A DNA stretch of 64,000 nt from a phage. Position numbers and translations under genes: made by a program. The DNA lies in sequence record PZ496581.1; one strand, given 5' to 3'. Positions within the stretch are counted from its first letter, which is position 1. Every line of letters starts with the position of its first letter. The notes under the pieces are model-generated. The model was not told the origin of the DNA and searched no databases. It saw only the letters and a list, made by a program, of their open reading frames with translations. This document shows, piece by piece, positions 1 through 64,000 of the stretch.

Positions 1-136
1 TCCATACTTTAATTTGGATAACATCTATGCTGGAACTGTGACGATGTATTGGTATAAGGGGAATAATATACTTGAGGAAGATCGCTTAGCGGCTATATGC
101 AACCAAGCGGTCCGAATACTAGGAAGGGCTAAATAA

Positions 137-409
137 TTAGTTGTTAGAATACATCGCTAAATGACGATAAATATTTTCAAAACCTTCATTGAATTCACTA
201 ATCAGTGTTTTCTTTTCTTCGGCAGTTAAATTTGTAATTAGTTTTCTAAAAGAATTCTGATTTAGCTGCCGACCATCTTTTTTAATTCCAATCTCATTCA
301 AGAATCCGATGAAACTTGCTCGGTCTTCAACAATATCTTCCCTAGAGAATTTAATCAAAATAGAAGCAATAGTAATAATTTCACGTACGATTTCAATGTC
401 TTTATTCAT
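137..409 (-). CDS. asiA: anti-sigma70 factor AsiA
   Basis: 90 aa; near-identical over full length to T4 AsiA as recalled (MNKxIxxVREIITxASILIKFSREDIVE...KKTLIxEFNEGFE). Confidence 0.85.
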   Translation of the reverse strand: MNKDIEIVREIITIASILIKFSREDIVEDRASFIGFLNEIGIKKDGRQLNQNSFRKLITNLTAEEKKTLISEFNEGFENIYRHLAMYSNN

Positions 410-455
410 AACGTTTTATTCATTCCATTTAGTTGATATGGATATAGTACCATTA

Positions 456-671
456 TCAGTGTTGATTGTAAACGGCTTTTTCTACGCTTTTAACGTAATT
501 GGTATAGTCTTCCTGTTCGTACGAGTGTAAGACCAAGAACAGAACTAATAGTTCATTATAGACTAAAGCCTCACGCTCACGTTCGGCCTCTACTACGTTC
601 TGAAGATTATGACTCATATTGTTCCTTATAACTATCAATGTAGTCCTGTATGTCAAAGAATGACATTTCAT
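456..671 (-). CDS. hypothetical small protein (start probably internal ATG near 617)
   Basis: ORF overlaps the end of the upstream gene; only distal part likely coding. Confidence 0.25.
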   Translation of the reverse strand: MKCHSLTYRTTLIVIRNNMSHNLQNVVEAEREREALVYNELLVLFLVLHSYEQEDYTNYVKSVEKAVYNQH

Positions 672-906
672 ATTCTAGGACATTAAGAGCCTGTTCTTCG
701 GTGTAGTCAGAACCAAATACAATAGTGATTTCACCGGGTTTAGAATGACTGAAATCAACACTAAACTCAATTCGAGAACAGACTTCATCTTCCATATCTA
801 CGATAACACTACGACACACTTCTCGGTTAACCTGATAAAGCTCTGCAAGTTCTTCACATCGAATAACAAGTTCAGTGGCAGGATTTTCTTTTATTTTAGT
901 AAGCAT
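607..906 (-). CDS. hypothetical acidic protein (arn-region)
   Basis: 99 aa, strongly acidic; position between asiA and motA where T4 carries arn; no sequence-level confirmation. Confidence 0.4.
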   Translation of the reverse strand: MLTKIKENPATELVIRCEELAELYQVNREVCRSVIVDMEDEVCSRIEFSVDFSHSKPGEITIVFGSDYTEEQALNVLEYEMSFFDIQDYIDSYKEQYES

Positions 907-980
907 AGTCTTTACCCTTATGTTTTTGTTTGCGTTTAGATTGAAGTTCTGATTTCTTTTTGTCCTTATGGACAGAAGCC

Positions 981-1208
981 TTATTGAAATCGTGTTTTGC
1001 TACAAGATTGTTCATAATGATTTATAACCTCATTTAAACATTTATCGGTAAAAGAAAACTTTTTAGCCACAGAACATTCGATAATGTGCTCTTTCAAATC
1101 TTTAGAGTCGGTATATCCCATCTCAGTAATAAAGTGGCGAATTAAAGCTTTATTCTTATCATTAACAGAATTAAAATAATCTGCTTTAGAATCAATTATT
1201 CTCATCAT
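981..1208 (-). CDS. hypothetical protein
   Basis: 75 aa ORF, start overlaps stop of upstream ORF. Confidence 0.4.
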   Translation of the reverse strand: MMRIIDSKADYFNSVNDKNKALIRHFITEMGYTDSKDLKEHIIECSVAKKFSFTDKCLNEVINHYEQSCSKTRFQ

Positions 1209-1473
1209 CTAATTTCCTTAATTGATATTGCAACGAGCTAATAATTTCTTCGTTCATTTTAATATACATGTCGCGCAAGAAAGGTTTTAACCCATCACGA
1301 ATAATTGCTAACGTATCACCTTTACATAAATTAACCAAATAAGGATGGTCTAAAGCATCCCAACCAGGCTGATTAGCATACATACCATAGTTTTCTTCCA
1401 TCATATGATTAAGACGTTTGATATCTTGGATACGTGATTCAATAGCATCTTTCTGGAGCTGTTTAATATTCAT
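1192..1473 (-). CDS. hypothetical protein
   Basis: 93 aa ORF in operon-like array with overlapping stop/start. Confidence 0.45.
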   Translation of the reverse strand: MNIKQLQKDAIESRIQDIKRLNHMMEENYGMYANQPGWDALDHPYLVNLCKGDTLAIIRDGLKPFLRDMYIKMNEEIISSLQYQLRKLDDENN

Positions 1474-1934
1474 TAGTAAAGGTCCTCAGAGTAAAGTTCT
1501 TTTTCATTACCACCACGTTCAATACGTACTTGTCCAGCGTAAGTTGCAATAATCATTGCTTCTTCACGCGTCCAGTAATTAGAGTATTGGTCAATAAAGC
1601 CTTGGTCGTCATCACAAACTTGTTGAGTAACTAATTGAGGTTTAACTACATCTAAAACTTCTGCCATATCTTTAGAATAATGACGAGCACCTGGAATAAT
1701 AAGAGTTCGTCCATCTTTTAATTTAAAACGGTTGGCTGCACAGACAATTCGTCGTTGATACTTTTGGTTTTCATCCCAATACAAAGTCTGCCAACAGATT
1801 TCAGGAACTTCATCTAAAACATTTTGTTCTGTATATTCACCGCCGTAAGAAGCTAATTTAGCAGCCAGACTTTCCGGAGTCTCACGCGACAAAGCTTTAT
1901 CTAACAGAGCTAAACGTTCTTTAAAAGTTTTCAT
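1473..1934 (-). CDS. hypothetical protein
   Basis: 153 aa ORF, ATGA-type start/stop overlap with neighbours. Confidence 0.5.
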
Positions 1935-2260
1935 TTAAACCATCCTTTAATACGTTGCCAAATAGATTTTTGTGCTTGTTTATTTACACCAATCGAACGA
2001 ATAACCGGTTGTGACTGCTGATATTCTTTATAATCTTCTTTATAGATTTCGTAAGCTGCATCAACAAATGAACTGATCGCTGCCATGTAGTTTTTACGAA
2101 GGCCAAATGGCGCGTCATTATTTTCACGAATAACCATATATTGGCCTGCTTTAATCTTTACAATTGTCCCTAAATAAGCCCCGTGGTACCAAATATCCCA
2201 TCCTTCCTGAGTAGGTTCTGCACATTTACGAAGTTCGTTAATAATATTCAGCTTATTCAT
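1931..2260 (-). CDS. hypothetical protein
   Basis: 109 aa ORF immediately downstream of motA. Confidence 0.5.
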
Positions 2261-2270
2261 TATGTATTCC

Positions 2271-2903
2271 TCACAGTACGTTAGTTACAAGGGTAATGAT
2301 TTCTTTAGACACATTAGGGAAGTCAATGTAAGTATATTTACCACCGATCTTAATCTTAACATCATTTTCAAGAGAAGTAAACAGCTTTGATTCAGTTTCT
2401 GACATGTTGTATGCAAAGATTCTAAGAGAACCATCTCGACGAATTTCGATCTGACGAATACCTAGAACTCGTTTTGCAAATCGAACTTCCAAGTTACTAC
2501 GGTTTTCACCAATTTCTTTAACTTCAACTTTATCTTTAATATTTTCAAAAACAAAGTTTGCTAATTCATGCATTTCAGGAGTAACTCCACGTGCTTTTCT
2601 AGTGTTACGTTTCTGAAGAAGTTCTGGAGCATTTTCTTGAGCAAATAAGTCTGCAGCTTTTTGGATAATATCCATTGCTTCGCCTGTTGCTACAAGTCCA
2701 TCACCGGATTTTTCGACTAAACCTTTCTTAATCAATACACCAATGTTAGAGTTAACAACCGATGCATTGTATTCCGCTTCCAGAGCTTCACGGACATTGG
2801 CAGCAGTGGTGAAGTTGTTCTTAATGATATAAACCATTATTGCAGCAGTTTTTTCATTCAGAGCGTTTTCAGAAGCTTTGATGATGTAAGTAACTTTAGA
2901 CAT
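2271..2903 (-). CDS. motA: middle-transcription activator MotA
   Basis: 210 aa; N-terminus MSKVTYIIKAS...NSNIGVLIKKGLVEKSGDGL matches T4 MotA as recalled; early promoter and SD directly upstream. Confidence 0.85.
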   Translation of the reverse strand: MSKVTYIIKASENALNEKTAAIMVYIIKNNFTTAANVREALEAEYNASVVNSNIGVLIKKGLVEKSGDGLVATGEAMDIIQKAADLFAQENAPELLQKRNTRKARGVTPEMHELANFVFENIKDKVEVKEIGENRSNLEVRFAKRVLGIRQIEIRRDGSLRIFAYNMSETESKLFTSLENDVKIKIGGKYTYIDFPNVSKEIITLVTNVL

Positions 2904-2938
2904 TTTATTTCTCCAAATTAGTATTTGTTTTGATAGGT

Positions 2939-2970
2939 CTATAATATCATGTTTGAAGCAAAAGTAAACT
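2939..2970 (-). promoter_or_regulatory. sigma70-type early promoter (motA)
   Basis: Minus strand GTTTAC - 17 nt - TATTAT with TGn extension. Confidence 0.6.
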
Positions 2971-3007
2971 TTATTTTGGGCTCTTTTTCCAAAAGCCCTG
3001 GTAAAAT

Positions 3008-3223
3008 TTACAAACTCATTTCTTTAATAAGGCCAATAAGTTTTGCCTTTTTAGAACGAAGCTTTTCTAAACGATGTCCATTTGAACCGCGAACCACTAA
3101 AGAATTGATTTCAACTTCTAAGAAATTTAATTCTTCAACAAGTGCTTTACGGGGAGCATTCATACCAGGTTTAACTTTACCGAAACGAGTAGTTGTGTTT
3201 TGGGTTAATTTCATTTTAGACAT
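3008..3223 (-). CDS. hypothetical basic protein
   Basis: 71 aa; shares promoter-leader-MSK start cassette with motA. Confidence 0.5.
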   Translation of the reverse strand: MSKMKLTQNTTTRFGKVKPGMNAPRKALVEELNFLEVEINSLVVRGSNGHRLEKLRSKKAKLIGLIKEMSL

Positions 3224-3261
3224 TTTATTTCTCCAATTTGGTTGTTTTGTTTTGATAGGTC

Positions 3262-3292
3262 TATAATATCATGTTTGAAGCACATGTAAACT
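3262..3292 (-). promoter_or_regulatory. sigma70-type early promoter
   Basis: Duplicate of motA promoter cassette. Confidence 0.6.
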
Positions 3293-3304
3293 GTTTTGTG
3301 AGAA

Positions 3305-3332
3305 AAATGCACAAAAGGGAGCCGAAGCTCCC
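3305..3332 (-). terminator. rho-independent terminator after gene 52
   Basis: GGGAGC-UUCG-GCUCCC hairpin then U-rich tract. Confidence 0.6.
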
Positions 3333-3408
3333 TAATCATGTTTGTCCAACCAATACAGCCAAATCACTAGTGCAGCTATTGCACCGAGAAATCCTAAGGC
3401 TAGGGCAC

Positions 3409-4734
3409 TCAAAGTGCCTCCAAGTCTTTAGTGTACTCTATCACAACATCAGTAGACTTCCAATACTCATTTTCTTCTTTCTTAGCTTTAGCTTCTTCTG
3501 CTAGTTTACGTGCTTCATCGGAAGTGATATGGAAGATGTTAAGACCTACCAGTTTATCGACATGTTCTTTATACATTTCGATTTGTGCTAGCTCTTCAGT
3601 CAAAGCTTTACGAGTCTTGCCCTGAATCACAATTTCGCCACTGATAACTTTTTTGATGAAGTGTGCCTTAGCAAAAGCAAGTTTAAATGCTTTTTCAGAT
3701 TCAAGGATTTTATTGTCAATACGTTTCTGAACGTAAGTCTTACGGACTTCAACAAAATCTTTGATTAAGTCCACTACGTTATCGTAGACCGCTAATTTAC
3801 CCTTTTCATTAATCACTGTGATGTTTTGTGAACGACGTTCGATGAGACTAAAATCTTTCATGATTTTTTCATGACGTAGCTCTTCATCATCAGGAAGCGA
3901 GTACTCTTTACGGAACTTCACCTTAAACCCAAAGCCGTGTTCACCACAATCATCTTCCCATGAGATTAGACCTTTGTCTTCCAACGGGTCAAGAACCTTA
4001 CTCACATACGTTTCACGGTCGAATTTATATGGGATTTCAGTTATCTGCATTTGAGTGCGAGATGTGAACTTATACGTTCCGTGAATCTCATAACGCCCAT
4101 CAACTTCATGTACTTCACCACGGAATTCCGGGAATTCAACTTTTGGCTTAGTGACATTTTTACCTTGAAGAGCTTGTAATACAGCCTTTTTTACCGATTT
4201 AAAACTATGAGGCAGAATATTTGTTGCGTAACCGGTTGCAATACCAGAGACGCCATTCAAAAGAACTGTCGGAATAATAGGAAGATAGAATTTTGGTGGA
4301 ATGTGTTCTTTATCTTCATGAGCTGGAGCATATTCAGTATCTTTATATACGTTATAGAAATTTTTACTTACACGAGCAAAAATATAACGAGATGCTGCAG
4401 CTTTTTGGACTGTTCGAGAACCAAAGTTGCCTTGGCCATCTAACAGTGGATAGTTGTTGTTCCATGTGTTAGCCATCAATGCACCTGCATCTTGTGCAGA
4501 ATATTCACCATGGTGATAACCTAAATCTGCAACACCGCCTGCAATTGACGCAAGTTTATGAAATTTTTCTTTATTACCACGAGCCAAATCTAACGCACGA
4601 TGAACCACAAAACGTTGAACCGGCTTAAATCCATCAATCATGTTTGGGATTGCACGGTTTTCAACGGTGTACATCGCATATGCTAAGGCTTCGTTATCAA
4701 TAATACTTTTTAGATTACGAGAATTCAATTGCAT
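3409..4734 (-). CDS. 52: DNA topoisomerase II medium subunit (GyrA-like)
   Basis: 441 aa; active-site region ...AYAMYTVENRAIPNMIDGFKPVQR...; T4 gp52 size and position. Confidence 0.9.
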   Translation of the reverse strand: MQLNSRNLKSIIDNEALAYAMYTVENRAIPNMIDGFKPVQRFVVHRALDLARGNKEKFHKLASIAGGVADLGYHHGEYSAQDAGALMANTWNNNYPLLDGQGNFGSRTVQKAAASRYIFARVSKNFYNVYKDTEYAPAHEDKEHIPPKFYLPIIPTVLLNGVSGIATGYATNILPHSFKSVKKAVLQALQGKNVTKPKVEFPEFRGEVHEVDGRYEIHGTYKFTSRTQMQITEIPYKFDRETYVSKVLDPLEDKGLISWEDDCGEHGFGFKVKFRKEYSLPDDEELRHEKIMKDFSLIERRSQNITVINEKGKLAVYDNVVDLIKDFVEVRKTYVQKRIDNKILESEKAFKLAFAKAHFIKKVISGEIVIQGKTRKALTEELAQIEMYKEHVDKLVGLNIFHITSDEARKLAEEAKAKKEENEYWKSTDVVIEYTKDLEAL

Positions 4735-4738
4735 ATTT

Positions 4739-4879
4739 TCACCATATTAATGAACGAATAACCATTATAACATCTGAAATGAAAAGCACTACTTGGATTA
4801 GTCCAAACATCACACCATAGTACAGAACCGTAAGCAACAACAAGAGCCCGAAGGCTCCTGCTAAGATTTTCTTAATCAT
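4739..4879 (-). CDS. small hydrophobic peptide (46 aa)
   Basis: Hand-translated MIKKILAGAFGLLLLLTVLYYGVMFGL...; TAATG overlap with upstream peptide; below ORF-track cutoff. Confidence 0.3.
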   Translation of the reverse strand: MIKKILAGAFGLLLLLTVLYYGVMFGLIQVVLFISDVIMVIRSLIW

Positions 4880-5025
4880 TACTCGCCTTTTAACACGTTA
4901 AGAAGAGCTAAGACCGCTAAGGTACCTTGTGATACGGCCTGTTGAAATACTGTTGTTTCGCCTGTAACTAAAGTGTTAACGAATAAAAACGACCAACACA
5001 GCAATGCAATAATCCATGCTACCAT
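4879..5025 (-). CDS. small hydrophobic peptide (48 aa)
   Basis: Hand-translated MVAWIIALLCWSFLFVNTLVTGE...; position where T4 has ac/stp. Confidence 0.3.
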   Translation of the reverse strand: MVAWIIALLCWSFLFVNTLVTGETTVFQQAVSQGTLAVLALLNVLKGE

Positions 5026-5040
5026 TTTAATTACCTCAAA

Positions 5041-5070
5041 AATAAATTAAAGGCCCAACTTAATAGGCCT
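5041..5070 (-). terminator. possible terminator after ndd
   Basis: AGGCC...GGCCU stem with 10-nt loop, then UUAAUUUAUU. Confidence 0.35.
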
Positions 5071-5077
5071 ATATAAA

Positions 5078-5524
5078 TTAGTAACTCTGCAGAATGAATT
5101 TGAAATTATCTGCCAGAAGACGGTTCATTTCAGTGAGTGTTTGATATTCTGATGTATGGTTGCGAGTGAATGCCAGAGCCAATTGTCCTTTACCATAACC
5201 AGTAGTCAGTGGTTTCATGTTCTTAGCTGCAACAAAGATTACATCATATTCAATATTGTTAGTGCCCATGGTACGGGCTAGTTGCGAACGGCCTTGACGA
5301 ATGTGAGAAAGAATTGCATCCAACCCTTGTTTAGAACGTTGACGTCCTACAAAGAATCGTGCTGCTACTTGTCGCCAATCAGATGAACCTTTAACGAAGA
5401 AGTAAAAACCTTCACGAGAACGAAACTCTTTAGAAACTTCAGAACCGTATTCGCCATTACGAACTACTGCAACAACTTCACCGCCAACTGCCAGAAGGTC
5501 TTTACGAGTTAAATATTTGGACAT
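5078..5524 (-). CDS. ndd: nucleoid disruption protein Ndd
   Basis: 148 aa; ...[12 protein letters not shown]...[14 protein letters not shown]...[42 protein letters not shown] matches T4 Ndd as recalled. Confidence 0.8.
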
Positions 5525-5566
5525 GCTAATTTCCTCAATTGATTAATGTTTTTGTAATCCATGAGA

Positions 5567-5598
5567 GCATTATACTCTGCTCTCAAGAGTTTGTACAA
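5567..5598 (-). promoter_or_regulatory. sigma70-type early promoter (ndd)
   Basis: TTGTAC - 18 nt - TATAAT; -10 inside inverted repeat GAGAGC...GCTCTC. Confidence 0.55.
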
Positions 5599-5600
5599 TT

Positions 5601-5801
5601 TTATTCGGCTATATCAGAACGTTCAAAAAGCTCTTCAACAGTTAAACATTCAGTGTCATCTTCAATAAAGAATCGAGTCCAACACGTTGGGGCGATACAG
5701 TTATGAGTTTGTCCGGCGATAGAAGCTACACGAATAAGCTGCTGACCATTATTCAGGACAAATTTTTCACCAATTTCAACATCTTTAAAAAGCTTAGCCA
5801 T
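5601..5801 (-). CDS. hypothetical protein
   Basis: 66 aa ORF with its own early promoter. Confidence 0.45.
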   Translation of the reverse strand: MAKLFKDVEIGEKFVLNNGQQLIRVASIAGQTHNCIAPTCWTRFFIEDDTECLTVEELFERSDIAE

Positions 5802-5830
5802 TTTGTGTTCCTCATATTTTGATAGGACTA

Positions 5831-5859
5831 CTATACCATAATCCTACCTTGATGTAAAC
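5831..5859 (-). promoter_or_regulatory. sigma70-type early promoter
   Basis: GTTTAC - 18 nt - TATAGT. Confidence 0.5.
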
Positions 5860-6051
5860 AATTAAATTACATTAAAATATGTTAAAGCCAACCATGTTCC
5901 AGTGAACGAACATGCGATGTAAAAACCCGTATCACAAATTGTTCTTAGTACAATAAGAAGTGCATTTTTCATAAGTACCTCAATGCAATTGAAAATATTA
6001 TACAAATCATAGGGATACTAAGCAACCATATTCCGATCCACATTTTAGAGC

Positions 6052-6315
6052 TCATATCTCAACTTCCGCGAGTTCCATATATCCTTTGTTGATAACCTCT
6101 TTAAGGTCTTTAGAAAGAATAACACCAAAATGGTCGTTCATATGTCCATTAACCAGACGAGTTATTTCGGATTCAGATGACATATAAGGCACGTCTGAGT
6201 CCCAATGAGATAGACCCAAATGGGTATAAATCATCCCTTCGTCATCTGCAGTGTTGTACATTGAAACAAATTCGCCTGTTACTTTATGTTTTGCGTAGAA
6301 AAATTTAAATTTCAT
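6052..6315 (-). CDS. hypothetical protein
   Basis: 87 aa ORF with its own early promoter. Confidence 0.45.
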   Translation of the reverse strand: MKFKFFYAKHKVTGEFVSMYNTADDEGMIYTHLGLSHWDSDVPYMSSESEITRLVNGHMNDHFGVILSKDLKEVINKGYMELAEVEI

Positions 6316-6342
6316 GATGTTATCCTCTTTTAGATAGGACTA

Positions 6343-6371
6343 CTATATCATAGTCCTACTTAGTTGTAAAC
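6343..6371 (-). promoter_or_regulatory. sigma70-type early promoter in stem-loop
   Basis: GTTTAC - 18 nt - TATAGT; flanked by TAGGACTA...TAGTCCTA. Confidence 0.5.
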
Positions 6372-6383
6372 ACTTTTATGAAA

Positions 6384-6860
6384 TTAAAGATGAAGATACC
6401 ACCCGTTGTAGTTGCTCTTGCGGACGATTTTCTTTAGGTCTTCATGGTCTCCCACGAACTTTATAGAATAAGAGAAGACGTCAGGTGAGGTTTCTTTGAC
6501 ATCTAATATAATAATGCAATCTGCGACTCGATGATTCAAGAAGGGCCCTATATTGATTCCATTACCACCCGGATAATCACCACTGTATCCTGTGGTAACC
6601 GAAATCCATTTAGAATCTATCTGGTGCGTCTTGACTTCGACACGCAACCCGCAGTATTTAGGATGAGCTAACACATCCCATGCATACGTGTACGGGTCTT
6701 CTACGTCTTCATTACCTTTATTAACATATCCGTCTAGCCAATTTGCTACTACATACTCTGCAAAGACTGCAACCTTACAACGTCGAACAACGTCTTCTTT
6801 TATTTGACCTGGATCTTGTTTCAACGAGTACCGAGCAGTGTCAGCAATCTTCACCTTCAT
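6384..6860 (-). CDS. hypothetical protein (denB-position)
   Basis: ORF-track ORF trimmed to internal ATG (MKVKIADTAR...); upstream extension looks non-coding. Confidence 0.4.
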   Translation of the reverse strand: MKVKIADTARYSLKQDPGQIKEDVVRRCKVAVFAEYVVANWLDGYVNKGNEDVEDPYTYAWDVLAHPKYCGLRVEVKTHQIDSKWISVTTGYSGDYPGGNGINIGPFLNHRVADCIIILDVKETSPDVFSYSIKFVGDHEDLKKIVRKSNYNGWYLHL

Positions 6861-6876
6861 TTCACTAGTCAAAAAC

Positions 6877-7164
6877 TCATTCGACAGGATAAATGTCGGA
6901 AGACTCTTCAGCCTCAACAGCCCCAAGTTCGTCTTTACCATAGATACCTCTGATATGTAGTTCGCCAAAATAAATGCGGTCACCTTCTTCAAGATATTCT
7001 GCATCTACAGGCGGAATTTCAATAACAACTTCGTCGCATTCTAACCAGCCGTAGTGTGCATCGCCAGGATGTTTTACCAATTTAGCACAATAAACTGATT
7101 TACACTTATGATGACCACGAAGATTAGCAATTTTGGATTCTGATACGTCAAATGGATGAATCAT
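6877..7164 (-). CDS. hypothetical protein
   Basis: 95 aa ORF just downstream of rIIB terminator. Confidence 0.4.
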   Translation of the reverse strand: MIHPFDVSESKIANLRGHHKCKSVYCAKLVKHPGDAHYGWLECDEVVIEIPPVDAEYLEEGDRIYFGELHIRGIYGKDELGAVEAEESSDIYPVE

Positions 7165-7176
7165 AATTACCCCTAA

Positions 7177-7200
7177 AGAAAAAAGGGGACCGAAGTCCCC
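7177..7200 (-). terminator. rho-independent terminator after rIIB
   Basis: GGGGAC-UUCG-GUCCCC hairpin then UUUUUUCUUU. Confidence 0.65.
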
Positions 7201-7205
7201 AATTA

Positions 7206-8153
7206 TTATTCTGTAAATAATTCAGTAACGTCTGAAATTACTTCATAACGACAAGTACGCATCTTAGCATCACCATAGTCAACCGGGATGGATACAACAT
7301 CACGTGGATGAACTTTAACTTTCACAACTTTATCTGAGCTTGAACCAAAGTGGCGAATATAAGATTTAGCACAAACGTGGAGACCGCGAGAACAGGTTTG
7401 AGTATCATCGTCGTTAACTCGAGTACGAGGCATTGAAACAACTTTACCTGGGGAGTTATCAAATGTACCACTATAACAGTCTAAATAGTCCTTACGAACT
7501 ACTTTCCACGCATAGAAATGACCATCTTCAGTGATTTCAATATCGTTTGCAACCAAGAAGTCGAATAAACGTTGTACAGCTTTTTCGCTTGGGTTTTCTA
7601 ACAGGTTTTCAAGGAATGGCAGATAGAATTTAAAGTCTTCACCTTTTTCCATGGAATCAATAATACGGTTAACCAGCCCTGAACGAATCTCTATACCTTG
7701 ATAAAATAAACTACCACCTTCAATAGTAACATTACCATCAACAAACTTAGTAATAGCTTTCTTGATGTTAATAAGTTCGACAGCTTTACTAAGGTTTCCT
7801 GCGACCAGATTAGCTTTAATTTCTTCAAAATTTGCATGACTTGATGGAGTCGCATTGTATGCTACGCGTCCTTCAATAATTGAAATAAATTTAGATGACG
7901 CGTTCCATACGATTTCAGGACGATGTCCGCCGATAATAGGTTCATCATTTTCTGGAACTTCTTCGATTACATAAGAGGCATCGTTTGCTTCAGGGACAAC
8001 GCCTTCTGCTTTAAAATTCTTAACAATCTTACGAAGAGTATCTGTTGAAATGTCGAAGTAATCGGCAATTTCTTTACGAGTCCATTTGCCTGATTCAACC
8101 AGGCCGTAAGCTTCTAACTGTTCTTCTTGGGACAAGCATTTAATATTGTACAT
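7206..8153 (-). CDS. rIIB: rIIB protein
   Basis: 315 aa; MYNIKCL... start and C-terminal ...VNDDDTQTCSRGLHVC.KSYIRHFGSS match T4 rIIB as recalled. Confidence 0.9.
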   Translation of the reverse strand: MYNIKCLSQEEQLEAYGLVESGKWTRKEIADYFDISTDTLRKIVKNFKAEGVVPEANDASYVIEEVPENDEPIIGGHRPEIVWNASSKFISIIEGRVAYNATPSSHANFEEIKANLVAGNLSKAVELINIKKAITKFVDGNVTIEGGSLFYQGIEIRSGLVNRIIDSMEKGEDFKFYLPFLENLLENPSEKAVQRLFDFLVANDIEITEDGHFYAWKVVRKDYLDCYSGTFDNSPGKVVSMPRTRVNDDDTQTCSRGLHVCAKSYIRHFGSSSDKVVKVKVHPRDVVSIPVDYGDAKMRTCRYEVISDVTELFTE

Positions 8154-8162
8154 AATGTTTCC

Positions 8163-10378
8163 TTATTTGGCCGCTTCCACGGCCTTCATGAATTTAACGA
8201 TTTGAGCGACCTGTTCTTTGGAAAGAGTACCACGTCGTCCCATGTATTCTGACACAATATGATAATTGGTTTCGAATTCAATAACCATTTTATCATCATT
8301 ATCGTAAGCATTATCTTTAAGCTTATCGAAAATTTTAGCGCACAATTCTAACTTCCTGTTCAGGTCTCTGTTATCAGCACCTGCGAATCGATTCCATCCC
8401 CAGCGATTATTTACTGTTGAGAGTTTTGCAAAGTCTTTACTGATTTCTTTGTTCTTAGAGCTAAAATACTTACTAAGGAAGTTAAGCTCTTCGTTACGAG
8501 TAATATGATTCAAATAAGGCTGTGCTCTACGACTTGGTGATACATACTCATCATAATCCACTTTATCAATTAGCGTAATATAGTCGTTAATTGATTTTTC
8601 GAACAAGCATTCTACTTCACCAAGTTTACGAACTTTCTTAGCAATCTGTGGACGGACTACAGTGAACTCTTTAATACCTGACAAATCAGCAATACGGGTC
8701 AAGAAATTGGAGTCATAGTTCAACCAACCTTTATCTGCGTCAAGACATTCAGCATTAGAACGATTACGAACTATAGCATAACCTTGGATTTCATCAGCTT
8801 CACTCGCTGGAATAAAGAGATCTTCCGATACCCAAACATCGTTTTCGTTCTTGAAGAAACGATGGGCACTCGGTGATTTAGGGCGAGGCCCATTAGAACG
8901 AGTCTTGACTTCAATCCATGGCTTAACGATTTGTAAAAGCTCTGAAGTCTTGTACATGTTAATGTTGTCGCCATCAAAGATAACTTTAAGGCGTTCCAGA
9001 AGTTTCATTGCATCTTCGTCTGTAGGGTCAACGAATAGTACGCTTTTACCAAAACCGCGTGGAACTTTACCGGTTAATTTAACCTCGTCTTTAGACATTT
9101 CAATTGAATTAAGAGCTCGCATTAATGGAACGCGTCCCTTAACGTCGTCAATAACAATTTCAACGTTTTTAATGTTAATGCCAATCAGGCTATTAATTGA
9201 AATGGTTGTTGATGAGCTACCACTTTCACGAATACGACGAAGACGAGGGGATTCAACGATATCGTATACGACGCCAAGATTACACCACTCAGGCCCCATT
9301 TTAAAACGTTTGTACAACTCGGAATAAGTTAGTTGTTCTTTAGAGTATTTCAGTGATTCAATATTAGACCCGGCCTTTTCCATGTATTTACGAGCGGTAT
9401 AGCCAAGAGAATCAATTTCACGGAACACATGACGTGGGTATTTACAATCAATCCATTTCTTAGAATCTTCAGCGAACAATTTAGCATCGATTTCTGCAAC
9501 ACGTTTATGGATATTTGCTACTGTACGTTTATCAAATGACAATGCTTCACGAGACGGGGCTACATCTAGTTCACCCATAGGGAATTTAATATAAGCTGTA
9601 GTGCATCGCGTCATCATCCATGTTTGTTCTTTAATAACACTTCCGATTGGATATACAATACCACCATAAACAGCCATGATATTACCACGTTCACCCCATG
9701 GAGCTTCCTTGGCCAAATATACATCGTCAAATTCAGGAAAGTATTTAATATCTTTAACACCACGAACTTCTGCAATATCACCTAGAGGACGCATAACATA
9801 TGCAATTTCAGATGCGAACTTTTCAAAATCTTCTGGGTTAACCGGTACAACTACTTCTACACCCGTACGGTCATCGGGGCCCATCTTATCTACAAAGGTT
9901 GGCTTAATTTGTGGACCTGTGTCATCTTGGTAGATTACGTAACCACGAACTTCACCGTTGTGATAAGACGTAAGGTTAAACGTATCGGTATATGCTAGTG
10001 GAGCTTTAGAGCCGAGTCCGAATCCACCAATGAAATCGTTACTCGATGTTTTAGTTGAAGCAAAATATGAGTTATAGATTCCTGGCTCTTCGTCATTACC
10101 TCGAATGGTGAAATCACTCATACCAGGACCAAAGTCTCGAACTACAAAACGCGGGTCTAAACGACCTGGAGCCTGAACAATAAACTTATCAGTGCAACCA
10201 TTAAGAATTTGTCCATCGATACAGTTTGTGATTAATTCACGTACACAAGCCAATTCTTTGTTTGTATAAAGGTCTCATTAGACAAAATCTTATAAACTTT
10301 GCTATTGCCTTGAATAGTGAATGCTGTGCTCTTACCGCCTGAACCAATAATTGTTTCTTTAGCCGTTTCAATAATCAT
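8163..10378 (-). CDS. rIIA: rIIA protein, reading frame broken near 10271-10276
   Basis: Main 696-codon frame has GHKL N-box (VRELITNCID) but no ATG; rIIA-like N-terminus MIIETAKETIIGSGGKS... starts at 10378 in another frame. Confidence 0.65.
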
Positions 10379-10390
10379 ATTTTTCTCTCA

Positions 10391-10591
10391 TCACAAGTTA
10401 CGTTTAAAAATTTCTGCTACTTCAAGAAGTTCTTCTTTAGTAGCTGTATCGGTTTGTATTTTATATCGAATTTCTTTAAAGCGTTCTTTAAAGGACTCTG
10501 CTGACTCGATATCAAAAAATCTTTGGATAAGCCGGAATTCCCGGAGCACTGCTTTATCAAAAAGTTCCAAGTCCACGTTATATGTTCTCAT
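10391..10591 (-). CDS. hypothetical protein (rIIA.1 position)
   Basis: 66 aa ORF immediately upstream of rIIA. Confidence 0.5.
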   Translation of the reverse strand: MRTYNVDLELFDKAVLREFRLIQRFFDIESAESFKERFKEIRYKIQTDTATKEELLEVAEIFKRNL

Positions 10592-10683
10592 AATATTCTC
10601 TTCAGTAGATTCCTAGGGCACTATTACTAAAGACCATATAATCTATCATCTTATGTGTAATAGTGTCTCAGGCTATTCAGGAT

Positions 10684-11784
10684 TTACGCTGTGAAGATTT
10701 TATCCCACATCGCAACAACTGCATCTCGGTTATACTTCTTCCATACTGCTTCAGCACGTTTAACTCGAGCTTCGTATGTGTCAGTGAATTCTAATACAGC
10801 TTTTGTGTAAAGCGCAACTACTTCTTTCTTAGGAGTAGAGGAATCAATTTCTACACGCACAGTATCTGGGTCATATTCGAATGTCGCGTGCGGATAATCC
10901 TTAAAAACTAACTGGATTACAGGGACACCTTTAGAGATGGCTTCAATAGAACTATTCTCTACCGTACCTGTGTCAGGACATGTATTAATAAGTGCTTTAG
11001 CTGTTTTAAGACGTTCCATGATTTCACTGTGTGGAGCATCAATAATAACAGGATATTTAGCTGGTGGTGCCCATTTGCTTGGACAATAACCAATACCATT
11101 TTCGCCTAGTGCTTTAATTGCTTCAAGAGCAACATCAGTGCGACGCATTTTAGTGTCATAACGTTGAGCACTAATAATCAAATCAGTTGCTGGGAGAACT
11201 TCTGGCTTTTCAGTCAAACAAATAACCGGATAATCTTCGGCTTCAAACAACGGATTTGCTCGCCAATAATCATAATCAATTTTGTCAGTCAGACCTGAAG
11301 TCATATAACAATATTTGCGTTCAAATTCACGGAAGGCTTTAGTAGGAGCATAACTCTTACCACCATTCTTATGAATTTGAATAGTCTGGTCCCAAATTTG
11401 AACAATGCCACGAGATACCGGTTCAAATGGTGTTGCCATAAAATTCTTATGAACTTTAGAGAGACCTGCGTCTTTAATTGCCTGAACGGTTAGTTTAGTC
11501 GGTTCCATAGTAACAACAAAATCGTATTCATGGATGCCGGCTAGTTCAACAATCTTACGAGCCATAGTATAACTCATACCTAGACTGAATTTAGTCAGAT
11601 GACCAACAGGATGGTGTGTAACTTTCCAGTCACCAAACGTGTCATTATCAAAGCCGATATAATCAATATCAGCACCGATGGACACAAGATATTTCAACAC
11701 ATTTAAATGTACTGCTTCAAGACCACCTTGTACACGGTCAGGATTAAATGGGACTGCACGAGATGGGATAAACATAACTTTCAT
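10684..11784 (-). CDS. GT-B-type glycosyltransferase candidate
   Basis: 366 aa; N-terminus MKVMFIPSRAVPFNPDRVQGGLEAVHLNVLKYL and C-terminal TCPDTGTVENSSIEAISKGVPVI resemble GT-B (GT4-like) signatures. Confidence 0.5.
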   Translation of the reverse strand: MKVMFIPSRAVPFNPDRVQGGLEAVHLNVLKYLVSIGADIDYIGFDNDTFGDWKVTHHPVGHLTKFSLGMSYTMARKIVELAGIHEYDFVVTMEPTKLTVQAIKDAGLSKVHKNFMATPFEPVSRGIVQIWDQTIQIHKNGGKSYAPTKAFREFERKYCYMTSGLTDKIDYDYWRANPLFEAEDYPVICLTEKPEVLPATDLIISAQRYDTKMRRTDVALEAIKALGENGIGYCPSKWAPPAKYPVIIDAPHSEIMERLKTAKALINTCPDTGTVENSSIEAISKGVPVIQLVFKDYPHATFEYDPDTVRVEIDSSTPKKEVVALYTKAVLEFTDTYEARVKRAEAVWKKYNRDAVVAMWDKIFTA

Positions 11785-11804
11785 AATTAAGCCTTATTAA
11801 AATT

Positions 11805-11827
11805 AAAATGAAGCTCCCGAAGGAGCT
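11805..11827 (-). terminator. possible terminator after gene 39
   Basis: AGCUCC-UUCG-GGAGCU hairpin overlapping stop, then U-rich tract. Confidence 0.45.
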
Positions 11828-13644
11828 TAGGACATCCATTCTTTACGAAGTTCTGAATCATCACCCATCAACATTTCAAAGAGTTCTTTCCAATTTTCAG
11901 GAAGTTTAACTACGTCGTACACAGGGTTCTGAATCATTTCACGATATTCTGACTTTTCAAGGGAGCCTAATCCCTTGATGTATCGAATACTATGCTTAGG
12001 CAGTGTATCTTTAACTTCTTCATACTCAGCTACAGTATAAAACCATTTTTGAGTTTTGCCAATTTGTGCAATAATTACAGGCGTTTTAACAAAGCGAATA
12101 CGTCCTTGTTCAAACAATTCAGGCCAATTACTAAAGAAAGCAAGCAAAGCCGGATAGATACTTCCAAGACCGTCGTGATCTGCATCAGTCATAATTGCAA
12201 TATTACGATAGTTCGTATTCTCTGCCTTTTCACCAAGAATAAGACCTGTGATAGCACAGATATCAAAGAGCTCTTTGTTCTTCATCATATCAGCATATGA
12301 CATACCCCAGCTATTCATCACCTTACCACGTAATGGGAATCCGCCGTGTAGTTCACGGTCACGAACATCAATGAGATAACCAATTGCCGAATCACCTTCT
12401 GTTAAAAACAATGTCGTATCTGCATCTTTACCACATTGGTTAGCTTTAATATGCTTATGAACCTTAGCTTTAGTCGCCTTTTTAGCTGCTTTAGTTTCTG
12501 CAGCCTTTTCTGCTGCCAATTTACGAGCTAATGCTGCTTCAACAATAGGCATAATCAAGGCTTCGTTTTTAAGAAGTGCCTGAGCAATTTTCTTAGCATC
12601 TAATTGGATATGATTACGAATATCACCATACGTTGACGTTAAACGTTCTTTAGTCTGAGAATCAAAACGCATGTTGCTCATGTCTCTAATAAACATCAAC
12701 ATTGTGAGGCATTCTTTAACACGAGCTTTAGTGACTTCAATACCCTTATATTTCTTTTTAATACCCGGCAAAAGATGTTCACAGATATCATCCATTACAC
12801 ATTCAACATGATGGCCACCATTTTTAGTATGGATGTTATTCACATAAGTTAAATGACGGAAGCCATCTGGTGATGTTGTGAATGCTATAGAGACTTTATC
12901 ATTTTCTTGAATGATGTTATCTTCACCGAATTGTTTAGCAAATCGTTTAAAATTACCATCAACCTTTTTACCATTAAATGTGAACTTGATATCAGGATAA
13001 ACGACTGCCAATGTTTGAAGTCGGTCTAAAGTAATATCTAAATAAATTTGAGATAAATTATGCTCTTCAAATGAAGTGAAATCAGGAGTGAAGATTACTT
13101 TAGTGCCTTTACCTTTAGATTTCTTAGAAGACCATGATTTGTTTTCCATTCCGTTTGAACAGTTAACAGTGATTTCATTTTCGCCATCTGATGTGATGCC
13201 TGTAAACAACGTAGAGAAGATATTAGTTAAACTACTCCCGACGCCGTTCATACCACCAGTCTTGCGTTCAGAGTCATCACCAAAGTTACCACCAGCCTTT
13301 GGAATAGTCCAGGCTGCTACAGGCCCAGGAATTTGTTCACCCGTTTGGTCGGTAACTAAACCTTGAGGAATACCACGTCCGTTATCTTCCACCGAAACTT
13401 GATTATTTTTAATTTGCACATCAATTTTATTTGCAAACTTAAATGATGTACGAATAGCTTCATCAACCGAGTTGTCAATAATCTCATCGATTAATTTAAC
13501 CAGGCCAGGAACATATTCAACTTGTTGATATTTACCAAACAAAAAACGCTCATGTGCTTCTTTAGCCGAAGAACCAATATACATACCACTACGTTTCTTA
13601 ATATGTTCTACATCTGACAATACCTTAATTTCATTTTTAATCAT
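11827..13644 (-). CDS. 39: DNA topoisomerase II large subunit (GyrB-like), 39 and 60 equivalents fused
   Basis: 605 aa continuous ORF; GHKL ATPase N-terminus, TOPRIM region; no split or bypass element. Confidence 0.9.
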   Translation of the reverse strand: MIKNEIKVLSDVEHIKKRSGMYIGSSAKEAHERFLFGKYQQVEYVPGLVKLIDEIIDNSVDEAIRTSFKFANKIDVQIKNNQVSVEDNGRGIPQGLVTDQTGEQIPGPVAAWTIPKAGGNFGDDSERKTGGMNGVGSSLTNIFSTLFTGITSDGENEITVNCSNGMENKSWSSKKSKGKGTKVIFTPDFTSFEEHNLSQIYLDITLDRLQTLAVVYPDIKFTFNGKKVDGNFKRFAKQFGEDNIIQENDKVSIAFTTSPDGFRHLTYVNNIHTKNGGHHVECVMDDICEHLLPGIKKKYKGIEVTKARVKECLTMLMFIRDMSNMRFDSQTKERLTSTYGDIRNHIQLDAKKIAQALLKNEALIMPIVEAALARKLAAEKAAETKAAKKATKAKVHKHIKANQCGKDADTTLFLTEGDSAIGYLIDVRDRELHGGFPLRGKVMNSWGMSYADMMKNKELFDICAITGLILGEKAENTNYRNIAIMTDADHDGLGSIYPALLAFFSNWPELFEQGRIRFVKTPVIIAQIGKTQKWFYTVAEYEEVKDTLPKHSIRYIKGLGSLEKSEYREMIQNPVYDVVKLPENWKELFEMLMGDDSELRKEWMS

Positions 13645-13684
13645 GTTGTCTCCTCGTTATGAAGGTATTCTATCATCCAAAATC

Positions 13685-13710
13685 TAAAGCAAAAAGGGCC
13701 TAAGCCCTTA
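13685..13710 (-). terminator. rho-independent terminator
   Basis: AGGGC-UUAG-GCCCU hairpin then UUUUUGCUUU. Confidence 0.55.
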
Positions 13711-14134
13711 TTTAAATTTAATTTTCTGAAGTGCATCAATTGCAGCCAAACGCCCTTGTTCACTTTTAACTGTAATGACCACATCGCCTGATACGATCAC
13801 CGAACCATCAACAAATTCTATAGAGCCCTTTTTTGAAATCGACAGCTGTATCTGGTTCCGGAACTTCTTCAAAGAATTTAAATTCTGCACCATAAAGCAG
13901 AATATCACCTTGCATACTATGAATAGTTCGGCCATAATCGCCTACGGCTTCTACAGCAATCATCGAAACACCGTAACCAATCATCTCTTCCACAATAAAA
14001 TCTTTGGACAATAAAGTAGTATGCAGATTAGTATTAAGACGTTTACCAGTCGTATTAAGAATTCTCAAGAAATTATCTTCCTGTCCTTTGATAATACGAT
14101 ATTTCTTACCAACTTCAAAACCTTTAAAAGCCAT
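13708..14134 (-). CDS. hypothetical protein with apparent frame break
   Basis: Two overlapping ORFs whose protein-like parts join across a T6 run at 13829..13834. Confidence 0.4.
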
Positions 14135-14136
14135 AA

Positions 14137-14316
14137 TTAACCCTTCTTAAGTAAGTCGTAAAAACCACCGTTCACATGTTTAGGAGCAGAAACCCGACGA
14201 GTAGACAGACGATGACATTCAGGGCAAACATCGTTTTCTCGTTCAGAAATTCTTTTAATTTTTTCATATTCATGACCACAATCTTCAGATTGACATTTAT
14301 AGTCGTATAACGGCAT
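14137..14316 (-). CDS. zinc-ribbon protein (FmdB-like)
   Basis: Hand-translated 59 aa [18 protein letters not shown]...CPECHRLSTRR; TAATG overlaps with both neighbours. Confidence 0.45.
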   Translation of the reverse strand: MPLYDYKCQSEDCGHEYEKIKRISERENDVCPECHRLSTRRVSAPKHVNGGFYDLLKKG

Positions 14317-14729
14317 TATTGTTCCTTAAAGTGAGCTTTCAACATTTGATACAAAGACCATGCCTGGTCGTTATTTTCGATAGTAATCGTCATCACCGGA
14401 AATTCAGACAATTCGTCAAGTTCACCAGAATCTTGCTCTTTAGACTCTTGATATGGATTTCCAACTTCGTCAAAGAACTCTGCTTCATTCGTGGAGAGCC
14501 AGATAAAGTTTTCATCAAGGATATCACCGCCTGTTGCGTATCCAACCATGCCAGTAGATGTCACAATTTTAGTAGGACGACCAAGATGGTCAACATCTAA
14601 TACTTTAAATGGTTCCATGCCAAGACGTCGTGCATAAATCCCATTATCAGTGTGGTCTTTAATAAACTCTTCTTGGGCACGTTTATCTTTAAATTGGTAC
14701 CATGAGTTAACGCGGAATTTATTAGCCAT
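14316..14729 (-). CDS. hypothetical protein
   Basis: ORF trimmed to ATG ([11 protein letters not shown]...). Confidence 0.5.
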
Positions 14730-15001
14730 TAGTAAGTTTCCTTCCAATAAGTTGTACCGTTTTCAGTGATTTCACGGAAGATACCATAGATAGGCATTTC
14801 ATCGCCGAGTTTTTCGTAAACGTAAACCACTTCAGTGTAGCATAAAAATTCGGTCCAGTTTTTCTGTACAACAACTAAATCAGGATTAAACAGAACATCT
14901 TCAAACTCATCGATGTTTGAATCAGTAGTTACGTTTTTAATGATTTGACGTTTCATAATATTCTCCTCTTGTTTTGATAGGTCTATAGTATCATAGACCA
15001 T
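14729..15001 (-). CDS. hypothetical protein
   Basis: 90 aa ORF with early promoter upstream. Confidence 0.5.
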
Positions 15002-15016
15002 AGTTGTTGTACATCA
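14983..15016 (-). promoter_or_regulatory. sigma70-type early promoter in stem-loop
   Basis: TGTACA-like -35, TACTAT -10; GGTCTAT...ATAGACC inverted repeat. Confidence 0.45.
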
Positions 15017-15538
15017 TTTTAGCAAAATAAAATCAACTTGTTCTGCCAATGAACGTCTGAACATTGATTGACAACTTCCGAGTATGAAATCAGGTGCTTC
15101 ATAGACCGCGATGTAGTATCCTTTAGCTTTCAAGAGTTCAACATCCACCTGGTCATCAAACCATGCATAAACCGCGTCAACACTTTCAAATCCAAAATAG
15201 AACCCTTGAGCCCAATCTTCACTCAATTCAAATGTGTGCTCAATTCTATAGTATCTTAAGATATTTTGTTCAAGGAGTTTGTCTTCATTTACTGTAGGAC
15301 GATTAGGGACGTTATAGTTGTCGCCGTGATGGTAGAAATTACCTGAGATTATTCCATGTTTATCAAGGAACTCCCATGTTTCTTCAGAGTTGTCGGTGCC
15401 CGACCAACCGTATGGTGAGCGAGGTTCTTTATTCCAAGAGGTTTCCCAAATTCTGACGGCTTTACCGTCTTCGATAGCAATTCCTGGTAATGATTCACGT
15501 TGAGTACAAAAACTACGTTCTACGCGGTAAACTAACAT
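15014..15538 (-). CDS. hypothetical protein
   Basis: 174 aa ORF with early promoter upstream. Confidence 0.5.
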   Translation of the reverse strand: MLVYRVERSFCTQRESLPGIAIEDGKAVRIWETSWNKEPRSPYGWSGTDNSEETWEFLDKHGIISGNFYHHGDNYNVPNRPTVNEDKLLEQNILRYYRIEHTFELSEDWAQGFYFGFESVDAVYAWFDDQVDVELLKAKGYYIAVYEAPDFILGSCQSMFRRSLAEQVDFILLK

Positions 15539-15562
15539 ATTATTCTCCTCTGGTTGATATGG

Positions 15563-15593
15563 TTATAATACCAAAACCAGAGGAGAAGTAAAC
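15563..15593 (-). promoter_or_regulatory. sigma70-type early promoter in stem-loop
   Basis: GTTTAC - 17 nt - TATTAT; CTCCTCTGGTT...AACCAGAGGAG. Confidence 0.55.
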
Positions 15594-15597
15594 AACT

Positions 15598-16017
15598 TTA
15601 TGCGAAAGCAGCTGGGCTATATTTTTTAATTTGGAATTCAGGAACTACCATGAACTGTCCAGCGAAAACGATGTTATAAAGCTTAACACCATCTTCTACC
15701 CAACGGTCGCTAATAAATCCAGCGATTTGCTTAGTTTTCCACGGTGTTCCATCAGTTGCCGCAGCAATAGTGAATTCATGGTCTTTTTCAACAGAAACTG
15801 ATCTGCATAGTCCCCATTTGAACGCTTTTTCTTCTGGTTCAATGAATTGGCTTGAGACATAACCAATGTTACCATCAGCGTCACGAACTTTAACTTCGTT
15901 ACGTCCAAAAACCGGATCACTCACAGAAAGAACTTCAACCAACTTCCCGGCAACTTTAGAGCGAGAAGCAACGGATACATATACATAATCACCTGTAGAG
16001 AGATTTACAATATTCAT
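15598..16017 (-). CDS. hypothetical protein, tandem paralog A
   Basis: 139 aa; shares SRSKxAGKLVEV, FKWxLC, GFISDxWVEDGxKLYNIVF with adjacent ORF. Confidence 0.5.
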   Translation of the reverse strand: MNIVNLSTGDYVYVSVASRSKVAGKLVEVLSVSDPVFGRNEVKVRDADGNIGYVSSQFIEPEEKAFKWGLCRSVSVEKDHEFTIAAATDGTPWKTKQIAGFISDRWVEDGVKLYNIVFAGQFMVVPEFQIKKYSPAAFA

Positions 16018-16026
16018 AATAATTCC

Positions 16027-16491
16027 TTAAGCTTTACGAGGAGACACATAGCGAGTGATTTCAGATTCTTTAACAACTCGGAAGTCACCTAAGAATACGA
16101 TATTGTATAACTTTTCACCATCTTCAACCCATTGGTCACTAATGAAGCCACACATAGTATCAGTTTTGCTTGGATAACCGTATTCGTCGATGTAATCAAA
16201 TTCTTTATCGGTTATAAATTCAACGCCTTTGCAAAGGGCCCATTTGAACTGTGTAGTAGGCTCAACGATATCGCTTGAAGCAAAGTGGGCACTTACACGA
16301 GTTTCCAAAAATTTAGGACTTACGTAAGCGTACTGAGTTTCAGTTTTTCCAGAACTAGGAATGATTCGAACTTTAACTTCTTTAATACGGCCCATGCCAT
16401 TAGTACGAAGTCCTACTACTTCAACCAGCTTTCCTGCAGCTTTAGAACGAGACGCTGTCGATACACGTTTAATTTCACCAATATTAATCAT
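16027..16491 (-). CDS. hypothetical protein, tandem paralog B
   Basis: 154 aa; paralog of 15598..16017. Confidence 0.5.
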   Translation of the reverse strand: MINIGEIKRVSTASRSKAAGKLVEVVGLRTNGMGRIKEVKVRIIPSSGKTETQYAYVSPKFLETRVSAHFASSDIVEPTTQFKWALCKGVEFITDKEFDYIDEYGYPSKTDTMCGFISDQWVEDGEKLYNIVFLGDFRVVKESEITRYVSPRKA

Positions 16492-16520
16492 ATTTTTTTC
16501 TCTCTTTGTTTAAGATAGAT

Positions 16521-16552
16521 TCATTATACTCCAACCATCCTTGGTTGTAAAC
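16521..16552 (-). promoter_or_regulatory. sigma70-type early promoter, repeated cassette copy 1
   Basis: GTTTAC - 18 nt - TATAAT; ttcattatactccaaccatccttggttgtaaac also at ~57981 and ~59001. Confidence 0.6.
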
Positions 16553-16557
16553 TGGTT

Positions 16558-17235
16558 TTATCGCTGTTTTACACTTAACGGGTCAGGATTCTCAGGGACA
16601 TCTTCAAGGCCAAGCGCATAACGCTGAGCATATTTTAACATCAAAATATCTTTAGCACAATCATGAATACTATCATGGGCAACGAATCCTTTTAGCGTAC
16701 CCATCGGTAATGGACACATACTTAATCCTCGTGTCAAAGAGTAAGCTTCGATTGCCGTACGAATATCACGTTGAGCCCAGAATTTAACAGGTTCTAATTT
16801 ATCAGTATCAATATCTGGTTCAAGAACACCTTCATCACGATAGAGGTCACGAATCAAATCGACCAAGATCGGGAAGTCAAAGCTCATACCACGGCACCAC
16901 ATCTGTGATTTCCATTGGTCAACTTTATTAGCTCGGCAATAGTCTAAAAAGATTTTAATGCCTTCAAGCGTAGTGACATCGTCTTCAGACGGAGCCAAGT
17001 TTTTACGCGCTTCAACCGATTGTTCTTTCCACCATTTCATAGTTGATTTAGCGAAAACTCGCTTCCCTTTCTGAGAAGCTAAATTAAATTTAATTCGCTT
17101 ACCTCGTTGAACAAGTTCTTCAAATGATTCAACAACTTCAGGGTCGGAATTATATGCAATAACCGCAAGGTCAATAACAGCCGCTTTTGATGTATTGCCG
17201 AATGTTTCAAAATCTATAATAACATCAGTGCTCAT
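16558..17235 (-). CDS. dexA: exonuclease A (DEDD 3'-5' exonuclease)
   Basis: 225 aa; IIDFETFG exo motif; T4 DexA size and position next to dda. Confidence 0.85.
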   Translation of the reverse strand: MSTDVIIDFETFGNTSKAAVIDLAVIAYNSDPEVVESFEELVQRGKRIKFNLASQKGKRVFAKSTMKWWKEQSVEARKNLAPSEDDVTTLEGIKIFLDYCRANKVDQWKSQMWCRGMSFDFPILVDLIRDLYRDEGVLEPDIDTDKLEPVKFWAQRDIRTAIEAYSLTRGLSMCPLPMGTLKGFVAHDSIHDCAKDILMLKYAQRYALGLEDVPENPDPLSVKQR

Positions 17236-17244
17236 AATTTTCTC

Positions 17245-18558
17245 TCAAATAAAATGGACGTCAAACCGACCACGAGTTGTGCCGACGTACAATAACTGTT
17301 TAGCTAATTCTGAATCAGCATAATGGATACACGGTGTATAAACAAAGGCCGTGTCAACAGACATACCCTGGGCCTTATGGAAGGTTGATACTGGTAGTGC
17401 CTTCACCTTAGTGAACATACGTTTAGCATCCCAGAATTCGCTCCATGGAGCTTTACCGCCTTTATTCCAGAATTTGTATGTTTCTGCGGTCTTAGCCAAA
17501 AACAAATTGAATTTATAAAGCTCTTCTTCAGAAGAAATAACCTTTATATCTTCGCGGATATATTCTTCATCATCCCCATATGTTTCTACTGTAAGATTCC
17601 AGTATCGTATCATATATTCGCCTGAAACACCACGTGCTTTAACGAATGTAGACGTTTCTACAGCATCTCGAATACGAACGAATTGCCCGTTATTGAAAAG
17701 CATTTCGGTCATATTTTTACCATCTAGCTTATATGTCTTAGTAAATGGCTCTTGTAGAACAATGACTTCGTCTTTAATAAATGGTTTTTCTGTTTCAAGA
17801 AGTTTTCGGCGAATAATTGAATTTAACTTATCCACCGACTTATTTGTGAATGCCATCATTCGATTTTCGAAAAGGTCTTCAGGAGTTTTAACGACGTTAA
17901 AATAGTTCATCATATACGATTTAAGGTCTGTATATCCATGAACACCGTGCCCATCAACTACTTTATCGTAAATCCATTTGCCATTACGAATATCAGTCGC
18001 AACATCAATAATTGGTGCATTGCTACGTTTAACTTCTGTAAGGTTGCATTGCACGAAGTCTTTGTGAGTGAAGAAAGGACTTAGATACGCAGTTGATTCG
18101 CCTGGGTCTACCGGTCGAATCTGACATCGGTCACCAATTCCAATTACTGTGCACCATTTAGGGATACTAGCTAACATTATTTTAAACAGAGAACGGTCGC
18201 ACATTGACGCTTCATCAAATAACAGTACACGACACAAGGCTAAGTCGGGAACCTTTTTCTGTTCAAACAATACGTTTTCTTCGTATGTAGTTGGGTTGAT
18301 TTTAAGAATGCTATGAATAGTCGATGCTTCTTGACCCGCAAGTTTGCTTAGAACCTTTTTAGCAGCATGTGTAGGGGCTGCTAAAATAATACCTGATTCT
18401 CCAGAAGAAATAAGGGCTTCAACGATGAATCTAGTAAGGGTTGTTTTACCTGTACCAGCGGGCCCATTAATAGTTACATGATGTTTCTTTTCTTTAATAG
18501 CGTTCATAACAACGTTGAAGGCGTTTTTCTGGCCTTCAGTCAAATCATCAAATGTCAT
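17245..18558 (-). CDS. dda: Dda DNA helicase (SF1B)
   Basis: 437 aa; Walker A INGPAGTGKTT, Walker B LLFDEASM; T4 Dda size. Confidence 0.9.
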   Translation of the reverse strand: MTFDDLTEGQKNAFNVVMNAIKEKKHHVTINGPAGTGKTTLTRFIVEALISSGESGIILAAPTHAAKKVLSKLAGQEASTIHSILKINPTTYEENVLFEQKKVPDLALCRVLLFDEASMCDRSLFKIMLASIPKWCTVIGIGDRCQIRPVDPGESTAYLSPFFTHKDFVQCNLTEVKRSNAPIIDVATDIRNGKWIYDKVVDGHGVHGYTDLKSYMMNYFNVVKTPEDLFENRMMAFTNKSVDKLNSIIRRKLLETEKPFIKDEVIVLQEPFTKTYKLDGKNMTEMLFNNGQFVRIRDAVETSTFVKARGVSGEYMIRYWNLTVETYGDDEEYIREDIKVISSEEELYKFNLFLAKTAETYKFWNKGGKAPWSEFWDAKRMFTKVKALPVSTFHKAQGMSVDTAFVYTPCIHYADSELAKQLLYVGTTRGRFDVHFI

Positions 18559-18866
18559 CGTAAAGTCCCTGCAATTGGAATACTAACAATACGGCCTGTG
18601 TCCAGGATTCGTTGATACAATCTTTGCGTCTCCGCATCTAGTTTAATGTGTTTCATTTCAAGCTTATTAAACCAGAACTTACGCGGAGTTTCGACCATTC
18701 TTAGAACTCCCATTTTTAAATCTGTTTTATACTGTGTTTTCAAAGTATCGAAAACTTTATCTGCAATATCCTTTCTAAAAAATACTGCAGGACGATGCTC
18801 ATCAAGTGGAACCGGGACAGTAAATCCTTCCATATCTCGATAAACTATTGCATATACATAAACCAT
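18555..18866 (-). CDS. hypothetical protein (dda.1 position)
   Basis: 103 aa ORF overlapping dda start. Confidence 0.5.
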   Translation of the reverse strand: MVYVYAIVYRDMEGFTVPVPLDEHRPAVFFRKDIADKVFDTLKTQYKTDLKMGVLRMVETPRKFWFNKLEMKHIKLDAETQRLYQRILDTGRIVSIPIAGTLR

Positions 18867-18868
18867 AA

Positions 18869-19615
18869 TTAACCTTTAATCAGTTGGAATAATGATGCGC
18901 TAAGTGGTAAGCCACGTTTCAATTTTAATTTACCAATGAAACCAATCTTTTCAAAACGTTGCAGACCTTGGATAACTTTATCATATGTATCGAAAAGCGA
19001 TTCAGCGTCAGTTAATTTAGTTTTAGTTTTCCAGTCAGAGCCTTTAAGAAGAACGTTGAGTTTAGTAAGTTCATGGCCTTCTGCTTGATGTGAGCCATTA
19101 ATGCGTGCTTTCAAAGCAACAATTCTAAGTTTAGATTCGTTAGATAAAGGTTGATTTTTCATCATGTTCGCCATATGCTTAACACGATTTTCACGTTTTG
19201 CTCGGATTTTTAAAATAGTGTCATAAACCTTTTTAATTTGGGCCCATTTCTTCTCGTCGAGATTAAGTTTCTCTACTTTACGGGCAGAAGGATTAGCGAT
19301 ACGTCTTGCAATGGCATCACGTTTCCTAATAAGTTCTTCTAATGTTAAATCAGAACGAGCCGTGTTATATTTTTTCTTAACTGGGATAACATTACCTTTA
19401 ATGTAGCCTATATCATTATTAAAACGTTCTAAGGATAATTTCTCACCTTCAACAGAGTTATTAAAAGATTCACCTGAGTAAGCGCAGACCTTTTGATCAA
19501 GAATGTTTTTAAGGTAATTAAAGTCTAAGTTAAAATCCTTAGAGCGTCTCTTCGCAGAAGCTCTGGTGTGGTCAAGACGTCGATTGATTTTGTTAATTTT
19601 ATTATTTGATAACAT
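18869..19615 (-). CDS. hypothetical basic protein (srd position)
   Basis: 248 aa; assignment by position only. Confidence 0.35.
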   Translation of the reverse strand: MLSNNKINKINRRLDHTRASAKRRSKDFNLDFNYLKNILDQKVCAYSGESFNNSVEGEKLSLERFNNDIGYIKGNVIPVKKKYNTARSDLTLEELIRKRDAIARRIANPSARKVEKLNLDEKKWAQIKKVYDTILKIRAKRENRVKHMANMMKNQPLSNESKLRIVALKARINGSHQAEGHELTKLNVLLKGSDWKTKTKLTDAESLFDTYDKVIQGLQRFEKIGFIGKLKLKRGLPLSASLFQLIKG

Positions 19616-19768
19616 AATATTTTCCTCTGTCTTACGGACGTTAAGGTCATTTAGCTGATAAGCTTATAATATCATGCCCTCAGGTAGTGTACACTCTTTT
19701 TTCATAAAATGCTTTAATTTTTTATGTGTTATAATGGTTCTGAGTTCCATCCGGTTATTCCAATTCAG

Positions 19769-20377
19769 TCAGTAACTGACAATAGACAGATTCCAGATTG
19801 TATAACGTCCATCTTGAATAATAGAATCTACACGTAGTGTAGTCCCTATAGGGAGCATAAATTCACATTCGTCAGATATAAGTCTAGCATTAGACCGTCT
19901 TGTCGCTTCAGGGAAAGCTCCATTGAACTCACAAGATGGCGCAGCCAGAATCATGTTAAGCATATGTTCACGGAAGTTGAAAGCAAATGGTGCATCTTTG
20001 ATGCAGAACATATTAAATGTTCCGTAAAAATTATACGAAGCAAAGTTACGTGCTACACCGAACACTGGGCTGAAGCTCATTACTCTGTCAAATTTAATAA
20101 TACTACCAATGCCTTTATCATCGAGTGTGGCCATAGTTTTCTTAGAGATTCCACGATACATTGTCTCAGGAACAGAAGACGACCAATTTCTACGAACAAT
20201 TGCACTTAAATCTTGTTGGATGCTATCGGGCTTGTTTTCCATACACTGCCACAGTACACTTTGTTCAATGTCGCTGAATTGCTCATCGATTTTGTACTGA
20301 AGCATATCTTGATAATCTGGGCATTGAGCACGACGAACCATTTCTTCAATTTCACACTCGTTATACGGCATAAACAT
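19769..20377 (-). CDS. modA: ADP-ribosyltransferase ModA-like
   Basis: 202 aa; paralogous to next ORF; conserved YRG...S...E pattern of R-S-E ARTs; T4 mod locus position. Confidence 0.6.
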   Translation of the reverse strand: MFMPYNECEIEEMVRRAQCPDYQDMLQYKIDEQFSDIEQSVLWQCMENKPDSIQQDLSAIVRRNWSSSVPETMYRGISKKTMATLDDKGIGSIIKFDRVMSFSPVFGVARNFASYNFYGTFNMFCIKDAPFAFNFREHMLNMILAAPSCEFNGAFPEATRRSNARLISDECEFMLPIGTTLRVDSIIQDGRYTIWNLSIVSY

Positions 20378-20403
20378 TTAGGTTTCTCCTCTGGATGATA
20401 GGT

Positions 20404-20435
20404 CTATAATATCATCGTCCTTGTTGTTTGTACAC
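20404..20435 (-). promoter_or_regulatory. sigma70-type early promoter (modA)
   Basis: GTGTAC -35, TATTAT -10. Confidence 0.5.
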
Positions 20436-21016
20436 TAAAAATTCAACATTTTCAAATGAATGATTTTGTATAATCGAGATAAAGGGTCATATTCTAAGTC
20501 TTCAATTTCCACAATCTCAAATCGAGAGATACCTGAGACCATGTACTCTTGTTCAGATTCAATCATATCTAGGACATCGATACGAGTTTCTTCCATAACA
20601 TGCTTAGGGTTCTTTCCGGCGAGTACAATGTTAACCATGTTTTGGTAGTAATCAAAAATGAATGGAGCATTCCTGAGACTAAGAATAGTGTACGTCTGAT
20701 ATTCCCATCTCCCGGAGAATTGACGAGCTGTACTGAAATCAGTTGTGAACGATGTTACTCGTCCAGGAGACCAATGGCATCCAACAGAAAGAAGGGAAAG
20801 ACGTTCTACTTCTTCTGGAGTTACACCACGGTAGAGTTCTACTGGTACTGTAGAAGTCATATGCTTACGAACAAGATGGTCTAATTCATAGTGGAAATCC
20901 GGGTCTTCCTTAGAATCGGTGCAAGCCCAGAGAATGTTTTGTTCTTGGCGGGTGAATTTGCTATCAATCAGATTTGTTAGGTATTCACGTTCTTGAAGTT
21001 CAGATTGACATGTCAT
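20435..21016 (-). CDS. modB: ADP-ribosyltransferase ModB-like
   Basis: 193 aa; paralog of 19769..20377. Confidence 0.6.
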   Translation of the reverse strand: MTCQSELQEREYLTNLIDSKFTRQEQNILWACTDSKEDPDFHYELDHLVRKHMTSTVPVELYRGVTPEEVERLSLLSVGCHWSPGRVTSFTTDFSTARQFSGRWEYQTYTILSLRNAPFIFDYYQNMVNIVLAGKNPKHVMEETRIDVLDMIESEQEYMVSGISRFEIVEIEDLEYDPLSRLYKIIHLKMLNF

Positions 21017-21042
21017 GATAGACCTCCATTTAAAGATAAGCC

Positions 21043-21071
21043 TATCATAACACGAGAGGAGGGAATGTAAA
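21043..21071 (-). promoter_or_regulatory. sigma70-type early promoter (modB)
   Basis: GTTTAC - 17 nt - TATGAT. Confidence 0.5.
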
Positions 21072-21232
21072 CTACTTTTTAAGCTTTCCTACTAAAGGTC
21101 CATCAGGACCAGGTTGTTCTAACATGAATAAGGATGCTTTAAAAAGCAATGTCAACCCTTTCACCATTCGATACCATGTCTCAAAGTCTTTTTCCTTGAT
21201 TTCTAGTAAGAATTTCTCTTTAAATTTCTCTT

Positions 21233-21421
21233 TCATTTCCAAGGACTCCATGGTGGAGGGTCGTCATAATAAGAGGCAAGGTCTTTCAGGGCTTCGACAG
21301 GTAAACTAAAGCCGTGTCGTTGTATAATACTATCTAGTTCATCAACAAGTTCACTACGATGCACTTTAAGAGCCTCAACTTCAGGCTCGTCAAACATACT
21401 CATAAGGTCCATATTATTCAC
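21233..21421 (-). CDS. hypothetical protein
   Basis: 62 aa ORF. Confidence 0.4.
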   Translation of the reverse strand: MNNMDLMSMFDEPEVEALKVHRSELVDELDSIIQRHGFSLPVEALKDLASYYDDPPPWSPWK

Positions 21422-21878
21422 CTAAATAAAAACTAGGCTGCTCGGAGAATGTTTCTAGCACTACACCTTTTGTCTTAAAAAATTTCCAAATAGCTCGTTG
21501 CAAATGGATTAAATCTGCTAATGATGTAATAAAGTATTTTTTGGCAAAATACTTATGGTCTCGCTTTTCAAACAAGTCTAAACGCTTTTCAGGATTCACA
21601 TAAACGGCATTTTCCGTAGATTCATAACCTAAGTCCTTTATGCCTTCTTCAAGACTAAACGGAGAATTTTTAGAACGAGTAATAGCTCCAACTCGCTCTA
21701 CACGAATTTTGTAACCTTTAGGAATCTGCAATTTGCAGAATTCTTCTACGATATATTGCGGATTATTTAGACTTTTGTTAATGAGGATAGCTATTTCTAG
21801 TGGAGTCTTATCTTCCACTGGTATATGTTTAAATGACTTGGCTTCAAGCAAATACATTTTAAATAGCATAGCATCCAT
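21414..21878 (-). CDS. hypothetical protein (mrh region)
   Basis: 154 aa ORF. Confidence 0.45.
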   Translation of the reverse strand: MDAMLFKMYLLEAKSFKHIPVEDKTPLEIAILINKSLNNPQYIVEEFCKLQIPKGYKIRVERVGAITRSKNSPFSLEEGIKDLGYESTENAVYVNPEKRLDLFEKRDHKYFAKKYFITSLADLIHLQRAIWKFFKTKGVVLETFSEQPSFYLGE

Positions 21879-22057
21879 TATAATTTCCTCGATGGTTCAC
21901 CCATATAAAGTTTTACAATACGTTCGCCTTCATCTTCGACGAGCTTTTCTTCATGTTTCTGGAATTCTTTAGCCATATTCTCTTCAAGAACATCCAGCCA
22001 ATCTTCTGGACCGACACCATCGTCCCAGCTTTTAAACCATCTTACCAATCTGTTCAT
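21878..22057 (-). CDS. hypothetical protein
   Basis: ORF trimmed to ATG (MNRLVRWF...). Confidence 0.35.
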   Translation of the reverse strand: MNRLVRWFKSWDDGVGPEDWLDVLEENMAKEFQKHEEKLVEDEGERIVKLYMGEPSRKL

Positions 22058-22254
22058 TCGCAGCTCCCTGAGCTTGAACCACAATCAGAATAACTTGACC
22101 CAGAATCACCAGGCCAAGACGATACGTATGAATGATTATAACTTGAAGAGCTTGAAGCATTAACATGTTTTGTTTTTGGACGAACAACTTCTTCCATCAT
22201 TCCGTCACCGATATATTCCCAACTTTTTTCGTGTGTATCAGGAATAGGCATCAT
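22054..22254 (-). CDS. hypothetical protein with Ser/Gly/Cys-rich C-terminus
   Basis: ORF trimmed to MMPIPDTHEK...; low-complexity SSSSSYNHSYVSS...GSSSGSCE tail. Confidence 0.35.
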   Translation of the reverse strand: MMPIPDTHEKSWEYIGDGMMEEVVRPKTKHVNASSSSSYNHSYVSSWPGDSGSSYSDCGSSSGSCE

Positions 22255-22267
22255 ACCTTCGCCTGGT

Positions 22268-22495
22268 TTAACAGCAAACAACTTCTTCAGTATCGTAAGC
22301 ATTAATTGTTCCTCGAACAAAACGAACACCACCATCATCCCAGCGGATTTCGGCATTAAATTTGACGTCTTCACCATCCATCATGAATGAGTGTACGACT
22401 ACATCATCATAATATCCAAGACCGTACTTTAATGAAACTTCTTGAGCAATCAAAGCACCTAATGTGTTATTAGGTTTAATCCAACGATTTAACAT
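22268..22495 (-). CDS. hypothetical protein
   Basis: 75 aa ORF with early promoter and GAGGAG SD upstream. Confidence 0.45.
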   Translation of the reverse strand: MLNRWIKPNNTLGALIAQEVSLKYGLGYYDDVVVHSFMMDGEDVKFNAEIRWDDGGVRFVRGTINAYDTEEVVCC

Positions 22496-22518
22496 ATTGT
22501 TCTCCTCTTGAGTAAGTA

Positions 22519-22552
22519 AGATATCTTAACACAGTTTTTAGTGGTTGTAAAC
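22519..22552 (-). promoter_or_regulatory. sigma70-type early promoter
   Basis: GTTTAC - ~18 nt - TAAGAT, GAGGAG SD downstream. Confidence 0.45.
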
Positions 22553-22561
22553 TGTAGAAAC

Positions 22562-22588
22562 AAAAAAAAAGGAATCCCGAAGGATTCC
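22562..22588 (-). terminator. rho-independent terminator after soc
   Basis: GGAAUCC-UUCG-GGAUUCC hairpin followed by U9. Confidence 0.75.
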
Positions 22589-22597
22589 TTAAATTAT

Positions 22598-22834
22598 TTA
22601 ACCATTTACTGGTGTAGGGGTAAACATTGCAGCGTTCTTAGTTTTCCAGTCAGCTGCATCAGAAACTACAGTAGAATAAGCTGCCTTTTCTGATGGAAAG
22701 ATTTGGTAATGAGAATCTGCAATCCGATGTTCGTTTGAATAAATCTCAAACGGCACAGAAACTTCCATACCTTTAACTTCTTTACTTTCACCAGCAGGAT
22801 GCGTAAAGGTTTTGATGTTTACATAACCACCAAT
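22598..22834 (-). CDS. soc: small outer capsid protein Soc; no canonical start codon
   Basis: Hand-translated ...GGYVNIKTFTHPAGESKEVKGMEVSVPFEIYSNEHRIADSHYQIFPSEKAAYSTVV...; AAGGAG SD then ATT ATT GGT; below ORF-track cutoff. Confidence 0.7.
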   Translation of the reverse strand: MGGYVNIKTFTHPAGESKEVKGMEVSVPFEIYSNEHRIADSHYQIFPSEKAAYSTVVSDAADWKTKNAAMFTPTPVNG

Positions 22835-22871
22835 AATTAACTCCTTTGTTGTTTAATTACAGGTGTATTTA

Positions 22872-23087
22872 TTATGCATATTTCTTGTCGATATAAAAAT
22901 GACCACCGCCTTTAACAAAGACCCAGAATAGATTTCTATCGTCTGTATCCCGGCAGTAAAAATCATCTAACCGGAAATAGTTTTCTTCAGGGAATTCAAG
23001 ATGTCGCCCGAGTTCTATCGCATCAGAACCGAACGCTTTAGTAGCGGGACGACCATCATCGTCCCATTTCTTGAAATTGAATTGCAT
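22872..23087 (-). CDS. hypothetical protein
   Basis: 71 aa ORF between soc and 56. Confidence 0.45.
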   Translation of the reverse strand: MQFNFKKWDDDGRPATKAFGSDAIELGRHLEFPEENYFRLDDFYCRDTDDRNLFWVFVKGGGHFYIDKKYA

Positions 23088-23608
23088 TAATAACCTCGGT
23101 CTTGGCGAGCGAAGTTTTCAGCATTCTTCAGATAATACAGTTTGAAGATTTCTTCAGCAGAAAGTCCCAGACCTTGGAACATATTTAGAACGAAATGCAG
23201 AATATCAATCATTTCAAATTTAATTTCAAGCTGGTCTTCAGGAGACAGTTCATCGATACGACGATTTCGATATTCAGCATGTTGTGCTTTCCATGGCTTC
23301 CATACAGAGCTAGCGGCTTTCTCACCATTGCTCATACCGCCAAGTGAAGTCAGCAGTTCACGGAATTCATCATCAATATAATCTTTCTGATTACGCAGCC
23401 AATCAACAACATCGCCAGCAGTAGCCAATTCATCAGGATGTTTGTTATGTTCAGGCTTGTCATTTGCCAGACGAACCTGTAAAGATTTCTGCATATCAAG
23501 CATTACCTGCAGTGGGTCTTTATCTTCGTGAATCAGAGCATTAAAATAAGCTTCTTCTGCTTTATCAACACCAGAAATAAGTTGTGAACATTCGTTAAAG
23601 TGCGCCAT
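23087..23608 (-). CDS. 56: dCTP pyrophosphatase (dCTPase/dUTPase)
   Basis: Trimmed to ATG (MAHFNEC...); ...LQVMLDMQ...ETAGDVV.W...DDEFRELLTSLG...EEIFKLYYLKN.ENFARQDRGY matches T4 gp56 as recalled. Confidence 0.9.
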   Translation of the reverse strand: MAHFNECSQLISGVDKAEEAYFNALIHEDKDPLQVMLDMQKSLQVRLANDKPEHNKHPDELATAGDVVDWLRNQKDYIDDEFRELLTSLGGMSNGEKAASSVWKPWKAQHAEYRNRRIDELSPEDQLEIKFEMIDILHFVLNMFQGLGLSAEEIFKLYYLKNAENFARQDRGY

Positions 23609-23696
23609 TATTTTTCCTTTCAATTCAGTATAAGAGAGTTAATTCTAACATTAATTTTATAAAGCGTAATAAATAATAGGTAACTAAGGAGATATT

Positions 23697-23894
23697 ATGT
23701 TTAAACTTCCATCGTTAATCAACGCTATTAAAGGCAATAAAAAGAAAACTGCTATCGCTGCAATAGTTGTAGGTGGCATTATTTCATGGAACTTCGGGAT
23801 TGCACCATTGTTAGTTGCCCATGGTGTTATGGTTCCTTCTGTTCCATTGGATACTGTAGTTGATTTGGCCTTTGCTATTATAGGGCTTGTTTAA
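23697..23894 (+). CDS. small hydrophobic protein, plus strand
   Basis: 65 aa; AAGGAG 5 nt upstream of ATG; only convincing plus-strand ORF in window. Confidence 0.4.
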   Translation: MFKLPSLINAIKGNKKKTAIAAIVVGGIISWNFGIAPLLVAHGVMVPSVPLDTVVDLAFAIIGLV

Positions 23895-24913
23895 ATCTTC
23901 GAATAACGAGATAATCTCATTTTAGCATGCAACCCACTTGAAATATTCTGTTTCATATATTCTAAAATTTCTTGTGGTGTTGCATTTTCTTTCATTACCA
24001 TATCATTCACATCCTTTGATCTCCATGGAGCTCGGTCCCAGAACATGACACGTTCGCCTGCATTAACTAATCGCTTCATGCGAGCTATAGTATCCGGATG
24101 CCTAGGTTCATTATCCATTACCCATACCCGACGTTCTTTAAATGGTACCACATCTAAATCTATTGAGCCGCCTGTAATAGCGATTGCATTGGGTATGAAT
24201 AAACTATCAATAGGACCTTCCATTACCCAGACGTCTCCTTCCTTAACACGTTCAACACCATAAATTTTTGTTGCAGATTCAAAAGCTTTAATAGTGATAT
24301 ATTTTTGAGGAGCATCTTTACGAAGTGCACGTCCTTGGAATGACTCGGCCTTCCCATCTTTATTAAAAATAGGAATAACTAAACGCGGTTCAGGAATCTC
24401 TTTCTTATATGTGCCAGGTTGAATCTTGTTGACCAATTTAGGCCATTCTAATGTGAACCATAATCTGTTCCATGATTCTTTAGGAATGCATCTAGACTTA
24501 ACATATTTCACAATAGGATGCTCTTCAGGCAGCTTGTCCAGACGAGAACAAGACGGCAAAGAATTTATAGTCTTTTTTTCCGGCTCCGGCTTAGCTTCAG
24601 GAACCTTTTCAATCTTTGGTTCCATTCTAGCTTTTTCTTTACGAACTTCCATTAGATATTCGCGATAAAGCTCTTCATCATACTCTTTTAAGTATCCGGA
24701 AATTGTATTGTGGTATTGACAGTTATAGCAATGTACATTACCAGGAGTACCGCCATAATACCATCCGCGAGCTTTCATTGCATCTGTCTGGGAGTCGCCA
24801 CAAACTGGACAACGAAACGTTAATTTAAATGTGCTTGAATTATTGATTTGTCTAAAACGAGGGAGGTGAGAAAACGCACGATAAGCAAATTCATTATCTA
24901 TCCATTCAGCCAT
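23891..24913 (-). CDS. 61: DNA primase
   Basis: 340 aa; N-terminal zinc ribbon FRCPVCGDS...HCYNC; T4 gp61 size and position. Confidence 0.9.
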   Translation of the reverse strand: MAEWIDNEFAYRAFSHLPRFRQINNSSTFKLTFRCPVCGDSQTDAMKARGWYYGGTPGNVHCYNCQYHNTISGYLKEYDEELYREYLMEVRKEKARMEPKIEKVPEAKPEPEKKTINSLPSCSRLDKLPEEHPIVKYVKSRCIPKESWNRLWFTLEWPKLVNKIQPGTYKKEIPEPRLVIPIFNKDGKAESFQGRALRKDAPQKYITIKAFESATKIYGVERVKEGDVWVMEGPIDSLFIPNAIAITGGSIDLDVVPFKERRVWVMDNEPRHPDTIARMKRLVNAGERVMFWDRAPWRSKDVNDMVMKENATPQEILEYMKQNISSGLHAKMRLSRYSKI

Positions 24914-24952
24914 AGTATTCTCCAGAGGCCTTAAATTAATAAGGCCATCTTA

Positions 24953-25447
24953 TCACAACTTATTAATATTTACTTTAATTCGCTTTCTTTTCTTGGAAGG
25001 AATTTGTTCGGGACCTTTATTTACGACTGCACCTGTAGTTGTTCCTGATGCAATAGCTTGAGGACTGCCGCCTGAATCACCAGCAACCATATCCTCAAAT
25101 AAAGGGAGTTCTTTAAATATTTCTTTCTGTTGTTCTTCCGTAATGTTATAGCGTGAAGCTACAGCACTCCAAGCAGACATCATTGATGCCATTCCATTAA
25201 GACCTGGAACAGTGTTCATCATTCGCTTCATTGAACGAACTGAAGCATGAAAAGGTGTATAAGCCGCTTTCTCTTCAGGAGTGGAAGGGCGTTTAAGAAC
25301 ACTTCCACGTTCATCGATGATTTTGGCTTCGTATGCTTTCCATTCGGTAAAAGGTTTTTGCATTAGTCGAATAAACTTATATGCGTAAACAGAATCTATT
25401 GCAGTGTTAATAATACCCATAGGTACCTCCTGAGTATATTTAATCAA
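24953..25447 (-). CDS. hypothetical protein (61.1 position)
   Basis: 164 aa ORF. Confidence 0.5.
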   Translation of the reverse strand: MIKYTQEVPMGIINTAIDSVYAYKFIRLMQKPFTEWKAYEAKIIDERGSVLKRPSTPEEKAAYTPFHASVRSMKRMMNTVPGLNGMASMMSAWSAVASRYNITEEQQKEIFKELPLFEDMVAGDSGGSPQAIASGTTTGAVVNKGPEQIPSKKRKRIKVNINKL

Positions 25448-25637
25448 TTACAAAGATTGCTTTGTCACCATTTATATCTGTGACTTCATATGTAGTGCCT
25501 TCATACTGTGGAATATTCCAAATTACACCGTCATTAGCTTTTACGCTAATATGGCATTGGTGTTTTGAAACAACTTCATAATCTTCAAAACTTGTAAAAA
25601 CACTAATTTTAGAACCAGTGCAAATTGCAGTAGTCAT
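25440..25637 (-). CDS. hypothetical protein
   Basis: 65 aa ORF. Confidence 0.45.
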   Translation of the reverse strand: MTTAICTGSKISVFTSFEDYEVVSKHQCHISVKANDGVIWNIPQYEGTTYEVTDINGDKAIFVID

Positions 25638-25638
25638 T

Positions 25639-26298
25639 TTAACCTCGATTCATAAATGCATTAAATATTTGGTCATCAACAGAAATTTCTAATTCGACTT
25701 CAATTGCTTCAGCCTTTTCTTCAGGTGGTAATTCGTATCCACACACTACAATTTTTTCATCGATATCAAAATATACAGAAGCAATACGATTAATGTTATT
25801 TTCAGTTAAGTCTAATTCAACATCAACATCTTTTTGGCCTACACTTAGAGGATAACTAATACGGGTTATTTTATTATCTTTAACAAAGAGTCCACCAACA
25901 TACTCTGTACTACGTTTGAAGTTTACACGTTTCCGAATTGAAAGATATGATGCATCTTTACCGTGAGCTCGGCTCATAGCACATAATGAATAGCTAGAAT
26001 AAGAGATGTCAAATCCTACACCTTCAATATGAGCCAACGTGTCATGATTAAACCAATTATAATCATATGCCAAATCCATTATATTGTAATATGTGAAAGG
26101 CACAGGATTAACATCATATGTTGTACCTTTAAAATCTGCCCAGGCAACGATTTCGTTATCTTTAACAATTACAAAAATTACACCGAGATGGTATCCGTTA
26201 TTATTTTCATTCGGCGTTATATTATAACATTGTGCATTAGGAAATTTACCATATTTAAATGGCGCATTTTTGTGCATATAATAAATCATATTATTCAC
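25639..26298 (-). CDS. hypothetical protein (61.2 position)
   Basis: 219 aa ORF. Confidence 0.5.
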   Translation of the reverse strand: MNNMIYYMHKNAPFKYGKFPNAQCYNITPNENNNGYHLGVIFVIVKDNEIVAWADFKGTTYDVNPVPFTYYNIMDLAYDYNWFNHDTLAHIEGVGFDISYSSYSLCAMSRAHGKDASYLSIRKRVNFKRSTEYVGGLFVKDNKITRISYPLSVGQKDVDVELDLTENNINRIASVYFDIDEKIVVCGYELPPEEKAEAIEVELEISVDDQIFNAFMNRG

Positions 26299-26584
26299 CT
26301 GTGATTTCGGTTACGATATCTTTGTTATCGAAATTAGGGTCACAATACAAAACATAGTTGTACTGCATGATACCGCCAGACTTAAGTTGTTCAACAACTT
26401 TATTAACCATATTAGGACGGTCTCGTTTAGTGATGTTCATGATATCAGAGAAGATTTGTTGTTCAACATCTTCTTGATTTGCAGTCATTGACCACTCACA
26501 GAGGTCTTTATCATAACCTGCCGTAACTGGAGCCGGTGCACATGATACTGCAAGTAAGATTGCTGCCAATGATAACTTTTTCAT
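26291..26584 (-). CDS. sp: Spackle-like periplasmic protein
   Basis: 97 aa with N-terminal signal peptide; T4 Sp size and 61.3 position. Confidence 0.6.
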   Translation of the reverse strand: MKKLSLAAILLAVSCAPAPVTAGYDKDLCEWSMTANQEDVEQQIFSDIMNITKRDRPNMVNKVVEQLKSGGIMQYNYVLYCDPNFDNKDIVTEITGE

Positions 26585-26609
26585 TTTAACTCCTTAGTTG
26601 ATTTGATAG

Positions 26610-26642
26610 GACTACTATACTATAGTCCATCTATAATGTAAA
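26610..26642 (-). promoter_or_regulatory. sigma70-type early promoter in stem-loop (sp)
   Basis: GTTTAC - 18 nt - TATAGT; GGACTACTATA...TATAGTCC. Confidence 0.5.
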
Positions 26643-26647
26643 CAAGT

Positions 26648-26896
26648 TTATTCTTTTTCGCGAATAATAATTACTTGTTGAGGCTGCTGAGCCGATTTCT
26701 TTTCGGCAACGATAGACCAAATTAAAGTTCCAATCCAACCAACCATCGTCCAGTTAAAGAGTAAAGATACAAAGAAAATTGCTGTTGTGCTTTTTGTGCC
26801 ACGAATAAGTGCGATTACCCAAGGCAACATGTAAATGATGATTGAACCAATACCTGCGATTAAAACTGCTACTGAACTAGCTACGAATAATTCCAT
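26648..26896 (-). CDS. imm: superinfection immunity protein Imm-like
   Basis: 82 aa, two TM segments, GWIGTLIW motif typical of Imm family as recalled. Confidence 0.55.
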   Translation of the reverse strand: MELFVASSVAVLIAGIGSIIIYMLPWVIALIRGTKSTTAIFFVSLLFNWTMVGWIGTLIWSIVAEKKSAQQPQQVIIIREKE

Positions 26897-26931
26897 GTTA
26901 ATTTCCTCTTGATTTGTTATGTTTATAGTAT

Positions 26932-26954
26932 CTTATTTTAACTTTGGTGTAAAC
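26932..26954 (-). promoter_or_regulatory. sigma70-type early promoter (imm)
   Basis: GTTTAC - 18 nt - TACTAT. Confidence 0.45.
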
Positions 26955-26957
26955 CAA

Positions 26958-27326
26958 TTAATTAAATTTGTTTAAACGTTCAATACACTGGACGTAGTTA
27001 TTCGCGATTTGTTTCTGGGTAGGCTCTTTACCGGTTGTTTCAACATAGCGAATGAATGCGATTTCAGTAGCCTGTAAGCAATGTTCTTTAACGCGTTGTT
27101 CTTTTGACAATGCTACAGTATCAGAGTCACGATAACGTTGAGCATGGGCATCAGCTTGAATCATTCGATTACCTACAGTAACCGGGTCTTCCACTTCAAC
27201 TTTAGGTTGGTCGTACTGTTTAACATTCGGATTGTAAATCAATTGGCCGACGTTATTAGGGATAAAGCCATGGGCACCACATCCGGTTAATCCAAACACC
27301 ATTGCTAAAGCGATTAATTTTTTCAT
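26958..27326 (-). CDS. putative lipoprotein
   Basis: 122 aa; signal peptide with lipobox-like LTGC. Confidence 0.5.
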   Translation of the reverse strand: MKKLIALAMVFGLTGCGAHGFIPNNVGQLIYNPNVKQYDQPKVEVEDPVTVGNRMIQADAHAQRYRDSDTVALSKEQRVKEHCLQATEIAFIRYVETTGKEPTQKQIANNYVQCIERLNKFN

Positions 27327-27354
27327 TTCAATTTCCTCTGTAGTTGATAGAAAG

Positions 27355-27383
27355 ATAGTAACACAGTATGTGGTGCTTGTAAA
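27355..27383 (-). promoter_or_regulatory. sigma70-type early promoter
   Basis: GTTTAC - 17 nt - TTACTAT. Confidence 0.45.
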
Positions 27384-27386
27384 CAG

Positions 27387-27599
27387 CTATTTTAAACTTT
27401 TGCGAAATTTGCGTTTTTCTTGACGAATCTGTCGTTTAGTCGGACGTACAGCAAATTTAACGAAGTCCACTTTGCCGTGTGGAAACTTTTCAGATGCTTC
27501 GCAGTCCATCATTAGTTCCCATCCTTCCAGAATAAGAGCTTTCCATTGTGTAGTTGATGCAAATTCGTATGTTGATGGTTTAAACACAGTTGAATACAT
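27387..27599 (-). CDS. hypothetical small basic protein
   Basis: Trimmed to MYSTVF...; C-terminus VRPTKRQIRQEKRK resembles 55345..55515. Confidence 0.45.
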   Translation of the reverse strand: MYSTVFKPSTYEFASTTQWKALILEGWELMMDCEASEKFPHGKVDFVKFAVRPTKRQIRQEKRKFRKSLK

Positions 27600-27600
27600 A

Positions 27601-27792
27601 TTATCCTCTGAAATCAGCTTCAAAAACTTTCTCGTCATTAACAAATGCTTTAACTAATGCTTTGTTCACTTCAGCAAGTTGTACCGTAACCCACTCGATT
27701 TCTTCGCGATCACCTGATAACATGATATCTTTAGTGAACATCTCACCGCTTTTAAACCAACCGATAAAAGTAACTTTAGTTAATTTGCTCAT
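27601..27792 (-). CDS. dmd: Dmd antitoxin
   Basis: ~63 aa from internal ATG; ...FIGWFKSGEMFTKDI...AEVNKALVKAFVNDEKV...RG matches T4 Dmd as recalled. Confidence 0.8.
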   Translation of the reverse strand: MSKLTKVTFIGWFKSGEMFTKDIMLSGDREEIEWVTVQLAEVNKALVKAFVNDEKVFEADFRG

Positions 27793-28106
27793 ATTTCCTC
27801 GCAAAATGCCCATTCAGCGTGATAAACTGTAGCACCTTTAGTATTATTCATTTGAACTACGTCTACCGGAGAAATTACTCGATAGAGACGTGGTTCACCT
27901 CCATAAGAGCGTGCTGCTCGTCCTGCATAAATCTTTGCTAAACCGATATCTTCAGTAAAGAATACACGATCCAAGTTTTTCTTACGTCCAGTTTCAGACA
28001 GAACTCCTGTTTCCTCAGGAGGACAAAGCATGTTTTCGATGTTAGCTGAACTACTTGAACCGTGATAAAAAATCTTAAATTCTGCTTTACAATCGATGGT
28101 TTTCAT
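27789..28106 (-). CDS. hypothetical protein with H-G-S ... Y-F motif (possible mini ADP-ribosyltransferase-like fold)
   Basis: 105 aa; FYHGSSS...DRVFFTED...IYAGRA pattern reminiscent of PARP/Tpt1 NAD-binding core. Confidence 0.45.
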   Translation of the reverse strand: MKTIDCKAEFKIFYHGSSSSANIENMLCPPEETGVLSETGRKKNLDRVFFTEDIGLAKIYAGRAARSYGGEPRLYRVISPVDVVQMNNTKGATVYHAEWAFCEEI

Positions 28107-28128
28107 TTTGTTCTCCAGTAGTTGATAG

Positions 28129-28161
28129 GACTATAATAACACAACTACTGGAGAAGTAAAC
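28129..28161 (-). promoter_or_regulatory. sigma70-type early promoter in stem-loop
   Basis: GTTTAC - 17 nt - TATTAT; 12-bp inverted repeat CTCCAGTAGTTG / CAACTACTGGAG. Confidence 0.55.
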
Positions 28162-28536
28162 TTAAAAACGTAATTTAGATATATCTGCGTTGATTTCGTT
28201 TTGGTTTGCATCGTATGCAATTAAACGAACCGCTTTAGATGGGTCATTCAATGCATAGAAATGATGGAACATTGCTCGAACGATATCACCATTTACGAGT
28301 TCTACCTGGATAGGAGAACCTTTTTCGAGTTGGAAATGTTCATAAGCTTTGATGGTTCGTAGATAATCAAGTTTTTGATTTCCGGCTCCAACTATTTGTA
28401 CGATACGTTTGCCCATGTTTTCCATACGAGATACAATAGTTTTAGGAGCAAGAATAACGTAGGTTGCCAGTGGAGAAACTACTTCAACAGTTGTGTTTTC
28501 GGTGATTGCAGTAAAAATTGCTTGAGACATATTCAT
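28162..28536 (-). CDS. hypothetical protein
   Basis: 124 aa ORF with early promoter. Confidence 0.5.
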   Translation of the reverse strand: MNMSQAIFTAITENTTVEVVSPLATYVILAPKTIVSRMENMGKRIVQIVGAGNQKLDYLRTIKAYEHFQLEKGSPIQVELVNGDIVRAMFHHFYALNDPSKAVRLIAYDANQNEINADISKLRF

Positions 28537-28565
28537 AATGTTTTCCTCTTGGTTGGTGTAAGTAC

Positions 28566-28594
28566 ATCATATCATGCCTAGAGGAAGATGTAAA
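28566..28594 (-). promoter_or_regulatory. sigma70-type early promoter
   Basis: GTTTAC - 18 nt - TATGAT. Confidence 0.5.
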
Positions 28595-28600
28595 CCCCGA

Positions 28601-28624
28601 AAGGAGACCGAAGTCTCCTTTTTT
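28601..28624. terminator. UUCG/CGAA hairpin after gene 41, terminator-like on both strands
   Basis: GGAGAC-cgaa-GTCTCC; T6 follows on plus strand, A6 precedes. Confidence 0.45.
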
Positions 28625-28625
28625 A

Positions 28626-30068
28626 TTAAAATTTTAACTCATTGGCTAAGCTATCTAGGTCAGCACGTGTTGCTTTGGCTTTACCTACGCGTTCCGTACG
28701 ATTCACCTCTGCCTGACGCATCTGAGCACCTGCGTTTTCATTTACTGTGTTAGGTGTGTTCATGCCTTCTTGCTCAATCTCAATCCATTTCTGGTTGCCT
28801 TTACGTACACCCATCAGGAATTTATTCCACTTATTCTTATCACCATATCGTGATTTGATTTGTTTGATAAGTTGTTGTTCAGCTTGTGCAAGTTCTTCGG
28901 TTTCAATTACGGCCAACATGAAATCTGCCGTTGCTGGTAAACCTGCTGATTCTGCGATATCACTCATGTTCATATCCGAAGCATCCCATGCTGCACGTCC
29001 TACTTGAGCTGCAGTCCATAGAACCGTTTCAGATTCTACTGCTAATGCACGAAGTTCTTCTGCGATAGCTTTAACTAATGTGTAGCTATTTTCAGTGTAA
29101 ACTCTGATACGACAAGACCCACAAATACCTAAGTAATCAACCATGATTACAGATGGCACAAAGTTCTTCTTAAGTTTTAACTCATTAAGCAATGCACGGA
29201 ATGTATTAGCATTAGCTCCACCAGTAGGATACTGTTTAACTACTAAACGTCCTAATGTGGATTTTGAACGCCATTTTTCCATCTTGGCTTTATATTCAGC
29301 ATAAGATACGTTACCATCATCGATATCATCGAGTGATACGTCAAGCATGTTTGCATCTATACGCTTAGCACAAACTTCTTCAGCCATTTCCATGGAAATA
29401 TAAAGAACATTATGACCTGTTTGAAGATAATCTGCAGCAAGTGAACAAAGGCCTAAAGATTTACCAACGTTAACACCGGCCATTAAAACGTTTAGTGTAC
29501 CTGTTTCAGCACCACCTTTAGTGATTTTATTCAAAATGTTTAATTTGAACGGGACCTTACGTGCTTTATTTAGATAAGAAAGCCAGCGTGCTTCGTAGTC
29601 TTCCATCCAGTCATGTCCAACATAACTATCGAACGAAATTGAAAGTGCTTGACGCATAATATCAGGAATAGCTCCTACGTCAGGCATTTTCTTGTTACGT
29701 TGTTCTGGAGGTAGTTCAGCATTAGACTGAATCTCAATGATTTTGGATGTAGCATTATACATCGCTTTTTGCTGGACATATTTCTCAGTTTCTTTAACCA
29801 ACCATTCATGGTCTTCAGGAGTATCAGCCAATTTTTCAATTAGGTCTGAAGTTCCTTTATATTCGGCTTCAGTTAAAGAACTGTTATCTAAAGCCACCTT
29901 TAACGCATTGATAGATGGCATTGCATTATATTCGTTAACGTGGCTCTTTATAATTTTAAAGACATTTTTTGCCGGTCCACGCTCAAAATACTCAGAATCC
30001 ATATAAGGCCAGACCTTAGAAAAATAAGCCTGGTCATATACGAGATGAGACAAAATAATTTCTACCAC
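28626..30068 (-). CDS. 41: replicative DNA helicase (DnaB-like)
   Basis: 480 aa; Walker A GVNVGKS; T4 gp41 size and position. Confidence 0.9.
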   Translation of the reverse strand: MVEIILSHLVYDQAYFSKVWPYMDSEYFERGPAKNVFKIIKSHVNEYNAMPSINALKVALDNSSLTEAEYKGTSDLIEKLADTPEDHEWLVKETEKYVQQKAMYNATSKIIEIQSNAELPPEQRNKKMPDVGAIPDIMRQALSISFDSYVGHDWMEDYEARWLSYLNKARKVPFKLNILNKITKGGAETGTLNVLMAGVNVGKSLGLCSLAADYLQTGHNVLYISMEMAEEVCAKRIDANMLDVSLDDIDDGNVSYAEYKAKMEKWRSKSTLGRLVVKQYPTGGANANTFRALLNELKLKKNFVPSVIMVDYLGICGSCRIRVYTENSYTLVKAIAEELRALAVESETVLWTAAQVGRAAWDASDMNMSDIAESAGLPATADFMLAVIETEELAQAEQQLIKQIKSRYGDKNKWNKFLMGVRKGNQKWIEIEQEGMNTPNTVNENAGAQMRQAEVNRTERVGKAKATRADLDSLANELKF

Positions 30069-30077
30069 GATAACTCC

Positions 30078-30440
30078 TTAAAAGAATTTAAATTTTTTCT
30101 TGGTTCGTTCATTAAAAGCTTGTTGTACTTGCATTGTAACACATTTTTCAACATGTGGTGCAAGTTCTGCTTTTCTGTCCTGGTCAAGAACTGCAAAGTC
30201 CATTACGATTTTACCATCAACCCAGTCTAGTTTTGTAATATAGACTATATGATGGGAACCGTCTTCAAGTGTAATCAGAATCTCTTGAATGACATTTTCC
30301 ATTGCTGAACGGATAATTTTAAGAGATTCATTAAACACTCGTTCTTTGCGAATGTCCTCCCCTTCCGAAGAAGGGGATTCATCAACGATTTCTAGATTTA
30401 AATCATCGAGATTATTCATCGAAATCTTCCATTTCGTCAA
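30078..30440 (-). CDS. hypothetical protein (gene 40 position)
   Basis: 120 aa ORF between 41 and uvsX. Confidence 0.45.
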   Translation of the reverse strand: MTKWKISMNNLDDLNLEIVDESPSSEGEDIRKERVFNESLKIIRSAMENVIQEILITLEDGSHHIVYITKLDWVDGKIVMDFAVLDQDRKAELAPHVEKCVTMQVQQAFNERTKKKFKFF

Positions 30441-31584
30441 GGTCGTTTTCTATATCTGCTGCAGATGGAGCATCAGAAGTTTTAACCGGAACTTTAGTTG
30501 TTGCTTTGCAATTAATAAGGTCGTTAACAGCGTCATCAACTTCTTTAATAGAAGAGATAGCACCTAGTTTATATTTAGTTTCAATTGCATCTCGGAAAGG
30601 TTTGTGTTTAAACAAAGGTCCCCAGAATTCTACACAATCAGTAGCTTTAGCACGCCATGATTTTTCTTCACGAATCATTTCACCTGTTTCTTCGTCAAGG
30701 AATTCGCGAGCATACCAACCGGCTTTAGGCTTAACCACAAAACCGATTTCAGTTGCCATTTCTAACAAGCCACTGAATGGGTCAATACCGCCATCAAAAT
30801 TAACCGTGATCGGGAAAGTAGATTTCTCTTTAACTGTGCGAGATTTTTCTGCTTTCAACGTGAAGTCATAACCGGTCAATTCTGTACCTTCTTTAACCTG
30901 ACGTTTAGAGATAAAAAACACTGTGTTGGCAGAATAAAGAATACCTGTACCACCGCCCATAATCTCTTTAGGATACAATCCGCCAATTTCCATTGCGGTA
31001 TGGTTAATTGCAACACACGGAATATCTTTAATAGTCAGATACGGGGTCACAATACGGAAAAGAGATTTAAGTGCCTTAGCACGAGACATATCACCTACAA
31101 CTTTCTCGTTCAATGCATCTTCAGTTTCTTTCTTAGATGCAGTATTACCGATTGAATCGATAAAGATAATAACTTTATCACCCCGTTCAATCGCGTCAAG
31201 CTGATTAGTCATATCAACTTTAAGTTGTTCGACGGATTGAATCGGAGTATGAACTACACGGTCTAAATCAACACCCATTGAACGAAAATAAGATTCTGAA
31301 GCACCGAATTCTGAGTCATAAAACAAACAGATTGCATCTTTATATTTCTTCATATACGCTGCGACCATAGTTAGTCCAAACAATGTTTTAAAATGTTTAG
31401 AAGGTGCAGCAAAAATAGTCAAGCCTGATTGCAATCCTGCATTCAGAGCACCACCTAGTGCAATATTCAACATCGGAATACGAGTAGGGACTTCATCACG
31501 ATTATTAAACAGCTTAGACTTAGTCAAGTCTGCAGTCATTTTAGAAGTAGAAGCTTTAATCAGACGAGATTTTAAATCAGACAT
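30412..31584 (-). CDS. uvsX: UvsX recombinase (RecA-like)
   Basis: 390 aa; RecA fold motifs; T4 UvsX size and position. Confidence 0.9.
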   Translation of the reverse strand: MSDLKSRLIKASTSKMTADLTKSKLFNNRDEVPTRIPMLNIALGGALNAGLQSGLTIFAAPSKHFKTLFGLTMVAAYMKKYKDAICLFYDSEFGASESYFRSMGVDLDRVVHTPIQSVEQLKVDMTNQLDAIERGDKVIIFIDSIGNTASKKETEDALNEKVVGDMSRAKALKSLFRIVTPYLTIKDIPCVAINHTAMEIGGLYPKEIMGGGTGILYSANTVFFISKRQVKEGTELTGYDFTLKAEKSRTVKEKSTFPITVNFDGGIDPFSGLLEMATEIGFVVKPKAGWYAREFLDEETGEMIREEKSWRAKATDCVEFWGPLFKHKPFRDAIETKYKLGAISSIKEVDDAVNDLINCKATTKVPVKTSDAPSAADIENDLDEMEDFDE

Positions 31585-31637
31585 TGTATTTTTCCATAGG
31601 CATCATTATATTTTACTCATGTTTAAAAGATAAGATG

Positions 31638-31664
31638 ATTATATACTAAGGGTTATACAGCATT
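31638..31664 (-). promoter_or_regulatory. possible MotA-dependent middle promoter (uvsX)
   Basis: AATGCTGTA (MotA-box-like) - 12 nt - TATAAT. Confidence 0.3.
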
Positions 31665-31682
31665 TAAAACTTTAAATGGCTC

Positions 31683-32231
31683 TTAACGAGCCCATTTGAT
31701 GATTTCTGTAATCAAATCATTACGTTCGCTTGCATTAAATCCTATAACTTTGTTAGCACCATCATGATTAAGTAATTGATACGTTTGGATTTTGTTATGA
31801 ATTGCAAACTCTTCAAAATGTGAAATGACTGTATTAAAACCGAATGAAGACAAAGTAATAAGGTCGTCTTCAAAACTTTCAGTCATTTCGTTACGTGTTA
31901 AAATAATTGTGAACACATCATGGTTTTGGCAAAGACGAACATAATCCTGTTCATAAACGTCAAGAACCGAGTCCGCATCTTGTCGAATACGTCCATAAAC
32001 CCAGTTACTAATATATCCACGGTCTAATAGATAAATCTTAGTAGGGTCTAAATAATTCAACATCGTTTCGAAACAGCCAACTTCATTTCGAGACTTAACA
32101 TCGAAACGTCCATCAACTGTTCGTTTAGGGAAATCAATCTTTACATATCTTTCACTAATTTCCATTATGTCATTAATGAAAGTTGTTTTACCAGCATTAT
32201 CCGGGCCATCTACTAAAATAATTTTAGCCAT
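31683..32231 (-). CDS. P-loop kinase (thymidylate-kinase-like)
   Basis: 182 aa; Walker A GPDNAGKTT, LLDRGY resembling TMPK DRY motif; at T4 bgt position. Confidence 0.5.
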   Translation of the reverse strand: MAKIILVDGPDNAGKTTFINDIMEISERYVKIDFPKRTVDGRFDVKSRNEVGCFETMLNYLDPTKIYLLDRGYISNWVYGRIRQDADSVLDVYEQDYVRLCQNHDVFTIILTRNEMTESFEDDLITLSSFGFNTVISHFEEFAIHNKIQTYQLLNHDGANKVIGFNASERNDLITEIIKWAR

Positions 32232-32232
32232 T

Positions 32233-33132
32233 TTATTCCTCGATTACGACATCTTCGTATTTAGGTATATTATACGGTGAAGAAATTAAAGCATTAAAGT
32301 AGATGAACTCACCAAGACCTGGATGGAATACTTCTTCAGGATTTTCGAAATATTGAATCTTCGGACGTCCTTTAAGAATTTGATAGTACTCAGTTTTAGT
32401 TGGTTTAAAAATTCGAATCAACGCTTCTTCAGGATACTTATTTCTGTCGAAGCTATTATTTGGATCGGTTATATAAAGCGGTTGACCTAATTGAATTGCA
32501 CATTCAACCACTTGTTCAAAACGATAGCACGGGTCACTAATTCGAAATGGATGAAAAATACCATCTAGATGAATAGGAGCCAAATCACCTACAAGACGCT
32601 GCATGATGGAAGGACGTATAACTTTCTGGGTTATGATAATCTTATTACCATCGGCACCAGCGTTAACCAGCACTTCTTTTTGACGTTCATTCAACACAGT
32701 AGTTTGAAGTGAACGATTAACCGACAACATATCGGTTTTTAAGAATTCGTCAATATAAAAACGTGGTTTATTAGGGTCTGCAGTGATATTGAAATTGAAT
32801 TCCACATCAAAAGCGCCGTCATATCCGGTGATATCTGTGATTAGAAAATCACAATCATAATAAGCAATTAATGAATCAACCACAAATTCATTTTCAGACC
32901 AGAAATATTTACGAGTGTTATACGCGTTATCTTTATACCATAATGGAACAAACTTAAATTCTGGAAAAAGACGTTCGCATTCTTTAATATCAGATGCATT
33001 ACGTGGATATGTAATCACATCACCCGGATTAGCACGGTGCAAATGAAGTTGGAAGTTGCCATCCTTAAGGATAGCATACTGTCCAGTTTCATAAGACCGC
33101 ATACTCAAAATAGGTACGCGGAAAATAGCCAT
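32233..33132 (-). CDS. hypothetical protein
   Basis: 299 aa, no recognised motif; at T4 bgt position. Confidence 0.5.
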   Translation of the reverse strand: MAIFRVPILSMRSYETGQYAILKDGNFQLHLHRANPGDVITYPRNASDIKECERLFPEFKFVPLWYKDNAYNTRKYFWSENEFVVDSLIAYYDCDFLITDITGYDGAFDVEFNFNITADPNKPRFYIDEFLKTDMLSVNRSLQTTVLNERQKEVLVNAGADGNKIIITQKVIRPSIMQRLVGDLAPIHLDGIFHPFRISDPCYRFEQVVECAIQLGQPLYITDPNNSFDRNKYPEEALIRIFKPTKTEYYQILKGRPKIQYFENPEEVFHPGLGEFIYFNALISSPYNIPKYEDVVIEE

Positions 33133-33848
33133 TAGTCAAGGAATCCTTTAACATAATCAAAATCACGTTCAAACACATGGGCACTTACCATGGTATGAGT
33201 ATAATCACCAACTTCTACACCACATTCGTTAGCGATATAATGAAGTAATTTTCCTTGGAGATAAAAATCCAACTGCATAACAACAGCACAGTTCTGAGAA
33301 CGCATATGACAGTGGGTATAAAGCTTACCATCACGAATATAATAAGTCACTGAGTCAGTACATGGATATTCAAGCGTTTCGTCTGAATCAAGCAAAGCCT
33401 GATCAGAACTTTCTAGAATTTGGAACACAACTCTTCGAGAGTTAGGCTTCTCTTTAAGTTCTTTTAGAAGAGCTGGTAATTGGGCCGCAATGCGAGGACC
33501 ATAGAAAGTGTTGAAGTTCGCCGGCAAAACATCTGATTTTGGTTTAGAAATAAATTTAGCGACATTAGGATATGCCTTAAACGCTTCTTCTGCGTTGGTA
33601 CCACCAGAAATCATAAACTTCCAGAAGTCTTCGGCATATTCATAAGAGATGCGGTTAATACGTGGGTCGGTCATTTTGAATGATGATGGAGTGTCAACAA
33701 CTACTGTCATAGACCCAATTTCATTACAACGTCCAATACGAGAATCAGTTACGAATTCCGGGTTTTCTAAAATTTCACGATTGACTGCTTTAAATGCGGT
33801 TTGAAAATCTGCGGCTTTGATATATTTCATTGTGTTATGTTTTCCCAT
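33132..33848 (-). CDS. 42: dCMP hydroxymethylase-like (thymidylate synthase fold)
   Basis: 238 aa; PNSRR...YPCTDSVTYYIRDGKLYTHCHMRSQNCAVV parallels T4 gp42 PDSRRG...CTNTVQYLIRD...NMRSNDVV; divergent. Confidence 0.7.
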   Translation of the reverse strand: MGKHNTMKYIKAADFQTAFKAVNREILENPEFVTDSRIGRCNEIGSMTVVVDTPSSFKMTDPRINRISYEYAEDFWKFMISGGTNAEEAFKAYPNVAKFISKPKSDVLPANFNTFYGPRIAAQLPALLKELKEKPNSRRVVFQILESSDQALLDSDETLEYPCTDSVTYYIRDGKLYTHCHMRSQNCAVVMQLDFYLQGKLLHYIANECGVEVGDYTHTMVSAHVFERDFDYVKGFLD

Positions 33849-33890
33849 GTTTACCTCAATACAATTTATTATATACTCAATTCGTAAAGC

Positions 33891-34130
33891 TTATTTGAAT
33901 TTCTTGACAATGTTGATATAACGTAAAGCTTCAGCATCGATACTTCCAAGAACACTATGAAGAAATGCATCAGCGTAGTATTCCAATTGAACAGGTTCTT
34001 TAATCACTTTAGCCGCTTTAGTTTCAAACAGGCCCATCAGGGCCTGTTTAAGAATTTGTTCATTAGTGTTCAGTTTCATAGTCAAAATCTCTTCATTAAG
34101 TTGGTGGTTAAAAGTTTTTCTAGAAATCAT
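33891..34130 (-). CDS. hypothetical protein
   Basis: 79 aa ORF. Confidence 0.4.
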   Translation of the reverse strand: MISRKTFNHQLNEEILTMKLNTNEQILKQALMGLFETKAAKVIKEPVQLEYYADAFLHSVLGSIDAEALRYINIVKKFK

Positions 34131-35287
34131 TCCGGGTACCTCAAAGCGTCATCAGAGTTAGTTATATCAATAATAGATATAGAGTTTTCTGCTAACCCGT
34201 TTTTAGATAATTGACGTTTATAATATCTTTCACAATATGTACACGTCGTCCCGCAGATTTCATTAGCACAATCGAAATCTGGATGTCTGAACCACCTTTT
34301 TTCTAAAAAGCCATCTAACAAAGAGGTTTCAATATTTACTGTATGTGAAAACTCAGTTTCGTTTTCAAGAGTGAAAATAGTCTCTAAAGGCTTCCACAGT
34401 TCTAACAAATTACCTTCAAACTTTTCAGAAGCGTATGCTTCAAGAACTTTCAAAATGTAGTCTGTGCTACCTGTACGTCCTGAAACTTTGAATTGAGTGA
34501 TACCAATATCATTATAAAGTTTCAAATCTTGAGGACGAACAAAACGAGTTCTCAACCAGTTAAATGGGTCTGTATCACGAGCTTTAATACAGTGCTGCAT
34601 AGGATATCCGTTTAAGGATTTAGCATCATCAGCTGTAACATCAGTACTATGGAAAATATAGCAAGAGTCACGATAGCTACAATGTGTTGTATACCCTTTA
34701 CCAGCATTAGAACAGAACTCATTTACAAGAACTTCAAATATTATATTGTTCTTATTGCAAAACTCTGCTGCACGCTTCAGGAAAGAAACTGAACGGTTCT
34801 TATGAATTCCACAGCAGACCTTTTTGATATTATATTGGTCATGCAAGTATTTGATTTGAGTTACAGCATCGACATGTAGAATTGTTGAAACTTCAATCTC
34901 AATGTCTTTATTGACTTCACGAACAATTTCCATAACAACAGGGTTAGCGATAGTAATACGCCATACGCCTATTGACCAAAGATACTGAACATAATCCTGA
35001 ATAGCTTTCTTCTTCCACTCAACTAGTTCTCTTTTTGAACCAGGATTTATCGTGTTGAGTGTATAGTTAAAGCAAATACCTAATTCGTTACAACGTTTAA
35101 CGTAATCTTCTAACATCTTTTTGTCAACGTCAGGAAGCCTAAAATCAGGTCTGGCTGCTACAAAAGCCATTTCTCTTGTAGAGCCGTATACTTCATTTAT
35201 CAAGCTATTAGGATAAGTTTTATTGAGCTCTACGATTTTATCAAGAAGAGCTAAATCAAAATTCGTTCCGATTTTAAAAGTATTCAT
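34127..35287 (-). CDS. hypothetical enzyme, weakly peptidase-U32-like
   Basis: 386 aa; EVLVNEFCSNAGKGYTTHCSY loosely resembles U32 signature; Cys cluster CGTTCTYC at C-terminus. Confidence 0.45.
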   Translation of the reverse strand: MNTFKIGTNFDLALLDKIVELNKTYPNSLINEVYGSTREMAFVAARPDFRLPDVDKKMLEDYVKRCNELGICFNYTLNTINPGSKRELVEWKKKAIQDYVQYLWSIGVWRITIANPVVMEIVREVNKDIEIEVSTILHVDAVTQIKYLHDQYNIKKVCCGIHKNRSVSFLKRAAEFCNKNNIIFEVLVNEFCSNAGKGYTTHCSYRDSCYIFHSTDVTADDAKSLNGYPMQHCIKARDTDPFNWLRTRFVRPQDLKLYNDIGITQFKVSGRTGSTDYILKVLEAYASEKFEGNLLELWKPLETIFTLENETEFSHTVNIETSLLDGFLEKRWFRHPDFDCANEICGTTCTYCERYYKRQLSKNGLAENSISIIDITNSDDALRYPE

Positions 35288-35347
35288 TTTTTTTGCATCT
35301 CGCGTTAATTGATGTGATGGTTTTTTTTGCAGGTCTTACTTAAATTA

Positions 35348-35749
35348 TTATAGATTCGGTTTATATGATTTAAATGTTTCGAATTCGCCTTTATTCATAA
35401 GAGCTTTGAATTCGTCAGGACGCATAGCTTTGTCGTCGATAATCCAATCATATACTGGTTTATGTGTTAGCAAATTATGGTACTTCAAACCAATGTTTTC
35501 CAAGTTCTGAATCAGACTTGGGAGAATGTCAATTGCTATACGACCAGGACCTACTGACTTCATACCACGAGCAGTGTAAAGCGTTATGGTATGCCCTGCA
35601 TCATACAGGGCATTAATGGCAGACACCATTTCGACGTCTGGTTTGAAGTTCACGTAATCACGATTGTTATTCCATTCCGTGATGCAATCATCGACATCAA
35701 AACAAAGATTAAGCATGTTTTCTACACGGTGCATTAGATTCGTTCCCAT
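35348..35749 (-). CDS. HAD-superfamily phosphatase
   Basis: 133 aa; motif I FDVDDCIT, motif IV WIIDD. Confidence 0.55.
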   Translation of the reverse strand: MGTNLMHRVENMLNLCFDVDDCITEWNNNRDYVNFKPDVEMVSAINALYDAGHTITLYTARGMKSVGPGRIAIDILPSLIQNLENIGLKYHNLLTHKPVYDWIIDDKAMRPDEFKALMNKGEFETFKSYKPNL

Positions 35750-37419
35750 TGATGAGTGATATCGCCACCGATTGGACGATAGGAAACACCAGTTTCTTTA
35801 TCAGTTAGTACCCATTTACCAGGATTTTTTGTAATCAGAGTAGCCGTTACAGGTTCTGCTACGTCATAACTAATAGAGCCGTCCTGAAGTACACGGCCCA
35901 TGTTACGTAATTGCTTAGTCAGAAGTTCCATACCTTTATAATATGCGGCTACCGCTTTAAGTGGATTATTCTTGAAATAACCACCTAATGCAATCCAGAT
36001 AATTGCCACTGCCAAATGATGATACTCGTTAAACGAACTCATCTTTCCATATTTGTAAACTAATGGATTGATGTTAATAGTCACATTACAAGTTGTTTCA
36101 TCAATAGTAAACTGTCCCCAGGTCGGATTAGCATTGAATTCATCATAACCTGAAACAGCATAAAGCACTTTAGCTTCATCATACAATTTTGGCCCGTAAA
36201 TCTTGGTTTCGCCAAAATATCCACGAGGGTCGATAAACTTGACTTCGCCGTTATCAGTAATCATAGTATTACTGAAGTTCGGGTCACCATGAATAACAGA
36301 GTACTGTCCCTGAGAACGGTTATGATAACGAATAAGATGTTCTAAAGCTTGTTTCAACATTGGCTTCAGACGTCCAATCTTAGTGTAGTTCACATGTGTG
36401 ATTTTACCAAATGAATCAATCAATGGTTGAATGCTTTCACAACGATCAATAACTTTCGTATAGAATTCTTTAGTGAAATCACGACGAACAGTTTCAGGAC
36501 TTACAAAATAAGTGTCTGTGCTGAATTTCAGTGCATCTAAAATTGCATCAACAATTTGTGGACGAGCAAGACTTGATTTGGATTTAATATATTCAAATGC
36601 TGGCTTACCTTTAATGCGTTCCATTTCAAAGTTATTTTCATTAACAGAAACTAACTGAGGAACTGAATCTGATTTCACTTTAAGATACCACGAAATCTCA
36701 TCTTTCTGAAGAGCTCGTCCCTGTTCGGTTAATGCGAATTTAGTTACAGTTTCTTCACCAATTTCAACTGCATTAAAACTACGATTAAGTTCACGAACTT
36801 CATGAGCTTTTTCAAGTTTAGGCATATCACCTAAATCAATTAGATTCATAAGCTCTGATTTATTGAATGCGCTGGCGTAAAGGAATTCTACGAAATCACG
36901 TCCTTTGCAGTATTCATGAATTTCTTCATCAGTAGAACCCATATAGAATTCCCAGTCTTTGAACTGATAAATTCCTACAACATTACCACCTGTTGAACCT
37001 ACGTTAGTGATATTTTCACCGTCGAAATTATATCGACATTCGTCACCCTTAACATAGATTGCGTTAACATTCCAAGACCATGAACCAAAATCAGGAATAA
37101 TATCACACCAGTTAACAATTACATTATGGCCGTCTAAATCTTTGTGTAATTTAGCAAGAGCATAAGCAGAACCATACGCTTCATCAACTGTACGAATAGT
37201 CACATTGAACCCTTCTTGCTCACAATAAGCTCGAACAGTTTCAGCAAATTTTGAATGAACTACTACAATAATTTCATCTGCGCCAAGGTCAGAATAAATT
37301 GTATACAAATTGCTCAGAATAGTGTCTTGTTTATAATTCACAAGAACTTTTGGAATATGATGCGTTATTGGATACAAACGAGTTGCCAGTCCAGCACCAA
37401 GAATAACAGCTTTTTTCAT
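35734..37419 (-). CDS. bifunctional sugar-phosphate nucleotidyltransferase / APH-like kinase
   Basis: 561 aa; N-terminal AVILGAGLATRL...PKVLV; C-terminal HGDPNFSN...IDPRG. Confidence 0.65.
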   Translation of the reverse strand: MKKAVILGAGLATRLYPITHHIPKVLVNYKQDTILSNLYTIYSDLGADEIIVVVHSKFAETVRAYCEQEGFNVTIRTVDEAYGSAYALAKLHKDLDGHNVIVNWCDIIPDFGSWSWNVNAIYVKGDECRYNFDGENITNVGSTGGNVVGIYQFKDWEFYMGSTDEEIHEYCKGRDFVEFLYASAFNKSELMNLIDLGDMPKLEKAHEVRELNRSFNAVEIGEETVTKFALTEQGRALQKDEISWYLKVKSDSVPQLVSVNENNFEMERIKGKPAFEYIKSKSSLARPQIVDAILDALKFSTDTYFVSPETVRRDFTKEFYTKVIDRCESIQPLIDSFGKITHVNYTKIGRLKPMLKQALEHLIRYHNRSQGQYSVIHGDPNFSNTMITDNGEVKFIDPRGYFGETKIYGPKLYDEAKVLYAVSGYDEFNANPTWGQFTIDETTCNVTININPLVYKYGKMSSFNEYHHLAVAIIWIALGGYFKNNPLKAVAAYYKGMELLTKQLRNMGRVLQDGSISYDVAEPVTATLITKNPGKWVLTDKETGVSYRPIGGDITHQWERI

Positions 37420-37600
37420 GTTGAAGTCCTCATTGGTAAGTAGGAGTATTGTACACTATTCTAGTTAAAGCATTCATACTTTGCTTGTAGTCCAATCATA
37501 ATCCATCCAATTACAAGTGTTGGAATCATTACCGGAGCCGTTAAGCTCCAGTAGATAGTCATGACAAGCATCAATAGTAAAAGTCCTATTGTTATTGCTT

Positions 37601-38236
37601 TCATTGTTCGCCTCGTAACATGGCACCTAGTGCACCGCCTGGATGGAACTTAAGGAAATCATTAGAGGTAAATCCACGTTCAGACGAAAGGTTGATAGCA
37701 AACGTATCGATAAGTGCTAACAACAATGTAGTGGACATCGTCGGAGCTAAAGAGTTCTCGTCAACTTCTACCGCGATACCGGTGCAGAACGTATAATCAA
37801 AAAGAGCTTCGTATTCTTGTGGAATGTCAGGGTTACAATGTAACAGAATCTGTTTAACCTGAGGACGAATCATACGAAGATGTTTAGCAACACCTATCAT
37901 TTCTTCAGTCTTACCAGAACGACTGATGTGAACTAATACATCATTAGGTGCAATAAATCCTGCGTCACCATGAGAATAATGCCCGGTGTTCAAATACATG
38001 CTAGGAATACCTAGTGAAGCAAAAGTCTCGGAAGCTTTAGTTGCGATATTAGCATTCTTACCAACACCTGTAATAATTACCCGGCTTTCATAATTACTAA
38101 GTCCAGGGCGTCGAAGAGTTTCTAGAATAGCATTATAACGAGCAGGGTTTTGACTAATTACTTTAGCCATAGTGGCAAGAGATGAAGCTTGTTTTACGAT
38201 TGCGTCAATAGCGATAGTAATAGGAGTAGTTTTCAT
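37601..38236 (-). CDS. SIS-domain sugar-phosphate isomerase (arabinose-5-phosphate isomerase-like)
   Basis: 211 aa; VIITGVGKN, HISRSGKTEE, APTMSTT, FHPGGALG align with KdsD/GutQ SIS domain as recalled; no CBS domains. Confidence 0.75.
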   Translation of the reverse strand: MKTTPITIAIDAIVKQASSLATMAKVISQNPARYNAILETLRRPGLSNYESRVIITGVGKNANIATKASETFASLGIPSMYLNTGHYSHGDAGFIAPNDVLVHISRSGKTEEMIGVAKHLRMIRPQVKQILLHCNPDIPQEYEALFDYTFCTGIAVEVDENSLAPTMSTTLLLALIDTFAINLSSERGFTSNDFLKFHPGGALGAMLRGEQ

Positions 38237-38276
38237 ATTTCTCTCATTTAATTAGTTGGCCGTCCTTGGCATTATA

Positions 38277-40988
38277 TCAAAAATCAAACATATCGAACAG
38301 AGATGCTTTCTTCTCGTAATCGAGTTTAGCTGCTGATGTGAATCCTTCAAGTGGTTTAATAAATGTCTTCTCAAGGAGAACAGTGTAGTCCATCCAATGA
38401 AGTACATCGTCTTTAATTAAATCTGTGATTTCAGTACCAGAAGGCCATGCGATACATTTATCACCGAATGGGTTTCCTTCACGTAAAGGCAGAACATATA
38501 CTTTTTCACCTTCTACAACTTGCGGTGCATCGATATTACCTTTGATAGCCCGGTTATACGTCAGAATTCCACGAATATGGAACGGGCATTTGGGACCAGG
38601 GAATCCACCGACGTCATATTTAGCAATGTTATTCGCAGAAGATACCGACGCGATGCTAATATAATTCAACTGACGGAATTCTTTTTCAAACTCTTTAAAA
38701 TATTCTTGTAATGATTCTTCACCTTCCTGAAGCATACGACGAATACATTCCTTAAGAGCTTTCTGTACTGCTTTAGGAGTCGAAGATTTCTGTGTTTCGA
38801 GACCCATGATTTTAAGCTTAGGTTCAGCGTATCTGGTTCCTTCCATATCCCATACATTCAAGGCATAACGTTTCTTACCTGTCCAAAATCCGCCAATACC
38901 TTTAGAACCAAGCGGAGGCCCAGCGATAGCTTCTCGGTCCATGAACATTAAGTGTTGTTTATTGTTCATGTATTCACACATTTCACGGAAACCTCTATCA
39001 ATAGCTGGTTCCATACGTTCACGTGCAAACTTATCTAAGAAGTCTACCCAATGGTTGGTATCACGGAATTTAGATTCACCAACCTTATCGATAATTTTAT
39101 CGGCAGATACGTAAATAGAGTCTGTATCACCATAAAGAACGAAAGCTTCACCTTCTGTACCACAAACTTCATTCAGATATTCATTAACTTTACGTTCAAT
39201 CCACTGTAAAGCCATTTGTCCGAATGTTGTGATTGCAGTAGCATTACGCAAATCATAATAACGGAACCAAACGTTTCCAAGTGCACCATAAAGTGAGTTG
39301 ATGAGCAATTTACGGTTAATTTGTGCAGTCATACCTGCAACTTCAGTACGTTGAGCTCTAAACAACATTTCATTAAGAGATTTAGCAGACAACTTTTTAA
39401 TCTTTTCTTTAATCTCATCGCTGAAGTCGAAACGATAATCAACATCTAATGGTTCGTCAACAGAAAGATTAGGATTATGCAATGCCTCTTTAATTATTTC
39501 ACCATTACGTTGAGCTGCAAGCATGTAACCTTTATGTTCTTTACGTTGATTAAAGACCTTAGTGATTTCAGTTGGAACTACACCATCACGGTCTTTATAA
39601 TACATCATGCCGTTAGGAGAACAACTGTACACATCTGAAGGACGTTCAGCGATTGCGTTAATATAATCATGCAATGGAGCTACTTTAAACGTTCCTGCTA
39701 TTGTTTCCGGGCTAATATTCACTTGGCGAATAATACTTGGATACAGAGATGTAAGGTCGAAACTCATTACATATTTGTATCGATTTGGAATAGGTTCCTT
39801 AACAAAAGCGCCAGGATAAGGTTGAACCGGGTGAGAACGACCTTGTGGAATCACCTTGTTCTGTTCTTTAAGGCTATTAAAAATAATAGCATCCCATGTT
39901 TTAATTGGGCCAAACACAGATTGAATCTGTATCTTAGCATAATAACCCATGTCCAAACTCAAGTTGATGAACTGACGCTTAGCATCAATTTGCAATACAC
40001 GATACACATCGATAATGTTATAAGAAATATATCGTTGGTGATTGCTTTCACGAAGTTTAGAAATAGGGCCGTCATATTTCAGTTTACCAACGTTCAATTC
40101 AAATTCTGAAATGTAATCCAGAGAATACGATGGTTGATTGGTAAAAGAGAATTTTTTGTAAAGGTCAATGTAATCAAGAACAGAGATACCGAACAATGTA
40201 ATGATTTCACGAGAACCATACATGTTTTCGATAACTTTAACACGAGTTTTACGATGTGGTGATAAACGTTTCGCAGTAGATTCGCCAAAAATATTCTTGA
40301 TTCGGTTATACACATATGGAATATCGAATGACTCAACGTTCCATCCAGTCAAAATGACAGGAGTTTTCTGTTGCCAGAAGTTGAGATATTCCATCAACAA
40401 TTCTTTTTCGTTATCGAACGGTATATAAATGATTTTATCGATAATTTCGGATGGAACTTCATCACCACCTTGTTCTTGAAGCTTAGCCGCAATTTCGATA
40501 GACCATTCTTCTACATTACCATACGGAGAATTCAATAGATCAAATACGTAGAACCTGTCGTCAATTGAGTCATAATGGGTGATAGCATCAATCGGATGTT
40601 TTGCTTGTGATGGCTCAGGGAACCCATCCGGAGATGTTACTTCGATGTCGAAGTTAGCCACACGAATTTTTGTATGGTCGTATTTGATTTCATAGTTATA
40701 AGTGTCAGACAAATACGCCAATTTGAAATCGTCCATACCAAGTGCTTCAAGTCCGATATCTTCCATGCGTTTAATCCATTGGGAGGCATCACGCATATTA
40801 GCGAACAACTTACGAGTACACGGCTTACCGTAGATATCGAAATATTTCGTAGCCTGACTTTCTGGACAATGAGCAAACAGTGATGGTTTATATTCTACTT
40901 CACGAGTACGTTCACGGCCATTAGAATCGATGTAACGTTCAAAAATTGAATCACCAATCTGTTCAACCGTTAAGTAAAATTCTTTCAT
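38277..40988 (-). CDS. 43: DNA polymerase (family B)
   Basis: 903 aa; exo FDIE, polymerase YGDTDS; MKEFYLTVEQ start. Confidence 0.95.
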   Translation of the reverse strand: MKEFYLTVEQIGDSIFERYIDSNGRERTREVEYKPSLFAHCPESQATKYFDIYGKPCTRKLFANMRDASQWIKRMEDIGLEALGMDDFKLAYLSDTYNYEIKYDHTKIRVANFDIEVTSPDGFPEPSQAKHPIDAITHYDSIDDRFYVFDLLNSPYGNVEEWSIEIAAKLQEQGGDEVPSEIIDKIIYIPFDNEKELLMEYLNFWQQKTPVILTGWNVESFDIPYVYNRIKNIFGESTAKRLSPHRKTRVKVIENMYGSREIITLFGISVLDYIDLYKKFSFTNQPSYSLDYISEFELNVGKLKYDGPISKLRESNHQRYISYNIIDVYRVLQIDAKRQFINLSLDMGYYAKIQIQSVFGPIKTWDAIIFNSLKEQNKVIPQGRSHPVQPYPGAFVKEPIPNRYKYVMSFDLTSLYPSIIRQVNISPETIAGTFKVAPLHDYINAIAERPSDVYSCSPNGMMYYKDRDGVVPTEITKVFNQRKEHKGYMLAAQRNGEIIKEALHNPNLSVDEPLDVDYRFDFSDEIKEKIKKLSAKSLNEMLFRAQRTEVAGMTAQINRKLLINSLYGALGNVWFRYYDLRNATAITTFGQMALQWIERKVNEYLNEVCGTEGEAFVLYGDTDSIYVSADKIIDKVGESKFRDTNHWVDFLDKFARERMEPAIDRGFREMCEYMNNKQHLMFMDREAIAGPPLGSKGIGGFWTGKKRYALNVWDMEGTRYAEPKLKIMGLETQKSSTPKAVQKALKECIRRMLQEGEESLQEYFKEFEKEFRQLNYISIASVSSANNIAKYDVGGFPGPKCPFHIRGILTYNRAIKGNIDAPQVVEGEKVYVLPLREGNPFGDKCIAWPSGTEITDLIKDDVLHWMDYTVLLEKTFIKPLEGFTSAAKLDYEKKASLFDMFDF

Positions 40989-41040
40989 TTAATTTCCTTT
41001 AGACGAGTTATTGTCTTTTGTTTGTTGATGAACTTATTAT

Positions 41041-41060
41041 ACTCCAAATGGGACCGAAGT
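41041..41060 (-). promoter_or_regulatory. hairpin in regA-43 intergenic leader (terminator or translational operator)
   Basis: GGGAC-UUCG-GUCCC ~55 nt upstream of gene 43 start; weak U tract. Confidence 0.35.
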
Positions 41061-41069
41061 CCCATTGCT

Positions 41070-41438
41070 TTAATTACCAATTGTATATTTTGCTTTCAAA
41101 GTCCAGTCATCTTTCTGTTTAAAAGAGATAACACGGAAGTTATTAGTCAGGCCAAACAGATCTTCACGAGCAGAGTCTTCAATAACAATCAAGCCCCAGT
41201 CTTCAAGCAACTGAGCAATCGAATCACGTCGCTGATAGTCTTCACCATCAATATCAACCTGACGTCCGTCCATACGCAGCATTTCTTTAAAGTGGACGAT
41301 GTAATATTTACCTTGCTTTTGGAGGATATGACAGGACTGATAAAGAACTTTATCCTTGTTATTAGCGATGCCCATACGGGTCAGAGTCTCTTTGACTTTC
41401 AGAAAATCTTCGGGGTTCTTCAATTTAATTTCGATCAT
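41070..41438 (-). CDS. regA: translational repressor RegA
   Basis: Trimmed to MIEIKLK..., 122 aa; near-identical to T4 RegA as recalled. Confidence 0.9.
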   Translation of the reverse strand: MIEIKLKNPEDFLKVKETLTRMGIANNKDKVLYQSCHILQKQGKYYIVHFKEMLRMDGRQVDIDGEDYQRRDSIAQLLEDWGLIVIEDSAREDLFGLTNNFRVISFKQKDDWTLKAKYTIGN

Positions 41439-41440
41439 TT

Positions 41441-42004
41441 TTACCATTCCAATGCTAATTTTTTAAATTGTTTTTGTTCTTTCACATTTTTTGTAACTTC
41501 TTTGAGAAACTCATCAGTGACCATGGCCTTCAGTTCTTTAAGGACTATTGGCAACTTGTTATTTTTTTCAAGGAGCCGCTTATACTCGGTAGCATCATTC
41601 ATGTTGATTGTGTAATGTTTCATCAACAGTTTGATAACTAGTAACTCTGAAGTGTCTTCGACTAGTTTAGCCCATTTAGAGAATCGTCGGCCACGTGGAA
41701 TTGCCGCCATCATATAGTTGAAGTGCGCTTCATCACTTAATTCAGAACCGACTAAGTTCATCATGTAAACGGCTGGCATACATTCTGGGAACTGGGATAA
41801 TGAGTTCTCAACCATAAATTTTGAGTAGTCGACCTGAGCAATTGACATAGATTTCTTTTCATTAATAGCATTAATGATTTTAAAGAATTCATTCTCAGGT
41901 TTTTCTTTAAACATGTCAGCACATTTTTGAATCGCATCAGCGTCGTTAGACTTCCATGCAATTTGGTGCTCGTTAAGTTGGACGTCATCATCAAATAAGT
42001 TCAT
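41441..42004 (-). CDS. 62: clamp loader small subunit
   Basis: 187 aa; T4 gp62 size and position. Confidence 0.8.
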
Positions 42005-42005
42005 A

Positions 42006-42968
42006 TTATTTCCAAGTCAGTTCGCAGGTCAGTTGAAGAAGCATATACATAACATGTAATTCAATATTACTTGCTAATCCATGAAACTTATTATTTTCGC
42101 CTGCAATTTCATAAAGCGAAATAATACTTTTACCTGGTGCAACTTTGTCATAACACTCAGAAACTAATTTATCGATGAACCATGAATAATCAGCGGCATA
42201 TTTTGGAGCTAACGCACGAAGCTGTTTGATATCTTTATTTTTCATTGCTTCTATGACATCATCTACCGTGCCACGATCATTGGTTACAATCGACAAAATA
42301 CCTGCATCAAGAACACCTTTAGACGAGTACTGGTCTAATTGACCAATTGTACGTCGAAAGTCCGGGAAGTTCTTTTTAACCAGAGCTGCAACAACTTTCA
42401 TATCAGCGATTTCGATATTTTCATTCTTACAGATTTCAACCATACGATGAATCATTTTCTTCATCATTGAGATTTTATCTTCTTCGGTTGGACGTCCGAA
42501 TTCGATAACTCGACAACGACTACGTAATGGTTCAATAATTCCATCGATGTTGTTGGCAGTAATAATAATAGAACAGTTACTAGAGAATTCTTCCATGAAT
42601 GTACGAAGGTGACGTTGTGATTCGGCGAGGCCACTACGGTCAAATTCATCAATAACAATAACTTTAGGTTTGCCTTCCATTGAGACTGAACGAGCGAATG
42701 CAGTTAACGGACCACGCACAAAATCAATCTTACAATCAGAACCGTTGACGAACATCATTTCGGCATTGATATCATTACATAATGCTTTTGCTACGGTTGT
42801 TTTACCTGTACCAGGAGAAGGAGAGTGCAAAATAATATGAGGAAGTTTTCCTTTAGATACTAAAGACTTGAATGTTTCATGGTCATACGCGGGCAGAATA
42901 CATTCGTCAATGGAAGAAGGACGATATTTCTGTTCTAGAATGTGTTCTTTGGAATTGATAGTAATCAT
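42006..42968 (-). CDS. 44: clamp loader large subunit (AAA+)
   Basis: 320 aa; Walker [11 protein letters not shown], Walker B VIVIDEFD, sensor SRC. Confidence 0.9.
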
Positions 42969-43043
42969 GTAATTTTCCTCATTATCATTAAACTGGAGGA
43001 TTTCTCCTCCATAATCGTATCACAATAAACGTAAAGCTTTGAC

Positions 43044-43730
43044 TTAGAAGTCGTGAGTAGAATCGGCTTCCATCGCAATAACATAACTTACTTGAGAGCT
43101 TTCAAACTTGGCTGCAACTTTATCACCAGCTCCCCACAACATTACTTTATAGTTACCTGGCTGGATTTTCATATTAGCCATATTGATTACGAAGTTAAAG
43201 TTGTTAGAACCATCATAATCGGTAAGAGTTAAAGAATACTTAGGACGAGTTAGTCCAGAATCTTCAACTTTATTATAGCCATTGATAACAATTTTACCAT
43301 CTTTATTTGTAATAGCAATTGTATCAATCTGAAGACCACGTGAAACTCGAAGCAATTGTTGAAGGTCTTCAACTTTAATTTCAGTAATCACAGAAGCCAC
43401 TGGGAATTGAATTGGCTTATTAGGAAAAACAATGGTGCTCTTGTCGGCAGCAGGCCAATAAACTGTGGAACGTGTATCTGCAATTTTAATATTGCCATCA
43501 GTGTGCATTGAAATTTCAGCATCATCAGACACTAGACTCAAAATGCTTAAGAAGCTATTCAAATCATAAAGTGCTACGTCAAAATCAATTTCATCAGAGA
43601 TATTTGCTTCCGCATAAGTGGTGCCATTAACTGCACGAGTCATAATAAATTTACCTTGACTCAGCAGAATGCCAGAGTTAATAGAGGCAAAGTTTTTCAG
43701 AATAGCGATAGTATCTTTAGACAGTTTCAT
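43044..43730 (-). CDS. 45: sliding clamp
   Basis: Trimmed to MKLSKDT..., 228 aa; T4 gp45 size and position. Confidence 0.9.
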   Translation of the reverse strand: MKLSKDTIAILKNFASINSGILLSQGKFIMTRAVNGTTYAEANISDEIDFDVALYDLNSFLSILSLVSDDAEISMHTDGNIKIADTRSTVYWPAADKSTIVFPNKPIQFPVASVITEIKVEDLQQLLRVSRGLQIDTIAITNKDGKIVINGYNKVEDSGLTRPKYSLTLTDYDGSNNFNFVINMANMKIQPGNYKVMLWGAGDKVAAKFESSQVSYVIAMEADSTHDF

Positions 43731-43772
43731 TTTATTTCCTTTCAAGACAATTCAAAGTTTATAACAAATTTA

Positions 43773-44189
43773 TTATGCAGCAACCATCTGCTTTTTAATA
43801 GCTTCAGGCAGTGATTCAATATATTCTGGAATTTTAGAAGCAACAATTTCGCCAGCTGCAATTAGTTGTTCGTCGGCATCAACACAGTAGAAATCTTCTA
43901 GACGCTCAGAACCATCTTTATCAAGAACGATTTTTCCGCCGGCTTCAATAGAATCTTTATAGTGCTTACGCATCAGATGAATCCACATATCAGATACATC
44001 GTTATCAATAAAACCATAAATCATAAAACGAGTTTCTTGTGGCAAAGATTGGAGTTTTTTAGCACTTGCGTCATCACAATGCAGGACCCATGCTTTACGA
44101 ACACGATTATGGTTATGTGGGTTAGCGTCAGTACGGATAGAAGTAACTTTCAGATCAGCAGCAGTGAAACCTTTAGCAGTAGTAAACAT
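43773..44189 (-). CDS. hypothetical protein (rpbA position)
   Basis: 138 aa ORF between 45 and 46. Confidence 0.45.
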   Translation of the reverse strand: MFTTAKGFTAADLKVTSIRTDANPHNHNRVRKAWVLHCDDASAKKLQSLPQETRFMIYGFIDNDVSDMWIHLMRKHYKDSIEAGGKIVLDKDGSERLEDFYCVDADEQLIAAGEIVASKIPEYIESLPEAIKKQMVAA

Positions 44190-44201
44190 ATTATTTCTCT
44201 C

Positions 44202-44402
44202 TTATTCGTAGAAGTCGGTAACTGTCCATGCAGAATTGCGATTAGACGTTATTTTATTATACTCATCTTTAAAAGCAGATTTGAGCATTTGTTCAGTAAC
44301 AATATGTTCTTCACCTGAAAACGTATTGGTCAAAACATATTTTTTAATTTCAGGGGCAACTAGAAGATGTTGTCCGGTTGAATACTCCATGTTGTTCTCC
44401 AT
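44202..44402 (-). CDS. hypothetical protein (45.2 position)
   Basis: 66 aa ORF. Confidence 0.4.
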   Translation of the reverse strand: MENNMEYSTGQHLLVAPEIKKYVLTNTFSGEEHIVTEQMLKSAFKDEYNKITSNRNSAWTVTDFYE

Positions 44403-44444
44403 TTAATTTGATGTGGTCATTATAACCACATCGTGTTAAAGCGT

Positions 44445-46133
44445 TTATGAAACAGTCATTACCGTAAATCGTCCAACTTTGCTCATTTGAAGATGTTGTC
44501 CATAACGTTGAGGGTCATGGTCTCGATGAGAGATAATGAACACGTTAGTATTTTGTAAACTTCCAAGAATAGTATCTATAGCCTTAACAGCTTCAGAATC
44601 TACAGCGCCGTCAAAAACCTCATCAAGAATCAACGTGTTGATTTTAACACCAGAGACCTTTTCAGCAATATCTCGCCATGTAAACAACAATGCGATATCG
44701 ATACGCGCTTTTTCGCCTTGACTAAATGAAGCATAACTAAAATCTTCACGGCCACGTGATTTTATAGATTCATTGAATTCTTCGTCAATAGAAAACACGT
44801 AATCAGCTTCCATGATTTTAAGATAATGGTTAATCTGCTTGTTGAACAGAGGCACATATTTTTTAATGATAGCACCTTTAATACCAGAATCTTTTAACAT
44901 ATCTGTGATAATACCACGATGGTATTTTTCAAGAACGATATCTGATTTTGTTTTAATGATTTTATCAAGTTCTTTTTGAAGCAAAGCTATCTCATCGGCA
45001 TGGTCGATAAATTCAGCCGAGGCTTGTTCTATTGCAGCTTTAACTTTCTTAGCTTTATCAATAGTGGCAATCATTGCTTGTTTCTTGGTACGAATATCAG
45101 ATGCAAGGTCCTGTTTAGTCTTAACATTAGCTCTATATTCGTCCACTAGGACACTCAGATTATCTCTGTGACATGTAAGTTGCTCGAATGAGTGATTACA
45201 TTCGTGAAGCTTATCGGTAATCTTAGAGACAATAGGATCACCCTGGTGCAACTGTGATGCACAAGTAGGACATGTACCACCATCATGATACATCTTAATA
45301 ACTTTGTTATATGAGTCAATTTTAGATTTAATCAAGAATGCTTCTTGTCCGATCTTGTTGAACGCCTCAGTAGGGTCTTCGTCAAGAACGATATTAAGTA
45401 GACGCTCGTTAGCTTCTTCAATTTCTGCTTTTAATGAACGAGCTTCTTTGGCTAGGTCGTCATACATATTCTGTAGACGCGCTACATTATCACCAGATAA
45501 TTTCTTTTGACGTTCGATATTCTCGTTATAAATCTTAATTTGTTGGATAACACCATCTTTCTTGGCATCGAGAACTTGTCCCTGGGAATTAAGTTCTCGA
45601 ACTTGAGACTTATTGATTTTATCCATTTCAGCGAGTGTGCCGACTTCTAAAAGGTCTTCGACAAGTTTTCTACGAGCAGGGGTGCTAAGAGCCATGAAAG
45701 GGGTATACCCTGCCGTCCCAAGCACAACGATTTGTTTAAAAGACGCGTATGACATTCCGATGCTACGTTCAAATTCTTCTTGGAAGTCACGACTGCTGGC
45801 AGATTCATCAAGACGAACACCGTCAACGGAGATTTCGAAAATATTGGGCTTTTGGCCACGTCTAATGAAGTATTTTTTATCATCGAATTCCATCCAAAGC
45901 TCAACTAAGAGCTCTTTCTTGTTCGTGCTATTAATGATTTGTCCTTTCTTAACATCACGAAATGGTTTACCGAAAAGTCCGAAAGTAATGGCTTCTAACA
46001 TCGTAGATTTACCACCGCCATTTTTACCAGTGATTAATGTCTTTTGGACTTTATCTAATTGGATATCAATAGGATTCCCACCTACCGACATGATGTTTTG
46101 ATAACGAACACGATTTAATTTAAATGATTTCAT
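44445..46133 (-). CDS. 46: recombination nuclease ATPase subunit (Rad50/SbcC-like)
   Basis: 562 aa; Walker A GKNGGGKST, signature SQGEKAR, Walker B LILDEVFDG. Confidence 0.9.
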   Translation of the reverse strand: MKSFKLNRVRYQNIMSVGGNPIDIQLDKVQKTLITGKNGGGKSTMLEAITFGLFGKPFRDVKKGQIINSTNKKELLVELWMEFDDKKYFIRRGQKPNIFEISVDGVRLDESASSRDFQEEFERSIGMSYASFKQIVVLGTAGYTPFMALSTPARRKLVEDLLEVGTLAEMDKINKSQVRELNSQGQVLDAKKDGVIQQIKIYNENIERQKKLSGDNVARLQNMYDDLAKEARSLKAEIEEANERLLNIVLDEDPTEAFNKIGQEAFLIKSKIDSYNKVIKMYHDGGTCPTCASQLHQGDPIVSKITDKLHECNHSFEQLTCHRDNLSVLVDEYRANVKTKQDLASDIRTKKQAMIATIDKAKKVKAAIEQASAEFIDHADEIALLQKELDKIIKTKSDIVLEKYHRGIITDMLKDSGIKGAIIKKYVPLFNKQINHYLKIMEADYVFSIDEEFNESIKSRGREDFSYASFSQGEKARIDIALLFTWRDIAEKVSGVKINTLILDEVFDGAVDSEAVKAIDTILGSLQNTNVFIISHRDHDPQRYGQHLQMSKVGRFTVMTVS

Positions 46134-46384
46134 ATGTATTCTCTTCGAATGAAGTCCTCTACATATTTTAACATGTCATCTCTATCAGCAAAATATTCAT
46201 CTAGTTCCGCATACATAACAACACCTGGTGCATACTCACAGGTAACATACATTGTTCCAAAGAAACGAGGAGTTGATTCCTCGTAATTCTCAGTCCATTC
46301 AACGATACCAATATAACCGTCACCAATACTAAATTCATGACGATGGATTTCATAATCAGTCTTCGTCATTATACGCATCCTCAA
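46130..46384 (-). CDS. hypothetical protein
   Basis: 84 aa ORF. Confidence 0.45.
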   Translation of the reverse strand: MRMRIMTKTDYEIHRHEFSIGDGYIGIVEWTENYEESTPRFFGTMYVTCEYAPGVVMYAELDEYFADRDDMLKYVEDFIRREYI

Positions 46385-46613
46385 TACACGCTTCAGCCAT
46401 TTTAAGAATAGAGCCGGGAGTATCGTTGTCCATTATATTAAAGCTAAATTCAATAGCCCAGTCGGTGCAGACATGAACTGCTTTAACTTCATTGCCTTCA
46501 ACGCGTAATGGCTCAATCCAATACTTGATGGTGTTCTCGAATCCATCATCATCTTTAACGTCTATTTCAACTTCAAGCCCGAGCCCAGCATTGTTAAATT
46601 CATCTAAAGTCAT
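46356..46613 (-). CDS. hypothetical acidic protein
   Basis: 85 aa ORF. Confidence 0.45.
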   Translation of the reverse strand: MTLDEFNNAGLGLEVEIDVKDDDGFENTIKYWIEPLRVEGNEVKAVHVCTDWAIEFSFNIMDNDTPGSILKMAEACIEDAYNDED

Positions 46614-47629
46614 TGTGTTGCCTCAATATAAAGTTCGTTGGAATATTTGACCAGCGCTTCTCTGTCTTCGTCTGAGATATCTGGAATCGCGTCAATATAT
46701 TCTTTAATGATATCTTGAAGTGATTTAATCTCGATTTCCTGGTCATCATCAGATTCAACACTGTTATCAACTTTAGAAACCATACGAAGAGAGTGAACTA
46801 CTTTTTCAAGTTCAGATTCAAACTTAGTCAACTCTGAATCAATTTCTGATACTATAACACGTACGGCTAGATTAGTATAATCAGAATAATTAATTTTGCC
46901 TTTAAACGGATAAGTGATTCGTCGATGCCATGTTGTTTCATTAGGAATAAATTCCATACGTTCAACATCAGTGTCAAATACCCAGAATCCGCGTGGGTCG
47001 TTCTCATCGCCTGCAGTAAGGGTCCATGGTGTCCCAATATATTTGACGTTAGCAGCTTCAGAGATTGTGTGGAAGTGGCCGGACCAGACTTGTTTATAGG
47101 TCTTTAAGAAATCAGGTTCAAGCCCATGAGACTTCATTCCTTTATAGAAATAGAAGCCATTTAATTCCCAGTGACCAACACAATATGCGGCAGAAGAAGT
47201 CTTGATGTGCTCTAAGATTTCACCTGTATTTTCTTCACACATCCATGGAATGATATCAATCAGACATCCGTCAAAATCTACAGTAGTTGGATGTTCGTAA
47301 ATAGTAAAGTTTTCAAATTGAGTTAACAATTCAGAAACAGTGTTAGGTGTTATTGTATTCTTAAACGCCATGTCATGGTTTCCTATCGTGACATGAACGT
47401 GAATGCCTGCTTTAGAAATCATATCAACGATTTCACGATTGAATTCCATTGTACGATGTGTTATTGCTTTACGGACGTCAAACCAATCGCCGTACTGAAT
47501 CCAAGTTTTAATCCCGTGTTTCTTAGAGTATTCAATTGCTTGACGAATACCATCACGTTGAATATCTTGAATCCATGGGTCGTCTTGTTTGACTCCGATA
47601 TGGAAGTCGCCTAAGTGCAAAATTTTCAT
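46610..47629 (-). CDS. 47: recombination nuclease subunit (Mre11/SbcD-like)
   Basis: 339 aa; phosphoesterase motifs HLGDFH, GDWFD, GNHD. Confidence 0.9.
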   Translation of the reverse strand: MKILHLGDFHIGVKQDDPWIQDIQRDGIRQAIEYSKKHGIKTWIQYGDWFDVRKAITHRTMEFNREIVDMISKAGIHVHVTIGNHDMAFKNTITPNTVSELLTQFENFTIYEHPTTVDFDGCLIDIIPWMCEENTGEILEHIKTSSAAYCVGHWELNGFYFYKGMKSHGLEPDFLKTYKQVWSGHFHTISEAANVKYIGTPWTLTAGDENDPRGFWVFDTDVERMEFIPNETTWHRRITYPFKGKINYSDYTNLAVRVIVSEIDSELTKFESELEKVVHSLRMVSKVDNSVESDDDQEIEIKSLQDIIKEYIDAIPDISDEDREALVKYSNELYIEATQ

Positions 47630-47671
47630 ATTATTTCCTCATTAGTTAATTCATTCTATCATCCGTTTATA

Positions 47672-47700
47672 AAGCAAAAAAGGAACTCCGAAGAGTTCCT
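47672..47700 (-). terminator. rho-independent terminator
   Basis: GGAACUC-UUCG-GAGUUCC hairpin then UUUUUUGCUUU. Confidence 0.65.
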
Positions 47701-47866
47701 ATCCACATAGTACACCGTACAGAGGCTCATTTGAACTTTTAAATCGAATGGGCTTGTACGTAATAGTTCCTTCGGCTTTAGCTTTATCATAAGACTCTTT
47801 AAAACGTCTCATTCTTTCTGCTTTGCCTTTACGGATTTTATCGAAATTTTCAGAAGTCGGGATGTT
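47699..47866 (-). CDS. small basic protein
   Basis: Hand-translated 55 aa MTNIPTSENFDKIRKGKAERMRRFKESYDKAKAEG...; GAGG SD; stop inside terminator stem. Confidence 0.3.
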   Translation of the reverse strand, partial: NIPTSENFDKIRKGKAERMRRFKESYDKAKAEGTITYKPIRFKSSNEPLYGVLCG

Positions 47867-47911
47867 CGTCATGCATAAGCACCTCTCAGAAAATGCCTAA
47901 ATCAATTTCTC

Positions 47912-48133
47912 TCATCGTTTCCACCATTTCTTAACTTGAAATGAATCGACCCACACGAGTTGTTTTGGGTCTGCCTTTACAATAGGCGGACAAATTTCTG
48001 TAATAGAACCGTCGTGATATTCCTTTTCAGAAATTTTAACACAAAGAGGACCTCCCAATTTAAGGGTGAACCCTGCGTTCAGCTTCAGACGTTTAAACTT
48101 TGTTTGAACTAGCGCCATTAATGATGTCCTCAA
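47912..48133 (-). CDS. hypothetical protein
   Basis: 73 aa ORF. Confidence 0.4.
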   Translation of the reverse strand: MRTSLMALVQTKFKRLKLNAGFTLKLGGPLCVKISEKEYHDGSITEICPPIVKADPKQLVWVDSFQVKKWWKR

Positions 48134-48416
48134 TAGCCTGACGAGTAGTAACCCACTGGATTTTAATTAACTTGTCATTATATGGTTGTCGTAGAATATC
48201 CCGAGATTTCTTAATAGCATATTCGTAAGCTTCGAAGTTGTTTTGAATTGCTGCTTCTTGAGCATGAGCATAAAGACGGTTTAGTTCAAAACGATTCTTT
48301 TTAAGAATCTTTTCGGATTTTTTACGTGCTTCAGCTTCATTTTTCTTTTGGATTTCTTGTAGCATTTTAGCTACTGCATCTTCTGCTTCTTTATTTTCAA
48401 TAATCTCGGTAGTCAT
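48093..48416 (-). CDS. hypothetical protein
   Basis: 107 aa ORF. Confidence 0.45.
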   Translation of the reverse strand: MTTEIIENKEAEDAVAKMLQEIQKKNEAEARKKSEKILKKNRFELNRLYAHAQEAAIQNNFEAYEYAIKKSRDILRQPYNDKLIKIQWVTTRQAIEDIINGASSNKV

Positions 48417-48417
48417 A

Positions 48418-48633
48418 TTATCTCATTAAATTAAAATAAAAACGTCCATCCTCTTCAATACAGAACTCGTACTCAACCGGAGTCCCATTTATCGAAAATG
48501 ACACGTCATGTGGGTTCAAAGGGTCGATGTCAAAATTAATTTTAAATTCTCGACCCAACAGTTTTACCAAATAAGGGATTGCTTCGTCAAAAGGTTCTTC
48601 TAAGTAGTTAGAGATGTCAATTGTCATCCTCAT
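48418..48633 (-). CDS. hypothetical protein
   Basis: Trimmed to internal ATG after gp55 stop. Confidence 0.4.
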
Positions 48634-49192
48634 ATAAAAAATCCAAACTAGGCGAATCGCTAACAACTTCCTTCTTTTCAGCCCCAGGAGCTTTATAAGC
48701 GGATTCTTCATAATGCGTCATTTTATCGTAGATGTCTTGAATAAACGTTTCATCTACCAACGCTACCATATCATCGTCATGACTGTCGTAGACATTATGA
48801 ACGAAGTAACTATATTTCTTTGCAACTTCCTTACGTTCTTTTTTGATACGTTGGACAAAAGCATTAAAACAAGCTCGAGTTATGTATGCATGTGGGTTAT
48901 TGTACTTAGTTTCGTCGAAATTATGAAGTCCCTTAATAGAGGCTTCAATCCCATCTGCAATCATCTCCTGTTTCCAAGACTGGGTATATCCTGAAAAGTT
49001 GAAACGTTTGGACAGGCCTTCGGCGATAAGCATAATTGCTAAACCGATGGTATCATTCTGACGAATAATTTTGTTTGGGTCTTTATTATTTAAGAGCTCC
49101 TTTTTCCACTCGATTATAGCGGCGAGAAGCTCTTTATTATTCACATAGTTATTTTTAGGTTTTTGTTCAGTCATAAGTACCTCTTGGCTCAA
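48617..49192 (-). CDS. 55: late sigma factor gp55
   Basis: 191 aa; ...[62 protein letters not shown]... matches T4 gp55. Confidence 0.9.
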
Positions 49193-49246
49193 TTCATAGG
49201 TCTATTATATCATAATATTTAGAGACCTATCTTAAAGCACGAGATA

Positions 49247-49516
49247 CTATCGGAGCAAACAATAAGCCTGAAACACTTTTTCCATTAAACGTTTGAACTC
49301 ATGGATATCGATATAAAGCTCAGTAAGACCGGCATTATAAAGAAAATCTAAAAAGTTCTCATGTGTTTCGTTATAGTCGCCTTCGTTTAATTGAGATACA
49401 TGAGTTTCCCAAAAACCAACACCTTTAACGAATGGAAAATACGTGACTTTCATGTATTCGTCAACATAAAATTCGCCCAGCTTTTCTTCAGTTATACTGA
49501 TTCGAGTTAATTTCAT
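49247..49516 (-). CDS. hypothetical protein
   Basis: 89 aa ORF. Confidence 0.45.
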   Translation of the reverse strand: MKLTRISITEEKLGEFYVDEYMKVTYFPFVKGVGFWETHVSQLNEGDYNETHENFLDFLYNAGLTELYIDIHEFKRLMEKVFQAYCLLR

Positions 49517-49740
49517 TCTAGTTCCTTTGCTGCTTCAAGAGCAGCATCCAGCGAATCAAATTGGTCAACGAAATCAATATTCAACGCATCGTCAACCGTA
49601 GCATATAACCACCATTGTTTGAATTCGTATTCTAGAATAAATCCAGGACCTTCAATCTGAGGAAGACCTAGACTATTTGTACCAACTTCGTAACCAGCTA
49701 GACGCAGGTCATTAATCAAAGTTTCTGTTAATACGCTCAT
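49513..49740 (-). CDS. hypothetical protein
   Basis: 75 aa ORF. Confidence 0.45.
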   Translation of the reverse strand: MSVLTETLINDLRLAGYEVGTNSLGLPQIEGPGFILEYEFKQWWLYATVDDALNIDFVDQFDSLDAALEAAKELE

Positions 49741-50117
49741 TTTACCGCCTTAACAATTTTCAGGTCAACGAATTTTTTCTTACGTTGATTTTTCATACGA
49801 CGGATAGTCTTTTCAGAGATTTCATGTTTCTGATAAGCTTTAGATTCAACACCAAATGCAGCAACGTCAAATTCAGAAAGAATATATTGTACTAGAATTT
49901 CACGAATAGAATTACGTCCAATTTTCTGGTCGTGTTTTTGCATGATTTCATAAAGACGGAATTCCCACGCGTCAAGAACTTGAGGAGTAACAATATTGCC
50001 GGATTCCAGAAGAGCAACAACTTTATCGAAAGCGAAAGAATTAACTACGTTTTTGATTTTAGTAGACATATTATTTTCCTCGGTTATTTTATTATCCAAC
50101 GAGAGAATTATACTCAT
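49737..50117 (-). CDS. hypothetical protein
   Basis: 126 aa ORF with early promoter. Confidence 0.45.
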   Translation of the reverse strand: MSIILSLDNKITEENNMSTKIKNVVNSFAFDKVVALLESGNIVTPQVLDAWEFRLYEIMQKHDQKIGRNSIREILVQYILSEFDVAAFGVESKAYQKHEISEKTIRRMKNQRKKKFVDLKIVKAVK

Positions 50118-50138
50118 CTCTCAAGAGTTTGTATACTA
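50105..50138 (-). promoter_or_regulatory. sigma70-type early promoter, related to ndd promoter
   Basis: GTATAC -35, TATAAT -10 inside GAGAGA...TCTCTC; shares ctctcaagagtttgta with 5581..5596. Confidence 0.5.
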
Positions 50139-50375
50139 TTTTTTAAGCATGAAAAGTAAGTAATTTGTATCACGTGGAGTAATATCAACACCCATATCAA
50201 AGATGCCTTTATAGATTGGGTATTTGTTTTCGGTTGTATCGAAGCTGAAACTATTTCCATCACAACTAACAGTAATAGCATCTGTTAAAATGTCATACTC
50301 AATCCTAACAATTGAATCCCCAATTTTAACGTCGAGGTGTTTTTTGAATTTGATAAAATCTAATTCTTGGGCCAC
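50136..50375 (-). CDS. hypothetical protein
   Basis: 79 aa ORF with early promoter. Confidence 0.45.
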   Translation of the reverse strand: MAQELDFIKFKKHLDVKIGDSIVRIEYDILTDAITVSCDGNSFSFDTTENKYPIYKGIFDMGVDITPRDTNYLLFMLKK

Positions 50376-50405
50376 GATATTTTCCTCATTTTAAGACGAT
50401 AGGAA

Positions 50406-50435
50406 GATAATAACATGTCTTCCTATCGTTGTACA
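50406..50435 (-). promoter_or_regulatory. sigma70-type early promoter in stem-loop
   Basis: ATGTAC -35, TATTAT -10; GATAGGAAGA...TCTTCCTATC. Confidence 0.5.
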
Positions 50436-50438
50436 TTA

Positions 50439-50639
50439 TTAACCGAACTTTTTAGCGCCTTTCCAGCCTTCGTACATAACTGCACAAGTCAGTAGTACAG
50501 CGTGCTGGCATTCTTTGTATTTGTAAATCCAGAACCAGCGTAAGAAGTCTTCGTCCTCAACACCGTTGAGTTTCATGTTGGCGAAGAATTCAGCTCGTTC
50601 TTCGCGAAGTTTTTGAGATAACATAGATTCAGGATTCAT
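50439..50639 (-). CDS. hypothetical protein
   Basis: 66 aa ORF. Confidence 0.4.
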   Translation of the reverse strand: MNPESMLSQKLREERAEFFANMKLNGVEDEDFLRWFWIYKYKECQHAVLLTCAVMYEGWKGAKKFG

Positions 50640-50863
50640 TTTATATTCCAGACCCCATTTTCATCGATGAACTTAATCCAGTCATTTACAGACCATTTAG
50701 TTGTATCACCCTTTGGATTAACATTTAAAGTATATAATCCCTGCTTAAAAAGCATTCGTTTGATATTCATAATTTCCTCAACTGTAACGATAACATTCGT
50801 TAGCTTTACGTTTGGCTTCAGTATGAGAAGTATTATAATCATAATCTTCTTTACTGTAAACAT
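50636..50863 (-). CDS. hypothetical protein
   Basis: 75 aa ORF; true start may be internal. Confidence 0.3.
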   Translation of the reverse strand: MFTVKKIMIIILLILKPNVKLTNVIVTVEEIMNIKRMLFKQGLYTLNVNPKGDTTKWSVNDWIKFIDENGVWNIK

Positions 50864-51071
50864 CTTTTTTCAACTTACGAACTTCTTTGCGGAGTTGTCG
50901 ATTCATTTCATTCTTGACTTCAGAATCAACGCCTTTCATACGTTTCCATTTATCTGAGCGGAAAATGTTTTCAACCATGTCTTTGTGGCTAACACCGTCA
51001 GGAGCTTTACGTTTACCAAAATAGTCATAATCGCGAACTTTCAAATCTTTACGACGATACGTTTTACCCAT
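50778..51071 (-). CDS. hypothetical basic protein
   Basis: Trimmed to MGKTYRRKDL... Confidence 0.4.
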   Translation of the reverse strand: MGKTYRRKDLKVRDYDYFGKRKAPDGVSHKDMVENIFRSDKWKRMKGVDSEVKNEMNRQLRKEVRKLKKDVYSKEDYDYNTSHTEAKRKANECYRYS

Positions 51072-51122
51072 AAGTACCTCAGAGGTTGATTGATACAACG
51101 CGTTTGATAAAATTCACTTCAC

Positions 51123-51330
51123 TTACTGAAAGGTCTCTTTAAGACCGATTGATTCTAAACGCTGAATAAAAGTCAACATTGGGATATAGTCCCAATGTGT
51201 TTTAGACGTTTGATAAGTACGGACGCCATTAGCAATTTCAACGTTCAAATCGGAAATGGTAATGAATATCGGACGTTCGTTATTTACATTAAGAGATAGA
51301 ACAACTTTCTTCGAATTCAGACTAATCATT
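51123..51330 (-). CDS. hypothetical protein
   Basis: Trimmed to MISLNSKK...; ORF-track extension overlaps its own promoter. Confidence 0.4.
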
Positions 51331-51358
51331 TTATTTTCCTCTATAGTAGATGGTTTAA

Positions 51359-51387
51359 TCTTAACACGTCTATTGAGGATGTAAACT
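51359..51387 (-). promoter_or_regulatory. sigma70-type early promoter
   Basis: GTTTAC - 17 nt - TAAGAT. Confidence 0.45.
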
Positions 51388-51494
51388 GTTTTATGAAAAT
51401 ATTTTCGATTTGAGAGGGGCACAAGGAGATAGTGAAGTGAAGATTCCAATGGATTATATTAGAAATGGGATAAAGAAGACCAGGCGGCACCTGG

Positions 51495-51803
51495 TCAATC
51501 TTCTATGATATCAGAGTCATATCCTAATGAAATCAAGGACTTTTTAAACTCTGCAATATTCTTTTGTTTCTTATCATTTAAAAATATGACAGGATAACGA
51601 ATATTAAGTGAAGTGAATCCTGCACGTTTAGCAAGAGATACGATTAAAGGACGGTCATATTCAATCTTACCATTATTAGTGAGGACTTTATAAAATGTAT
51701 AAGGAGCATTGAGCTCCTTTAAAAGTTTTGTAACAGTATAACATCCTGGACAACGTCCTACTTCTTCAGGGATGCCATAAATTTCAATCTTGTTGTGTTC
51801 CAC
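51495..51803 (-). CDS. glutaredoxin-like protein (NrdH-type)
   Basis: 102 aa; CPGC redox motif near N-terminus; adjacent to nrdG/nrdD. Confidence 0.5.
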   Translation of the reverse strand: MEHNKIEIYGIPEEVGRCPGCYTVTKLLKELNAPYTFYKVLTNNGKIEYDRPLIVSLAKRAGFTSLNIRYPVIFLNDKKQKNIAEFKKSLISLGYDSDIIED

Positions 51804-52127
51804 AATTATTCCTTGCCAAGAACAGAATTCAGTTTATTAGTAATTTTGTCCAAACGTTCATTGAATTCGCTGGAGGATAAACCCTTTTCCGGAGAAATTA
51901 AACTAATCACGAAAAATACAACAGTAAAAGGAATAAGAAAATAGCTCCAACTGCCATAAACAAAAAGAATGTTACAGTTGTAAGAAAATCAGCTAAACCT
52001 TTACGAAATTTATACATATTTACCCTTAATTAACTAAGCATTGATAAGCACTAAACTATATTGGGAATAAAATTCTGGACCAAAATGAAAAATCATATCA
52101 TTTATAGTATCCATAATATAATTCAAT

Positions 52128-52598
52128 TTAATCATGTTTCCACACCCCATCGGTATTTGTCCAAAGTCGCTGATTATCTGATCCTCGCCACAGCTTTTTA
52201 GTCGGAAGATTTTTCTCATACTTCCCATCAATAATAACATCAACATATTTAAGCATTTCTAGCTGTTTAATATCTTCAAACTTATATCCTGTCCACAACC
52301 AAATGCTTTTATTTGGATAAAGATTTTTTACTGTTTGAGCAATGCAATGAATAACATCTCGATTATCAGGATAGAGAGGGTCACCTCCGGTTATAGTCAA
52401 TCCTTCTATATAATCATTATTCAAACATTCAATTAATTGTTCTAGTGTCTCTCCGGTGAATGGAATACCATTTCTAGCATTCCATGTTGATTTATTATAA
52501 CACCCTTCGCATTTATGCAAACAACCTGTAACGAAAAGAACGACCCTGCAACCAGGGCCATTCACAAAATCGCAAGGATAAAATCTATCATAATTCAT
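52128..52598 (-). CDS. nrdG: anaerobic ribonucleotide reductase activating protein (radical SAM)
   Basis: 156 aa; CLHKCEGC cluster. Confidence 0.85.
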   Translation of the reverse strand: MNYDRFYPCDFVNGPGCRVVLFVTGCLHKCEGCYNKSTWNARNGIPFTGETLEQLIECLNNDYIEGLTITGGDPLYPDNRDVIHCIAQTVKNLYPNKSIWLWTGYKFEDIKQLEMLKYVDVIIDGKYEKNLPTKKLWRGSDNQRLWTNTDGVWKHD

Positions 52599-54412
52599 TG
52601 GTGTTTAACCCTATGCATGATTTCTTTATTTTTACCGAGATTAAATCCGCGTTCGTTAGGATTTCCCAAATAACCGCATGTTCTTCTTATGGTGTTCATC
52701 TTTTTAGGATCAGTTTCTCCACAAACTGAACAAACAAATCCGTTTTCAGTAGGAGTCATTTCATGGGTACTTCCGCATGTAAAACATTTATCTACTGGCA
52801 TATTAACACCAAAATAATCTAAATGTTGTGCAGCATAATCCCATACGGCCTCAAGACCTTTTAAGTTATTTTTCATATCAGGAAGTTCAACATAAGAAAT
52901 GTGACCACCTGTCGCAATGAAATGATATGGCGCTTCATGAGAAATCTTTTCAAACGGAGTAATATTTTCTTCTACTGAAACATGGAAACTATTAGTGTAC
53001 CAGCCTTTATCAGTGACATCCTTTACACTTCCATATTTTTCTGTATCAAGTTTACAGAAGCGATAACAAAGGTTTTCAGCAGGAGTAGAATACAAACTAA
53101 AAGCAAACCCAGTTCTTTCAGTCCACTGTTTAAGATGAGCATTCATTTTAGTTAAAATTTCTTGCCCAATATCACGACCGACAAGAATATTCAATTCGTG
53201 AATACCAATGTATCCTAGGGACACTGAACTTCTACCGTTTTTAAATAACTCAATTATATCGTCATCAGGTTTAAGACGAACCCCGAATGCACCTTCTTGG
53301 TAAAGAATAGGAGCAACAGTCGCTTTAACTCCTTTTAAGGAACTAATTCTACACATCAAAGCTTCAAAACATAAATCCATTCGTTCATTGAATAATTCAA
53401 CAAATTTCTGTTCGTTAAATTGCGTTCCAATATAAGAATCTAACGCGATGCGAGGAAGATTCAATGTTACAACACCAAGATTATTGCGACCATCAAGAAT
53501 TTCATTACCGGTTGAATCTTTCCATACACTCAAGAAACTACGGCAACCCATTGGAGAAACAGGAACTGAAGAACCGGTAATAGCTTTATTATTCTTAACC
53601 GAAATAATGTCAGGATACATTCTTTTGCTTGCACATTCTAACGCAAGTTGTTTAATATCATAGTTTGGATCATCTTTATAAAGATTAACACCTTCTTCAA
53701 CAAACATAACAAGCTTAGGGAAAATAGGAGTTATCCCATCACGACCAAGACCTTTAATACGATTTTTCAGAATTGCTTTCTGAATCATTCGTTCAGTCCA
53801 GTCAGTTCCCGTACCAAATGTAATTGTTACAAAAGGAGTTTGTCCGTTTGAACTAAAGAGAGTATTTACTTCATACTCATAAGCTTGAAATGCGTCATAG
53901 ACATCTTTTTCTGTTTTGGATTGAGCATAATTCAACGCATCAGCGATTTGCCATTTTTCTGCATCCTCAATATGTTTTGCATAGGTGCGTTTAACATAAG
54001 GAGAAAGTACTTTATCTACATTCGCAAATGTAGTTCCGCCATACTGGTGTGAAGCAACCTGTGCGGTAATTTGTGCCATAATTGCAGTAGCAACGCCAAT
54101 TGATTTAGGAGTTTCAATCTGTGCATTACCTAGCTTAAATCCATTCTCAAGCATCCCCTTTAAATCGACTAAACAGCAATTGGTAAACGGAAGAGCAGGA
54201 GAATAATCAATATCATGCATGTGAATGATTCCGCTTTCATGCGCATTCATAATAAAAGACGGGACCATATTTTTGGCAATGTGCTTAGACACAATACCAG
54301 CCATAAGGTCCCGTTGAGTTGGAAAAACACGAGAATCTTTATTAGCATTCTCGTTCAAAAGATCTTTATTAGTTTTATAAATTAATCCTTCAATTTCTTT
54401 TTCAATTTTCAT
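52595..54412 (-). CDS. nrdD: anaerobic ribonucleoside-triphosphate reductase
   Basis: 605 aa continuous ORF; C-terminal glycyl-radical RTCGY and Zn-ribbon CxxC pairs; no intron. Confidence 0.9.
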   Translation of the reverse strand: MKIEKEIEGLIYKTNKDLLNENANKDSRVFPTQRDLMAGIVSKHIAKNMVPSFIMNAHESGIIHMHDIDYSPALPFTNCCLVDLKGMLENGFKLGNAQIETPKSIGVATAIMAQITAQVASHQYGGTTFANVDKVLSPYVKRTYAKHIEDAEKWQIADALNYAQSKTEKDVYDAFQAYEYEVNTLFSSNGQTPFVTITFGTGTDWTERMIQKAILKNRIKGLGRDGITPIFPKLVMFVEEGVNLYKDDPNYDIKQLALECASKRMYPDIISVKNNKAITGSSVPVSPMGCRSFLSVWKDSTGNEILDGRNNLGVVTLNLPRIALDSYIGTQFNEQKFVELFNERMDLCFEALMCRISSLKGVKATVAPILYQEGAFGVRLKPDDDIIELFKNGRSSVSLGYIGIHELNILVGRDIGQEILTKMNAHLKQWTERTGFAFSLYSTPAENLCYRFCKLDTEKYGSVKDVTDKGWYTNSFHVSVEENITPFEKISHEAPYHFIATGGHISYVELPDMKNNLKGLEAVWDYAAQHLDYFGVNMPVDKCFTCGSTHEMTPTENGFVCSVCGETDPKKMNTIRRTCGYLGNPNERGFNLGKNKEIMHRVKHQ

Positions 54413-54882
54413 TTTAAACTCTTTCTAAGTTGCTTCTTAAATGAAGCTATTAACTGTGTTTTGGTGTCAGATTCATTATATTCAAATCCTCTTTGAAGCA
54501 TCTCAGCCATCATTTCCTCTTTACCTAGTCTTGAGAACTCTTTAGTTTTGTCTGGAACAAAATTAGGATGGATATTATTATCAGAATAATCTTGTTTCAA
54601 ATAAGCAAGAAGAGCTTCAAGCCATTCGAGGTAGTCGACATCACGTCCTTTAAGACCGGAACGGTTGAACTTATGCTTCATTTGACCTTCTGCTGCGTTG
54701 CACAGATTACAGAGTAATCCACGAACTCTACCGGCTTTTGGCCCGTTTAATTCGTGGTCGTGGTCAAGATGGTTACCTTGAACATCAGGGTCTAATTCAC
54801 GGTGGCAAATAGGACACTTACCGTTCTGTGCATCATAAAATTTTTGTTTTTCTTCTTTATATTTTGCGCCTGATAATAACAT
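54409..54882 (-). CDS. 49: endonuclease VII (Holliday junction resolvase)
   Basis: 157 aa; near-identical to T4 endo VII as recalled. Confidence 0.9.
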   Translation of the reverse strand: MLLSGAKYKEEKQKFYDAQNGKCPICHRELDPDVQGNHLDHDHELNGPKAGRVRGLLCNLCNAAEGQMKHKFNRSGLKGRDVDYLEWLEALLAYLKQDYSDNNIHPNFVPDKTKEFSRLGKEEMMAEMLQRGFEYNESDTKTQLIASFKKQLRKSLK

Positions 54883-54917
54883 GATAAACCCTTACCTTAA
54901 ATAGATAAGGGTATTTA

Positions 54918-55343
54918 TTAACTTAAACGTCTTTCTAAATATTCAATGTATTCTGCGGCTGCTTGCATCAGGTTACCTTCATAGCCGTCGTTATTTTCTT
55001 GTCCGGCTAATTTAGCTAATGCATAAGAAATTCGTTCACCTTCGAATTCACCAAGTTTACTACCTAGCACATCCGCAATATCAGCCGAATCAATTTCTTC
55101 GAGTTCATCTATTGAATGTGATTCCCAGAAGCACCAAAGAGAAGTATCACGGTCATAGATGCAAAGTTTCTCACCTGTGTTCAACATCACTTCGATAATG
55201 CCATGGTCGCCATAACCATCTTCGGTCGTAGTACCAATTACCTTGATGATCGTATCTTTCTTTAATTCAGGAAACTTGACTTGTAGTTCTTCATCTTCTT
55301 TAACAATCTTGAACCACTTACCACGTGTGTCAGAAATATTCAT
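54918..55343 (-). CDS. hypothetical acidic protein
   Basis: 141 aa ORF downstream of nrdC region. Confidence 0.4.
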   Translation of the reverse strand: MNISDTRGKWFKIVKEDEELQVKFPELKKDTIIKVIGTTTEDGYGDHGIIEVMLNTGEKLCIYDRDTSLWCFWESHSIDELEEIDSADIADVLGSKLGEFEGERISYALAKLAGQENNDGYEGNLMQAAAEYIEYLERRLS

Positions 55344-55344
55344 A

Positions 55345-55515
55345 TCAATATCCTCTATAAAAGTTGCGATGCGTGCGTTTCGCTTTGCGAAGCTGACGTT
55401 TAGTTGGTCGAACCGTAAATGGTCGTCCGGAGAAAAAATTTGGTTCAGTTTTAATCAACACATACCAATCGTGTTCGCCACTTTTTAATAAACGGTATAA
55501 CAATTTAACTTGCAT
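55345..55515 (-). CDS. hypothetical small basic protein
   Basis: Trimmed to MQVKLLYRLL...; C-terminal VRPTKRQLRKAKR. Confidence 0.4.
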   Translation of the reverse strand: MQVKLLYRLLKSGEHDWYVLIKTEPNFFSGRPFTVRPTKRQLRKAKRTHRNFYRGY

Positions 55516-55643
55516 AATAATCTCTTCCCATTTCCAAATCAATCATATCGTTTACTGTAGGTTCATCATAACACGTTTCTTCGTCGTTGTAAACTGTTTC
55601 GACGTCTGGCTCGACAGTTTCCCATCGAGCCGAATACCATGGT

Positions 55644-55853
55644 TTAACCCCGGAGTTTATTGAGCTCTTCATAATCAATCCAGGATTCTAGTCCGGACGG
55701 CAAAGCTGATTCAATTTCCCAAAGAAGCTCTTCAATTTTCTGAAGACGATCTAATTCTTCAACAGGAATAGTAACCATTGATGGAGCTCTTGCTGCACTA
55801 ATATCGTAAATCATATTTACCCCAGTTTGACCATGCAATCGCCATATTTCCAT
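55644..55853 (-). CDS. hypothetical protein
   Basis: 69 aa ORF. Confidence 0.4.
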   Translation of the reverse strand: MEIWRLHGQTGVNMIYDISAARAPSMVTIPVEELDRLQKIEELLWEIESALPSGLESWIDYEELNKLRG

Positions 55854-56032
55854 TTAGAAATAGACTTTTCGCCATTAGAATAATAAACTTCGAGTTTAGC
55901 ACGATTATTTTTAATTTGAATAACCTTGGCTGTCATCAAAGTTCCATACCCATAGTAAACTGCAACTTCATCACCTACATATACCGCGTTTCCACGGTAG
56001 TCATGGATATAATCAGTTCCTTCAAGCATCAT
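55817..56032 (-). CDS. hypothetical protein
   Basis: 71 aa ORF. Confidence 0.4.
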   Translation of the reverse strand: MMLEGTDYIHDYRGNAVYVGDEVAVYYGYGTLMTAKVIQIKNNRAKLEVYYSNGEKSISKWKYGDCMVKLG

Positions 56033-56292
56033 TTAAAATATTCTCGCAGTTGATCAAATCCACCAATGTGACTTCCGTCAGGAGCAAACACTTGAGGCAT
56101 AGTCAATCCGACTTGTGATTCACGTCCAAGCTTAACCAGAAGCTCAGCAATTTTCTCATCATCAAAAACACCTTTTTCTGGCATAACATTAATGAATTCG
56201 AATGGCTGTTTCTTAACAGTCAGCAATCGTTTCGCGTTATCACAGAAAACGCAACGGTGAATAGTAGAGTCATACCCGTACACTTTAAACAT
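56029..56292 (-). CDS. nrdC: thioredoxin/glutaredoxin
   Basis: Trimmed to MFKVYGYDS...; CVFC active site; matches T4 NrdC as recalled. Confidence 0.85.
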   Translation of the reverse strand: MFKVYGYDSTIHRCVFCDNAKRLLTVKKQPFEFINVMPEKGVFDDEKIAELLVKLGRESQVGLTMPQVFAPDGSHIGGFDQLREYFK

Positions 56293-56698
56293 TATTTTTC
56301 CTTTCATCGATTAAATATGCAACACCAAATACAATACATGTAATAAAACCTGTGATACAGATAGAAACCAACAACACTGTACCAAAGAACCAAATCAGGT
56401 TATCTTTAGTAGTTTGTTTGATATCCATCTCACGAATTTCTATAGCTATCGTATCACCTTTATTCAGAAGCGTATAAAACGACGGTGATACACGCCTGTC
56501 AAAAACTCGTCCTTGCTCATCTTTATAGACTGCAATAAATTCTAATTTAGAATATTTTCCTGTAGATTGACCTGAAATTAATTCCACTACCTCCACAGGA
56601 ATTACTTTAGTTTCCATGTAAGTATTCTGGCTGTTCCAAATGAATGGAATGATGGCAAAAACTAAAGCTGCAATAAAACAACGAAGGCTATATCTCAT
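56285..56698 (-). CDS. hypothetical membrane protein
   Basis: 137 aa with N- and C-terminal hydrophobic segments. Confidence 0.45.
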   Translation of the reverse strand: MRYSLRCFIAALVFAIIPFIWNSQNTYMETKVIPVEVVELISGQSTGKYSKLEFIAVYKDEQGRVFDRRVSPSFYTLLNKGDTIAIEIREMDIKQTTKDNLIWFFGTVLLVSICITGFITCIVFGVAYLIDERKNNV

Positions 56699-57003
56699 TA
56701 TAATGTTCTCTCAAATTTGTGGAAGCATTTACGGCATTTCAATTTCAAGTTATCAGTGGTCCAGTTAACCAGTTGGACTTGGATAGTTCCACATTCTGGG
56801 CATGGATGTTTTGCTGCCGATTTGGCAGCATTTTCACGTCGTTCAACCATTTTCATTATTTCGTTCCATGCTGGAGGAACGAACTCTTCTTCACTATGAA
56901 TTTTATCTCGCTGAACAAATTCAATCTTTGAACTATCATCAATAAACTTAACTAAGCCATGATTAGTGTTCATATCAATATCCTCTAAAAGACGTAGTTT
57001 CAT
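56698..57003 (-). CDS. hypothetical zinc-ribbon protein
   Basis: 101 aa; CPECG...CRKC. Confidence 0.45.
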   Translation of the reverse strand: MKLRLLEDIDMNTNHGLVKFIDDSSKIEFVQRDKIHSEEEFVPPAWNEIMKMVERRENAAKSAAKHPCPECGTIQVQLVNWTTDNLKLKCRKCFHKFERTL

Positions 57004-57953
57004 TATAAAACCTCAATGGCATTTCGTAAACCATCCGCTTTTGCATTAAGAGCTTTTAATGATTTAGTTTGTTCTGCAATCTGGGCTTCGACTTCTTTCA
57101 GACGAGATTTGAGATATTCGCGTTCTTCTCTTAAGTTATCAACTTTTTCTACTTTAGGTTCTTTAATAGGCTTAGGTTTATACGTATTAGGGTTCTTCAG
57201 CTTAATTTGAATACGAGAACTGAATAACATTGAACCGTTATCTTCGGTTTCACTATGCATTTCTACCACGTCCATGATTCTTAACATCATGCGAAGTTTA
57301 TAAGACAGCGAACGAATGGTTTTATTGTGCTTCTTAATTTCTTCAGCTTTCATGGTGCCGAGATTACGTGAGTAGTAATAAGGAACCTGAATATCAATTG
57401 ATAATGATGCGGTACCATTACCAGTTGGTTTGAATACTGCAGTAACCCAATCTTTAACATGAACTTTATTTGTACGATCATCGCCACCTGTGAATAATTT
57501 ACAAGAATGTTTAAAAAGCATATTCACTTGGTTATTGAATTCACAAGCAAATTTATCAGCAAATTTAGTTTCAGGAATGGTAGTTAACCAATCAGCCAAA
57601 TGAGTCTTTTTAACATCATTAACAATAGTGAATTCAACCAAATCGGTTTTAGATGTCACAGATTTAATAAAGCTCGGCTTCATAAAGTTTTTAATGTTAT
57701 CGCGAGCTACAGTAGAAGATAATAAACGAGAACGTTTGAACCATTGAAGCAACGTCCCTAACGAATGAGAATACGCATTTTGAGTATCTTTACAGATATG
57801 ATTTTCTTGGCCTATGTATGTACCAAAATCGCGAAGAATACCACTTACTACATCTCGGTGTGGAACATCAAATCCTAATGAACCAGAAGCACGTTGGGCA
57901 TGAACGTTAGCGATAAGACCTGCAAAGTATTCAATGTAATGTGAACGTGTCAT
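57003..57953 (-). CDS. hypothetical protein with C-terminal coiled coil
   Basis: 316 aa; driven by repeated promoter cassette. Confidence 0.5.
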   Translation of the reverse strand: MTRSHYIEYFAGLIANVHAQRASGSLGFDVPHRDVVSGILRDFGTYIGQENHICKDTQNAYSHSLGTLLQWFKRSRLLSSTVARDNIKNFMKPSFIKSVTSKTDLVEFTIVNDVKKTHLADWLTTIPETKFADKFACEFNNQVNMLFKHSCKLFTGGDDRTNKVHVKDWVTAVFKPTGNGTASLSIDIQVPYYYSRNLGTMKAEEIKKHNKTIRSLSYKLRMMLRIMDVVEMHSETEDNGSMLFSSRIQIKLKNPNTYKPKPIKEPKVEKVDNLREEREYLKSRLKEVEAQIAEQTKSLKALNAKADGLRNAIEVL

Positions 57954-57979
57954 AATATTTTCCTCTCGTTAAGATAAAT

Positions 57980-58011
57980 TCATTATACTCCAACCATCCT
58001 TGGTTGTAAAC
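57980..58011 (-). promoter_or_regulatory. sigma70-type early promoter, repeated cassette copy 2
   Basis: Same ~35-nt sequence as 16521..16552. Confidence 0.6.
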
Positions 58012-58015
58012 TATT

Positions 58016-58975
58016 TTATGATTTTAATGCATTCATTGCGTTAAAAAGTTTAGAATACTGCAACTGGAGATTCGTTACAACACTTTGAGCATCACGAAGC
58101 TTAGCTTGTGCTTTGTCAAGTTCAACGGATAGTTGGTCTACAGTGGCCTTGATTTGATTGTAATGGTAATCTTCGGCCGGAAGAAGGTCATTAGAAACAT
58201 TTAGTTTTACTGCAGACAGTTTGCACACATTTGGCAAACCTTTAAACATTGATTTACCCGAAGTAGAATATGCACCTAGAACTTCAGCATTGCCAGTTGG
58301 GGTTGCAGTAATTGACGCTTCGAACGTTGCATTTTCCTTTTTAAGATTTTGATAGTATTCAGAGTCTTTGTGCCACCATGACGCAGGAACCTTTTTACCA
58401 ATAGATACACGAGCCTGGATAGCGATATGGCCCTTATTCTTGATAGGGTCGATAATATTAAGCTCACGAGAATAAATTGCTTTAATCTGGTGGATATTAT
58501 CACCTAAAACTTCCAACGCTTGGTGGAATACACGAGCAACGTTATCATTCTTAGGTTTATACGTAAGAGTGAACTCGTTCTCACTGATAACCATGATTTC
58601 CAACTTATCGTAAGTATATTTCAAATGTTTCATGTTAATTGCTTGAGGACGAATACGAGAAGCAATGGCCATCAGATTGTTAAGGTTATTCCGGAACTGC
58701 TTAGCGAAATATTGTCCTTCACCGCCAATACAAAAATTACGAAGTTTCTGTTTGGCTAATAAACGGCTGAACTCACCATTTTTAATGAACTCTTTAACGG
58801 GTGTGTTAGTAACGCATTCAAATTGAGTAAACTTACGAGAATTAATCCCATAATATGAACAGATTTCCTCAATCTCTTCAGGAGTCTTTACAGGCATACG
58901 GATAGGATTAGGACCTGGGGTATATGCGTTCGAGGTAAATTCTTTGATAAGTTCTCTACGTGTAATAGAAGCCAT
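58016..58975 (-). CDS. hypothetical protein with C-terminal coiled coil
   Basis: 319 aa; driven by repeated promoter cassette. Confidence 0.5.
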   Translation of the reverse strand: MASITRRELIKEFTSNAYTPGPNPIRMPVKTPEEIEEICSYYGINSRKFTQFECVTNTPVKEFIKNGEFSRLLAKQKLRNFCIGGEGQYFAKQFRNNLNNLMAIASRIRPQAINMKHLKYTYDKLEIMVISENEFTLTYKPKNDNVARVFHQALEVLGDNIHQIKAIYSRELNIIDPIKNKGHIAIQARVSIGKKVPASWWHKDSEYYQNLKKENATFEASITATPTGNAEVLGAYSTSGKSMFKGLPNVCKLSAVKLNVSNDLLPAEDYHYNQIKATVDQLSVELDKAQAKLRDAQSVVTNLQLQYSKLFNAMNALKS

Positions 58976-58999
58976 TTTGTGTTCCTCATGTTGAAAAAT

Positions 59000-59031
59000 T
59001 TATTATACTCCAACCATCCTTGGTTGTACAT
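59000..59031 (-). promoter_or_regulatory. sigma70-type early promoter, repeated cassette copy 3
   Basis: Same cassette with ATGTAC -35 variant. Confidence 0.55.
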
Positions 59032-59101
59032 CATTCCTTAAGAAGTTTTACTACTTGAATAAGATTAGCTCGTTCTGTTTTATTTTTACCATTTAAGCCT
59101 G

Positions 59102-59395
59102 CTAATCGTGAGATTTCATCGTCAGAACGTTAAGTTTATTCAGCGCGCTGAAGATTCCATCAGCCATTGATTTTCCATAACCTTTACACGCTTTAATAAG
59201 TGCTCGCGGCAGATTAGTATAGATTTCAGACGGCATATGAAAATCAAATTTACTAGTCAGTAATTGATGAACTTGGATAGCAATTTGCTCATAATTAAGT
59301 GCTCTGCGATCGTTATGGTCTTTAAACCACACTTTAATCTGTGAAGCACATAAACCGTTAATTTCATGTTTTACCGCATCAGATGTAATGCTCAT
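59102..59395 (-). CDS. hypothetical protein
   Basis: 97 aa ORF. Confidence 0.45.
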   Translation of the reverse strand: MSITSDAVKHEINGLCASQIKVWFKDHNDRRALNYEQIAIQVHQLLTSKFDFHMPSEIYTNLPRALIKACKGYGKSMADGIFSALNKLNVLTMKSHD

Positions 59396-59457
59396 AACTA
59401 TTTCCTCAGATTGAATTGGAACTCAAAACCATTATAACCCGTCCTTGGGTAAAGCGT

Positions 59458-59985
59458 TTATGCGTGAACCGTCTTTAAACGTTCTTCAAATTTCCGAAGA
59501 GTACTAATACGTTCTGCTTTCTGTTTTGTATAGTTTGCAATACGTTCTGAAGTGAGAGCGTATCGTTCGTTTACTGTTTCTTTCATGAAGTCAGGGATTT
59601 CACGAGAAGCTTTAATTTCATCAAACTTATCGAGTACTGCCTGGTCTTCAGCAATTAAATTTTCGTACATCTCGATATCTTTCTTGATGAAGTCGATATC
59701 TTCCTGGGTTACTTTGGATAAACGAGATGCTTTATCCTTTTTGTACTGCTCGTTAGTTTCACGAGACCAGAATAATGTACGTTTTTTGTTAGTGTTTTTG
59801 TAGACTTCCACAATTCCAACTGAATCGATGATAACAATCCAATTCCAGCGAGATTTGAAAATCTGACCTCCGTCCACGATAATCTCATTACCATAAGCAA
59901 TGTCATTAAAGAACTTACTTTGTGCTTCAGATTTAAATTTACCGTCGTTATAATTTACCAGGTTGAAAATATCTTTAGCGTTCAT
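59458..59985 (-). CDS. hypothetical protein
   Basis: 175 aa ORF with early promoter. Confidence 0.5.
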   Translation of the reverse strand: MNAKDIFNLVNYNDGKFKSEAQSKFFNDIAYGNEIIVDGGQIFKSRWNWIVIIDSVGIVEVYKNTNKKRTLFWSRETNEQYKKDKASRLSKVTQEDIDFIKKDIEMYENLIAEDQAVLDKFDEIKASREIPDFMKETVNERYALTSERIANYTKQKAERISTLRKFEERLKTVHA

Positions 59986-60011
59986 GTTTTACCTCCAGTA
60001 GTTGATAGGTC

Positions 60012-60041
60012 TATAATAACATAACCATAGACCTTGTAAAC
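60012..60041 (-). promoter_or_regulatory. sigma70-type early promoter in stem-loop
   Basis: GTTTAC -35, TATTAT -10; AGGTCTAT...ATAGACCT. Confidence 0.5.
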
Positions 60042-60043
60042 AG

Positions 60044-60331
60044 CTAAAAGAAACTTTTTTCGGTATTTTTTCCACTGAACCAAACAGACTTCGGTATTTT
60101 CTGTAATTTTTCAGATTTAAGTTTCTCTTCCTTCTCTTTCTTATATACATCCTTGTCGTACTGGAGCATCTCTATGGCATTCTTTTGCAAACGATCTAAG
60201 GTAATTAAGGCTTTAGTTTTTCCTTTCAAGGAAGAGTCCTGGCGAACCTCCTCGCTATATTGCATTGTAGAACTAACCATACGATGAGCATAGAGTTCGA
60301 CTGCGGCTTTAATTTTTTGCATAAAATCCAT
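60044..60331 (-). CDS. hypothetical protein
   Basis: 95 aa ORF; overlaps upstream ORF by ~105 nt. Confidence 0.4.
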   Translation of the reverse strand: MDFMQKIKAAVELYAHRMVSSTMQYSEEVRQDSSLKGKTKALITLDRLQKNAIEMLQYDKDVYKKEKEEKLKSEKLQKIPKSVWFSGKNTEKSFF

Positions 60332-60432
60332 AACATATCCTCTTTGATTTGTACATCATTATTTTTAAATATTTCTATGCCCTCAGTAGGTTCCTGGTGT
60401 CCTTCTTTGAGGTAAGCCATATGATTATTCAT
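60226..60432 (-). CDS. hypothetical protein (possibly N-terminal part of a frame-broken gene)
   Basis: 68 aa; only N-terminal ~30 aa look protein-like. Confidence 0.3.
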   Translation of the reverse strand: MNNHMAYLKEGHQEPTEGIEIFKNNDVQIKEDMLWILCKKLKPQSNSMLIVWLVLQCNIARRFARTLP

Positions 60433-60469
60433 CTTTATAGCTTTTGTTACCTCAGAACTTCCTATAAGC

Positions 60470-61471
60470 TTATTTCAGTAAAGTTACTTCAGAGATTTCC
60501 TCCCAACCATCTTTATCAGTTGAAATAAAATCTGCTACATAAAGAGCCGTACGTAATGATACATTGCGAAGACGAGATACGTTAGCCTTCATCCAGGACA
60601 ATGCTTTATACGTTTCTGCATCCGTCAGACCACGTTTCTGCATCATGTCAGTAGATAATATTACATCTTCAACTCGAACCATAATCTCTTCATTAGAGTG
60701 TACTCCAAGGTCGAGATACACTGAACGAGATACTAAAGCTTGAAGGTGTGGAGCAAGTTTCGAACCCCGTTCTAACTCTTTATCGATATCAACGTTTGTA
60801 ATGAAAACGATAGTACCTTCAAACACAAATTCTTTATCAATACCCTTATCATCGAGATAAGATGACGCAGTGCTCCAACAAACTTTGCGTTTATCTCCGG
60901 TATCTAATGCTGCTTTAAGAAGGTTCAAGATATCCATATCCGAGAATACGTCAACGTCATCGATTAAGAGAACGCTGTCTGCATCACGGTTGAGCCAAAG
61001 TTGTTCGTAAAGGCCAATACCAGAGATTTTACCATTAATGCTTTTGTATTTGATGAAACCATTATCATTAGCATTATTAAGTGCTTTATCCAGAGAATAC
61101 GTCTTACCAATACCAGCTGCACCTGAAATAATGAGTGAACGAATTTTGCCATCGATAATGCCATTCGTCATCATGTTCATTACTTTAAAGCGTTTGTTGA
61201 TACGAGTTTTCATATCTTCAGTGCTTTCAACAACTGCAACTGGTGATGTCTCAACTCCTTCCATTACGATGTCTGATTTGAAGACCCATACTCCACGTTC
61301 AGAACCATCAATCATAACGAAAATTTTACCATCACCTAAGTGGGAACATTCAGGATTAAGCTTTGCTGGGAACCAGGTCTTTGTGGCAACATAAGAACCA
61401 GAGATTTCGTTATTACGATAGATACCTTTTTTGATTTGAACGTTGAACATTTTATTCTCCAATTTACTCAT
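60470..61471 (-). CDS. P-loop ATPase (AAA-like)
   Basis: 333 aa; Walker A ISGAAGIGKTYS, Walker B VLLIDDVD. Confidence 0.55.
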   Translation of the reverse strand: MSKLENKMFNVQIKKGIYRNNEISGSYVATKTWFPAKLNPECSHLGDGKIFVMIDGSERGVWVFKSDIVMEGVETSPVAVVESTEDMKTRINKRFKVMNMMTNGIIDGKIRSLIISGAAGIGKTYSLDKALNNANDNGFIKYKSINGKISGIGLYEQLWLNRDADSVLLIDDVDVFSDMDILNLLKAALDTGDKRKVCWSTASSYLDDKGIDKEFVFEGTIVFITNVDIDKELERGSKLAPHLQALVSRSVYLDLGVHSNEEIMVRVEDVILSTDMMQKRGLTDAETYKALSWMKANVSRLRNVSLRTALYVADFISTDKDGWEEISEVTLLK

Positions 61472-61486
61472 TTCGTTTCGATAGGT

Positions 61487-61517
61487 CTATAATAACATAT
61501 CCTAAAAGCATGTACAC
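61487..61517 (-). promoter_or_regulatory. sigma70-type early promoter
   Basis: GTGTAC -35, TATTAT -10. Confidence 0.5.
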
Positions 61518-61530
61518 TACTTTTTAAAAA

Positions 61531-61563
61531 TATTTTAACCCCCTAAAGGGACCCGAAGGTCCC
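61531..61563 (-). terminator. possible terminator
   Basis: GGGACC-UUCG-GGUCCC hairpin; interrupted U tract. Confidence 0.4.
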
Positions 61564-61568
61564 CACAT

Positions 61569-61834
61569 TTACTTATCGCACTTAGCAACATAATTAGGCA
61601 TATCACAGAATACAGAGCGAGTAACTACTCGGCCCTTTGACCATGCTTCAGTTGCTTGTCCGGCCGTGCTATTAATATAGCTTGATTTAAGTTCTCAATA
61701 CCCTGAGAATGTGATGCATTTACCGAACCATTGGAAGGCCCAGAAGACTGGTTACCACCAGCTCCTGCACCTGTGGTAGCACCAACAGAGAATGCCATCA
61801 TTACTGCGAATAAACCAATTACTAATTTTTTCAT
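61569..61834 (-). CDS. secreted small protein with apparent frame break
   Basis: Signal peptide MKKLVIGLFAVMMAFSVGA; protein-like C-terminus ...TAGQATEAWSKGRVVTRSVFCDMPNYVAKCDK is in another frame. Confidence 0.35.
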
Positions 61835-61865
61835 ATTTACCTCAAGTTAAGGGTTATTTATCTAT

Positions 61866-62852
61866 TTATTTATAGTAAGAATTATGATTTTCGAGATAGA
61901 CTTGCTCAAGGAAATCATCCCAGAAACTCATATCTACTTTTTGTTGCATACCGTTCTTAGCGGCTTGTTCTGACGCATGTTCAACTTGGTCAACGATATC
62001 TTCTAGGAATTCTTGTACAGTTTTAAACGTATGTTTACCAAGCTTAACATCGAGAATAAATGGAGCATCCTGAAGTGGGTAAACCAGGTCGCCGGTTTTG
62101 TAAATTTCCAATAATTGAAGTCCACCACGACATGCATGACTCAATGCTTTCCAGTCAATACCTTCGTTGGCTTCCGCCTTACGAGCACGTTCACCGTAGT
62201 TCTCTTCCAGTTTAACCAGGATGGCATTGAACTCTTTATTGGTTAACGTATCTTGGAATTTACGATCTAACAGATTATAGAATGTTTGCTTACCTGTTTT
62301 CTCGTTTTCGGTTTCAACCCACGAAGCAAATTCACCTACAGGCAGAACATTCTTCATATGTGATAAACGAATTACTGCACCGTTATCAAAGTATTGTCCC
62401 CATTCATTAGAACGTTTAAGGGCTTGACGAAGAACAGCCAGTCGAGAACCCTTGACGCCGTATTTAGAAGCTTGCTTACGGACATACCCTAAATAAGATT
62501 TCATGTTAGTGGTATAGAAACGAGACCTGTTATCTTGAATATACTTCCATACATCAGGCAAATCAGATTTAACTACTAGACTTTGTGGAGTGTGAAGCAT
62601 ATCTAATGCGACGGTTTCACCATCCGCGGCTAGTTTAAAGAAATATTTGAGACTATACAACTCATGGTCCACGTCGTCTTTTGTGTTCTTAGAAGATGTG
62701 TTATTCGTGTTCTTGCTCATGTGTTCTTTAACGTTACCGGTCAAGATATCACGAGCATGAGGGACATAAATTTCTTTAAAATCGACGTCAGATTCAGGAG
62801 TAGACGTTCCATAAAGGTGGCTACCAAAGTAAGCCTTAACAATAGTTTTCAT
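61866..62852 (-). CDS. nucleotidyltransferase-fold protein
   Basis: 328 aa; N-terminal GS...x9...DVD minimal NTase motif (AYFGSHLYGTSTPESDVDF). Confidence 0.5.
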   Translation of the reverse strand: MKTIVKAYFGSHLYGTSTPESDVDFKEIYVPHARDILTGNVKEHMSKNTNNTSSKNTKDDVDHELYSLKYFFKLAADGETVALDMLHTPQSLVVKSDLPDVWKYIQDNRSRFYTTNMKSYLGYVRKQASKYGVKGSRLAVLRQALKRSNEWGQYFDNGAVIRLSHMKNVLPVGEFASWVETENEKTGKQTFYNLLDRKFQDTLTNKEFNAILVKLEENYGERARKAEANEGIDWKALSHACRGGLQLLEIYKTGDLVYPLQDAPFILDVKLGKHTFKTVQEFLEDIVDQVEHASEQAAKNGMQQKVDMSFWDDFLEQVYLENHNSYYK

Positions 62853-63618
62853 TATTCACTTTCCTTTCATAATCTTCAATGAACTGTAATATTAAGCGTT
62901 GGTAATTTGATTTAGGATAACCCATTTTACTAATATGGGTTCCGAAAGCCCCACGCTTAGGTCGATTCAATTTAATCCAAAGTTCGTAAAGCATATCATA
63001 ATCTTCCCAGTGTTTACCAGTTCGTTGTCTAGCTTTAGACGCTTCAGACTGTCTCTTTTTAGTTTCTGGATTATCTAGGGCCTTTTTAACAGCTCTTGAA
63101 TGCCGTTCTTTAACATCATCTCTCTTAAAGGCCTCTTTGATAGCAGTAGATATTTTTGCTTTAACTTCAGGTCTATTCTGTGCCTCTATTTGAGAATCTG
63201 ACATTTTAGCCTTTATCTCAGGGAGGCTCATGGTCGCTGAACGCTTATCACGATATTCTTGTGATTCCCATATATCTTTCATTCTATTAGAGTGAATTTC
63301 TGAAAACTTTTCCCTTACGTCTTTATAGCCTCTTGAGGTTAATTTAAGATTTCGTCCTAAAGCATCTTCGCCTAAATTATAGAACGCCCAGTAAGCGTAA
63401 ATCAATCCGTCGGAGTTTGGGTGAATTTTTGATAATAACCAATGAGCGATAAAATGTTCCCTGGCAGTCAATAAAACTTTATTACTCGGGTCATCACTCC
63501 CTCCAATACATGAAGGGATTATGTGATGGGATTCAGTATAATAATTCAACTCAGACTTATCACTGCCTCTAAGTTTTCCTCGTTGAATTATTGCATCATA
63601 ACATTTGATATAATTCAT
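62836..63618 (-). CDS. HNH homing endonuclease
   Basis: 260 aa; ESHHIIPSCIGGSDDPSNKVLLTAREHFIAH HNH core; repeated basic DNA-binding-like modules. Confidence 0.75.
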   Translation of the reverse strand: MNYIKCYDAIIQRGKLRGSDKSELNYYTESHHIIPSCIGGSDDPSNKVLLTAREHFIAHWLLSKIHPNSDGLIYAYWAFYNLGEDALGRNLKLTSRGYKDVREKFSEIHSNRMKDIWESQEYRDKRSATMSLPEIKAKMSDSQIEAQNRPEVKAKISTAIKEAFKRDDVKERHSRAVKKALDNPETKKRQSEASKARQRTGKHWEDYDMLYELWIKLNRPKRGAFGTHISKMGYPKSNYQRLILQFIEDYERKVNNENYC

Positions 63619-64000
63619 TTGCCTGACTTGTATTCAAGAGTAGGACACACTTTAGCTTTACGAGCTTTTAAAAATTCAACGATAATCGATTTCTTGGGTT
63701 GAATAGGCGCAAGTCCATTTTTAATTCGTTCTTGGTTTTGTGCAATGAGCTCAATTTCTTTATAATATTTTCTGTCGTTATATTTGTCTAACAACCAAGA
63801 CGGACCAATTACCAACCCGGTAGCAATAAAAGCCATGACTGCTACAATTAAAATGCCTACACCAATTGAGGCTGGAACTAATGTCCATAGACTGCTAAAA
63901 ACAAAGAATTTAGTTAAAATTTCCTGGCCAATGATTGTGACTGCTGCTAAAATCGCAAATCCAATAATTGAAGCAGCCAATACCGGGATTAGCGTTTTCC
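63615..64000 (-). CDS. hypothetical membrane protein, 5' end probably beyond window
   Basis: Frame stays open to window edge; two or more TM segments. Confidence 0.4.
   Translation of the reverse strand, partial: KTLIPVLAASIIGFAILAAVTIIGQEILTKFFVFSSLWTLVPASIGVGILIVAVMAFIATGLVIGPSWLLDKYNDRKYYKEIELIAQNQERIKNGLAPIQPKKSIIVEFLKARKAKVCPTLEYKSGK

Follow-up and report, generated by a model that had tools for sequence, protein, structure and literature searches.

In the DNA of RB69-type phages, the base that accepts sugar is 5-hydroxycytosine (5hoC), not 5-hydroxymethylcytosine (hmC), and arabinose is attached to it by an ether bond (PMC13326640, PMC13390438). The DNA of RB69 and NP holds ara-5hoC and ara-ara-5hoC, with nothing beyond (PMC13326640, PMC13390438), and phage DLP3 has been shown experimentally to make the tri-arabinosyl form, ara3-5hoC (PMC13326640). 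A gene cassette of these phages was assigned by Thomas 2018 (PMC6024577) and Lee et al. NAR 2026 (PMC13326640) to a route from ribulose-5-phosphate (Ru5P) via arabinose-5-phosphate (A5P) and further steps to NDP/UDP-arabinose; for this cassette the latter paper cites He 2026 and Mahler 2025. As relayed there from He et al. 2026, the HY126 proteins AfhE and AfhF convert A5P first to arabinose-1,5-bisphosphate (kinase), then to arabinose-1-phosphate (phosphatase) and lastly to UDP-Araf, with no free arabinose as intermediate in the route as relayed. Table 1 of PMC13326640 still carries a phosphatase-first wording, and it lists a further protein of the cassette, gp50, as 'sugar or heterocycle reductase'. 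The protein family that matters most for the present analysis is U32, which also holds RlhA, TrhP and UbiU/UbiV, and whose characterized functions are reported to be O2-independent hydroxylations that require Fe-S clusters and prephenate (PMC5727448, PMC10990095). The product of RlhA is 5-hydroxycytidine, i.e., the same base as in the phage DNA (PMC5727448, PMC10990095); for no U32 protein has direct hydroxylase activity been reconstituted (PMC10990095).

The DNA analysed here is a stretch of 64,000 nucleotides of the phage record PZ496581.1 (the window). With a DNA polymerase that matches that of RB69 at 100 % identity, the window belongs either to RB69 itself or to a near-identical Mosigvirus. 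All four open reading frames (ORFs) described in an earlier note on this DNA lie on the minus strand exactly where it had placed them, and the interval also contains two small ORFs of 47 and 79 aa, with translational coupling through ATGA overlaps (Table 1). The cassette sits between the gene for the gp43 polymerase and that for a ThyA homologue. Its proteins are 94-100 % identical to RB69 ORF049c-055c, a comparison that the note had proposed, and the cassette is common to 153 phage records at 95-99 % DNA identity. Thus, the cassette is already known: it is the published arabinosyl-DNA gene cluster of RB69-type phages (PMC6024577, PMC13326640), a match that the note had raised without being able to confirm it. 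Its known parts very probably form a DNA-hypermodification cluster in which cytosine is replaced by (poly)arabinofuranosyl-5-hydroxycytosine.

Table 1. Features of the cassette and of functionally related genes in the window
Feature	RB69 or HY126 counterpart	Coordinates	Strand	Basis or remark
Second DNA arabinosyltransferase	RB69 ORF003c	10684..11784	-	99% identical to RB69 NP_861693.1
Thymidylate-kinase-like nucleotide kinase	RB69 gp45	31683..32231	-	PHROG 761 thymidylate kinase 2e-45
DNA arabinosyltransferase 1	RB69 gp46:47	32233..33132	-	98% identical to RB69; PMC13326640 Table 1
ThyA-homologue 5-hydroxy-dCMP synthase	RB69 gp48	33132..33848	-	Residue signature, PDB match
79-aa helical ORF	RB69 ORF049c	33891..34130	-	ATGA overlap with U32 gene, translationally coupled
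U32-family TIM-barrel protein	RB69 gp50	34127..35287	-	Pfam Peptidase_U32
HAD phosphatase	RB69 gp51, HY126 AfhF	35348..35749	-	133 aa; TIGR01689
Sugar kinase + sugar-1-P nucleotidyltransferase	RB69 ORF53_52c, HY126 AfhE	35734..37419	-	561 aa
47-aa hydrophobic small ORF	RB69 ORF054c	37461..37604	-	Start overlaps SIS stop codon (ATGA)
Arabinose-5-phosphate isomerase	RB69 gp55	37601..38236	-	211 aa; SIS domain
DNA polymerase	gp43	38277-40988
NrdG		52128-52598	-	Fer4_12 6.8e-48, Radical_SAM
NrdD		52595-54412	-	Pfam NRDD 8.6e-172, Gly_radical

Three of the cassette proteins form the sugar branch, and for each of them the domain call of the earlier note was borne out; the functions given here are those published for near-identical proteins. 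The isomerase, which is 97 % identical to its RB69 counterpart, has a single SIS domain without the CBS pair (Pfam SIS, 8e-10), and matches the NCBIfam models KpsF/GutQ (9e-32; positions 2-153 of 268) and KdsD (4e-30) over the SIS domain only, PHROG 5670 'arabinose 5-phosphate isomerase' (2e-116), and the PDB entries 3ETN (1e-24), 5UQI and 2XHZ, the SIS domain of Escherichia coli KdsD (2e-18). By these matches, it is an arabinose-5-phosphate isomerase, which would turn Ru5P into A5P. The fusion enzyme, 100 % identical to the RB69 fragments, combines an N-terminal NTP_transferase domain (Pfam 8e-10, residues 3-99; PDB LicC 1JYK, 2e-5) with an APH/choline-kinase-like C-terminal domain (weak kinase matches at 308-409), and has the motifs G8-AGLATRL, H377-GDPNFSN (the Brenner motif) and D397-PRG; judged by sequence, it corresponds to AfhE, kinase and UDP-arabinose pyrophosphorylase. 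Likewise, the small HAD protein corresponds to AfhF, as it matches the capsule phosphatase model TIGR01689 (2e-13), has the motif D18-V-D-D-C, is near-identical to a solved structure (PDB 9IQW, 4e-87) and is related to 1XPJ. In the reported order, the kinase domain would phosphorylate A5P at C1, the phosphatase would take the 5-phosphate off the resulting arabinose-1,5-bisphosphate (Ara-1,5-P2), and the nucleotidyltransferase domain would join Ara-1-P and UTP into UDP-arabinofuranose. The free-arabinose route of the note, with the phosphatase before the kinase, conflicts with this order, insofar as PMC13326640 relays it from He 2026.

The remaining genes of known type form the base branch. Compared with E. 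coli ThyA, the ThyA homologue keeps C146 and has L143E, D169N and N177D, and it is near-identical to PDB 9IQC/9IR2/9IQU (8e-161); the activity of RB69 gp48 has been demonstrated (PMC13326640). Because the three changed residues are diagnostic, the protein is of the flavin/O2 dCMP 5-hydroxylase type and not a hydroxymethylase. Hence, the note had the cassette in the right position, between gene 42 and the polymerase gene, but the name hydroxymethylase and, with it, hmC as the acceptor do not stand. The enzyme would hydroxylate dCMP with flavin and O2, kinases would carry the hydroxylated nucleotide to the triphosphate for incorporation by the polymerase, and the two glycosyltransferases would then arabinosylate the DNA. 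One of the latter, gp46:47, is an intact 299-aa ORF in the window, and the other, assigned as second DNA arabinosyltransferase in PMC6024577 and PMC13326640, is encoded away from the cluster, where rIIA and the gp39 topoisomerase gene flank it. The window also encodes NrdD and NrdG, the anaerobic ribonucleotide reductase, and so the phage is equipped for dNTP synthesis without O2.

The 386-aa protein, to which the note had given an unclear fold, belongs to the U32 family (Pfam Peptidase_U32, PF01136, 7e-11; 42 bits, where 22 is the cut-off), and its AlphaFold2 (AF2) model (pLDDT 93), which is a U32 TIM barrel, has the U32 protein 5D88 as best PDB match in Foldseek, a check that the note had suggested. 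Nine Cys are invariant in a set of 121 homologues with identities as low as 48 %, namely two sets of four plus C158 (C158, C192, C203, C209, C233, C340, C345, C349 and C352), and K267-x-x-G-R-T, the equivalent of the U32 'KIEGR' motif, is conserved; a U32 protein with Fe-S sites is probable from this pattern. Nevertheless, the phage subfamily stands far from the characterized proteins, with family-HMM scores of 15, 9, 6 and -1 bits for RlhA, TrhP and UbiU/V, and its Cys spacing is C-x10-C-x5-C-x23-C as opposed to the canonical CX6CX15CX3-4C. Unlike RlhA, it is without DUF3656 and the C-terminal region, and by Pfam and the AF2 model it consists of the barrel and a Cys-rich tail, with no further domain. 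Across genera, the protein is 83-87 % identical, which equals UvsX and exceeds the polymerase (69-79 %).

The neighbours of U32 genes point to prephenate and to nucleotides. Among T4-like phages, 56 records, with hosts of 10 or more genera, have a chorismate mutase gene (Pfam CM_2, 2.4e-10) between the U32 gene and the ThyA homologue, with the catalytic residues R11, R28, K39, E52 and S84 invariant and Q88 mostly kept; no chorismate mutase was found in the window. On unrelated metagenomic viral contigs, a DAHP synthase gene (NCBIfam 2.6e-70 as DAHP synthase vs 3e-17 as KDO8P synthase) adjoins the U32 homologue or is one gene away, and in five such loci the adjoining gene encodes a DAHP synthase-chorismate mutase fusion. 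Of 51 loci with U32, 39 also encode a TMPK-like kinase (15/15 T4-like, 24/36 diverse), and 25 of the 36 diverse, non-T4-like ones a gp46:47-family glycosyltransferase (hhalign E 1e-49); other neighbours from nucleotide metabolism are dCMP deaminase, dUTPase/DCD, NT5C and dNK. A ThyA homologue was near U32 in just one of these 36 loci, where it is a canonical thymidylate synthase, within a search of +-10 kb beyond which ThyA homologues could sit; within that range, U32 is the sole hydroxylase candidate in the non-T4-like loci.

Taken together, the family, the Cys pattern and the neighbourhoods suggest, at a probability of roughly 55-60 %, that the 386-aa protein is a prephenate-dependent, O2-independent pyrimidine C5 hydroxylase. 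It would make a 5-hydroxypyrimidine nucleotide when O2 is absent, most likely 5-hydroxy-dCMP, although co-location is also compatible with another nucleotide or DNA as the substrate. The PZ496581.1 phage would draw its prephenate from the host PheA/TyrA, and other phages from a chorismate mutase or DAHP synthase-chorismate mutase of their own. ThyA homologue and U32 would then be an aerobic/anaerobic pair of hydroxylases, paralleling NrdAB and NrdDG, and U32 would let the phage make its modified base without air. The literature searched contains no statement of gp50/U32 as a prephenate-dependent hydroxylase; He 2026 and Mahler 2025 lie beyond that search and may assign or test the gene.

The note itself had put all four proteins into one sugar-nucleotide pathway, phosphatase before kinase, serving the glycosylation of hmC DNA. 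Its domain calls were right by Pfam and NCBIfam, in the annotation of BASEL phage Bas46, the fusion and U32 each bear the name 'putative enzyme involved in UDP-arabinose biosynthesis', and the phosphatase-first wording persists in print, as described above; yet the base is arabosyl-5-hydroxyC, the window has the D169N signature, and the relayed order is the reverse. Moreover, U32 is absent from the Acinetobacter phage DLP3 and the Dhakavirus Bp7, both of which keep the rest of the sugar genes (tblastn found no SIS gene in Bp7), and its homologues occur with TAGT and UDP-Galp mutase in viral loci where no arabinose genes were seen (none beside U32 in loci L014, L038, L009 and L012). The 386-aa protein therefore falls outside the sugar branch; three of the supposed four enzymes stay in it, and a single pathway for all four is extremely unlikely. 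The same data weigh on the idea that U32 is a sugar or heterocycle reductase or epimerase, or an accessory protein that modifies either the sugar or the flavin cofactor with which the ThyA-like hydroxylase works. Such a role would agree with the entry in Table 1 of PMC13326640, with the 'epimerase' mentioned for the Mosigvirus cluster in PMC13390438, with the generic aldolase and sugar isomerase matches that the barrel also gives in Foldseek, and with the SIS and NTase-kinase genes beside U32 in many loci. However, it is quite improbable, as RB69 and NP DNA has no chemistry that calls for it, DLP3 builds the same sugar chain without U32, 35 of the 36 diverse loci have no ThyA-like partner nearby, the four loci named above have no arabinose genes, and the repeated presence of chorismate mutase and DAHP synthase genes next to U32 would go unexplained.

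Two other readings concern the target. U32 might hydroxylate cytosines of the DNA after replication (or dCTP/dCDP) instead of dCMP, as RlhA and TrhP act on polynucleotides and U32 directly abuts DNA glycosyltransferases (TAGT, gp46:47 family) in several loci; this is rather unlikely given the frequent TMPK-like kinase, the dCMP deaminase, dUTPase, NT5C and dNK neighbours that point to the mononucleotide pool, a protein with nothing but barrel and tail, and the greater ease of full C replacement through the precursor pool. Alternatively, U32 could have no bearing on phage DNA, being a protease, as the database names 'peptidase' and 'collagenase-like protease' ('collagenase-like peptidase') have it, or an RNA hydroxylase akin to RlhA and TrhP that retunes host rRNA or tRNA. 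This is very improbable, since, in all genera examined, the gene sits within the modification cluster and is translationally coupled there, the parts of RlhA named above are missing, the host already owns RlhA and TrhP, and U32 protease activity has no established mechanism (PMC5727448). For the favoured O2-independent hydroxylase, distribution counts both ways. In favour of a role apart from the sugar branch, the host of DLP3 is a strictly aerobic Acinetobacter, and this genus does not occur in the 10 most frequent organism names of the 222 U32-bearing records, whereas the fusion enzyme is present in 57 Acinetobacter phages. On the other side, Dhakaviruses lack U32 and yet infect E. coli, which means that the gene is not obligatory just because the host is anaerobic.

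Of the two small ORFs, that of 47 aa, which matched no family except PHROG 3610 (function unknown), is kept at 57-64 % in TG1, Entb_45 and Bp7, its LC53 counterpart is annotated with transmembrane segments, and it is probably outside the pathway. The 79-aa ORF, considered as the chorismate mutase seen at this place in other genera, was ruled out, as it has no CM_2 match and does not resemble the chorismate mutase of Entb_45, and as Yersinia phage TG1 encodes it in addition to a chorismate mutase. Frameshifted or truncated versions of it are present in HY126, JS09 and others.

Every gene in the 28.6-43 kb part of the window lies on the minus strand, and those running from the DNA polymerase gene gp43 towards uvsX are listed in the table below. 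The cassette among them, which an earlier note had put forward as a set of four sugar-nucleotide enzymes, is already published for RB69, HY126, Bas46/47 and NP (Thomas 2018, Lee 2026, He 2026, Mahler 2025). Because the system has been described, the cassette as originally posed adds nothing new, and its remaining value lies in one gene, encoding a 386-aa protein of the U32 family (hereafter U32; gp50 of RB69). Based on family membership, conserved residues and gene neighbourhoods, U32 is proposed to be a prephenate-dependent, O2-independent supplier of the pyrimidine 5-hydroxyl handle to which this phage attaches arabinose, a reading to which a probability of roughly 0.55-0.6 is assigned.

Genes between the polymerase and uvsX, in the order read from the polymerase side
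Feature	Coordinates	Strand	Position in order
gp43 polymerase	38277-40988	-	first
SIS protein, 211 aa	37601-38236	-	after gp43
Hydrophobic ORF, 47 aa	37461-37604	-	after SIS
Fusion protein, 561 aa	35734-37419	-	after 47-aa ORF
HAD protein, 133 aa	35348-35749	-	after fusion
U32 protein, 386 aa	34127-35287	-	after HAD
79-aa ORF	33891-34130	-	after U32
ThyA homologue, 238 aa	33132-33848	-	after 79-aa ORF
299-aa protein (gp46:47 type)	32233-33132	-	after ThyA homologue
Thymidylate-kinase-like (TMPK-like) protein, 182 aa	31683-32231	-	after 299-aa protein; then UvsX

Identity to RB69 is 94-100% for the cassette proteins (ORF049c-055c) and 100% for the polymerase; thus, the window comes from RB69 or a very close Mosigvirus, and the cassette is, as the earlier note had thought possible, the arabinosylation cluster of RB69-type phages. 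Gene order from the TMPK-like gene to gp43 is identical in RB69 and is also the same in HY126. Essentially the sole difference is that ORFs 052/053 and 046/047, split in the RB69 record, are single intact ORFs of 561 aa and 299 aa in the window, and the splits in that reference record are documented sequencing errors (PMC6024577, PMC13326640). The 4.5-kb region is matched at 95-99% DNA identity by 153 phage genomes, including mar005P1, JK45, APCEc01 and Bas46. The GC content of the cassette (0.33-0.42) is uniform with that of its flanks, and base composition therefore carries no sign of a recent foreign origin; a promoter and terminator scan of 31500-38400 returned no more sites than shuffled sequence.

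Functions in the sugar branch are taken from the literature. Arabinose was detected in RB69 DNA, with ORF055c plus ORF53_52c as the likely source of UDP-arabinose and ORF003c as a transferase (Thomas 2018, PMC6024577). In HY126, according to He 2026 as relayed by Lee 2026 (PMC13326640), the nucleotidyltransferase-kinase AfhE converts arabinose-5-phosphate into arabinose-1,5-bisphosphate and later yields UDP-arabinofuranose (UDP-Araf), with the HAD phosphatase AfhF removing the 5-phosphate between the two AfhE steps. The domain matches and motifs of the window fusion fit an AfhE-type nucleotidyltransferase/APH-like kinase, and the protein is 100% identical to the RB69 ORF052/053 fragments. Its N-terminal domain has LicC (1JYK) as best PDB sequence match, and its choline-kinase/APH-like C-terminal domain bears the Brenner motif. 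The logic of phosphorylating and then nucleotidylating is common to LicA/LicC (choline) and AmgK/MurU (MurNAc), but the window fusion holds both activities in one chain and its substrate is a pentose phosphate; unlike those pairs, its pathway needs a separate HAD phosphatase because the intermediate is a bisphosphate. Over 129 aligned residues the HAD protein differs from PDB 9IQW (4e-87) at a single position, and it matches TIGR01689 at 2e-13. The SIS protein is 97% identical to RB69 gp55, carries the GVGK and SRSGKT motifs, and shares its SIS domain with KdsD/GutQ and the Bacteroides fragilis API (PDB 3ETN, 1e-24). However, its match to the KdsD model (4e-30) covers positions 47-202 of 328, i.e. 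the SIS part only, at 105 bits versus a cut-off of 505; it also falls below full-length family cut-offs (110.7 versus 203.7 bits) and lacks the tandem CBS pair of a full-length KdsD/GutQ enzyme. By these matches, it belongs with predicted API-like enzymes of the single-domain (3ETN) type rather than with full-length KdsD/GutQ. The Afh-cluster features found in the window comprise the SIS isomerase, the AfhE-type fusion, the AfhF-type HAD protein, a D169N ThyA homologue and both arabinosyltransferases, namely the gp46:47-type protein (98% identical to its RB69 counterpart) and a second enzyme at 10684-11784 (99% identical to RB69 ORF003c).

The fully modified base is mono- or di-arabinosyl-5-hydroxycytosine, ether-linked at C5 (Lee 2026, PMC13326640); a separate 2026 study of Mosigvirus NP is in agreement on the base (PMC13390438). 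For RB69, NP and, as relayed, HY126, the literature shows arabinosyl-5-hydroxy-dC in virion DNA and the enzyme activities of the sugar branch (PMC13326640, PMC13390438). RB69 gp48, a ThyA homologue, binds flavin and hydroxylates dCMP at C5 with oxygen drawn from O2, and a D169N substitution is diagnostic for enzymes of this type (PMC13326640). The window ThyA homologue is near-identical to PDB 9IQC/9IR2/9IQU (9IQC at 8e-161) and, in alignment, shows C146, L143E, D169N and N177D, with 'RSQN' at E. coli positions 166-169. The T4 hydroxymethylcytosine (hmC) system, consisting of gp42 and the alpha- and beta-glucosyltransferases, is built alike, in that dCMP is modified ahead of replication by a ThyA homologue and sugars are added later, on the DNA, by glycosyltransferases, and it occupies the same genomic slot, from gene 43 to uvsX. 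Nonetheless, the T4 handle is a folate-derived hydroxymethyl and the handle of the window phage and RB69 is a hydroxyl made with flavin and O2. In further contrast to T4, the phage carries its own three-protein donor pathway, because UDP-Araf is absent from the host (PMC13326640).

Against this background, the earlier note was right on the coordinates and most domain calls of the four ORFs, which an ORF check and family and PDB matches bear out, and on the outline of the pathway, previously assigned in the RB69 and HY126 literature. It erred on two points. The acceptor is 5-hydroxycytosine and not hmC (PMC13326640, PMC13390438), in keeping with the D169N of the window enzyme, and the proposed order of phosphatase before kinase is reversed in HY126, where AfhE acts first as a kinase and AfhF follows, via the 1,5-bisphosphate (PMC13326640, relaying He 2026). 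The 386-aa protein, correctly delimited yet described as of unclear fold, has a Peptidase_U32 domain (PF01136, 42.2 bits versus a gathering score of 22.4). The suggested Foldseek comparison agrees: an AF2 model with a pLDDT of 93 has the U32 protein 5D88 as best solved match (E 1e-7, TM 0.69 on target). PDB sequence searches with U32 on its own or with a family profile turned up no genuine match, only a spurious one to BIM1.

Whether U32 is a fourth sugar enzyme, as had been supposed, can be judged from its distribution. Among 50,697 cultured-phage records searched by tblastn, U32 is present in 222, always at least 80% identical to the window protein, in phages named for Escherichia, Klebsiella, Shigella, Serratia, Proteus, Yersinia, Enterobacter, Providencia, Edwardsiella, Pectobacterium and Shewanella, hosts known as facultative anaerobes. 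The fusion enzyme occurs in 377 records, 57 of which are Acinetobacter phages; Acinetobacter is not among the commonest genera of the 222 U32-bearing records. In the Acinetobacter phage DLP3, the ThyA homologue directly follows the HAD gene, and both U32 and the small ORF are therefore missing; DLP3 nevertheless makes tri-arabinosyl-5-hydroxycytosine (PMC13326640). The E. coli Dhakavirus Bp7 also lacks U32 and keeps the fusion, HAD, kinase, ThyA-like and transferase genes. On gene content, U32 is outside the sugar branch, and the Dhakaviruses show that its retention is not forced by an E. coli host. Where present, however, it does not behave as an accessory gene under weak constraint: its cross-genus identity (83-87%) equals that of UvsX and exceeds that of the polymerase (69-79%) and the fusion (66-71%), implying strong purifying selection. 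Relatives of 40-58% identity were found only in metagenomic contigs, with none among the 50,697 cultured-phage records, which would fit rarely cultured hosts such as strict anaerobes. The distribution of NrdD proved weakly informative as a proxy for phages of aerobic hosts, Acinetobacter not being in its top 10 genera.

The characterized members of the U32 family suggest a chemistry. In E. coli, RlhA is needed for 5-hydroxycytidine at position 2501 of 23S rRNA, TrhP for 5-hydroxyuridine (ho5U34) in tRNA, and UbiU/UbiV for three ring hydroxylations in anaerobic ubiquinone synthesis; each of these proteins depends on prephenate and on Fe-S clusters at conserved cysteines, and 18O tracing identified prephenate as the oxygen donor for UbiU/V (PMC5727448, PMC10990095). 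Despite the family name, the characterized U32 proteins in the literature found are not proteases in any established mechanistic sense (PMC5727448, PMC10990095), and direct hydroxylase activity has to date been reconstituted for none (PMC10990095). Phage U32 has PF01136, the TIM-barrel fold and invariant cysteines in common with these proteins, and the product base of RlhA, 5-hydroxycytosine, is exactly the base that the window phage needs. Nine cysteines never vary among 121 homologues with identities down to 48%: C158; C192, C203, C209 and C233, in the region equivalent to the canonical 4Fe-4S-binding CX6CX15CX3-4C, although with different spacing and an ambiguous alignment to the canonical positions; and C340, C345, C349 and C352, a C-terminal CX4CX3CX2C that is extra relative to RlhA, TrhP, UbiU and UbiV. 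The phage protein also differs from these in having no DUF3656 or other RNA-binding extension and, presumably, in acting on a deoxynucleotide. Placement within a known subfamily is not tenable, as the family HMM scores 15.0 bits with TrhP, 9.2 with RlhA, 6.0 with UbiU and -1.4 with UbiV, and the NCBIfam UbiU model gives the window protein 18.5 bits versus a cut-off of 440. With a differing cysteine spacing and a distant kinship to the paralogues, U32 is treated as a separate subfamily and is not filed as RlhA-like. Lee 2026 names gp50 once, in a table, as a "sugar or heterocycle reductase", and its text nowhere mentions prephenate, chorismate or peptidase; it states that the known RNA pyrimidine-hydroxylation pathways use no homologues of the ThyA-type synthase, without remarking that the cluster holds a homologue of one of those pathways (PMC13326640). 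No paper connecting U32 with DNA modification in phages came up in full-text searches, which did not extend to He 2026 or Mahler 2025. A phage Tn-seq preprint naming Bas46 and LC53 has nothing on these cassette genes, and the Thanatos paper mentions neither U32 nor chorismate mutase.

For the E. coli proteins, the tie to prephenate comes from mutants; for phage U32, it comes from gene neighbours. In the Enterobacter phage Entb_45, the gene after U32 encodes a chorismate mutase (CM; CM_2 at 2.4e-10). By tblastn, CM genes of this type occur in 56 phage records, from phages of Klebsiella, Serratia, Yersinia, Enterobacter, Edwardsiella, Erwinia, Proteus, Pectobacterium, Shewanella, Providencia and Morganella, and wherever neighbouring genes are annotated they have U32 on one side and the ThyA homologue on the other. 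Of the catalytic residues, R11, R28, K39, E52 and S84 are present without exception and Q88 in most cases. Among 36 non-T4-like loci, a DAHP synthase (DAHPS) gene adjoins U32 or stands one gene away in seven; that of locus L013, the only one so scanned, scores 2.6e-70 as DAHP synthase versus 3e-17 as KDO8P synthase in NCBIfam. Five of the seven are fused to a CM domain, recognized by Pfam CM_2 (2e-24 to 1e-9) in L041, L044, L045 and L055 and by a CM family HMM (1.6e-15) in the truncated gene of L042. Prephenate-pathway enzymes thus stand beside phage U32 in three different arrangements (CM, DAHPS and DAHPS-CM). A six-frame search of the whole window found no CM, and prephenate would therefore come from host PheA/TyrA in this phage.

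The company that U32 keeps outside the T4-like phages would fit a part in making the handle. Database searches revealed a large metagenomic family of 48-58% identity, and the 36 diverse loci, from IMG/VR and other assemblies, were surveyed over +-10 kb around U32. A gp46:47-family glycosyltransferase (GT) was found in 25, a TMPK-like kinase in 24, a nucleotidyltransferase-kinase fusion in 17 and a SIS isomerase in 10. A ThyA homologue is within 10 kb of U32 in a single locus; with D169 and N177 both kept, it is a canonical thymidylate synthase. Loci L041 and L045 have the order GT, SIS, nucleotidyltransferase-kinase, TMPK-like, DAHPS-CM, one ORF without assignment and U32, and in these and similar loci the surveyed span has no hydroxylase candidate besides U32. 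Two IMG/VR loci of a non-T4 lineage, L014 (4777-13179) and L038, combine U32 with a gp46:47-family GT, a TMPK-like kinase, two TAGT-type DNA glycosyltransferases, dUTPase/DCD and UDP-galactopyranose mutase, whereas genes for arabinose are absent; their content suggests galactofuranosylated 5-hydroxypyrimidine DNA in a lineage with no ThyA homologue nearby. In L009, L012 and L057, U32 adjoins a dCMP deaminase.

Under the proposed mechanism, which accounts most simply for the observations, U32 would add a hydroxyl handle to a pyrimidine using prephenate instead of O2, and since a kinase is its constant partner, the substrate would most likely be a mononucleotide. One prephenate would be spent per modified cytosine, or about 62,000 per genome, given about 62,000 cytosines in a 168-kb genome at 37% GC; so high a cost would explain why other phages carry CM or DAHPS-CM genes. 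T4-like phages of facultative anaerobes would then have two hydroxylases for one step, U32 and the flavin- and O2-dependent ThyA type. Comparable O2-dependent/independent pairs are UbiI/H/F with UbiU/V in E. coli ubiquinone synthesis and NrdAB with NrdDG in T4-like phages, although, unlike these, the gp48/U32 pairing is deduced from gene content and distribution. The window itself encodes NrdD and NrdG, so the phage can make dNTPs anaerobically. A wider reading, at even odds, would have U32 found a phage subfamily of O2-independent DNA-precursor hydroxylases, being the sole handle-maker in many uncultivated phages, with CM and DAHPS-CM as auxiliary suppliers of the donor and with T4-like phages modifying their DNA with or without oxygen.

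The comparative evidence gives the U32 gene a specific, testable candidate mechanism, and the question it addresses is a plain one: the published dCMP 5-hydroxylase is O2-dependent, but these phages, which infect gut bacteria and encode an anaerobic ribonucleotide reductase, leave no cytosine unreplaced. A route for anoxic DNA modification is not addressed in the literature found, which did not include He 2026 and Mahler 2025. If the proposal is true, a prephenate-fed U32 answers how DNA is modified without oxygen, and the presence of CM and DAHPS genes in phages is explained. The U32 field would also gain a small soluble substrate such as dCMP, with which the chemistry could become testable in vitro. 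Finally, oxygen-dependent differences in host range and defence evasion would be expected between Mosigviruses, which have U32, and the Dhakaviruses and Acinetobacter phages, which do not; such differences would be relevant to phage therapy in anoxic sites.

Several further observations concern the surveyed loci. L009 (7447-9939) and L012 (6504-8826) belong to large viral contigs encoding PolIII-alpha, one of 466 kb. They have the deaminase upstream of U32 and, downstream, a conserved protein of ~250 aa that gives a faint SDR/epimerase signal, followed by an Hc1-like protein and SSB; neither has any of the arabinose genes. An 86-kb ENA contig (L010, 7185-15428; same genes in L011) has two U32 paralogues among genes for NT5C, a PnuC-like transporter, a deoxynucleoside kinase (dNK), a radical-SAM/SPASM protein and a nucleoside 2-deoxyribosyltransferase. 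The set resembles an island for nucleoside modification or salvage and, having a dockerin/GH43 neighbour, is possibly cellular or prophage; a radical-SAM/SPASM gene is also near U32 in L009. In L033, L037, L046 and L059, a ~900-aa protein (897-906 aa) is encoded immediately downstream of U32. Another U32 companion, 'unk334', was considered as a new family, but hhalign (E 1e-49) identifies it as a divergent form of the gp46:47 glycosyltransferases.

Within the window, nrdG, nrdD and the gene for endonuclease VII (54409-54882) follow one another directly over 52128-54882, their stop and start codons overlapping, an arrangement shared with T4-like genomes. The 79-aa ORF, which is coupled to U32, was considered as an AroQ chorismate mutase, but it has no CM_2 match even at E 10 and is dissimilar to the Entb_45 enzyme, and phage TG1 has both as separate genes; in Yersinia phages, of which TG1 is one, the ORF occurs in addition to chorismate mutase. 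Its identity within Mosigvirus is 88-98%, versus 99-100% for U32, and it is split or truncated in HY126 (L064, 7001-7123), JS09, AV112, TU01, HX01, PHB12 and DCP548. Being much less conserved than U32 and frameshifted in several Mosigviruses, it gives the impression of a dispensable or decaying gene, at any rate among laboratory phages. The 47-aa ORF is strongly hydrophobic, its start overlaps the SIS stop codon, and it is 57-64% conserved in other genera. The Bp7 homologue adjoins imm, outside any sugar cluster, and the ORF is possibly left over from the T4 imm region and not a component of the pathway.
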